The notes under the pieces are model-generated. The model saw only the letters and a list, made by a program, of their open reading frames with translations, ran no database searches and was not told the origin of the DNA. DNA of 38,424 bases from Candidatus Bipolaricaulota bacterium (GTDB taxonomy: Bacteria; Bipolaricaulota; Bipolaricaulia; M55B111). The position numbers were made by a program, and so were the translations under genes. The stretch spans positions 1 to 38,424 of the forward strand of contig JAIPHN010000003.1 of the NCBI GenBank assembly GCA_021735185.1, given 5' to 3'. Within the stretch, counting starts at the first letter, position 1, and each line of letters opens with the position of its first letter. Shown here piece by piece: positions 1 through 38,424 of this stretch.

Positions 1-1907
1 ATCCCGACGGGGGTCATATCGGGATATTCCCTGGAAACAATCATAACTCCGTTTGCCTGCGGCAAGACCGCAGCGATACACTCGAAGCAACCACAGGAGG
101 TCATCGGATCTTTGATCATCGAGTAAGCGCTGAACTTTTCCAGGTTTCCATCGGTCTCTTTTGCGAGGTATTTGTTTACTCCTTTCCACTGGCCGTATTT
201 TTCGTCCAGAGTTTCTCCTTTTTCTACCGGTTGGTTTGGTCCCTGGGGGTCCATCTCGTGTCCGGCCTTGCAATCAAGCCAGGTGTAAGCGCCACAAAGT
301 CCCAGCCTTTCCGGTGTCACTATGCATACGTGGTCGGGGGCGTAAGTCTGACACAGGGTGCAGGAATAGTAAGTGTCGACGTCAGAATCCTTCATTCCGA
401 GAATCCTCTCGTCTCTCTGGTGATAGATCTTTTTTGCTCTTTCCAGCGGCTCCTCGATTTTCTCTTCATCGGTAATTAACGTGACCTGGACCTTGTTTAT
501 TACGGAAGAAAAATCCTCTTTTATCTTCGAAATGAGGATCTCCCCAAAGTCCTTCAGCCTGAAGCCCTTTTCGTAACTCTCTTTGCTTATTCTTATCCAG
601 GGAATAGCGCGCTGCCCCATGTGAAATATCCCGCTCGCCCAGCTTATAAATTCGTGAAACCTGCGCTCGACGATGGTTTCGAAGTCCTCTTTAAATTCTC
701 GTCCGGCCACCTCTACTAAAATACCGAGCGGTAAAGCTCCGCCTTCTTCCACGTTCTCTTCAAGATTCGGTCCTATAAGGTCTATTTTCTCGTCCTCGAT
801 CTCCTCCATCGGTCGATTGCGCAGTAATTCGAAGGCCGTACTCGATTTCCCCCCAAATTCGACGAACATGTCTTCTTTTCTTACCGATTCACCCTCAAAT
901 CCGGCCCCGAAGGGAACCGGTATGTCGACATCCGAGACCTCGATTTCCAGATCTCTGACCTCAACGGCTTTGCTTACCAGGCTGTCTTCGGCGACGGACG
1001 AAACAACGTGTTCGTACTTGCATATGCCACTGGGCAGGATCTCCGGCAGATCGACGTCCGATATTGTCGGAAAGCCAAAATTAAGCGCACCCGCTGCAGC
1101 GGCATATTTTTTGTCCGTGATGACCTGTTCTTCGTCCGTATCTTCGTCTTCTCCAAGAGCGAGGACAAAGGCGTGGACGGTTTCCTTGTTATAGAGAAGT
1201 ATTTCTTTCGCTTCCTCCAGCCCTCCGGGTTCTTTACCCCCGAAGGTCAACGCTGCCCGACAGGCGAAGTTAAGTGCGTGAACTACTGCGGAGGTAGATT
1301 TCCCGTAAGGAACCAGAAAAGTATCCCAGCCCATTTCCACTCCTTCTTCGGCCAGCTGCTCCGCCATACTCTCACCATTGGTCGAAGAAGCCAGGAAGAC
1401 GAGAATATTTTTCGATTGAAGCTCCCGGGCAAGCTCCACGGCTACTTCGCTGGAGGGAGCAGCTCCAACGATCGCGGCAAAGCCGGGCATTCTACCGTCG
1501 ACCAGTTTTATCCCCTGTGTTCGGAGAGTCGAGTCGTCCGTAAAACCGAGCCAGGGGCTTTTCGGTTCTTTCCCCCGAACTTTCTTCAGGGCTTCAATGC
1601 TCTCCTGGGCAAGCAGCGTAGAGATGCCGGCATCCAGAGCCTTGCCGAGATAGGGGGTCCACATTTCGCCATCAGGAATGTCGGGGAGCAATTCCTCTGC
1701 CCTGTCCAGGGGGCTCTTCAGGTCTTCGATTGTTTCGACTTGCTCACCGGTTAGAGATAGAATGAGAGGTAAATAATATCCCGTATTGGGAAAACCAACC
1801 TCTTCATCCGGCCCAAAATCTTTTCTGGAACTTTCCCACATTTCTTTGGCTTGATAAACGTACTTTTGCGCCCCTCGAATTGCAGCTGATGCGACAACTT
1901 TTGACAT
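1..1907 (-). CDS. acsB: Acetyl-CoA synthase catalytic subunit (CODH/ACS complex, bacterial AcsB), 3' end runs off the window
   Basis: Hand translation from ATG at 1905-1907 (SD AGGAGGT upstream): MSKVVASAAIRGA...GFPNTGYYLP...LVDGRMPGFAAIVG...HMGQR...YSCTLCQTYAPDHVCIVTPERLGLCGAYTWLDCKA...DPMTSCGCFEC. These are A-cluster motifs. The frame is open to the window edge and is absent from the ORF track because it has no stop. Confidence 0.97.
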   Translation of the reverse strand, partial: MSKVVASAAIRGAQKYVYQAKEMWESSRKDFGPDEEVGFPNTGYYLPLILSLTGEQVETIEDLKSPLDRAEELLPDIPDGEMWTPYLGKALDAGISTLLAQESIEALKKVRGKEPKSPWLGFTDDSTLRTQGIKLVDGRMPGFAAIVGAAPSSEVAVELARELQSKNILVFLASSTNGESMAEQLAEEGVEMGWDTFLVPYGKSTSAVVHALNFACRAALTFGGKEPGGLEEAKEILLYNKETVHAFVLALGEDEDTDEEQVITDKKYAAAAGALNFGFPTISDVDLPEILPSGICKYEHVVSSVAEDSLVSKAVEVRDLEIEVSDVDIPVPFGAGFEGESVRKEDMFVEFGGKSSTAFELLRNRPMEEIEDEKIDLIGPNLEENVEEGGALPLGILVEVAGREFKEDFETIVERRFHEFISWASGIFHMGQRAIPWIRISKESYEKGFRLKDFGEILISKIKEDFSSVINKVQVTLITDEEKIEEPLERAKKIYHQRDERILGMKDSDVDTYYSCTLCQTYAPDHVCIVTPERLGLCGAYTWLDCKAGHEMDPQGPNQPVEKGETLDEKYGQWKGVNKYLAKETDGNLEKFSAYSMIKDPMTSCGCFECIAAVLPQANGVMIVSREYPDMTPVG

Positions 1908-1945
1908 CGCCACCTCCTAACTTCCAGGAATTATTTGAATCTGGT

Positions 1946-2692
1946 TTAACCTAATCTTCTCCTGAGTCCGTCCCAGATACCGGCGACGGATTCGCTTACA
2001 TTATCATGAGATAAAGGTACTCTTTCTCCGAGCCGACTTCTTTTCCTTACCTCTATACTGTGAGGGATGAAGCCGAGCGGTTCTTCGTCCAGGGCACCGA
2101 GCAAGAACTCTCTTTCCTCTTTCCCTCTGACTTTGTTACAAACAGGTAGGACCGTGTCGATACCGATATCCCGCGCCAATTTCTGAATACGTGACTTGGT
2201 CTTGATACTTCTCATATCCGCTTCGACTACTACTAACAGAGCATCTAACCCTTTGCCGGTACCCCGCCCCAGGTGTTCTATACCTGCTTCCATGTCAGCG
2301 ATTACTACTTCGTCGCGCTCCAGAATTAAATGGGCGAGTAACTCTCGCAGGAAAGCATTTTCGGGACAGGTACAACCGGATCCGCCTGCCCAGACTGACC
2401 CGAAAACCATCAGCTTTACCCTGTTGGACTCTTCGTAAAACTTGTTTGGAATATCGCTGACTGAGGGATTTAACTTGACCATCCCACCCCCGCCCGCTCT
2501 TTCCGTGATTAAATCTTCCATTTCAACTAAGGGAACTACGTCTCCTTCTACCCCGAGACAGGAACTCAAGTTCATGTCTGGATCGGCGTCTATAGCGGTC
2601 ACTTGATAGCCGTTTGATGCTCCATAAATGCTCAACAGGGCGGAGACGGTGGATTTACCTACCCCGCCTTTCCCCCCGATAGCTATTTTCAT
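1946..2692 (-). CDS. cooC: CooC/AcsF-family nickel-insertion ATPase for CODH/ACS
   Basis: GKGGVGKS Walker A, IDADPDMNL, GSGCTCPEN CxC metal motif, DMEAGIEHLGRG; directly upstream of acsB. Confidence 0.93.
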   Translation of the reverse strand: MKIAIGGKGGVGKSTVSALLSIYGASNGYQVTAIDADPDMNLSSCLGVEGDVVPLVEMEDLITERAGGGGMVKLNPSVSDIPNKFYEESNRVKLMVFGSVWAGGSGCTCPENAFLRELLAHLILERDEVVIADMEAGIEHLGRGTGKGLDALLVVVEADMRSIKTKSRIQKLARDIGIDTVLPVCNKVRGKEEREFLLGALDEEPLGFIPHSIEVRKRSRLGERVPLSHDNVSESVAGIWDGLRRRLG

Positions 2693-2695
2693 CTT

Positions 2696-3298
2696 TCACT
2701 TACCCTCGGCTTTTGCCAGAATTTTATTGCAAAGCTTTTTCCCCAGCATGGACAGTCCTTCCGTCGGGAGGCAATCGGGTGCGCTCGATTCAAACAACAC
2801 GTTGATCCTGTCCTGGAACTCCTCTCCTCCGTCCCAGAAGACTAATGCCATGTCAAACTTGGGCATGACCTGAAATGAAAAACCCGAATCGCCGAGAGTT
2901 ATAGGGGTACCACCCAGTTGCTCGGCGACCTCCTCGAACCTCTCTATGTCTCTCTGAAATTCCCGGGTTAACTTTGTTTCCGTGTTGCTCTTAAAGTTGG
3001 TCGAATAAAAATTTCCATTCGGAATCTCTCGGAACGCTATCCAGTCCCCCGACTTATCAGCTGGAGAAGCCCCCAAAATGTAGTCCAGGATTATGACTTC
3101 AAGTTCTTCCGGAGGTTTTCCTTCGGGTGACCGGATCTCGCAGTCCGTAAGGCTCACCGTATAGTTATCACCCAGCACCGACAGATGCAGCTCGTCGTCC
3201 TCCAGGTGTGAGCCGCTGCGAGCCGCTAGCACCTCGGGGTCAGCGGATAGCAACGCGTGCCTGATCTCGTTTTTTCTTTTAATTAGAGAGGACCCCAA
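2696..3298 (-). CDS. DUF3786-like protein (often found in Wood-Ljungdahl/corrinoid clusters)
   Basis: Motifs WIAFREIPNG, LVFWDGGEEF and INVLFE...LPTE recalled as typical of this family; TTG start after GGAGG; co-oriented with cooC and acsB. Confidence 0.7.
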   Translation of the reverse strand: MGSSLIKRKNEIRHALLSADPEVLAARSGSHLEDDELHLSVLGDNYTVSLTDCEIRSPEGKPPEELEVIILDYILGASPADKSGDWIAFREIPNGNFYSTNFKSNTETKLTREFQRDIERFEEVAEQLGGTPITLGDSGFSFQVMPKFDMALVFWDGGEEFQDRINVLFESSAPDCLPTEGLSMLGKKLCNKILAKAEGK

Positions 3299-3467
3299 TT
3301 TCCCATGACCTCCGGTGAAATAATTTTAAGTTAAAAATCATTACCAAAAAAATATATTTCTATTTTAAATTATACCGATGAAAACAAGGTTATAGTGTTC
3401 ATAATCATCACAATTGTTATAACACTACTGTTTGACGATATCAAGTATTTCGTTTGTGAACTGGAAA

Positions 3468-3485
3468 AAGTGAAGATCATCACAA
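3468..3485. promoter_or_regulatory. Rex/CRP-like operator AAGTGAA-GATC-ATCACAA upstream of the acs operon
   Basis: 11 of 14 defined positions match the Rex consensus TTGTGAA-N4-TTCACAA; similar to the perfect palindrome at 9210-9229. Confidence 0.45.
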
Positions 3486-3623
3486 TCACTATTGTACTAT
3501 TTAAACTAACTTACATGGAAGAAGAACAGTTAACCCCGATCGGGGCCACTTTGCTAAGAGAAAAGAAGAAGCTGGGAATTGTAAATATAGGACTATAAAA
3601 ACTCTTTAACTGTCGATGAACTG

Positions 3624-3854
3624 CTAGCTTAGATGTTTATAGATGGCGGAGTAAAGACACCCGGATATACACTCCCCACAACCCACACACATGCGGGGCG
3701 ATTTGAGCATGGGGGGTTCTCCTTGTTCTTCCTGGATCAGAATATTTTTAGGACATTCCTTAACTGCCTGGCAACCATCGATCGCGCTTGATTGATAGCA
3801 ATTATCAACCTGGCATTTATCGTAATCAACGACAACGTATTTTGACTGGTCCAC
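3624..3854 (-). CDS. Small 4Fe-4S ferredoxin-like protein
   Basis: C-terminal CVGCGECISGC motif plus N-terminal C..C...C.AVKECP; GTG start with GGGAGGT SD. Confidence 0.8.
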   Translation of the reverse strand: MDQSKYVVVDYDKCQVDNCYQSSAIDGCQAVKECPKNILIQEEQGEPPMLKSPRMCVGCGECISGCLYSAIYKHLS

Positions 3855-3959
3855 GAATTACCTCCCTAAAACTTTACCTCGTTGCTTTACTGAAGACAAG
3901 AAATTTGAGACAGGTCTGCTGATCGTTTATTCTGAGATTATCCAGGGGAGGAGATAATA

Positions 3960-4187
3960 ATGAATTCAAACGGCGAGGAAGGTCCAGAAAAACTACGGGC
4001 TCTGTTAAAACACGGGGTAGAACACAACCAGGATCATCAGGAAGAGGTGAGGAAGTGGGCAGGTCAAGCCGGAGAACTGGGCGAAACGGAAGCGCAGAAG
4101 CTTTTGCTGGAGGCCGCAGAAATTTTGAATAAAGCCAATTCTACCATGTTCCGGGCCTTAGATGAACTGGAAAAAGGGGAGGATTAA
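3960..4187 (+). CDS. Small helical His-motif protein, putative Ni-handling accessory
   Basis: KLRALLKHGVEHNQDHQEE (HxxxHNxxH spacing on one helix face); strong SD; immediately upstream of cooT. Confidence 0.6.
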   Translation: MNSNGEEGPEKLRALLKHGVEHNQDHQEEVRKWAGQAGELGETEAQKLLLEAAEILNKANSTMFRALDELEKGED

Positions 4188-4188
4188 C

Positions 4189-4386
4189 ATGTGTCTATCT
4201 AAAGCGTACGCAGACAACGAAAAAACGGATGAGGCGTTGCTCGAAGATATAGCTTCAGTAGAGGTGAGAGACGGGAAGCTCCTATTTACGACGATCCTGG
4301 GTGCGACGGAGGAAATTCAGGGTTCAATTAAGAAAATAGACTTCTCGAAGAACGAAATATATCTGAAAAAGGACGAAGGGGAATAA
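4189..4386 (+). CDS. cooT: CooT-family nickel-binding chaperone
   Basis: Start re-assigned to MCLSKAY (SD GGGGAGG); N-terminal Met-Cys, 65 aa, beta-rich pattern ...G.IKKIDF; lies between acs and hydrogenase genes. Confidence 0.85.
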   Translation: MCLSKAYADNEKTDEALLEDIASVEVRDGKLLFTTILGATEEIQGSIKKIDFSKNEIYLKKDEGE

Positions 4387-4399
4387 AAACCGGAATAAT

Positions 4400-4885
4400 T
4401 CAGGAGGACGGAGTATTTCCGCCCTCCTCTTCTATAAGTGAAACGACTTTGTCTCGCAATTTTCCCAGGAGTTCTGGCAACTTTTCCTGCAGTGCGGGAG
4501 AGAGCTCGTCTCTAATAGGCATGTCTTTGGGGATTACTCCCATAATAAAGATCCTGTCGGGACGTTCTCCCATGGCTTCCGAGAGTTCTATTGCCTCAAG
4601 TAAGTTCGCGTCGTGGGTACTTCGTACCTCTATGTCACTGTCGACTTCATCCGGGTGAAAAAATACGGATTCACCGGGCTCTCCCTCGCTTCTAATGGCA
4701 TCGACTATTACCGCTGTCTCCAGATCCTTTAAATAATGGAGAATATTCATCCCCGACGTCCCGACTTCGTGAAATTCGACCCCGCCGGGGATATCCTTAT
4801 CCTGAAGGCGGTTCACCAGCACAATACCGATCCCATCGTCGCCTTTTAAAGTATTGCCGATTCCAAGTACGCCTAGTTTTGCCAC
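4400..4885 (-). CDS. [NiFe]-hydrogenase maturation endopeptidase
   Basis: VLGIGNTLKGDDGIG, IVDA and STHD motifs; follows the large subunit. Confidence 0.93.
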   Translation of the reverse strand: MAKLGVLGIGNTLKGDDGIGIVLVNRLQDKDIPGGVEFHEVGTSGMNILHYLKDLETAVIVDAIRSEGEPGESVFFHPDEVDSDIEVRSTHDANLLEAIELSEAMGERPDRIFIMGVIPKDMPIRDELSPALQEKLPELLGKLRDKVVSLIEEEGGNTPSS

Positions 4886-4905
4886 TTTCCCCCTCTCGGT
4901 CTTTT

Positions 4906-6225
4906 CTATTCTACGAAATCCACGTCAAGATGATGGGTGGAGCAGGAAATACAGGGATCGTAAGCGCGGACCAGCATCTCCAGGCTCAACTCTATCTCGT
5001 CTTCCCCTTTGTCGTTTTCTATTAGTTCTGGTGCAAGCTTCTCCATGTCTTGCTGGATATTTGCGTGATTCTGGTTTGTCGGGATAACGCAGTTGCCCGA
5101 CGTACAAATCCCCTCTTCGTTATAGGTATAATCGTGGAACAGTATCCCTCTGGGTACTTCTACTGCCCCTATACCTCTGCCCTTCTGGACATCAACTTGT
5201 GGCTCGTAGTATTCATTCTGAGGCTCGAGACCGTTGTCAAGCAGGGTATCTATGATGTTGATTGCATCCCGAACGTTGTGAACTACTTCCACCAATTGAG
5301 CGATGTTGTTCATGTACGGGTTGTGATTAACGGGCTTGAGATTGAATCTTTCCGCGACACCCTTTGCCATTGGCGATAGCTGGTCGTAATTGTTATTAAG
5401 CCTCGCCAGTGCTCCTACCATGTAGGAACTCCTGTTATTGCGCGCGAACTTGGCTGTAGATTGCTCTACAACGTATTCGTTTGTTATGTCTTCGTATTCT
5501 GTGATGGGCGAAACCCCGGTATCTGTAGAGCGTACCTGACCTTCGTAGAAGGCGTATTCTTCCTCATTTGTAAGAGAGATGAATTCCGTCTCGCGCGAGA
5601 AACCAGGAAATTTGTCCGCCTTTTCTTCACAGAGGTCGGCAACTGCCATTAAGTCGTTGAACGAATTCTTCAGCTTGTCCTGGAGTTGAAGGAGTTCATC
5701 TTCCGACGGGATCTTCGAAAATCCACCCGGAATTAACCTTTGCGGGTGCGTGGTTCGCCCGCAAACCATGTCCGACATTTCGTTTGACAGCCTGTGAAGC
5801 CTTATTACTGTTTTCAGTTCATCCGGGTGGGAGGATGCTAATGGTATTACCGACCCTTCACCCATCAAGTCGGGTAAGGCTAAGTAGCCAACGTGCAGGA
5901 CGTGACTCTGCATATTTTCAGCGTGGAGGGCCAGTTTCCTGAGCAATTTGTCCTGTTCGGAAATTTCTACCCCTAGAGCTGCCTCAGTAGCCTTAAGCGA
6001 GGCCAGGGTATGTCCGATGGAGCAAATTCCACATATCCTTGAAGTGATGTGATGTAGTTCCTTCCAGCTTTGATCCACGACCATGGACTCGAAGTATCGC
6101 GGCGTTTCTATAACCTGCCACTCGCATTTTTCGATCTGCCCATCGTTCGCATTTACCTTGATGTTTCCGTGTCCTTCCACCCTGGTGAGATATTCGACAT
6201 CGACATCTATTTTTTCGTCACTCAT
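4906..6225 (-). CDS. hydA: Group 3b [NiFe]-hydrogenase large (alpha) subunit
   Basis: TRVEGHG, L1 SRICGICSIGH, EVPRG, L2 RAYDPCISCSTH followed by an 8-aa cleavable tail; start at MSDEK after AGGAGG. Confidence 0.95.
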   Translation of the reverse strand: MSDEKIDVDVEYLTRVEGHGNIKVNANDGQIEKCEWQVIETPRYFESMVVDQSWKELHHITSRICGICSIGHTLASLKATEAALGVEISEQDKLLRKLALHAENMQSHVLHVGYLALPDLMGEGSVIPLASSHPDELKTVIRLHRLSNEMSDMVCGRTTHPQRLIPGGFSKIPSEDELLQLQDKLKNSFNDLMAVADLCEEKADKFPGFSRETEFISLTNEEEYAFYEGQVRSTDTGVSPITEYEDITNEYVVEQSTAKFARNNRSSYMVGALARLNNNYDQLSPMAKGVAERFNLKPVNHNPYMNNIAQLVEVVHNVRDAINIIDTLLDNGLEPQNEYYEPQVDVQKGRGIGAVEVPRGILFHDYTYNEEGICTSGNCVIPTNQNHANIQQDMEKLAPELIENDKGEDEIELSLEMLVRAYDPCISCSTHHLDVDFVE

Positions 6226-7042
6226 TATTGCGCTCCTCCTGTTGCCAGCCAAAGTAAAGGTTAAATTTATTAAGAACTTCTTCGACGGTCAATCCGTATT
6301 TGTCCAGTACTTTCTTATGGGCGTTCTCGTTCGGACTATCCACCAATCCGCGGCATCCCCAGCAGGTCGTGCCTTCGTTGACACATTTTGAGTCACAACC
6401 GGCACGAGTGACCGGGCCCAGGCAGAAAGGACCCTGTTCCGCTTGTGCCGCTCCGGGGGTTTGAACCTCCCTTTCGCTGGAGGATATCTGTGTTGAACCT
6501 CCGTTCCGGGCAAATACACATACGTTCTCGTTCATCTTGCACTCGACGCAGACGGGATAAGTCGGTATGTTTGGTTCTTTTCCCTGAACCAGGGACTCAA
6601 CTACATGAACGAATTCGTCCTGGTCTATTGGGCACCCATAAATGTAATGGTCCACCTCTACTACTGCGTCCACGGGCTTGGCTTTATCCCATGCTTCAAC
6701 TTTATCCGCATCGTCTCCGTAAACTCTCTCTTCTACGAGTTCTGGGTTCTGGGAATTTCTAATCGAATTTATTCCACCGATGGCGGCACATGAACCCAGG
6801 GCAACTACTATTCCGGCGTTGGTTCTTATTTCTCTAAGCCTTTCCGCGTCGTGATCCGAAGCAATTGAGCCTTCAATAAATGCTATATCGTAATCGTCCG
6901 ATTTTTGAGAAATTACCTCGCGGAAGTTTACGACTTCAACTAGCTCAAGCAGATCAAGAATTTTCTCTTCCAGATTTGCTACCTGTAGCTGATCTCCCTC
7001 GCAGCCGGCAAAGTCAAAGAAAGCAACTTTTGGTTTGCTCAT
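6218..7042 (-). CDS. hydD: Group 3b hydrogenase small (delta) subunit
   Basis: FAGCEGD, ALGSCA, YGCP, VCVECK...CLGPVTRAGC...CWGCRG Fe-S motifs; overlaps the hydA start. Confidence 0.93.
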   Translation of the reverse strand: MSKPKVAFFDFAGCEGDQLQVANLEEKILDLLELVEVVNFREVISQKSDDYDIAFIEGSIASDHDAERLREIRTNAGIVVALGSCAAIGGINSIRNSQNPELVEERVYGDDADKVEAWDKAKPVDAVVEVDHYIYGCPIDQDEFVHVVESLVQGKEPNIPTYPVCVECKMNENVCVFARNGGSTQISSSEREVQTPGAAQAEQGPFCLGPVTRAGCDSKCVNEGTTCWGCRGLVDSPNENAHKKVLDKYGLTVEEVLNKFNLYFGWQQEERNNE

Positions 7043-7890
7043 TATACGGCCTCCTCAAAACCTTTGACTCTTTCATAATTAAAGACGGGGCCGTCCTGGC
7101 AGGCGTAAAGTACTTCTTCGGCACCATTTATCTGGCAGTGTCCGCATTTACCGAGACCGCACTTCATTCTCCTTTCCAGAGATAGGTAGATATGTTCGTG
7201 CGGCAATTCCTTTTTATCCAGTTCTTCCAGGACGAATTGGTACATGACCGGCGGCCCACAAACTACGGCGTATGTATTATCCAGGTCTATATCTACACCG
7301 GGAATTAGTTCCGTGATAACTCCAATATTTCCTCCCCAGCAGACGTTATCCGGGCAGAAATCCACTGTAGCTTCATGATAGATATCCTGTCGCCTGGCCC
7401 AGTGGTTTACCTCGTCATCGAACATCTGTTCGCAGGGTCTCTTGCAGCCGTAAAGTATATTTATATCGTTATACTCGTCTCTTTTGTCCAGAACGTAATT
7501 TATCAAGGATCTCAGCGGAGCTATACCAAGTCCGCCGGCGATAAATAGCAGGTCCTGCCCCTGAAGTTCTTCCGTGGGAAATCCTTCTCCGTAGGGACCT
7601 CTTATACCAACAGTGCTGCCAATTGACTTCTCGTGCAGGGCATTGGTTACGTTTCCCACTGCTCTAACACATAGTTCGAACGAAGGCAGGCCCCTTGTGG
7701 GTGACGAAGTAACGGAGATTGGTGCTTCTCCTACTCCCGGGATCGATAATTCGACAAATTGACCGGGTTCCTGGTTTAACCTCTCTCCGTTTTCCAGTTC
7801 CAGCTCGAATAGCTTCGTATCGTCGGTTAGTTTTCTTTTTCCAATGATCCTTGCTTCCTGAGGATTGTAGAGTGAATCTTCCGCGTTCAT
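7042..7890 (-). CDS. hydG: Group 3b hydrogenase gamma subunit (FAD/NAD(P)-binding, 2Fe-2S)
   Basis: PGQFV...GEAPIS, RGPYG, IAGGLGIAPLRS, VCGPPVM, ERRMKCGLGKCGHC...CQDGP. Confidence 0.93.
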   Translation of the reverse strand: MNAEDSLYNPQEARIIGKRKLTDDTKLFELELENGERLNQEPGQFVELSIPGVGEAPISVTSSPTRGLPSFELCVRAVGNVTNALHEKSIGSTVGIRGPYGEGFPTEELQGQDLLFIAGGLGIAPLRSLINYVLDKRDEYNDINILYGCKRPCEQMFDDEVNHWARRQDIYHEATVDFCPDNVCWGGNIGVITELIPGVDIDLDNTYAVVCGPPVMYQFVLEELDKKELPHEHIYLSLERRMKCGLGKCGHCQINGAEEVLYACQDGPVFNYERVKGFEEAV

Positions 7891-8921
7891 GAGGTTCCCT
7901 CCTTCATTTGATTAAATACTTCGACTGGATCGGCTATATCGGGTAGACACTGTTCAGAACACCTGCCACAGCCGACACAGGCTATATCTCCGAATCTATT
8001 GTACATGTATCTTCCCTTCCTCATGTACCGATGGCGGTAACGAGCCGCTTTTTCTTCTCGGAAATTTTCGTCTCCTGCTACTTCGGCGAAAGCTTCCAGC
8101 ATACAGCCGTCCCAGGTTCGTAACCTTTCCCCTTCGGAAAGTGAAATATCGTTTACATCCTGGACGTCGAAGCAATAGCAGGTCGGGCAGACTAGATTAC
8201 AAGTTCCACAGCTGAGACAGTCTTCCGCGTTCTCTTCCCAGAATTCGTCGTTCTCGTAATAATTCTTCAATAAGGACGGTAACTCGAAGGGGTCGAACTT
8301 CGTGTCTTTTTTGAATTTTTTCGGTAGTTCCTCTTTGAACTGTTTTACTTTTCGAATTTCATCCGTGGTGATATCATCTACGGCTTGCCCGGCTTTTTCC
8401 AGTAAGTTACTTCCCTTGGAAGAGCCAACTTCTATTGCGTATCGATCCCCGATATCGGTAAGCATTATGTCGTAGCCGGTATCGGTGGTCGCAGTCCCCA
8501 TTGTGTGGGCAAAGGACCGGTCGGAAACGTTGGCCATGTTGACGCCGACTAATACCGACTGTCTTCTCTTTTCCAGGTAGTATGGGTCTTCATGTGTATC
8601 TTCAAAGACCTTGTCCATCTGCTCGATTGCGACGAGGTCATAAGGATGAATCCCCATAATTATTCTCGGGACAACTTGATTAACCGGAGTGGTCTCACCT
8701 TCATTCAAGTTGTACTCTACCAGCGTTTCCCGCTGGGGCATGAAGTATTTCTTCGGGGGGAGTATGGTTACGTCGTAGTCTAGCCGTAAGTCTTCGGCGG
8801 ATTTTAAGGGGTCAAAAGCAAATTCATTGCTTTTGGTCTGCACCCCCACCACTTCTCTGTCATCATTTTCGATCAGGTCATCTACAAATTCACTAAAATC
8901 GTTCTTGTTGATTGCTTTCAT
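7887..8921 (-). CDS. hydB: Group 3b hydrogenase beta subunit (4Fe-4S, AsrA-like)
   Basis: CLSCGTCNLVCPTCYCF and CVGCGRCSEQC; start re-assigned to MKAIN (SD GGGAGG). Confidence 0.92.
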   Translation of the reverse strand: MKAINKNDFSEFVDDLIENDDREVVGVQTKSNEFAFDPLKSAEDLRLDYDVTILPPKKYFMPQRETLVEYNLNEGETTPVNQVVPRIIMGIHPYDLVAIEQMDKVFEDTHEDPYYLEKRRQSVLVGVNMANVSDRSFAHTMGTATTDTGYDIMLTDIGDRYAIEVGSSKGSNLLEKAGQAVDDITTDEIRKVKQFKEELPKKFKKDTKFDPFELPSLLKNYYENDEFWEENAEDCLSCGTCNLVCPTCYCFDVQDVNDISLSEGERLRTWDGCMLEAFAEVAGDENFREEKAARYRHRYMRKGRYMYNRFGDIACVGCGRCSEQCLPDIADPVEVFNQMKEGTS

Positions 8922-9209
8922 TATGCCTCCCAGTTGTTCTGTGGTTTCGCGATCCGAATTCGACGGTCTGTCCAGTTCCCGCACAAAATGTACAAAGTAA
9001 GCTTAAAATTAGTGACCTATTTGGACTTCTTTTGACTGGTAAACTGGAGGGGTAAAGACGGCCGGAGTTACTGAGGAAGTTTTTAAAATCCCCTGTTGTA
9101 GGGCTTGACTCGTAAGATAAGCTGTTTAGCGATTGAGAATTCATTGCCATAGGTCTGCAACTCCGTTTTGAAAAAATACCCGCTCTGCCAGCTAAACCCC
9201 TCGGTCCGT

Positions 9210-9229
9210 AAAGTGAAGGTGTTCACTTT
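9210..9229. promoter_or_regulatory. Perfect palindrome AAAGTGAA-GGTG-TTCACTTT upstream of the hydrogenase operon (Rex/CRP-like spacing)
   Basis: 8-bp arms with a 4-bp spacer; core GTGAA-N4-TTCAC. Confidence 0.55.
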
Positions 9230-9489
9230 CGCTATGAAATTAAGATATAGGGGATAAATTTTCAAGTATAATCAGGGGAATTTCCTGGTATAATACAACT
9301 AATATATCTTTAATCAAATATTTGAATATTTATAACAGAAATTGTTTAAAAGTCTCTCTGAACCTGTAAGAATACGAGTGTATGGCGAGAAAATATAATC
9401 TTTCTAATCAAGTCTAAAATCTACCAAAATTTGCCGAGAGTGCCCCAGGGCACCCCCTGGGGGTGAATCGGCTATTTTGAGTCCAGCAA

Positions 9490-9717
9490 CCAGCACTCAA
9501 ATGAGTTTAGAACCCGGAACAAGATCATTTGCTTCGTCACATTTCAGGCTGCCATCCACCTTCTAAGGTTGAATTGTTCTCCAAGCACGTTTTCTCATTT
9601 GAGTGCTTGGTAGAGATACCTGGGTGAACATATGGTAATCGTATCCAATTGGGCTAAGTTAACCATGGAATTCGTTCTTTGTGCTTAACCAAGTTAGTCT
9701 TCTCAAGTGAGTGCTGG
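9490..9717 (+). ncRNA. Candidate ~230-nt rod-like structured RNA or repeat element (6S-like shape, unassigned)
   Basis: Closing stem 9490-9505/9702-9717; nested TGCCAT/ATGGTA, CACC/GGTG, AGGT/ACCT and CCAAGCAC/GTGCTTGG stems; followed by a T-rich run. Confidence 0.4.
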
Positions 9718-9774
9718 GTCAATTTTTGTTTTTTAAATCAGAGTTCATCTTTACATCGATTTTTTATATTATAT

Positions 9775-9795
9775 ACCCCGGCCTGTGGCCGGGGT
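9775..9795. terminator. GC-rich hairpin ACCCCGGCC-TGT-GGCCGGGGT, probable terminator
   Basis: Perfect 9-bp stem between the 3' end of sufU and the 9.5-kb element; the T-tract is weak and orientation is uncertain. Confidence 0.5.
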
Positions 9796-9956
9796 TCTTG
9801 ACTGCTTTACCAGCTCTCACCTATTCCTGAAATCCCCGATTTGATAAAATCGTTATTGCCAGCGAACTATGGGTTTTGGTCAAAGTAGCTGGGCGGTAAA
9901 TTGTAAAAAAATGAGGTAAAATAAATTCCTGGATAGCGCTCTGAGGATACTCTTCC

Positions 9957-10334
9957 TTAACTTTCTTCGGATAGTGCTTGCTTGAGAGCGTTTAAACCTA
10001 CGGCCATACATTCTTCTCTTTTCTTACCTGATTCGTTCATGTTGGCTTCGATATCGTCCAGAGTAAGTTCTTTTGCGTCACCAACACTTAACCCCCGGGC
10101 CAGCTGGGTTAATATAGAGGCCGAACCTATACATAAAACGCATCCGTAACCGTCGAATTTGATATCTCTGATAGAGCCATCTTTGATATTTAGTCCCAGT
10201 TTAATTTTGTCGCCGCAATTCGGGTTTTTCGCGGACCCCTGAAGATCAGGGTTTGGCAATTCACCTTTATTATGAGGGTTTTGCGAGTGGTGCATTAAAT
10301 TTTGATCGTAAATCTGGGGTCTCTCGTCGCTCAT
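9957..10334 (-). CDS. sufU: SufU/IscU-family Fe-S scaffold or sulfur-transfer protein
   Basis: NPHNKG, NPNCGD, FDGYGC..C.GSAS, R.EC; overlaps the sufS stop. Confidence 0.88.
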   Translation of the reverse strand: MSDERPQIYDQNLMHHSQNPHNKGELPNPDLQGSAKNPNCGDKIKLGLNIKDGSIRDIKFDGYGCVLCIGSASILTQLARGLSVGDAKELTLDDIEANMNESGKKREECMAVGLNALKQALSEES

Positions 10335-11557
10335 TTTTCACCACCTAAAACGTTTTTCGCCTCTTTGATGGCATCGACCAGACGATCGATTTCCGCTTCG
10401 TCATTGTAGACGTAAAAGCTCGCACGTGATGTGGCGTTTAGCTTCATCGCTTCATGTAAAGGTTGAGCACAGTGTAACCCTGCTCTTATTGCAATGTCGT
10501 CCAGGGAATCCAGCGCAGCTGCCAGATCGTGAGGGTGAACTCCCTCCAGATTAAATGAGACAAGCCCGCCTCTTTCTTCTCCTTTTCCCGGGCCGAATAT
10601 CTTTAGACCGGGGATTTTTTCTAGTTCCCTTAAAGCTTTTGCAGTAAGCTTGTTCACGTGTTTTCTGATCGATGACATTCCCAGTTTATTCAGGTAACTT
10701 AGAGTTTTACTAAACGCGATAATTTGAGCAATAGGCGGCGTGCCCGCTTCAAATTTCTGAGGAACCTCGTTCCAGGTGACTTCAGTTTTCGTATTACTTC
10801 GGACCATTTCTCCTCCACCAAATGGGGGCGGCATTTGTTCCAGTAATTCTTCCTTGCCGTAAAGAATCCCCAGTCCGGTGGGCCCAAGCATTTTATGAGC
10901 CGAGAAAGCCAAAAAATCTACATTATAATCCCTGACATTGAACTGCCTGTGTGGCAACCATTGAGCTCCGTCCACGACAGCCAGAGCACCGTTTTCATGG
11001 GCAAGATCCGTTAACTTCTTTACCGGGTTGTATGCTCCGATAACGTTTGAAATAGCGGGAAAGGCCAACGCTACAGAATTGGAAGAGAGTTTGGCTTCTA
11101 AGTCTTCCATATCCAGCTGTCCTTCCCTGTTGACACGAACGTATTCTAGCTGGAACCTGTTTGAACTCTCCGCCATTATTCTCCAGGGAAGAATATTGCT
11201 ATGGTGGTCCATTTCCGTAACCAGTATTTTACCATTCCTGTCCTTCCAGTGGTGCAGGGAATAGGCTAAGATGTTTAAGGATTCGGTACAATTTTTAGTA
11301 AAGACTATTTCTCGGCTCGATTCTGCCCCGATAAAATCCGCGGTTTTTCTTCGCGTATATTCAAATTTATTGGTTGTTTCTTCGGCCCGCTTATATATTC
11401 CCCGATAAACGCTGGTTCCAAGTTCATGATAATAATTAATTAATTCCCGCGTAACTGGCTCGGGGGTCATGGAAGTGGCAGCATTGTCTAGATAGATTAG
11501 ATCCTGATTTTTCAGGGCGGGAAAATCATCTCTTACGCTGTTAACATCTAGCATCAA
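10331..11557 (-). CDS. sufS: SufS-type (group II) cysteine desulfurase
   Basis: YLDNAAT, HHSN, DGAQ, FSAHKMLGPTG (PLP Lys), FEAGTP, RAGLHCAQP. Confidence 0.95.
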   Translation of the reverse strand: MMLDVNSVRDDFPALKNQDLIYLDNAATSMTPEPVTRELINYYHELGTSVYRGIYKRAEETTNKFEYTRRKTADFIGAESSREIVFTKNCTESLNILAYSLHHWKDRNGKILVTEMDHHSNILPWRIMAESSNRFQLEYVRVNREGQLDMEDLEAKLSSNSVALAFPAISNVIGAYNPVKKLTDLAHENGALAVVDGAQWLPHRQFNVRDYNVDFLAFSAHKMLGPTGLGILYGKEELLEQMPPPFGGGEMVRSNTKTEVTWNEVPQKFEAGTPPIAQIIAFSKTLSYLNKLGMSSIRKHVNKLTAKALRELEKIPGLKIFGPGKGEERGGLVSFNLEGVHPHDLAAALDSLDDIAIRAGLHCAQPLHEAMKLNATSRASFYVYNDEAEIDRLVDAIKEAKNVLGGEK

Positions 11558-12070
11558 TATTTGGAAACCCCTTTAAGCTTCAAATATAAGTATATAAACA
11601 CTACTTTTTGATCCATTATAACATAGAATTCAGCAAGTTCCTACTGATAAATGAGTTTATCGAAAAAAGTATAGTATCCCCTCGGTACCCAAGGACACTT
11701 CGGTAAATTAATTAGAAGCCATTAAAAATTAGATCTTTATGCTCTTAGACCATCTAGACCATTCACCTGAATTGTCTTTTTCACGATTATCTTGTCCATT
11801 AAAAGCAAAAGAACAGCAATTTTATCCTATATCCTTATTTCTTCCTTTTCAAACTTCTAAAAGGCCTTTCCTTATGTATTTTTGCTAAGAAATCCAGGAT
11901 GAGGATGACCAGTTGCACAGGGATATAGTGCTCAGTAAAAAGTTGCCCCCTATTATTTTTACAGTTATACGGTTTGAAAAGTTTTCTGTCAGGTGGTAAA
12001 CTCATCTCTAGCTTGGCGGGATAAGCTATCCCACAAAAACTAATCCTTACTTTCAGGAGGAACTTAATAG

Positions 12071-12988
12071 ATGAAAAAGCTTTCCTCAACATTATTGATT
12101 GGACTAATTCTAGTTCTCTTTACTGTCGGTTTAGTAAGTGCTCAGGCGGAAAGAACTGTCACGGATAGCCTTGGGCGGGAAGTTACGATCGAAGAAGTAC
12201 CGGAAAGGGTCGTTACCACTATCGTATCAACCACGGAGATAGCTCTCGATCTCGGCCTGGATGAGAGGTTGGTCGGGGTGCCGGATCTGATCCAGTATCT
12301 CTCTTACGTCCCGGAACTGCAGGAAAAGGCTGAGAAGAAAGAAAAGGTAGGGGGATTCAAACTCTCAATTGAGAAGATCGCTTCTCTCAACCCCGGCCTC
12401 GTCATACTGGATGCGTCGGCTCAAAAGGATATGGTCAGTAAAATAAAGGATATCGGAGCCACCGTTTATGCAGCGGGGAGCAGGGATATAGAATCCGTTC
12501 GGGAGACGATTCTGGAAATTGGCTACCTTACAGGCAAACTGGACCGGGCCCAGAAGATCGTCGGAGAGATGGTTTACAAAGAGACGCAGCTCAGGGATGC
12601 AGTCGCCAAACTGGACGAGAAGAAGAGCACCTTCTACACGATAAGCAAGAGGATGTACACTGTCGGTGATAATACCTTTGTTGGGACGGCGCTGCAGTTA
12701 GCGGGCCTGAATAACGTATTTGGGGAAATTTCCGGGTTTAAGCCCGTCAATACTGAGGAAATAATCAAAAAGAACCCCGAGCTGATAATCGCTACCGAGG
12801 ATATGGGATTAACCGCGGAAGATTTGCGGGAAGATAAAGGTCTGAAAGAAGTAAAAGCTGTTCAGAATGGCAATGTCGTTCTGCTTCCCACCGGCGAGGA
12901 TTCCATGTTAAACCAGCCGGGGACGAAGATAATCGATGGAGCGATAAACCTATTTGAAAAAATATACGACACGGAAGTCAATCTCTAA
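12071..12988 (+). CDS. btuF: Corrinoid ABC transporter substrate-binding protein
   Basis: Signal peptide, VTDSLGREVT...PERVV, EKIASLNP, V..EEIIKKNPELII; first gene of the cob operon. Confidence 0.85.
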   Translation: MKKLSSTLLIGLILVLFTVGLVSAQAERTVTDSLGREVTIEEVPERVVTTIVSTTEIALDLGLDERLVGVPDLIQYLSYVPELQEKAEKKEKVGGFKLSIEKIASLNPGLVILDASAQKDMVSKIKDIGATVYAAGSRDIESVRETILEIGYLTGKLDRAQKIVGEMVYKETQLRDAVAKLDEKKSTFYTISKRMYTVGDNTFVGTALQLAGLNNVFGEISGFKPVNTEEIIKKNPELIIATEDMGLTAEDLREDKGLKEVKAVQNGNVVLLPTGEDSMLNQPGTKIIDGAINLFEKIYDTEVNL

Positions 12989-13048
12989 TGACAGTTGTGG
13001 GTTGCCGGAGAAGTTCAGCTGCTATACCTGATATGTCCCTTAAGAGTT

Positions 13049-14074
13049 ATGAATAGGGCGAAACCGAAAGTCACTTTTGCAACGCTATTTGTCCTTCTGG
13101 CTTTTGCTTTCCTGGTCGGGGTTGCAATCGGACCCGTCAGTATACCGTTAGGCAAAAGCTTGCTCATTCTAACGGACAAACTTCCTCTGCTGGAGTTCTC
13201 CGGCCTGCCCTCGAACTTCCAGACGATAATTTTTGACCTCAGGTTGCCGAGAATACTGACCGGGTTACTCGTCGGAAGTTCACTTGCGGTTTCGGGAACC
13301 GTGATGCAGGGTATTTTTAGAAACCCTCTGGCCACCCCCTATATTTTAGGGGTTGCCAGCGGTGGATCGGCGGGAGCTGCAACCGTAGTAGTGCTTGGGT
13401 TTACGTCTAATTTTGCCCTGCCTATTGGAGCTTTAATCGGGGCTTTATCCGCCGTAACAATCGTTTACAGGATTAGCTGGAGCAGGGGCTCTACTTCTTC
13501 ATACACGTTAATTCTTGCGGGGGTCGCCCTTTCTTCGCTTTTTTCGGCCCTTACTACGGCTTTAATTTTTATCGCCGGGCCCTATCAGCAGCATCGCGTC
13601 CTTTTCTGGATGATGGGCGGTCTCTGGCGGTCAAGCTGGACTTTATTCAAAATACTACTCCCGATTGCAACAGTCGGGGCCGGAATTATTTTTGCCTGGA
13701 GCCGGGATTTGAACGCCCTGGCGCTTGGTGAAAGCGCGGCCGAGCATCTTGGAGTAAAACCAGCGCTGGTCAAGAAAACCTTGCTCGGACTGGCGACTGC
13801 TATTACCGCAGTCTCCGTAGCCGCAGCCGGTTCGATCGGGTTTGTTGGTCTGGTTATTCCCCATATTATGCGAATGATACTCGGACCCGACCATAGAATC
13901 CTCCTGCCGGCGGCTGCTCTCGGCGGAGGAGTATTTTTGATCTACACTGACGTTCTTGCGAAGACGATAATGCAACCGGTGGAAATGCCGGTGGGTGTGA
14001 TTACTGCTTTCTTTGGTGCTCCGTTTTTTCTCTATCTTTTGAGGAAGAAAATCGTTGGAGGTAGGATGAGATGA
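13049..14074 (+). CDS. btuC: Corrinoid ABC transporter permease (FecCD/BtuC)
   Basis: LRLPR, QGIFRNPLA.PYILG, GESAAEHLG, GSIGFVGLVIPH; start taken as MNRAK. Confidence 0.9.
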   Translation: MNRAKPKVTFATLFVLLAFAFLVGVAIGPVSIPLGKSLLILTDKLPLLEFSGLPSNFQTIIFDLRLPRILTGLLVGSSLAVSGTVMQGIFRNPLATPYILGVASGGSAGAATVVVLGFTSNFALPIGALIGALSAVTIVYRISWSRGSTSSYTLILAGVALSSLFSALTTALIFIAGPYQQHRVLFWMMGGLWRSSWTLFKILLPIATVGAGIIFAWSRDLNALALGESAAEHLGVKPALVKKTLLGLATAITAVSVAAAGSIGFVGLVIPHIMRMILGPDHRILLPAAALGGGVFLIYTDVLAKTIMQPVEMPVGVITAFFGAPFFLYLLRKKIVGGRMR

Positions 14075-14856
14075 AGGTAAAAGTAGACGATTTACGCTTT
14101 TCCTATAACGGGAAGGGCGTGCTGGAAGGCCTCGATCTTACTGTTAGAAAGGGTGAATTTATCGGGATTGTCGGACCGAACGGTTCCGGTAAAACTACCC
14201 TGTTGAAAAATATTGGTGGAGTGCTGGATCCGGACGATGGAGGGGTTTATCTGGGTGAAAAAGAGCTATCTTCGATTCCGATAGGAGAGGTTGCAACCAA
14301 GGTCGCGGCACTGGAGCAGGAAACGAGCGTGGGCTTCGATTTTACAGTCAGGGAAGTCGTGGAAATGGGCCGCTTCCCTCATCTGGATAGATTCGAGAGG
14401 CATTCGGAAGGCGACCTTGAAGCAGTTGATAGGGCAATCGAGATTACGGACCTGGAAGAGTTTTCCGAGCGGTACGTAAATCAGCTAAGCGGGGGAGAGA
14501 AACAGAGGGTATTTCTGGCGCTCGCTCTGGCACAGGAACCCGAACTTCTGTTACTGGACGAACCTACCGCAAGCCTGGATATCAATTACCAGATCAAGAT
14601 AATGGAAACCGTGAAGTGCCTGCAATCTGAAGGTTTGACGGTGATAGCCGCAATTCACGACCTCAATCTTGCAGCTCAATACGCTGATAGGGTTGCCCTG
14701 ATGGCGGATGGGGAGGTAAAAGTAGCGGGAGAGCCGAATGACGTGCTGACAAAAGATAATATTGCAAAAGTGTTCGGGGTAGATGTAGAAGTCGAGGACT
14801 CTGAGGTAAAGGGGACGATCCATATTTTTCCGAAGACTGAAACCCTGAGCAAGTAG
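14071..14856 (+). CDS. btuD: Corrinoid ABC transporter ATPase
   Basis: GPNGSGKTT, LSGGEKQR, LLLDEPT, HDLNLA; ATGA overlap with btuC. Confidence 0.9.
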   Translation: MKVKVDDLRFSYNGKGVLEGLDLTVRKGEFIGIVGPNGSGKTTLLKNIGGVLDPDDGGVYLGEKELSSIPIGEVATKVAALEQETSVGFDFTVREVVEMGRFPHLDRFERHSEGDLEAVDRAIEITDLEEFSERYVNQLSGGEKQRVFLALALAQEPELLLLDEPTASLDINYQIKIMETVKCLQSEGLTVIAAIHDLNLAAQYADRVALMADGEVKVAGEPNDVLTKDNIAKVFGVDVEVEDSEVKGTIHIFPKTETLSK

Positions 14857-14864
14857 GGGGTAAT

Positions 14865-15425
14865 ATGGAAGGTTCTGAAGAAGATAGGGAGAGAGTTGGG
14901 GGTAACGTTCTGGTTCATACTGGTGAAGGCAAAGGGAAGACCACTTCCGCAGTCGGGCAAATAATTAGGGCGGAAGGACATGGGTTAAATACCAGATATA
15001 TAAGCTTCTTTAAGGGCAATGAGGAACGATTTTCCCGGGGTATATTTAAGGTTATGAAGAAACTGGGAATTCCCGTCAGGAACTTCGTCCATGATCACCC
15101 CGACTTTGGCCGAACCAGCGAAGAAGAGGCGCGAAATGGCTGCAGGAAGGGCCTGAAGTATCTAAATAGCCTTTTCAGGGGGGAAGACGAAGTGCCCGAT
15201 CTTTTGGCTCTCGACGAGGTAAACATCGCCCTGGATGGGGGATGGATAGAGGAGGAAGAATTTATTTCACTGCTTGAGATGAAACCGGATAATCTGGAAT
15301 TGATCTGTACGGGAAGAGGCGCCCCCGAAAGCCTGATCGCGGAAGCGGATCTGGTCAGTCGAATCGAGAACGTGAAGCATTTTTACGACGAGGGCGTGGT
15401 GCAGCGGCCGGGTTATGAGTACTGA
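14865..15425 (+). CDS. cobO: Cob(I)yrinic acid a,c-diamide adenosyltransferase (BtuR/CobO family)
   Basis: HTGEGKGKTTSA, LALDEVNIA, ELICTGRGAP, KHFYDEG...GYEY. Confidence 0.93.
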   Translation: MEGSEEDRERVGGNVLVHTGEGKGKTTSAVGQIIRAEGHGLNTRYISFFKGNEERFSRGIFKVMKKLGIPVRNFVHDHPDFGRTSEEEARNGCRKGLKYLNSLFRGEDEVPDLLALDEVNIALDGGWIEEEEFISLLEMKPDNLELICTGRGAPESLIAEADLVSRIENVKHFYDEGVVQRPGYEY

Positions 15426-15464
15426 GGCAATACAGCAGGTTTATCCTCCGGGGATAGATCATCT

Positions 15465-16238
15465 ATGAGACGAATATTAAATGGCCTGCGAGGGGGGCTG
15501 ACTTTCGAGACCACCTTTCCCCTTAGCCAGGGCGAGGAGGATTTCTGGAGTTTCGTCGACAATTCTTTTTTATATCCCATGGTGGGGGCGATCGTTGGCG
15601 CTATACTTGGCGGGATAGCTATCCCCTTTTCTTACCTGCCGGAGTTCATTGCCGCCGGTACCTTTCTAGTCGTTCTGTATTTGATCTGCGGGATCCTGCA
15701 TACCGACGGCCTGGCTGATTTCGCTGATGGTCTGGTGACAGGGGGTACACATTCGGAGCGTCGATCAGTTATGAAAGACGAGAAAACCGGGGCGGCCGGT
15801 CTGGTAAGCATCTTTGCTACCAATATTCTGCTTTTTTCGGGATTGGTAGAGCTTTTTTCAATTGACTCGTTTTATCAAATTTTTCTTATAATCCTGACGG
15901 CCGAAGTCTTAAGCAAGCTGGGGATGCATTCAGTGCTCTTCTTCGGGACAAGCGCGCACGAAGGGATGGCGTCCACGTTCATAGATAGAATGACCCGGCC
16001 GGATTGGGTTGGGGGGTTTTTAATTTCATTCGCTTTTTCCGCCCTTTTTATGGATCCTTTCGTAGCTTTGCCCCTGATCGCAGTTTTTCTTATCGTCTTA
16101 GGAATGGTTAAACTGGGGGATCGGGTAATCGGAGGAATTAACGGAGATATCGCGGGCGCAGCTGGAGAAATAGTTCGTCCGATTGCCATTATCCTGTTTG
16201 TACTTATTGATAAAGTAGACGTCCTGGCTCTAATTTGA
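15465..16238 (+). CDS. cobS: Adenosylcobinamide-GDP ribazoletransferase (cobalamin synthase)
   Basis: Multi-TM; GILHTDGLADFADG, MKDEKTGAAG, GGINGDIAGA..E. Confidence 0.93.
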   Translation: MRRILNGLRGGLTFETTFPLSQGEEDFWSFVDNSFLYPMVGAIVGAILGGIAIPFSYLPEFIAAGTFLVVLYLICGILHTDGLADFADGLVTGGTHSERRSVMKDEKTGAAGLVSIFATNILLFSGLVELFSIDSFYQIFLIILTAEVLSKLGMHSVLFFGTSAHEGMASTFIDRMTRPDWVGGFLISFAFSALFMDPFVALPLIAVFLIVLGMVKLGDRVIGGINGDIAGAAGEIVRPIAIILFVLIDKVDVLALI

Positions 16239-16273
16239 TCCGACAAAAAAATTAGTTCAAAGTGGTGACCGAG

Positions 16274-16804
16274 ATGAAATTGATTCTGGGTGGCGCGCGG
16301 AGCGGCAAAAGCAGTAAGGCTTCAGAGATCGCCGAAGAATACAGTGAAGTTGTCTACCTGGCCACAGGTATTGCGACGGACGAAGAAATGGAGAGCCGGA
16401 TTGCCAGGCACAAAGAAGAAAGACCCGAAAACTGGGATACAATAGAAGAACCGGTGGAAGTTGGGGAAGAACTTGCAGGGCTGGAATCCAAAAATTTTTC
16501 CGGAGCGGTGATTCTGGACTGCCTCGGTTTCTGGTTGTCCAATTTGTTTCGTGAAATCGACCGCCTGGAAGAGATCGATCCGGAAGACTTCATAACGGAG
16601 AAAGTCCGAAAGGAACTTCAGCCTGCCCTGGACTCGAAATACGAACTGATAATAGTTTCCAACGAGGTCGGAATGGGTGTTATCCCCGGCTCGACTGCCG
16701 GAAGGAGGTTCAGGGATGCCCTGGGGAGAGCCAATCAGGTCGTCGGAGAAATGGCGGACGAGGCTTTTCTCATGGTGGCAGGGTTTAAGCTGGAACTTAA
16801 ATGA
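16274..16804 (+). CDS. cobU: Bifunctional adenosylcobinamide kinase / cobinamide-phosphate guanylyltransferase
   Basis: LGGARSGKS, DEEM..RIARH...RP..W.TIEEP, LDCL, VSNEVGMG, FRDALG..NQ. An alternative GTG start is at 16262. Confidence 0.95.
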   Translation: MKLILGGARSGKSSKASEIAEEYSEVVYLATGIATDEEMESRIARHKEERPENWDTIEEPVEVGEELAGLESKNFSGAVILDCLGFWLSNLFREIDRLEEIDPEDFITEKVRKELQPALDSKYELIIVSNEVGMGVIPGSTAGRRFRDALGRANQVVGEMADEAFLMVAGFKLELK

Positions 16805-16907
16805 CGGTGGATACGGTTTTCTCGAGAGTCCTCCGGGAATTCCTGAGGGATTTGTTTTCGTGGTGACATTTTGCAATCTGACTTACCTTGGTGTGAGAGG
16901 TGATAAC

Positions 16908-17963
16908 TTGGACGAATTTGCGGATATGACGAGTGAGATCGACCGAGTTGACGGAGAAATAATTGATAAAGCTTCGAAAAGGATGGATAGCCTGACTAAA
17001 CCAAAGGGTAGTCTCGGCCAGCTTGAGAGGTTGGCCATAAAAGTAGCTGGTATAACTGGAAAGTTAAACCCTTCTCTGAACCATAAATATTCCTTCGTTT
17101 TTGCCGGTGATCACGGGGTGGCCGCTGAAGGTGTCAGTGCATACCCACAGGAAGTTACGGTCCAGATGCTGGCCAACTTCATCCACGAGGGAGCTGCGAT
17201 AAACGTGCTCGGGAACCAGGTCGGGTCCGAGGTCGTCGTCGTTGACGTCGGTGTCGCTTCAGACGATATTCCTCCTTCGGTGATCGACGAGAAAATTAAC
17301 AGGGGGACGGATAGTTTTACCGGCGGACCCGCGATGTCCAGAGAAGATGCTCTAGCTTCGGTTAAGGTCGGATACCGCGTAGTTGAGGAAGTTGCAGAGA
17401 CAGGTCTTGATCTACTGGGTCTCGGAGACATGGGAATCGGCAATACCACGCCGAGCAGCGCGATTACCGCTATTATGACTGACAGCAAACCGGAGGAGGT
17501 AACCGGAAGAGGCACGGGAATAGACGAGGAGTCCCTGCGAGAAAAGATAGCCGTTGTCGAAGAAGGTCTGGAGGTGAACCAGCCTGATCCGACCGATCCG
17601 CTGGACGTTTTGAGCAAGGTTGGGGGGTACGAAATCGGTGCAATCGCCGGGGCGTATCTAGCTGGAGCAGCCAATAACGTACCGGTATTGCTGGACGGTT
17701 TTATCACGACAGCCGGGGCGCTAATTGCCCACGCGATAGAGCCAGGAGTAGCGGATTACATGATAGCCTCGCATAATTCCGTCGAAAGAGGCCACGAAGC
17801 CGCTCACGAAAAGCTGGGGCTAGATCCTTTACTGGATTTGAATCTCCGACTGGGTGAAGGAACTGGTGCTGCCCTTGCGATGCATCTCGTTCAGTCCGGT
17901 GTTTCCGTTTTGAATGATATGTACACGTTCGAAGAGGCCGGGGTGTCTCCGGGAGGAAGCTAA
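16908..17963 (+). CDS. cobT: Nicotinate-nucleotide:dimethylbenzimidazole phosphoribosyltransferase
   Basis: LTKPKGSLGQLE, FAGDHGV...GVSAYPQEVT, GDMGIGNTT, TGRGTG, LRLGEGTGA; start re-assigned to TTG at 16908 after GAGAGGTG. Confidence 0.95.
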   Translation: MDEFADMTSEIDRVDGEIIDKASKRMDSLTKPKGSLGQLERLAIKVAGITGKLNPSLNHKYSFVFAGDHGVAAEGVSAYPQEVTVQMLANFIHEGAAINVLGNQVGSEVVVVDVGVASDDIPPSVIDEKINRGTDSFTGGPAMSREDALASVKVGYRVVEEVAETGLDLLGLGDMGIGNTTPSSAITAIMTDSKPEEVTGRGTGIDEESLREKIAVVEEGLEVNQPDPTDPLDVLSKVGGYEIGAIAGAYLAGAANNVPVLLDGFITTAGALIAHAIEPGVADYMIASHNSVERGHEAAHEKLGLDPLLDLNLRLGEGTGAALAMHLVQSGVSVLNDMYTFEEAGVSPGGS

Positions 17964-17964
17964 A

Positions 17965-19077
17965 TTGATAGAGGACTCGTTTCTGGACGAAATAAAACCC
18001 CCGCGACACGGGGGAAGAGTAGAGGAAGTGGCTCGGGAGCGAGGTATTAGTCCCGAGGAAATAATCGATTTCAGTGCAAACATGAATCCGCTGGCACCCC
18101 CGGAAAGCCTTGGAAGTTATCTTGCTGATTCGGTCAGTTCACTCGAATTATACCCTGATGATAGTTACGGTAAATTTCGAAATGCCGCGATCGATTTTCT
18201 CGGAAACGAGTCCGGGGCCAAGCTCGAGCGGAAAAACGTCATTCCCGGTAACGGTTCCGTCGAAATATTCAGGCTATTCATTCGAGCCATTGCGACTGCA
18301 GGTGCCAGTACCGTGCTTGTTCCATTTCCGACGTTTAGCGAATATGCCCTGCAGTCCAGGTTGTTTGGCCTGGAAGTGGATCGGAAGAAGTATCGGGAGC
18401 TGTTCGGACTCGACGAGGCAATTTTAAGCGGTTACGATGCCGTATTTCTCTGTAATCCGAATAACCCGACGGGAACTCTGCGCGAAAGAGAAACGCTGGT
18501 TAAATTCCTGGAAAAAGCCCGGGCTGCCGAGACTTTTCTCGTCCTGGACGAGGCTTTCAACGAGCTTTCTTCCCCCGGGGCGAGCCTGGCGGGATTCGTA
18601 TATGGTTTTCCAAACCTGATAATTGTTAGGTCTCTGACAAAAGCTTTTACGGTTCCGGGATTGCGGATAGGTTACGGGTTAGCCTCAGGTAAACTTGCCG
18701 ATAGGATGGAAAAACTTCGTCCGCCGTGGAATCTCAATTACCTCGCTGCCAGCATAGGAAGGCGTTTTCTGGAGGAAGAAAAAGAATTACTGAAGAGGTC
18801 CAGAGAATACCTGGAAGGGGAAAGGAAACGGTTGCGGGAGAAATTAGAGGATCTGGGATTCTCGGTTTACCCGAGCTCCGCGAATTACCTCCTCTTTCGA
18901 ACGAAAGAAACTGGTTTGACGGCAGCGGAAATCGTTGACCGGTGTCTGGATTATAACGTGCTTGTTCGAAACGCGGATTCGTTTTACGGGGTTGACGAGT
19001 GGCATGTCAGAGTGGCGGTAAAAAAGCGGTCGGATAACGAGAAGTTGGTACGGGCTCTTGAACAAGCAGTTGATTGA
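17965..19077 (+). CDS. cobD: L-threonine-O-3-phosphate decarboxylase
   Basis: HGG, DFSANMNP, GNGS.E, CNPNNPTG, LDEAF, RSLTKAF.VPGLRIGY; TTG start after GGAGG; cob operon context. Confidence 0.9.
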   Translation: MIEDSFLDEIKPPRHGGRVEEVARERGISPEEIIDFSANMNPLAPPESLGSYLADSVSSLELYPDDSYGKFRNAAIDFLGNESGAKLERKNVIPGNGSVEIFRLFIRAIATAGASTVLVPFPTFSEYALQSRLFGLEVDRKKYRELFGLDEAILSGYDAVFLCNPNNPTGTLRERETLVKFLEKARAAETFLVLDEAFNELSSPGASLAGFVYGFPNLIIVRSLTKAFTVPGLRIGYGLASGKLADRMEKLRPPWNLNYLAASIGRRFLEEEKELLKRSREYLEGERKRLREKLEDLGFSVYPSSANYLLFRTKETGLTAAEIVDRCLDYNVLVRNADSFYGVDEWHVRVAVKKRSDNEKLVRALEQAVD

Positions 19078-19085
19078 TAGTTTAA

Positions 19086-19519
19086 CCGTCTTCCGGGCTT
19101 TCCGGGCCGAGAAATTTCCGACTCGCGTGCTCCAACTGTCCTGTTAACTGCGCTTTACTTATTGAGGGAAATAGGACCCACAAGAACTGGTTATACTTTG
19201 TCATGAAAATATCCCTCCCCGGCACTGAATTGAACATGAGTCCGGTTTACGCCGCCATAGGTCTGACCGGTACAGCAATCCACGTGAAAACGGTTAACGG
19301 ACTATATCTACTTAACCGTTCTCAATTTAGTGCCGGGTCGGTCGGACATATGCGCCGCGTCGCTGGAATTTTCTCGGCCCTCTGCCCTTATCTTGCCACG
19401 CGGAGAAGGTAATCTGGAGGACGGGCTCTAGATCGGATCTTCAGCTTTTCCGGGGCAGTACTTTCTCCATGTGCGCATTGACCTGATTTTGCCAATGGTG
19501 AGTGATAGGCTTTTAGAGC
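19086..19519 (+). ncRNA. Candidate large structured RNA of unrecognised class filling the cobD-cbiB gap
   Basis: Nested long stems 19086-19096/19414-19424, 19104-19119/19365-19380, 19218-19233/19322-19337, 19289-19297/19312-19320 and 19138-19145/19170-19177; pseudoknot 19164-19169/19212-19217; second domain 19425-19432/19512-19519; wobbles are G-U on the + strand. Confidence 0.65.
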
Positions 19520-19608
19520 GGGCTTTTCTTTCTGAAAACAAGAAGGGATAATAAGGTATGGTAATTGGTTATGAGAAAATTCAGGAAACAGAGGGTTGAG
19601 GATCGGCA

Positions 19609-20550
19609 GTGGATTTATTTGAGTTAAGGGTTCCGGCCAGCCTGGTAGTATTGCTTGGAAGTCTCATTCTGGACCTCCTGCTCGGGGAGCCGCCTGAGAT
19701 CTTCCATCCGGTTGTATGGATGGGGCGGATGATTGATTTTCTGAAAGAGAGATTCGATCAGTTTGATAACCGGAGGGTGTCCGGGAGTCTGGTGGCCTTA
19801 ACCATAGCGTTCGGTTCGGGTGGGCTGACCTACCTGCTCTTCGAATTAATCATAGTTGTCTGGAAACCACTGGCGCTATTGGCGGGAATTTACCTGATGA
19901 AGTCGACTATATCAATCAAGAGTCTGCTGGGAGTGGCCCGGAAGGTTGGCGAGAAGATCGAGTCCGATTCCGACCTCGCCCGGGAGGAGCTGTTGGCCCT
20001 CGTCGGTCGTGACCGTTCGGACCTTTCCCGGGCGGAGATGCGGTCCGCCACGATAGAATCGCTCTTCGAAAACCTCGTGGACTCCGTCATTACTCCTTTC
20101 TTTTACTTTTTCCTCGGCTCACTGGTTGATTTTAGGATCGGAGTGACGCTGGCGGTCGCGTATAAAGGTATCAATACAGTTGATTCGATGCTCGGTTATA
20201 GAACTGGGGATCTGCTGGATTTCGGCTTCTTTGGCGCCCGGCTCGACGATCTGTTAAACTGGGTGCCCTCGCGGTTCGCAATCTGGTTTATCGCGCTCGG
20301 GGCGTTCTCGCCCTGGCCCGCTGTAGTAGCTTTTAAGGAGTGGGACGCTACACCGAGCCCTAACAGTGGCTGGCCGATGGCCGCGGCGGCGGGTGCGTTA
20401 AAGGTGAAATTGGTTAAGCAAGATACTTATACTTTAGGTCCGGAATACGATTTGCCCGGTTCCAGCGATCTAAATAAGGCAATAAGCCTTGCAGGCAGAG
20501 CGATAGGTTTCTATATTTTTCTGCTTTTCGCTCTGTTATTTGTGTTTTGA
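19609..20550 (+). CDS. cbiB: Adenosylcobinamide-phosphate synthase
   Basis: DLLLGEPP...HPVVWMG, LVGRD, ESLFENLVDS, YKGINTVDSMLGY, ARLDDLLNWVPSR, SPNSGWPMAA.AGAL. Confidence 0.95.
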   Translation: MDLFELRVPASLVVLLGSLILDLLLGEPPEIFHPVVWMGRMIDFLKERFDQFDNRRVSGSLVALTIAFGSGGLTYLLFELIIVVWKPLALLAGIYLMKSTISIKSLLGVARKVGEKIESDSDLAREELLALVGRDRSDLSRAEMRSATIESLFENLVDSVITPFFYFFLGSLVDFRIGVTLAVAYKGINTVDSMLGYRTGDLLDFGFFGARLDDLLNWVPSRFAIWFIALGAFSPWPAVVAFKEWDATPSPNSGWPMAAAAGALKVKLVKQDTYTLGPEYDLPGSSDLNKAISLAGRAIGFYIFLLFALLFVF

Positions 20551-20659
20551 AATATTTGAATGATTTTCCTTAGTCTCGCAGGGGGCAGGTAGAATAGTTT
20601 AGGCTATTGGGAAAGTCTATACTGACGATAATTGGATAGATAATTGGAGGTAGGAAGTT

Positions 20660-21247
20660 ATGGAGCTTGCTCGGGAGATTTCTCAGTTAAAGGTAAGGAG
20701 CTTGAAGAAACTTAATCGTGTCGAAGAGGACCTCGGTCTATGGGGGATGGTTCTTCTTAGCTTCGGCTTAGCCGGTTTGACCGGCCTTGCCGCGCAGATT
20801 CGAATTCCACTCCCTTTCAGTCCCGTACCGGTTACCGGCCAGGTTTTCGTGGTATTGCTCGTTGGCTTCACGTTCGGGAAAAAGATCGGTCTCGGGAGTC
20901 AGGTCTTTTACGCGGGACTCGGTGGACTTGGACTTCCCTGGTTTACGGGAATGGCCGGAGGGTTCGCGACTTTAGCCGGCCCGACTGGAGGATATATCCT
21001 CGGCTTTATCCCGGCTGCGTACCTAATTGGATGGATTTCACAGGGTCGTGAATTGAAGGAATGGTTACCGACTTTCGGGATAGGTTTAGTCGGATTGAGC
21101 GCGATATATCTTTTCGGAACAGTCCAGCTTTCACTGTTCCTGCAAACAGGTCTTCTGGAGACGATAAAAGTGGGGTTGATTCCGTTTATCTGGATAGATC
21201 TTCTAAAAGTTACTCTGGTTTCGTTGCTCGTCGGTAAATTTCACTAA
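20660..21247 (+). CDS. bioY: BioY-family ECF S-component (biotin-type)
   Basis: AQIRIPLPFSPVPVTGQ, G..GLPWF, GPTGGYILGF; multi-TM. Confidence 0.9.
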   Translation: MELAREISQLKVRSLKKLNRVEEDLGLWGMVLLSFGLAGLTGLAAQIRIPLPFSPVPVTGQVFVVLLVGFTFGKKIGLGSQVFYAGLGGLGLPWFTGMAGGFATLAGPTGGYILGFIPAAYLIGWISQGRELKEWLPTFGIGLVGLSAIYLFGTVQLSLFLQTGLLETIKVGLIPFIWIDLLKVTLVSLLVGKFH

Positions 21248-21283
21248 TTTCCCTGCCAGTATCCTATTCTCCCGGGGGTGAGG

Positions 21284-22621
21284 ATGAAAGGTGTAGTGAT
21301 AGCAGGTACCAGTTCGGGCGTGGGGAAGACGGTAGTGACGCTTGCAATCCTCCGGGCACTTGAGGACCTTGGCGAGGATCCACAGCCGGCCAAAATCGGG
21401 CCGGATTTCATAGACCCCAGCCACCATCAGGCTTTAACCGGTAAACCCTCTAGGAATCTGGATTTATGGCTGGAGGGTGAAAGGGGCGTAATCGAGAATT
21501 ACAATCTCGGCAGGGGAAGTATCTGCGTTGCCGAAGGAGTGATGGGGCTGTACGACGGACGACGTTCCAGCACTGCCAGAGTTGCCGAGGTTCTGGGACT
21601 GCCTGTTGTAATTGTGGTTGACGGGAGTGCCGGGATGGAAAGCGTGGGGGCGACGGCTCTCGGTTTCCGGGAGTATGCCGATTATCAGGGGTTGGATCTG
21701 GAAGTAGCCGGAATCATCGCTCAGCGGACCCGCGGAGGAAAACACGAGAAGGGAATCATTGATGGATTACCGGAGGGACTAGAATACTTTGGCAGGGTCC
21801 CTCCCGTAGAAGAGCTCGAAATTCCGGAAAGGCACCTCGGGCTTTACATGGGGAGTCAGGCCACGCTCTCAAAAAAAGAACTGGATCGGGCGGCCGAAAA
21901 TATTGACCCGGGGGAGCTGGCTGAACTGGCGAGAGAACCGAGCATAGGGGCGGTAAATCAGGACCTCGATCACGGGGGAAGTAAGGATTTAAAGATCGGG
22001 ATGGCTTACGACAGCGCCTTTAATTTCGTTTATCCGGCCACCCGGGAAGTACTGGAGACTGCAAAGCTCGTCCCGTTCTCTCCGCTTGCCGGGGACGAAA
22101 TTCCCGACCTGGATGGGGTCTATCTCCCCGGAGGTTATCCGGAACTTTACCCGAAAGAGCTCGAGGAAAGCTCCACAATCAGGCAGCTGGCGGTAAAGGC
22201 AAGAGAGGGACTGCCCGTCTTCGGGGAATGTGGTGGCATGATGGTTATGACCGATGCAATAACTACAAAAGAAGGGGATAGATACCGTATGGCGGGAATC
22301 TTACCTGCGGAAGTCGAAATGGTTGAGGTGCTTCAGGGGCTGGGATATACAGAACTGGAGGCTAGAACGGATTCACCGATAGAGAAAACGGGCGAAACAC
22401 TCCACGGGCACGAGTTTCACTACTCCCGGATTGAAACGGGGTCTGACTCCAATTACGCCTTTGATGTCGAGAGAGGTAGGGGGATAGATGGCGAGCACGA
22501 GGGTCTGATTGCGTACAATTCTCTGGGAACTTACACGCATTTTCACGGGGAAAGCGGGGCATTCGCTAATTTTTTGGACTTCTTGAAGGGTAAGGTAACC
22601 GAACCCGAAAAGGATAAATAG
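21284..22621 (+). CDS. cbiA: Cobyrinate a,c-diamide synthase
   Basis: [57 protein letters not shown]. Confidence 0.94.
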
Positions 22622-22667
22622 CCGAATACCAGGACTCTTCGTCAGAACCAACTATCAGGGAGGGACT

Positions 22668-24155
22668 ATGGCAAAAACGATTCTTGTTGCCGGCACTGCC
22701 AGTCATTCCGGTAAGAGCACGATAGCTGCCGGGTTGGCCCGACTATTTGCGAGGCGGAACAGAGCCGTCGCACCGTTTAAAGCCCAGAACATGAGCAACA
22801 ACGCACGAGCAGTCTCTTCTCCTGCCGGGGGATGGGGCGAGATCGGAGTTTCCCAGTACGTCCAGGCTCGGGCAGCTCGTGTTCGGCCAAATACCGATAT
22901 GAACCCTGTCCTGCTGAAGCCACGGGGGGACGGCGAAAGTCAGCTGGTAATTCAGGGTCAGGCAGTTGGCCACTTTGAGGCGGGAAGTTACTACGATAAC
23001 TGCTGGAAGGATGCCCGGGAGGCAGTGGTTGAGTCGTACGAGAGACTGGCAGATCAGTACGAGGTCATAGTTGCGGAGGGTGCGGGCAGTATAGCTGAGA
23101 TAAACCTCCAGGAAAGGGATCTGGCCAATATAGAGACGGCAAGGATAGCGGATGCGGATATCCTGCTCGTTGTCGATATAGAACGAGGTGGTGCTTTTGC
23201 CAGCATGTACGGAACCGTCGAGCTCTTGCCGGAGGATATAAGAAGCAGGGTGAACGGAGTGATAATAAATAAGTTCCGGGGTGACGAGAGCCTGCTTGAA
23301 CCCGGTATAGAGGAGATCGAACGAAGACTGGATATTCCGATAATAGGTGTAGTTCCTTGCGGGGAAGTTGGTTTGCCGTCCGAGGATAGCGTATCTCTTC
23401 CGCCTGTCGGTGAACGGATGGTATGGGGGGATGAAGACGGTGTGTCGGAGGATAAGACGGTCAAAATTGCCGTACCCAGACTGCCGCGGATGTCCAACTT
23501 TACCGATTTGGAGCCGCTCGCCCGGGAGCCCGGCGTCAGGGTGGTGTTTATCGGCCTGAAAACGGATCCGGGGTTTGCCGATGCGGTTATTATCCCCGGG
23601 ACGAAAAATACTGTGGACGATCTTCTGGCTCTGAAGGGAGACGGGTTTGGTGACAATCTGCGGGAGTTCGACGGTTACGTGGTGGGGATTTGTGGCGGTT
23701 ATCAGATGCTTGGCAAATCCGTGAGGAATGCGGGAATCGAGAGCGTCGATAGCGAGCTAGAAGTGGTTGATGGAATCGGTTTGCTCCCGGTTGAGACGGA
23801 GTTTTCGCGGGAAAAACAGGTAGAGGAGATAACTTTACGGGTCGACGGATTCGGACCTCTATCCGGGGCAAGGGGTGAAGTTACCGGGTACGAGATTCAT
23901 ATGGGAGGCTCGGTTGTAACGGCCGGAAACGTGAATAATCCTCTTGGGGAAGAGAGCGCTGCTACCGAACGCGTCCTGGGAACCTATCTCCACGGCCTGT
24001 TCGAAAACAAAGAACCGAGAGAGAACTTCGTCAGAAATCTTTACGAGTTCGCCGACAGAGAGAGGCCAGCAGGAGATATCTCGGCTAATTCCCCTTACGA
24101 GGAAGTAGCTAACCTGGTTGAAGATAACGTTAAACTCGATGAAGTACTGGGTTAG
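22668..24155 (+). CDS. cbiP: Cobyric acid synthase (CbiP/CobQ)
   Basis: [69 protein letters not shown]. Confidence 0.95.
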
Positions 24156-25115
24156 TTAGTTCGGTAGAGTTCTTCCGCTCGGCTTTACTCTTTTCTTGCC
24201 CAGTTTTATCATATTAAATTCATTTCCGGGAACCAGGACCTCCAGCCCCCGGGAGTCAATTTCGGTGATAATTCCCATTCCCTGAAATATCAGATCGTGG
24301 TAGCAGCCTATTAACCTGTATTTCAAGTTTTTTACCGGGTAGACGGTTTTATTTGTCTTTGCGCTATCTTTATGGCTGGAATCTTTATCTATCCGTCGCT
24401 CGGAAAGGAGAGTTAACTTTTCCCCTATTTGCCAGGCTGCCAGGACTTTATCGGAATAATTACTTTTCAATTGTTTGGCCGGAATTCTTTTACCGCGGCC
24501 CAGCCCGGTTCCTCCGACCCGAATTTCTTCCCAGTCTCGTTGTAACCTTTCCAGTCTGTAAAAGTAGCGTTTGAGTTTTTTCTGTCTATTTGCGGCACGT
24601 TCTCCCCGGGATTTTGATCCACTGTGACTGGCATCGAGAGAGATAACCCTCTTCTCGGGCAGGAAAGTGGCAAAATTTTCTAGTTCGTTCTCCTCCTCCA
24701 GCAACAGGAGCTTATCCGGTTTGACCAGACTGATCAATTCCCCTTTGTAGACACGAGCAGCATCCCCTTCTATCCATCCATCCGTATCGATGAGACAGGA
24801 AGTTGGCTTATCCGGGAGTAGCCGGGAAATTCCTGTCATGACCTGAACCAGGTTCCCCCGGGGAGTGAAATCACCGACGAAGTAAGCGTCTTCCATTCCG
24901 TGATCGTAGGTACCGAGAGATATCAGGCCCGGAGGGCCGATCTCGGGCTGTCCCAGATCTCCGTCAAGCACTTTTCCTCTCAGCCGTTCAAATAGTGTTT
25001 TTACAAGCGTGGTCTTACCGGTATCCATCCCGCCGTAAACTAGAACACGATTACAGTTGGAGATCTCTTTGAGAAGCCGGTCAAGATCGAATGAGAATTC
25101 GAGATTACAAGTCAT
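24156..25115 (-). CDS. Clp1/Grc3-family polynucleotide 5'-hydroxyl kinase-like P-loop protein
   Basis: GGMDTGKTT Walker A, DGDLGQPEIGPPG, YFVG..TP, IDTDGW, lid SRGERAANR; its stop abuts the cbiP stop. Confidence 0.85.
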   Translation of the reverse strand: MTCNLEFSFDLDRLLKEISNCNRVLVYGGMDTGKTTLVKTLFERLRGKVLDGDLGQPEIGPPGLISLGTYDHGMEDAYFVGDFTPRGNLVQVMTGISRLLPDKPTSCLIDTDGWIEGDAARVYKGELISLVKPDKLLLLEEENELENFATFLPEKRVISLDASHSGSKSRGERAANRQKKLKRYFYRLERLQRDWEEIRVGGTGLGRGKRIPAKQLKSNYSDKVLAAWQIGEKLTLLSERRIDKDSSHKDSAKTNKTVYPVKNLKYRLIGCYHDLIFQGMGIITEIDSRGLEVLVPGNEFNMIKLGKKRVKPSGRTLPN

Positions 25116-25356
25116 TAAGCCCCACGACAGAATATTATTTTAAAGAGATATGAACAAAGCTGGATGTTTGTTCCCCTCTGGCAGTTATACCTCAAATCAT
25201 TTTTTTATTATGCCATTTACGTAAACGAAGCCTTCTTTCATTGCTAAATAGCTAATATAACTTTTCATTTATCAAAGAGTACTGTATTTTTGGTATACCC
25301 GGTTAAAGTCCACGGCTCTCCCCTGCGAAGGGTTTTTCAGCGAGAGGAAGTATGGC

Positions 25357-25557
25357 TTATTTCTTCCTGAAATAAGTAAAGCGGCCCACCAGTCCGAGGA
25401 TGAAACCCCCGGTAGCAGAGAGAAATATTAGCGCGGCACGAGACATCTTTACCGTGGCGAAAAGCAACCGGGTTGAAACGGTTTCCCGGTTCTGAAAAAT
25501 GATAACGGCAAGGAGAATGACGATGATTGCCGCAACGGCCAGTTTAAATTTTTTCAT
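25357..25557 (-). CDS. Small LapA/DUF1049-like membrane protein
   Basis: TM - FQN.E.V - TM pattern with basic ends; GAGGT SD. Confidence 0.75.
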   Translation of the reverse strand: MKKFKLAVAAIIVILLAVIIFQNRETVSTRLLFATVKMSRAALIFLSATGGFILGLVGRFTYFRKK

Positions 25558-25776
25558 AATTACCTCGTTTTTTGGTATTTGTAGCTTTAAAACCGATTGG
25601 ATTGGATTATAGTTCCCGTTTTACTTTTGTTCAACTGGGGTTACCGAACCGTATCGCAGCTCAATAAACCCGCCCCGGATTCCGTCCCATCATCGTAAGT
25701 TTGATTTAGGCGAATTTGCCATATAGACTTTAATATAAGGCTTAATGGAAATTTTTATAAAGGGAGGTAGTAATTT

Positions 25777-26595
25777 ATGTCAAATTTTTCTAAATTTACG
25801 ATTTATGCGCTTTTGCTGGTTTTGATTGGTGGTTTGCTTTTCGTTGGAATTAGCTATAACGGAAAGATCAACTCCAGGGTTAAGAAAGAAACGGTCGATG
25901 AACTCGAGTCCACGGTCAGCAGTCTTTCTGAAAAACTCGATCAGGTGAAGTCAAATAGAGACGAAGCCGTTTCTTCGCTGGAATCCAGTTTGAATAACAA
26001 GATTGAAGACCTTTCCGCTAATGTGACCGGACTGGAGAAAGAGCTGGAGGAAAAACATAACTCCGTGACGGATCTGGTTGCAGAATGGAAGAGTGCCTAC
26101 GGGGACCTGGAGAAGAAAGTGAACAGTATCGAAAATACCATGGAAAATAGTCTAAGTGACGTGAAAAACACTCAATCGGAGCAGGATAAGGCCCTTGCAT
26201 CCCTGAAAGAAACATTTGAGGAGATGACCGGCGAACTGAACGCGACTGTGAAGGATCTTGAAGATCTCAGTGAACGGGTGGATTCTCTATTTGCCCGGCA
26301 GGAAAAACGGAACGAATCCATTATGGGTCAGCTCGAGGAGTTGAAGGGGGAGCTTGGTAGTCTCAATACTAAGCTTAATTCGCTTGCTTCCGCCGATGAG
26401 GATTTCGCAAATAAGCTTGAAGCGATAAGTGCAGAAATCAGTAACATGAGAACACAGCTTTCGTCCGTCTCCGTAAAACAGATAAATCTGGAGGAGAAAC
26501 TAAGCAAGAACCTGGAAAACCTCAAGAGCGAGATTTCCGGGCTGGAGGAAGAAGTTCAGAGTAATTCTGAAAAGCTGGCCGATATGAGTTCTTAG
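25777..26595 (+). CDS. Membrane-anchored long coiled-coil protein, function unknown
   Basis: One N-terminal TM followed by ~240 aa of heptad L/E/S/K-rich sequence; strong SD GGGAGGT. Confidence 0.8.
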   Translation: MSNFSKFTIYALLLVLIGGLLFVGISYNGKINSRVKKETVDELESTVSSLSEKLDQVKSNRDEAVSSLESSLNNKIEDLSANVTGLEKELEEKHNSVTDLVAEWKSAYGDLEKKVNSIENTMENSLSDVKNTQSEQDKALASLKETFEEMTGELNATVKDLEDLSERVDSLFARQEKRNESIMGQLEELKGELGSLNTKLNSLASADEDFANKLEAISAEISNMRTQLSSVSVKQINLEEKLSKNLENLKSEISGLEEEVQSNSEKLADMSS

Positions 26596-26629
26596 AATCT
26601 AAAAACCGACCGGTGATTCCCGTGAATAA

Positions 26630-26890
26630 CTTCCGGTCTCGAGATCGGAGAATATCTTTTCTTATCCGGGTTGAAGGATCATCGAAGTTTCGAGGATAAG
26701 GTGGTATCAAGAACCCTTTCTTCGGGCGAGTTTACCAGAGCAACCGAGAACCTATCCGGAACTTGCTCCGGAGATGAATTAGATAGTTAACTTAACAGGA
26801 GATACCCAGCAATTAGTTCGTCCTGCTCATTTGAACTTGGGGCAAATACATAGCTAGTTTCGAATTATCTGCTGGGTTACCTGTCTTTTT
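26630..26890 (+). promoter_or_regulatory. Structured leader upstream of mgtE ending in a long interrupted hairpin plus T-tract
   Basis: ACAGG/CCTGT, ACCCAGCA/TGCTGGGT and TAGTTCG/CGAATTA (26795-26884) followed by TTTTT; further hairpins at ~26631-26650 and 26661-26700. Confidence 0.45.
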
Positions 26891-26970
26891 GAAGAAAAAT
26901 TTATAATTTTAAGGGGATGTCTTTGCAGACTCCGTACTTGGTCCGGGGATATTGACTTCTGTCTGAAATC

Positions 26971-28254
26971 ATGAATGAAGAAACGCTTTCAGATCTACAT
27001 CCAGCCGAAGCCGGCCTCGAGTTACTTAATCTCAGCAAAGAAGAAGCAGCGGAAAAGGTCCGTGATTTTGACCTGGACTTTGCTGCCGAGACCCTTGAGG
27101 CGCTTGACCCGTGGCAGTCGTCCGGAATATTTCTTGAGTTACCTCAACAAACCCGTGCAAGGCTGATAGAGCGAATGCATCCGGATGATTCAGTCGATTT
27201 GCTTCAGGAGATACCCGAGGAAGAAGGGGAGAAAGTCCTCGATTTCGTCGATGACCTCACCAGGAGAAGGCTTACAAGCCTGCTTGAATATCCTGAGGAT
27301 ACTGCCGGGGGGACGATGTCTCCCGAGGTCCTCAGTCTCCCCGAAAGGATGTCCGTCCGGTCGGCGACTGAAGAATTACGCCGGGAAGAAAAACAGCTGG
27401 AAGAGATCAACTACGTTTACGTGACGGATGAAGAAGACAGGTTGACAGGGGTGCTTCCACTGCGTGACATTGCATTTCGTGACCCCGATCTCCAGTTAAG
27501 AGAAGTAATGAAAGAAGAGGTAAAATCAGTTCGCCCGGAATTCGACAGGGAGAAGGTCGCGAGGCTCTTTGACAGGTACGATTACCTGGCGCTTCCCGTT
27601 GTTGACGAAGCTGGTTGCCTGCTGGGAATAATTACGGTCGATGACGTTATCGATATTTTACGCCAGGAGAACACGGAAGATATGCTGGAGATGGTAGGGA
27701 TAAGCGAGGCCAGGGAAGAGTCAATATGGACTCCCTGGAATATCTCGATGAAGCATAGATTGCCCTGGCTCGTGATTAACCTCGGTACGGCGTTGCTTGC
27801 CGCGATTGTAGTCAGTCTCTTTAAGAGAACTATTGCCAGATTCGCTATACTTGCTGTTTTCATGCCGGTTATCGCGGGTCAGGGCGGTAATTCGGGGTCG
27901 CAGACTGTCGCGTTACTGGTTCGTGGAATTGCGCTGGGGGAGATCGATTGGGAGCAAGGTGCCAGAGCACTTGCGAAAGAGTCAGTCCTGGGTCTCCTTC
28001 ATGGGGTATCGATTGGGTTTATCGTTGGTCTAATTGCTTATTTCTGGAATGGCTCCCTCGAGATAGCATTGATCGTTGGAGCCTCAATGGTTCTTAGCAT
28101 GGTGGTTGCCGGTATCGCGGGCGTGGCAATTCCACTGGGGTTAAAGAAGGTTGGCCTTGATCCTGCCCTTTCAGCAAATATCTGGATGACGACAGTTACC
28201 GATGTTGCCGGGTTTTTCTTCCTTCTTGGGCTTGCCGCCTGGTTCTTGGTCTGA
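26971..28254 (+). CDS. mgtE: Magnesium transporter MgtE
   Basis: MgtE_N repeats (DD.VDLL), YPEDTAGG.M, CBS pair, GIITVDDVID, RLPWL, GGNSGSQT, GLDPA...TT.TD. Confidence 0.96.
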   Translation: MNEETLSDLHPAEAGLELLNLSKEEAAEKVRDFDLDFAAETLEALDPWQSSGIFLELPQQTRARLIERMHPDDSVDLLQEIPEEEGEKVLDFVDDLTRRRLTSLLEYPEDTAGGTMSPEVLSLPERMSVRSATEELRREEKQLEEINYVYVTDEEDRLTGVLPLRDIAFRDPDLQLREVMKEEVKSVRPEFDREKVARLFDRYDYLALPVVDEAGCLLGIITVDDVIDILRQENTEDMLEMVGISEAREESIWTPWNISMKHRLPWLVINLGTALLAAIVVSLFKRTIARFAILAVFMPVIAGQGGNSGSQTVALLVRGIALGEIDWEQGARALAKESVLGLLHGVSIGFIVGLIAYFWNGSLEIALIVGASMVLSMVVAGIAGVAIPLGLKKVGLDPALSANIWMTTVTDVAGFFFLLGLAAWFLV

Positions 28255-28517
28255 ATAGCTTGACCCCCAAAGTTGACTCTATCCTCCCGGTTGCTCTGCT
28301 TGAATAACAGCAGGGTGTGGTTAAGTCAGTTTCCCCTTATAATTAGGTTGAAGATTTTAAAAATAGTGGTCAATGTGATATACTTATCATATAATAGCTG
28401 ATTTTACATTCAAATTATTTTGGTCTTATACATTTTGTTTAGGGAAAGGCCTCTAAGAGATATCAGAATTTCTGGTTTTTCTGAGATTAACCTCGTTATT
28501 TTTGGGGAGGCGATAAT

Positions 28518-28688
28518 ATTAAGACCTCTCAAAAGACCCAAAAGGTCGAGTATATCCGGAATAGAATGGATAAACCGGATTGGAAATTAGCAGAGGAGTT
28601 GGATGAAACTCTTTACTACGTCTGGCTGGTAAAAGAAGTAAAGAGGAATCCCAAATTACAGAGAAAGCGGGGCCATATAAAGCGTTGA
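28518..28688 (+). CDS. Putative 56-aa basic HTH-like protein with an ATT start (fallback ATG at 28566)
   Basis: GGGGAGG 7 nt before ATT; in-frame upstream TAA at 28488; translation (M)KTSQKTQKVEYIRNRMDKPDWKLAEELDETLYYVWLVKEVKRNPKLQRKRGHIKR; TATAAT at 28390-28395. Confidence 0.5.
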   Translation: MKTSQKTQKVEYIRNRMDKPDWKLAEELDETLYYVWLVKEVKRNPKLQRKRGHIKR

Positions 28689-29068
28689 AGTGTTGTTACC
28701 TGGTTGAATGAAATAATTCAGGTAAGAAGGCTAGCAAATCGGGGGACATCTACGGCTCCGATAACAGAGTTCACGGTTATCAATGTTTTGTTTGCCTTGT
28801 AAATCGTGCTCTAGTGATAAGTGAAAAATATTGGCATAAAGTCAGGTGAAGAAGATCTTCCAGTTGGATATTTTTGGGTCTTTTTAATCTGAACTCTTGC
28901 CGCTGACAGATTAATGGTCGTCCAGCTAAAGCGAAAAATGGATTATAATAGCTAATTCTTATTTATAATTTCTCTCGTTACGGGGTCCAGATAAATAAAT
29001 TCATCTCTATCGTTCAATGGTTATTTAAGGGCTGCACCGAAAGAACTTTTAAGAAAATATAAAATTAA

Positions 29069-29105
29069 ATTGCACCCTGACCGTGTTAACCGGGCAGGGT
29101 GCAAT
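29069..29105 (-). terminator. Intrinsic terminator-like hairpin downstream of the nitroreductase gene
   Basis: ATTGCACCCTG/CAGGGTGCAAT 11-bp stem plus inner CCG/CGG, followed by a T-rich run on the minus strand. Confidence 0.7.
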
Positions 29106-29255
29106 ATTTCTTGTCGCTGTTTGTATCCTCGGTCTCGTTCCACTGGCGACCGGTGATTTTTGTCGTCAAGGAACTCAATTAATCACCTGGCGAATTTTTT
29201 GTTACGGACTCCGCACTTTCCGGGGTTATTGGATTAAAGTTCGGTTTTAGTTGCT

Positions 29256-29843
29256 TTATTCTTTGAAGTCGAAGGAATTTTTCGAAAAAACTTCCTTTAG
29301 AGGCATCCTATCTCTGTCGCTTTCCTCGTTACTTTTGTGTTTTTCGTTCAAGTTTTCCTTATTCCCCGGTTTGCCAATAATTATTAAAGCTATGAGTTCA
29401 AAATCTTCCGGGACCCCCAGGGTTTTTCTGGTAACATCCGGGTCGAAACCGGCAATGGGATGAGAGACAAGGCCCAGTTCGGTTGCATGGAGTAAAAGAT
29501 TTTCTACGGCGAGCCCGGAATCGAATTTATAGTATATCCGTTCCTTCGAGAGTTCACAGTCCAGTTCGGACTTTGAAGTGATAGCAACAATAAGTGGAGC
29601 AGTTCTGGCCAAGTAGTTTGCGTCCGGTAACGATTCTTTTATTCGATCCAGCTTCTCCGAATCGTCGACGAAAACAAACCTCCAGGGTTGATTATTGAAG
29701 CAAGAAGGGGCGAGATGAGCTGCCCTACCCAGGCTTTCTACAGTCTCATCTTCCAGGCTTTCCGGCGAAATAGCCCTCTTCGACCTTCGCCTTTCGATCA
29801 AATTGTTTACATTTCCCCTTTCGTCCGGTTGGTGAACGTCCAT
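29256..29843 (-). CDS. Nitroreductase-family FMN oxidoreductase
   Basis: RRSKR, AAHLAPSCFNNQPWRF, DSGLA.ENL.L.ATELGL. Confidence 0.92.
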   Translation of the reverse strand: MDVHQPDERGNVNNLIERRRSKRAISPESLEDETVESLGRAAHLAPSCFNNQPWRFVFVDDSEKLDRIKESLPDANYLARTAPLIVAITSKSELDCELSKERIYYKFDSGLAVENLLLHATELGLVSHPIAGFDPDVTRKTLGVPEDFELIALIIIGKPGNKENLNEKHKSNEESDRDRMPLKEVFSKNSFDFKE

Positions 29844-30204
29844 ATAACCTCCCTTTTCATAAGTTAGTAAGGTTTATCCGGTCTACAATAGTGGTTTCGA
29901 TCTTTCAACTCACTATATCATACATGGCTCTTGGTTTCAGGCGTCGTTGAACTATTATCAGAGCTGAACGAGAAACCCCTCCACTTTATTGGTTTTCCTC
30001 GTGATTGAGTCTAAGCGTTTGGGACATTTTGTTACCTGCTAAAATCCCCTCCATTTGGGTTTGTATTTAACTGCCGGGAGAGATATAAACTAATGTGGGT
30101 AGAAGTCGAAGATTTATACTTCTTAAGATTTCTCCGGTACGTTCTTCAATGTATAAGAGGCTCTACCGGCTGGCCCGTGATCAATCACTGTATAGGAGGT
30201 AAAT

Positions 30205-30594
30205 ATGTACGGAAAGAAATTGATTGCCGGCGCTGGAATGGTACTGGTACTTATGATGTTAGTCGGAAGCCCCCATGTCGGCGTTCTCGCTGGCCAGAAT
30301 GGGGTACAGGAGCAGGTTGCTGACAGCGTCATCGACCGTCTCCTGACTTTTATTCATAGCGCTGCTGAAATAATCGGCAGTGGTATCGTCACGCTTGTGG
30401 AAATGATAGCGGGTGTTAACGTTTCGGAACTGCAGCAACCACTTGGGTATCTGGGAATTTTAACTGCTTCTTTGATCGTTTTCGGTGCGCTGAAGGCCGC
30501 ACAGAAAATTGTATGGTTTATCGTACTTCTGGGCTGGGGCTTGATCATCGTTCGCATAGTGCTCGAGGCCCTCGATAAAGCACCGGTGAAGTAA
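30205..30594 (+). CDS. Hypothetical membrane protein
   Basis: AGGAGGT SD; signal-like N-terminus and about three hydrophobic segments. Confidence 0.75.
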   Translation: MYGKKLIAGAGMVLVLMMLVGSPHVGVLAGQNGVQEQVADSVIDRLLTFIHSAAEIIGSGIVTLVEMIAGVNVSELQQPLGYLGILTASLIVFGALKAAQKIVWFIVLLGWGLIIVRIVLEALDKAPVK

Positions 30595-30675
30595 CCCGTT
30601 TAACGTTCCTGATTTCCAATCCAGTATATGACAAAGCGGAAGGGGCTTTATTTCCTTTGCAAGGAGGTTATTGAA

Positions 30676-31080
30676 TTGCTACAGCAAATCTATCTTTACC
30701 TGATCTGTCTCGGGACTTTTCTTGTGGTCGACTTATTTTGGCTGGGGATAGTCGCGAGGAATTTTTACCGGGATCAGCTGGGTTCTTTAATAGCAGATTC
30801 GACTAACTGGGCGGCAGCGATAGTATTTTATCTTTTATTCGTTGCAGGTGTACTTATATTTGTCGTAAACCCGGCTGTTGAAAAAGGTGCCCTTGGCCGG
30901 AGCATCGGATTTGGATTTCTTTTTGGCCTGATAACTTACGCTACTTACGACCTGACTAACCTCGCCACGCTTGCCGGCTGGCCGCTCAAGCTGACAATAG
31001 TGGATCTTGCCTGGGGCGGAGTCCTGTCCGCCATTGTATCTCTGGTAGGTTACCTGGCAGCCAGCAATATTTTTGCTTGA
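30676..31080 (+). CDS. DUF2177-like membrane protein
   Basis: D..WLG.VA.NFY...LG.L, YATYDLTNLATL.GWP...IVDLAWG; TTG start after AAGGAGG. Confidence 0.85.
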   Translation: MLQQIYLYLICLGTFLVVDLFWLGIVARNFYRDQLGSLIADSTNWAAAIVFYLLFVAGVLIFVVNPAVEKGALGRSIGFGFLFGLITYATYDLTNLATLAGWPLKLTIVDLAWGGVLSAIVSLVGYLAASNIFA

Positions 31081-31141
31081 CCGGATACCCCTGATTCCCT
31101 TTTGGGACAATCAGGGGGATATCAATTAATCTTATTCAGGG

Positions 31142-32311
31142 TTAACGGGCCAGTTGATAAATTTCCAGGACGTCTTCTTCATCTAGCTCTACAAAGTTCC
31201 CCACCGGTCCCTTATCGGTACATTTGCGCGCCATTTCTTCCAGGTCCGCCTCGTCAATTTCCACATCCAGATCGCCCAGACTAGTTGGTAGGCCGGTACT
31301 CCGGAAGAATTTCCGCAGGTCTTCTATACCTTTCTGTGCTGTTCTTTCCAGAGAATTGAAGTCAACTTCTTCGTTCCATACACTGGCCGCAAACCGGGCA
31401 AACTTCTCGATGTTTTCATTATGGACGTATTCCATCCAGGCGGGAAAGATAATTGCAAGACCGGCTCCATGAGTGATATCGTACATTCCGCTAAGTTCAT
31501 GTTCGATCGGGTGAGAGGCCCAGTCCCCCACGCGGCCTGTCCCGAGGAGGTCGTTGTGAGCAACCGTGCTGGCCCACATGATTTGTGCTCTAACGCCGTA
31601 GTTTTTCGGTTCTTCGAGTGCAATCGGTGTGTTCTCTATAACAGTCCTGAGAGTAGCCTCGCATAATCTATCCGTGAAATCTACGTTCGGTTCGTGAGTG
31701 AAATACCGTTCCATAACGTGAGCCATTATATCTGCGGCACCGGATGCAGTCTGGTAATCCGGAAGGGTATAAGTAAATTCCGGGTTCATGATTGCAAATT
31801 CGGGTCGTAACTTGTTACTCCCGGCATCCCGTTTTAAACCGCCTTCTTCCTTCGTGATCACTGAACCGGGACTCGATTCGCTCCCGGCTGCAGGTATAGT
31901 TAAAACTGTACCAATTGGCAGAGATTCCTCGATGGTTTTGTCTTCGGCGTAAAAATCCCAGACGTCTCCTTCGTAAGGTACTCCGATTGAAATTGCTTTG
32001 GCCGTATCAATTACGCTTCCGCCACCGACCGCCAGAATGAAGTCAATACTTTCTTCCTGACAGATCTCCACCCCTTCCTGTACGAGTTTCAAGCGTGGAT
32101 TTGGCTTAACTCCGCCGAGTTCGACGGCTTCTACTCCCGCTCCTTCGAGGGATTCCATAACTTTATCGTATATTCCGTACTCCTTTATGCTTCCTCCGCC
32201 GTAAACAAACAGGACTTTATCAGCATATTTACTTACTTCTTCACCTGTTTGCTCCTCGCTTTCCCTGCCAAAGACGATCTTTGTTCTGTTTTGAAAAGTA
32301 AAATCTTGCAT
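31142..32311 (-). CDS. Iron-containing alcohol dehydrogenase (BdhA/YugJ/YqhD-like)
   Basis: F.FQN.TKIVFG, YGGGS, GGV.PNP, AVGGGSVID, DIMAHVMERYF, WASH.IEHELS...D.THGAGLA; start at MQDFTF after GGAGGT. Confidence 0.93.
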   Translation of the reverse strand: MQDFTFQNRTKIVFGRESEEQTGEEVSKYADKVLFVYGGGSIKEYGIYDKVMESLEGAGVEAVELGGVKPNPRLKLVQEGVEICQEESIDFILAVGGGSVIDTAKAISIGVPYEGDVWDFYAEDKTIEESLPIGTVLTIPAAGSESSPGSVITKEEGGLKRDAGSNKLRPEFAIMNPEFTYTLPDYQTASGAADIMAHVMERYFTHEPNVDFTDRLCEATLRTVIENTPIALEEPKNYGVRAQIMWASTVAHNDLLGTGRVGDWASHPIEHELSGMYDITHGAGLAIIFPAWMEYVHNENIEKFARFAASVWNEEVDFNSLERTAQKGIEDLRKFFRSTGLPTSLGDLDVEIDEADLEEMARKCTDKGPVGNFVELDEEDVLEIYQLAR

Positions 32312-32626
32312 TGGGGATACCTCCATCTAAAAACGAAAGATTTCTGAACTCTCCGAACTTGCTGTCAGCGTTTCCAACTGAAAAAATGTTAACCGTTCGG
32401 TGGGTATAATCAACTGTAACTGTTATCTGATTGATCCTTTCCGTGAAATTAGAAGGTAAAATTCCTCCAGGTTGGTGGTTGCTCCACCCGGGTAGGAGTG
32501 AATGTGAGAGAAGTACGCCTGGGCCACTCGGGACTATCTGGTTCTCCAGGCTCAATCGAAGCGAGAGCTTTAATAATACCCGGGGAGATACTATAGTAAA
32601 GTATCATCATTAGAAGGTGGGATAAT

Positions 32627-33400
32627 ATGTTAGAAGGGAAGAAAATACTAATAACTGGAGTTAGAAATAAAAGGTCGGCTGCCTTCTGGATCGCTGAAAA
32701 GGCAATTGAACATGGAGCTGAAGTGGTTCTTACGTCGCCGGACGTCGAAAGGACGAGGAGAGCCGCCGAAAGACTTCCCGAAACTCCGCCGGTATGGGAG
32801 CTCGATGTCACGAAATCCGAGACAATTGCAGCTACAAAAAGTTCGGTTCGAGAAAAGTGGGGCGAACTTGACGGATTGGTTCATTCGATAGCTTACGCGG
32901 ATCGGGAATGTATCGACCCCGATTTCTTTAAAGCCGACAGGGAACAAATTTTCCAGGGGTTTGAGGTATCCAGTTTCTCTCTTTTTACCCTTGCCGAAGA
33001 GTTTTATCCGCTTATGAACGGGAATGCAAGTATAGTCTCGCTTAGTTTTGATACGGAGAAAATCTGGGCCCCTTACGGCTGGATGAATTTCTTCAAGGTC
33101 GCTCTTGAATACTTTACGAGAATGATTGCTATGAGGCTGGGAGATGAGAATATCAGGGCCAATGCGATCTCTGCCGGTACGATGAAGACTTTATCGGCGC
33201 GCGGCATACCCGGATTTTCGACCATGGCAGGAGAGTACGAGGATATGGCTCCACTGGACTGGGATAGCAGCGGCTCACAGGAGTACGTAGCTGATACATG
33301 TGCCTGGCTTCTCTCGGATCAGTCAGAGATGGTTACGGGTGAAGTCGTCCATGTTGACGGCGGAGCGAATGTCAAATCCTCTTTTGGTTATGAGGGTTAA
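32627..33400 (+). CDS. fabI: Enoyl-ACP reductase (FabI/InhA-type SDR)
   Basis: GKKILITGV.NKRS.A..IA, LDVT, DGLVHSIAYA, Y.WM...K.ALE catalytic motif, NAISAG, TGEVVHVDGG. Confidence 0.88.
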   Translation: MLEGKKILITGVRNKRSAAFWIAEKAIEHGAEVVLTSPDVERTRRAAERLPETPPVWELDVTKSETIAATKSSVREKWGELDGLVHSIAYADRECIDPDFFKADREQIFQGFEVSSFSLFTLAEEFYPLMNGNASIVSLSFDTEKIWAPYGWMNFFKVALEYFTRMIAMRLGDENIRANAISAGTMKTLSARGIPGFSTMAGEYEDMAPLDWDSSGSQEYVADTCAWLLSDQSEMVTGEVVHVDGGANVKSSFGYEG

Positions 33401-33527
33401 TAAACCGAGCTGATTCGGCTGGAAGAAGTCTGTGGACTCCAGTTTCCTGGGTAGTTCATTCTGGAAGAAGGCCTAGAACTTTATGACGAAAGTAGGGCCT
33501 ATCCTCGGTTAACCGGAGGAGATCAAA

Positions 33528-34448
33528 ATGAGAGTTATTATTACTGGCGGTACTGGATTGATCGGGAGGGAGTTAGTTCGTAACTTGCAGCCTCATGGTC
33601 ACAGCGCCGTTGTGCTCTCACGCCACCCGGAAGGAAGAGAAGTCCCCGGTAACGTTGATATGGTCAAATGGGACGCCGAGTCGCCGGAGGGCTGGGTCGA
33701 CGAGGTCGAGAAGTCCGATGCAATAGTAAATCTGGCCGGTGAAAACATCGCCGGTTCCGGTTTGCTGCCGGATAGGTGGACAGAGCGGAAGAAACGAAGG
33801 ATTCTGGATAGCCGATTAAAGGCAGGAAAAGCCGTAACTGAAGCCGTCAAAGCCGCGGATAACAGGCCGGAAGTCGTGGTTCAGGCTTCCGCGGTTGGTT
33901 ATTACGGTACGAGCGAGGATAAAGTTTTTACAGAAGGATCTCCTCCCGGGGAAGATTTTTTGGCGGAAGTGGCGGTCGAGTGGGAGGATGTTACCGCCCC
34001 GATAGAGGAACTGGGAATACGTCGAATAGTTATCAGAACGGGTATTGTCCTTAGCTCGAAAGGGGGCGTTTTGCCCAGACTCACTCTACCGCACAGGTTG
34101 TTCCTCGGCGGGCCTCTCGGGAGCGGAAGACAGTGGTATTCCTGGATTCACATCGAAGACGAGGTTAGAGCGATTCGATTCCTGCTGGAGTCCGAAAAAG
34201 CCAGCGGGGCGGTTAATTTAACTGCGCCCAACCCCCGACGAAATGCGGAATTCGTCGAGGAATTGGGGAACTCCCTGGACCGCCCATCGAGCTTTAGAGT
34301 CCCGACGTTCCTGATTCGTGCTATTTTTGGCGAAGCGTCAACTCTTGTGGTTGACGGACAGAGAGTTAAGCCGGCTCGGCTGGAGGAATTGGGGTTTGAA
34401 TTCAACTTCGCCAAGCTGGATGGGGCTTTGTCGGATTTGATATCCTAG
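33528..34448 (+). CDS. TIGR01777-like NAD-dependent epimerase family protein (YfcH-like)
   Basis: ITGGTGLIG, VNLAGENIA...RWT...K, ASAVGYYG, GSGRQWYSWIHIED. Confidence 0.92.
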   Translation: MRVIITGGTGLIGRELVRNLQPHGHSAVVLSRHPEGREVPGNVDMVKWDAESPEGWVDEVEKSDAIVNLAGENIAGSGLLPDRWTERKKRRILDSRLKAGKAVTEAVKAADNRPEVVVQASAVGYYGTSEDKVFTEGSPPGEDFLAEVAVEWEDVTAPIEELGIRRIVIRTGIVLSSKGGVLPRLTLPHRLFLGGPLGSGRQWYSWIHIEDEVRAIRFLLESEKASGAVNLTAPNPRRNAEFVEELGNSLDRPSSFRVPTFLIRAIFGEASTLVVDGQRVKPARLEELGFEFNFAKLDGALSDLIS

Positions 34449-34654
34449 ATAAATATTGTTTGTTTACTAAAAATTACCGAGAACTCGATTGGTCTTGCCT
34501 GGGCGATGAATCGTCCTGTTTTTGCAAACCCTGTCATATGGAACGAGTTATTGACAGTGTGATGGTTTTAGTTCGGCGATTGAACCTTATCGAATAAACC
34601 ATTTCGTTGTTCGAAAAAACAGGCCAGTTGACGGGCTTATCCAGGGAGGATGAT

Positions 34655-35188
34655 ATGGGAAAGCCAACCGAGCCGAAACCGAAAAAGCTTTTTATCAGCC
34701 TATTGACCGGTGTTCCGGATATACTTGATGAGGTTGAGAGTAAGTTGGGGGAGGATTTTGGGAAGATGGACGGTGAAAGTTCGTTAATTCCGTTCGATTA
34801 TACGGATTATTACGAAGAAGAAATGGGCCAGGAAATCAAGAGAAAGTTCGTCTCGTTTGAGGATCTGGTTCATCCAGGAGATTTGTCGCAAATAAAGCTA
34901 AGAACGAACGAAATCGAGTCTCATTTTGCGGGAAAATTCGATCCAGAGATCCCGAGGCCGATAAATCTCGATCCCGGTTACCTCGGGTCGGCAAAGATCG
35001 TTCTGGCTACCACCAAGAACTATTCTCACCGGATATTCCTGAAGGAAGGAATATACGCAGAGGTTACTCTGCGATATAAGGATGGGCTATTTGAGCCTCT
35101 ACCCTGGACTTATCCTGATTACAGATCGGATGAGTATATTGAATTTTTTGAGATGACCAGGGATATCTACCTGAATCAGCTTGATTGA
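34655..35188 (+). CDS. DUF4416-like protein
   Basis: F.YTDYY.EEMG, IK..TN.IE, R.INLDPGYL...K.VLATTKNYSHRI.L..GIYAE, WTYPDY; start MGKP after GGGAGG. Confidence 0.85.
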   Translation: MGKPTEPKPKKLFISLLTGVPDILDEVESKLGEDFGKMDGESSLIPFDYTDYYEEEMGQEIKRKFVSFEDLVHPGDLSQIKLRTNEIESHFAGKFDPEIPRPINLDPGYLGSAKIVLATTKNYSHRIFLKEGIYAEVTLRYKDGLFEPLPWTYPDYRSDEYIEFFEMTRDIYLNQLD

Positions 35189-35330
35189 TGGCTATGGTTC
35201 GGCTCCTTCGAAAAAATCGAGAGATACTTAGGTAGTGCAGAGGTTGAATTTGATATTCTGAATGGAAGTTTGAAAAACTCCGCGCTTAAACTATACTTTG
35301 TTGATAATACAAAACTTTGGAGGGTTTGTA

Positions 35331-35552
35331 ATGTCAGCAACCGTTAAAATTGATCAGGATGTATGCATAGCATGTGGAATTTGTTACGATACTTGCCCCG
35401 ACGTTTACGAATCGGACGAGGACGGAAATTCTCGTGTTGTAGAAGATCTCAGGACGGATGACGAACGGACCGGGGAAGTTCCCGACGATCTGGAAGATTG
35501 TGCCGAAGAAGGTATGGAGCAGTGTCCTGTTGACGCAATCGAGTTAAGTTAG
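35331..35552 (+). CDS. Single-cluster [4Fe-4S] ferredoxin, very acidic
   Basis: CIACGICYDTCP...CPVDAI; start at MSATV after GGAGGG. Confidence 0.92.
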   Translation: MSATVKIDQDVCIACGICYDTCPDVYESDEDGNSRVVEDLRTDDERTGEVPDDLEDCAEEGMEQCPVDAIELS

Positions 35553-35636
35553 CCAAACTTTTACAGGTGCTATAGTCGTTTAATCGACGATTGACGAATT
35601 GAGATAGTTAGAGGCTCAATTAATATTTTCGAACAT

Positions 35637-35686
35637 TTAGGTCATTCCCCCTTGCTTTCCCGCAGAAGGCAAGGGGAATGATCTAA
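35637..35686 (+). terminator. Long hairpin downstream of the ferredoxin gene
   Basis: TTAGGTCATTCCCC/GGGGAATGATCTAA plus TTGCTTTC/GAAGGCAA, about 22 bp with one bulge; no strong T-tract. Confidence 0.6.
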
Positions 35687-35830
35687 TAATTTAACAGTTG
35701 GTATTTGATAATCGGGTAGGTTGCTCTTGTATGAGTTGTGCTATTTGTCCCGAAGACAGTTCGAACTAAAGACGTTTACGGTAAAGTTTGTCCTGACTTC
35801 TCGTAAATTCTAATTAATCATGGTGGTAGA

Positions 35831-36691
35831 ATGTCCGAGACGGAATATAATTTCGAACCATTTGCTAACACAGAGGACTATCGAAAGATCAATAGAAAGA
35901 TAATTGTGACCTGGATTGCTGCGATGGTCGACTCCGGAGTGGAAAGGGTTACAAGGTTGCTCGATATAGCGACCGGTATTGGGACGATGGTTCAATTATT
36001 TGTGGAAGAAATGCCGGATGGCTGGGAAGAGCCGGAAGTAATTTGTCTGGATAAGTCCGAAGGGGCACTCGAAGTGGCCAGGAGTAAACTGGAGAACATA
36101 GTTGGCTCTTTGAGCTCTATTCATTCCCCGATACAGGTCATGGAGGTCCCCGGGGAAAAGGTCAACGTAGTCCTCTGGGGTAACGGCATCCATAATTTGT
36201 CCGAGAAGGACCAGGTTAAGGCGGTTAACCGTATAAGGGATAGCTTAAAAGAAGGTGGATGGTTCTTTTTCAACTCGGCTTTCTATGAAGGTGCCAGACC
36301 GGAGGGAACCAAATCTTTTTACCGCTACAAGGTAAAAAAGGCGGTAAAATATCTTAGAGAAAAAGGTGTCGAGCGAAAGAGAGGAGAAGATCGCGCGGAG
36401 GCCAGCAAATTTCTTCCCCGATCGCATTACAGGGAGATAGTAAAGAAAGCCGGCTTAAAAGTTCACGAAATGGACGAACTGACTGCTCCGCTTTATCAGG
36501 AAGCCTGGGAGTATATTAGCGGGTTCAAGAACTACGCTCTTGGTGCGCTTCACGGTTATCCGGCTGAAGAAGCTCAGGAGGCCCTGCGACAGGCCGTAGC
36601 CCCTGCACTGGAAAAGTACGGGGTGGAAGACGAAAACGGGGAACTGTACGTCCCCAGAAAATGGCTCAGGGTATCGACCCGGCTGGATTGA
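35831..36691 (+). CDS. Class I SAM-dependent methyltransferase, substrate unknown
   Basis: LLDIATGIG motif I, ICLDKSEGAL..AR, LKEGG.FFFN. Confidence 0.85.
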   Translation: MSETEYNFEPFANTEDYRKINRKIIVTWIAAMVDSGVERVTRLLDIATGIGTMVQLFVEEMPDGWEEPEVICLDKSEGALEVARSKLENIVGSLSSIHSPIQVMEVPGEKVNVVLWGNGIHNLSEKDQVKAVNRIRDSLKEGGWFFFNSAFYEGARPEGTKSFYRYKVKKAVKYLREKGVERKRGEDRAEASKFLPRSHYREIVKKAGLKVHEMDELTAPLYQEAWEYISGFKNYALGALHGYPAEEAQEALRQAVAPALEKYGVEDENGELYVPRKWLRVSTRLD

Positions 36692-36772
36692 TTTACGTCC
36701 ACTAAACCGAGTCGTTCCGGACAAAAATACTGCCGGTTCCGTTTTCTTAAGACGAGGCTTAACCTTTAAGGG

Positions 36773-37468
36773 TTAGCCGGACCTGAAGCTGTGCCAGCGA
36801 GAACCGGTTTTTGAGCAGCTCTCCCGTTCGAGTTCCTTCAGACGTTCGTACAATCGGCGTTCATCTTCCGATACCAGCACTCGGCTATCTTGCTGGGTCT
36901 GCTGGTCGGAATCAATCAGTGAGGTATCTACATCGAGTCCAATTTTCTCGAAACCTTCTTTAACGTGAGGTTCCCTTTCCAGCAGGGATTCGTAGCTAAC
37001 CAGGATACTTTCCTCTAGGTTTTCGTAAGCTGCTATTAGTGCGTTGGAGTTTTTCTTCCAGGAAAGAGGAAATTCGCCGATACCTCTCTTAAACAGGCTC
37101 GCTTTTACGTTGGCGGGTTTGCGGAATACGCCGACCATTTTGAGTTCGTCGGCAACGTGGCGGTAGAAGAATACTGCAGGGATGCGAACCAGTTTTAATC
37201 CGCTCCAGCCTGATTGATCGTTTAACCTGGTTATAACCTCGTTCATCTTTTCCGTGTTTTCCTCGGTCATTGCTTCTTTGAGCAGTAACTTTGAAACTTC
37301 TTTGCTTATAGCCATTTCGTAATAGCCTGCCTGGTTGTATTCATCGCCCTCGAAGTCACTTGGAAAAGAAACCCCGGCGCTTTCTACTAGCTGACAGGCA
37401 AGTGAGGTTCCACTGCGGGGATGGCCTGCAACTATGACGGAGTTATTCAGGACTACTGGCTTTGTCAC
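36773..37468 (-). CDS. Sulfotransferase-like P-loop protein
   Basis: VAGHPRSGTSL (5'-PSB-like loop), N..GYYE, VFRKP..V..SL, VSYESL. Confidence 0.75.
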   Translation of the reverse strand: MTKPVVLNNSVIVAGHPRSGTSLACQLVESAGVSFPSDFEGDEYNQAGYYEMAISKEVSKLLLKEAMTEENTEKMNEVITRLNDQSGWSGLKLVRIPAVFFYRHVADELKMVGVFRKPANVKASLFKRGIGEFPLSWKKNSNALIAAYENLEESILVSYESLLEREPHVKEGFEKIGLDVDTSLIDSDQQTQQDSRVLVSEDERRLYERLKELERESCSKTGSRWHSFRSG

Positions 37469-37554
37469 CCTTACCCCCTAATAGGTAAATACTGCTATGC
37501 GGGATCAATCGTTTAAATACAAGAGAAAGCGTAAATGATCCGCAAATCTAACAC

Positions 37555-37645
37555 TGGTGCCGAGGGCGGGACTTGAACCCGCACGGACTATAAAGTGTCC
37601 ACATGGACCTGAACCATGCGCGTCTGCCAATTCCGCCACCTCGGC
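37555..37645 (-). tRNA. tRNA-Leu(CAG), encoded CCA, long variable arm
   Basis: GCCGAGG acceptor stem, D-arm GGCGGAATTGGCAGACGC, anticodon arm CATGG-TTCAGGT-CCATG, variable arm GGAC-ACTTTATA-GTCC, T-arm GCGGG-TTCAAGT-CCCGC, ACCA end. Confidence 0.98.
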
Positions 37646-37683
37646 TAATAGGCAAACAATTATATTCAAGCTCGGAGCCTCAA

Positions 37684-38106
37684 TCAAGTTGACGCATCTA
37701 CCCTTATCAACCGGGCGTCTTTACCGATTAACTCCAGTTCGATGTCTATCCTTTCGGCGGGAAGTATGTTTTCTATCCTCCCGGCCCATTCTATTGCAAC
37801 TACACCTTCTGGTTGCAGTAAGTACTCGTCCAGTCCGGCTTCCACGAACTCCTCGTCGGTCTGGATTCTAAACAGATCGAGATGAAATAAAGTGGTATCG
37901 CCTTCGTACTGCCGCAATAAAACGTAAGACGGAGAGACAATAGTGCCGGCAACACCTAATGCCTTTGCCAGACCCTTTACCAGGGTTGTCTTGCCGGCTG
38001 CTAACGGTCCGTAGAGGCAAAATATACTCCCCTTTCCGAACTGGCTAATTAATTGCTTTCCGATTTTCTCCGTTTCCTCGGGGCTCCCCGTTCTGAATTC
38101 TTGCAA
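37684..38106 (-). CDS. tsaE: tRNA t6A biosynthesis ATPase TsaE
   Basis: LYGPLAAGKTT.VKG.A..LG, SPSY, HLDL.R, IEWA. Confidence 0.95.
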   Translation of the reverse strand: MQEFRTGSPEETEKIGKQLISQFGKGSIFCLYGPLAAGKTTLVKGLAKALGVAGTIVSPSYVLLRQYEGDTTLFHLDLFRIQTDEEFVEAGLDEYLLQPEGVVAIEWAGRIENILPAERIDIELELIGKDARLIRVDAST

Positions 38107-38109
38107 AGC

Positions 38110-38424
38110 TTACTCCCGAAGTGTTATTCCTTTCCGATCAAGATCCGACCTTATTTCTTCCACCATTTCATCGACTTCCTCGTCGCTCAGCGTCTTATCA
38201 CTGTCACGGAAAGTTATCTCGTAGGTCAGACTCTTTTTGCCGCTCTCTATCTGGTCTCCCTGGTAGGTGTCATAGAGGTAGGCTTTCTCTACCTTTGGTC
38301 CTTTTATGATGGTTTCCCGGATCTCGGATTCCTCTATTGACTCCGGAACCGTCAGGGAAAGATCCCTCGATGAAGACGGAAACTTTGGTAGTTCTTCGTA
38401 ACCTCCTTCAAACTCGGCGGTCTC
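38110..38424 (-). CDS. pheT: Phenylalanyl-tRNA synthetase beta subunit, C-terminal FDX-ACB domain (5' part outside the window)
   Basis: Hand translation: ...YEELPKFPSSSRDLSL...LYDTYQGDQIESGKKSLTYEITFRDSDKTLSDEEVD...GITLRE*. Confidence 0.95.
   Translation of the reverse strand, partial: ETAEFEGGYEELPKFPSSSRDLSLTVPESIEESEIRETIIKGPKVEKAYLYDTYQGDQIESGKKSLTYEITFRDSDKTLSDEEVDEMVEEIRSDLDRKGITLRE

Follow-up and report, generated by a model that had tools for sequence, protein, structure and literature searches.

How does a gap of 531 nt, rich in complementary segments, come to lie between two neighbouring genes of a corrinoid operon? The question is raised by a locus in the window, the whole stretch of 38,424 nt analysed here, which forms one contig (C35) of a 1.3-Mb Candidatus Bipolaricaulota genome in 112 contigs that is 71% complete. 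A sequence-only reading of this DNA had proposed that the cobD-cbiB gap encodes a single new large non-coding RNA, ribozyme or riboswitch tied to the corrinoid genes or, alternatively, a protein-less mobile RNA element. Comparison with related genomes suggests a different answer: the structure in the gap is conserved, but as a member of a dispersed repeat family rather than as a feature of the corrinoid operon.

The cobD-cbiB gap

The gap separates the genes at 17914-19077 and 19609-20550, and other genes nearby encode CobS, CobT (DBI_PRT), BioY and two amidotransferases of the CbiA/CobQ type. The two flanking genes are as follows.

17914-19077, + strand: class I/II aminotransferase of the CobD type (Pfam Aminotran_1_2, E 9.5e-47), upstream of the gap
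19609-20550, + strand: CobD/CbiB family protein (Pfam CobD_Cbib, E 1e-78), downstream of the gap

The impression that no known RNA family is present was borne out by an Rfam covariance-model search of the gap, which returned 0 matches at E<=10, with no match to the large non-coding RNAs and ribozymes RNase P, tmRNA, group I/II introns and HEARO, nor to OLE, GOLLD, ROOL, hammerhead or twister. Over 18900-19750 there were likewise 0 matches even at E<=10, cobalamin riboswitch included, and a tRNA was the sole Rfam match in the whole window. Furthermore, the two open reading frames of the gap have no Pfam match, no terminator-like site was found in 18950-19700, and no RNA runs were listed as containing 19078-19560.

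All of the inverted repeats that the sequence-only reading had listed are present in the window. The longest are I1 (19104-19/19365-80, 16 nt, 94%) and I2 (19218-33/19322-37, 16 nt, 94%), and they are accompanied by I4 (19285-97/19312-24), by I11 (19164-72/19209-17) and by an 11-bp pair, 19086-96/19414-24, that is visible directly in the sequence. Folding of the gap (483 nt) was scored against dinucleotide shuffles, the check proposed with that reading, and the gap beats the shuffles on both strands alike, with -165.3 kcal/mol on the + strand (z -3.17, 0 of 100 shuffles as good) and -157.1 kcal/mol on the - strand (z -3.29, 1 of 100 as good). The structure of the gap is real at the level of the single sequence; since the two strands fold equally well, the fold is uninformative on which of them matters.

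A repeat family of one genus

Sequence comparison identifies 19088-19388 of the window as one copy of a non-coding palindromic interspersed repeat, named M1 here. Further copies of its ends (19092-19136 and 19338-19380) lie elsewhere in the same genome, on contigs C104, C21, C65 and C52. A count of copies, another of the checks proposed earlier, revealed a multi-copy family: among 15 genomes of the genus, all of them incomplete MAGs (71-90% complete), a 22-mer core of the 5' block occurs 141 times with at most 2 mismatches, or 0-23 times per genome, and the reversed pattern, used as a control, occurs 0 times. In a DNA search among 40 relatives, the M1 ends matched every one of the genus's 14 other genomes, frequently in many places and frequently where a contig ends, and matched 0 of 4 genomes from the family's other genera and 0 of 22 from the class's other families.

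Wider searches gave the same picture. The exact 22-mer is present in 87 stretches from a collection holding one genome each of 185,579 species, and 80 of 80 rows among the matches listed are MAGs titled Candidatus Bipolaricaulota, Bipolaricaulia, Acetothermia or 'uncultured Thermotogae'. Viral contigs contained 0 exact matches for two motifs, and plasmid and phage collections gave no M1 match. On this evidence, the M1 family appears confined to one uncultured genus. A profile of M1 run with nhmmer over 161 loci gave 115 unique hits, 61 of them unique full-length copies that fall into two size classes (~210-220 nt and ~250-300 nt). Rfam had no relevant match at E<=1 on six loci with copies of M1 and of a second repeat, B, described below. 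As such, the idea of a single new RNA tied to the corrinoid operon had to be abandoned, the sequence being one copy of a genus-wide interspersed repeat.

Anatomy of M1

The boundaries of M1 were set by comparing the flanks of its copies. In the window, the repeat and the sequence that follows it are composed of the following parts.

19088-19388, + strand by convention only: M1, complete copy of the long form, 301 nt, aligned end to end with 35 other copies
19092-19136, + strand: conserved 5' block, sharing 93-98% identity with copies from other species; the left terminal inverted repeat lies in it, as does the near-invariant GAGAAATTTCCGACTCGCGTGCTC
19104-19119, + strand: left arm of the terminal inverted repeat (closing helix), I1, pairing with 19365-19380
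19137-19200, + strand: variable 5' region, with no pairs in RNAalifold over 56 copies and 43.8% identity to the G009 ortholog
19201-19217, + strand: conserved middle block, consensus TTATGGAAATATCCCTC and window sequence TCATGAAAATATCCCTC, the columns nearly invariant
19218-19337, + strand: hairpin module H with stem 19218-33/19322-37 (I2), long in the window copy
19338-19388, + strand: conserved 3' block (TCGGTCAGACATATGCGCCGCGTCGCTGGAATTTTCTCGG...), holding the right terminal inverted repeat 19365-19380
19389-19608, + strand: unique spacer from M1 to cbiB, outside the repeat, common to G009 only, with 84.3% identity over 19387-19608

In the 5' block, the left terminal repeat is directly followed by the near-invariant GACTCGCGTGCTCAAAC; the 3' block opens with TCGGTCAGACATATGCGCCGCGTCGC... 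and closes with the right terminal repeat. The 3' block is 86-98% identical to copies in other species, and 19338-19386 is 98% identical to the G009 ortholog. Between the conserved blocks lie the variable region of ~65 nt, which is moderately conserved and without consensus structure, and module H, which comes in two lengths, either ~41 nt or ~110-125 nt, and is also found as an H-type hairpin within repeat B where M1 is absent. No second copy of the spacer at 19389-19608 was found in the window's own genome.

M1 does not code for protein. A small protein starting at an ATG of the conserved middle block was considered and rejected: the ATG is present in 42 of the 56 copies, the 3' block falls in three different frames (30/13/13), and the resulting open reading frames run from 1 to 65 aa.

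Conserved helices and the question of strand

Homologues were collected and examined for covariation, as had been suggested, and the two long helices stand up to it. Across an alignment of 36 copies, 95.1% of cells are paired in the RNAalifold structure, compared to 28.7-53.7% with the partners slid, and 13 pairs have changed on both sides, compared to 7.0 ± 1.3 in shuffles, a number reached in 0 of 500 of them. It is the terminal helix 19104-19/19365-80 and the H stem 19218-33/19322-37 that account for these figures. In the H stem, 77% of cells are Watson-Crick across 56 copies (24-52% are paired in slid controls) and compensatory changes occur at 16 of 18 positions. The terminal helix, 18 bp long and conserved across the same 56 copies, is at least 91% Watson-Crick at 12 of its 13 inner positions and keeps a T.T mismatch in 54 of the 56. 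A subfamily of M1 in G010 departs from the main form at five positions of an inner helix that is otherwise invariant, all of them compensated and with the T.T kept in place, and its outer stems of 9-17 nt are copy-specific yet complementary.

Of the nested helices that the sequence-only reading had combined into one large fold, this outer pair and this 16-bp stem are conserved and covarying, and all others are not. The outermost 11-bp helix (19086-96/19414-24) exists in the window but has lost 4 of its 11 pairs in the G009 ortholog. Similarly, the helix 19138-45/19170-77 forms in the window copy, but across the family 57% of its cells are paired, compared to 35-62% for slid controls. The tip helices within H are particular to the window copy. 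The H-type pseudoknot, proposed to join the loop of the 19138-45/19170-77 helix to the strand abutting the H stem, finds no family-wide support, as a complement of at least 5 nt to ATATCCCTC is present in only 11 of 56 copies, compared to 10.5 expected from shuffles. The second domain, said to begin right after the first, lies in the stretch 19389-19608 outside the repeat, and its closing helix has 6 of 8 pairs kept in G009.

It had also been argued that the wobble pairs of these helices, being G-U on the + strand, point to selection on a sense transcript. Family-wide this argument fails, with fewer G.U than A.C cells on the + strand. The counts are 33 G.U and 64 A.C of 1008 cells in the H stem, 11 and 22 in the terminal helix, and 44 and 86 for both M1 helices summed; a looser alignment of the hairpin gives 34 and 41, and the stem of repeat B gives 19 and 29. 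In the H stem, mismatches other than wobbles are commoner than wobbles. A count made on the + strand RNAalifold structure, in which G.U on + was dominant, was set aside as circular, since that structure was derived on the + strand itself and its main G.U pairs never vary. The whole element folds with better energy on the - strand in 32 of 39 copies, and this is no evidence for a - strand RNA, since the + strand is richer in C than in G. From these data, no transcribed strand can be assigned to M1.

Probable insertion at the cobD-cbiB junction

A CbiB match was found in 10 genomes, nine of which have upstream sequence to compare. An empty cobD-cbiB site in relatives was among the things to look for, and it exists: cobD directly abuts cbiB, with no element, in four of the nine (G006, G011, G014 and G001). 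M1 stands at the junction in the direction of cbiB in three (G000, the window's genome, and G009 and G012), is inverted in G003, and is present as an inverted partial copy in G007. The alternation of empty, forward and inverted states suggests that the tight cobD-cbiB operon was likely the original state and that the junction has been hit more than once.

Comparison of the orthologous M1 copies of G000 and G009 shows ends that are 92-98% identical, an interior of ~44% identity and a unique downstream spacer of ~84%. The retention of the ends with an exchanged interior points to recombination between copies via the conserved blocks. Deletion derivatives are also present, in which the 5' part of M1 is joined to the right end of another repeat.

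The 61 full-length copies lie between genes, and with respect to the adjacent genes they look randomly oriented (same as the upstream gene in 29 and opposite in 21; same as the downstream gene in 26 and opposite in 24). No target-site duplication was found at the inspected ends of M1 or B, in a comparison for which the G009 sites orthologous to two other G000 copies lie at contig ends.

Nesting in a second repeat

A second repeat, B, is recognisable by its left-end motif in the left flank of M1 in 28 of the 61 copies, and in 15 of those 28 the right-end motif of B is present as well. Repeat B has complementary ends, two hairpins (Pa and Pb) and invariant junction strands, and M1 sits within hairpin Pa. 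In other copies of B, Pa is a plain hairpin or is replaced by one of H type. Its outermost ~18 bp are copy-specific, yet more than 90% Watson-Crick in most columns, and beyond this terminal stem pairing falls to noise. The range of B covers 13 of 14 genomes of the genus and one match in a neighbouring genus, together with one marginal match (E 8.8e-4) among the other 166 genomes searched in the phylum. In addition to B, a small REP-like hairpin is inserted beside M1 in 12 of the 61 copies.

Two ideas about B were tried and dropped. A by-eye likeness of 19405-19500 to a diverged right half of B was searched for with a profile of 39 B right halves over 19000-19700, which found nothing at E<=10 with filters off, and the window copy is as such taken to be M1 alone. 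The ends of B were also considered as pre-existing palindromic targets, and no 'empty' palindrome was found in the window's genome or among the 161 loci.

Search for a mobilising enzyme

None of the 115 unique M1 hits has an open reading frame inside or adjoining it, and no recombinase or nuclease gene was found there. Similarly, no autonomous parent IS with M1 ends was found, an absence that these incomplete MAGs do not prove. Y1_Tnp/RAYT-like genes (PF01797) are present in 3 of the 15 genomes, and the two RAYT loci that were read (L163 and L164) are flanked by clusters of a small REP hairpin in the classical REP-RAYT arrangement; motif scans around both loci found neither M1 nor B. DDE_Tnp_1 (PF01609) occurs in 2 of 15 genomes, PF13358 and the TnpB-type PF07282 in 0 of 15 each, and the IS110 transposase (PF02371) in 6 of 15. 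The M1 profile had no match in 16 loci around DDE_Tnp_1 and IS110 genes (L172-L187). One IS110 copy (in L187) is inserted in the H hairpin of B and another (in L176) lies beside the right end of B. With IS110 found within or beside the repeats and without M1, the repeats serve as IS110 targets rather than as IS110 cargo.

Comparison with known systems

Bacterial MITEs such as Correia/NEMIS, ERIC and RUP are small, non-coding, intergenic elements with terminal inverted repeats and many copies that are foldable when transcribed. M1 resembles them in its 16-nt terminal inverted arms, its length of 210-300 nt and its non-coding, multi-copy and interspersed nature, but differs in that neither a target-site duplication nor a parent IS with the same ends was found. 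Furthermore, the outermost ends of B and of the G010 form of M1 are copy-specific yet complementary, whereas transposase-bound terminal repeats are normally the opposite of copy-variable complementary ends.

BIMEs are mosaic clusters of REP-type motifs in enterobacteria, with modules in several intergenic arrangements. The M1/B family likewise combines different modules within intergenic regions; in contrast to BIMEs, these modules are much longer and are nested in each other's hairpins, not placed side by side. The IS110 bridge RNA and the omega RNA of IscB/TnpB (HEARO) have a conserved scaffold with variable segments and occur in many copies. M1 shares these traits, and IS110 transposases occur in six of the 15 genomes; however, no recombinase or nuclease gene adjoins the 115 unique M1 hits, the HEARO model has no match, and the IS110 copies seen sit in or beside repeats and do not carry M1. 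Unlike a cobalamin riboswitch or other cis-acting leader, M1 is fixed neither in position nor in orientation, which is random over the 61 copies, the cobD-cbiB site being empty in four genomes.

The closest precedent for M1 is the REPIN. The REPIN study describes inverted ends that are conserved, a spacer in which changes on one side are compensated on the other, and a proposed hairpin intermediate that is asymmetric, so that the symmetric element has to be restored from it (PMC3116915). REPINs with their RAYTs and M1 are alike in being non-coding, extragenic, multi-copy and lineage-restricted, with inverted conserved ends that form a hairpin, compensatory stem changes and no obvious target duplication (PMC3116915). 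M1 differs from a REPIN in its 210-300 nt, its asymmetry, its three invariant non-palindromic blocks, its exchangeable inner hairpin and its nesting in another repeat, and beside the two RAYT genes examined lies a different, smaller REP, with no M1 or B.

What kind of element is M1?

The reading that we cautiously favour, as being somewhat better than even, is that M1 is a REPIN/MITE-like mobile DNA element, mobilised in trans, that landed in a once-tight operon junction. M1 would spread as DNA with the help of a partner enzyme, by way of a folded-back single strand whose one arm serves to regenerate the other, in keeping with the model proposed for REPINs. Such arm regeneration would account for stems that differ between copies yet stay complementary, and also for the conserved T.T mismatch, the absent target duplication and the wobble pairs without strand bias. 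The alternative raised by the sequence-only reading, a protein-less mobile RNA element, comes close to the data, with the difference that a DNA element is the better reading. Several observations sit uneasily with mobile DNA: no autonomous element or adjacent reading frame was found in 115 unique hits, the RAYT loci examined are flanked by a different REP hairpin and not by M1 or B, and M1 is bigger and less symmetric than REPINs, with ~110 nt of non-palindromic sequence at its 5' side. Its three invariant non-palindromic blocks resemble an RNA or a protein-binding core more than a spacer, and in B the stems vary and the junctions are invariant. Variable stems with invariant junctions are the usual signature of structured RNA and not of transposase-bound ends. 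Taken with the conserved mismatch, the invariant blocks and this pattern in B would be expected of a structured RNA or else of a fold bound by a specific protein. The support for mobility moreover comes from sequence comparison of incomplete MAGs, in which no transposition event was directly observed.

These same features lend some weight to the main rival, a structured RNA family, in which M1 and B would act as RNA (a multi-copy small RNA, a ribozyme, or a guide or scaffold for some protein) and the DNA copies would spread as a consequence of the RNA or be individually maintained. Covarying stems and invariant non-helical blocks persist across 14 species, the inner helix is fully compensated between subfamilies with its mismatch conserved, and B is shaped as a three-way junction whose stems vary in a compensated way and whose junction strands are invariant; there is also no Rfam family match, and neither a target duplication nor a partner transposase was found. 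We hold this only as a tentative possibility, given that the wobbles favour neither reading (on the + strand, 44 G.U and 86 A.C in M1, 19 and 29 in B) and are outnumbered by other mismatches, gene-relative orientation is random, the ~65-nt 5' region is without consensus structure, and the modules are combined in many ways, deletion derivatives included. Random orientation would on the other hand fit an orientation-independent function, as expected if the copies were intergenic structural elements retained by the host. REP, BIME and ERIC repeats have been proposed as transcription barriers, mRNA stabilisers and nucleoid-protein sites, and M1 copies are strictly intergenic, have long GC-rich stems conserved in situ, and persist across 14 species of the genus with a mostly vertical distribution. 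Such a role for M1 seems quite unlikely, as the cobD-cbiB junction works without the element in four genomes, no terminator-like site is present in 18950-19700, invariant non-palindromic blocks and nested insertions would be superfluous, and the reading is in any case compatible with mobility. Least of all does the gap look like a cobalamin-responsive riboswitch or leader of the corrinoid operon, for which its placement between the two genes and its favourable folding energy might speak: there is no cobalamin riboswitch or other Rfam match at E<=10, the same element stands at scores of unrelated intergenic sites, and in relatives the site is empty (4) or holds the element inverted or partial (2), which makes this reading barely tenable. 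M1 has no specific link to cobalamin or B12 sensing.

A more far-reaching suggestion, which we consider unlikely, is that M1 and B represent an undescribed class of self-structured replicators in which selection acts on the folded single strand, be it RNA or ssDNA. Such replicators would combine an invariant core with exchangeable hairpin modules and would keep a T.T (U.U) mismatch conserved; each round of copying would re-template one terminal arm from the other, giving copy-specific complementary stems, and older modules would receive newer ones within their hairpins. If this were true and the active form were RNA, the result would be a mobile RNA without a protein, or else a novel ribozyme or guide scaffold, restricted to Bipolaricaulota.

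Implications for annotation and assembly

The M1/B family appears to be undescribed, judging by Rfam and by the literature matches. Among the matches listed for Bipolaricaulota repeats, represented by the starts of their abstracts, none dealt with such repeats, and nothing relevant was among those listed for bacterial MITEs, nesting and RNA structure. Its palindromic repeats are nested and restricted to one lineage, in a phylum that lacks a cultured model, and its copy-specific complementary terminal stems, a mismatch conserved across subfamilies and invariant non-palindromic cores are misfits with ordinary MITEs and REPINs. These features make its copying mechanism a worthwhile question, namely whether a fold-back ssDNA intermediate or an RNA is involved, and which enzyme.

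For annotation, the cobD-cbiB gap should be described as a repeat insertion that splits a tight operon, and not as a riboswitch or a unique non-coding RNA. The repeat family probably also causes many of the contig breaks in MAGs of the genus. In assembled contigs of DNA runs, the M1 end blocks reached summed depths of 646-15,119 in three of four runs, values that include other organisms and are not copy numbers, and the flanks reached ~0-15. The joints at M1 in these contigs are other copies of the repeat with different interiors, not excisions.

A second repeat hosting M1

The M1 element, the interspersed non-coding repeat found in the cobD-cbiB gap, is frequently hosted by a second repeat, B, which is likewise restricted to the genus and measures ~165 nt when it is free of inserts. 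The ends of B are complementary over ~18 bp in a sequence particular to each copy. Its interior comprises two hairpins together with junction strands, which are invariant and have the direct repeat GAGGCCGAG in common. No Rfam family matching B was found. Besides many further loci, B occupies the following positions in the genome of the window:

L003 (G000:C104), 1240-1660: repeat B
L166 (G000:C52), ~1500-1740: repeat B

A distinct M1 subfamily is carried by a relative, G010 (loci L188-L201), with its 5' block variant present in at least 17 copies. Its inner helix differs in sequence, the changes being compensated, and its copies are solitary, not within B. In another relative, G002, the tmRNA model matches 76 nt (L008 2286-2361, reverse strand; model positions 1-374) at a distance of ~500 nt from an M1 copy, with a score of 42.1 bits, under the gathering score of 47.

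Transposase genes

Transposase genes lie at these loci of the genus:

L187 (G008:C21), ~380-1920, reverse strand: IS110-family transposase gene, 436-aa frame
L163 (G012:C76), ~600-2500: Y1_Tnp (RAYT-like) gene
L164 (G002:C118), ~100-1100: Y1_Tnp (RAYT-like) gene

At L187, the left end of B is followed by the IS110 gene and the hairpin of B that resembles the internal hairpin module of M1 is truncated in its 3' arm; the IS110 element appears to have inserted into this hairpin. Another IS110 gene lies ~370 nt downstream of the right end of B at L176. Clusters of REP hairpins that are small and GC-rich (GCAGGCCGGGTCCCCGTGCCCGGCCGGTAG type) lie on both sides of the Y1_Tnp genes, an arrangement that is a classical REP-RAYT system within the genus.

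Corrinoid gene cluster of the window

The unique spacer between M1 and cbiB (19389-19608) is 84% identical to the orthologous locus of G009, slightly higher than the flanking coding DNA (76-82%). It contains a candidate hairpin, GGAGAAGGTA/TACTTTCTCC (~19407-19416 with 19460-19469), in which G009 differs by a compensated change, the loss of another pair and a single deletion, a comparison of two sequences only that does not constitute evidence. No cobalamin riboswitch was detected across the corrinoid gene cluster of the window, and the tRNA is the sole Rfam gathering-level match of the whole window.

20660-21247: BioY gene, flanked by cbiB and the amidotransferase that follows
37558-37645, reverse strand: tRNA gene, Rfam gathering-level match

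The BioY gene is absent from the syntenic locus of G009, where the two flanking matches are separated by ~119 nt, compared with ~754 nt in the window.
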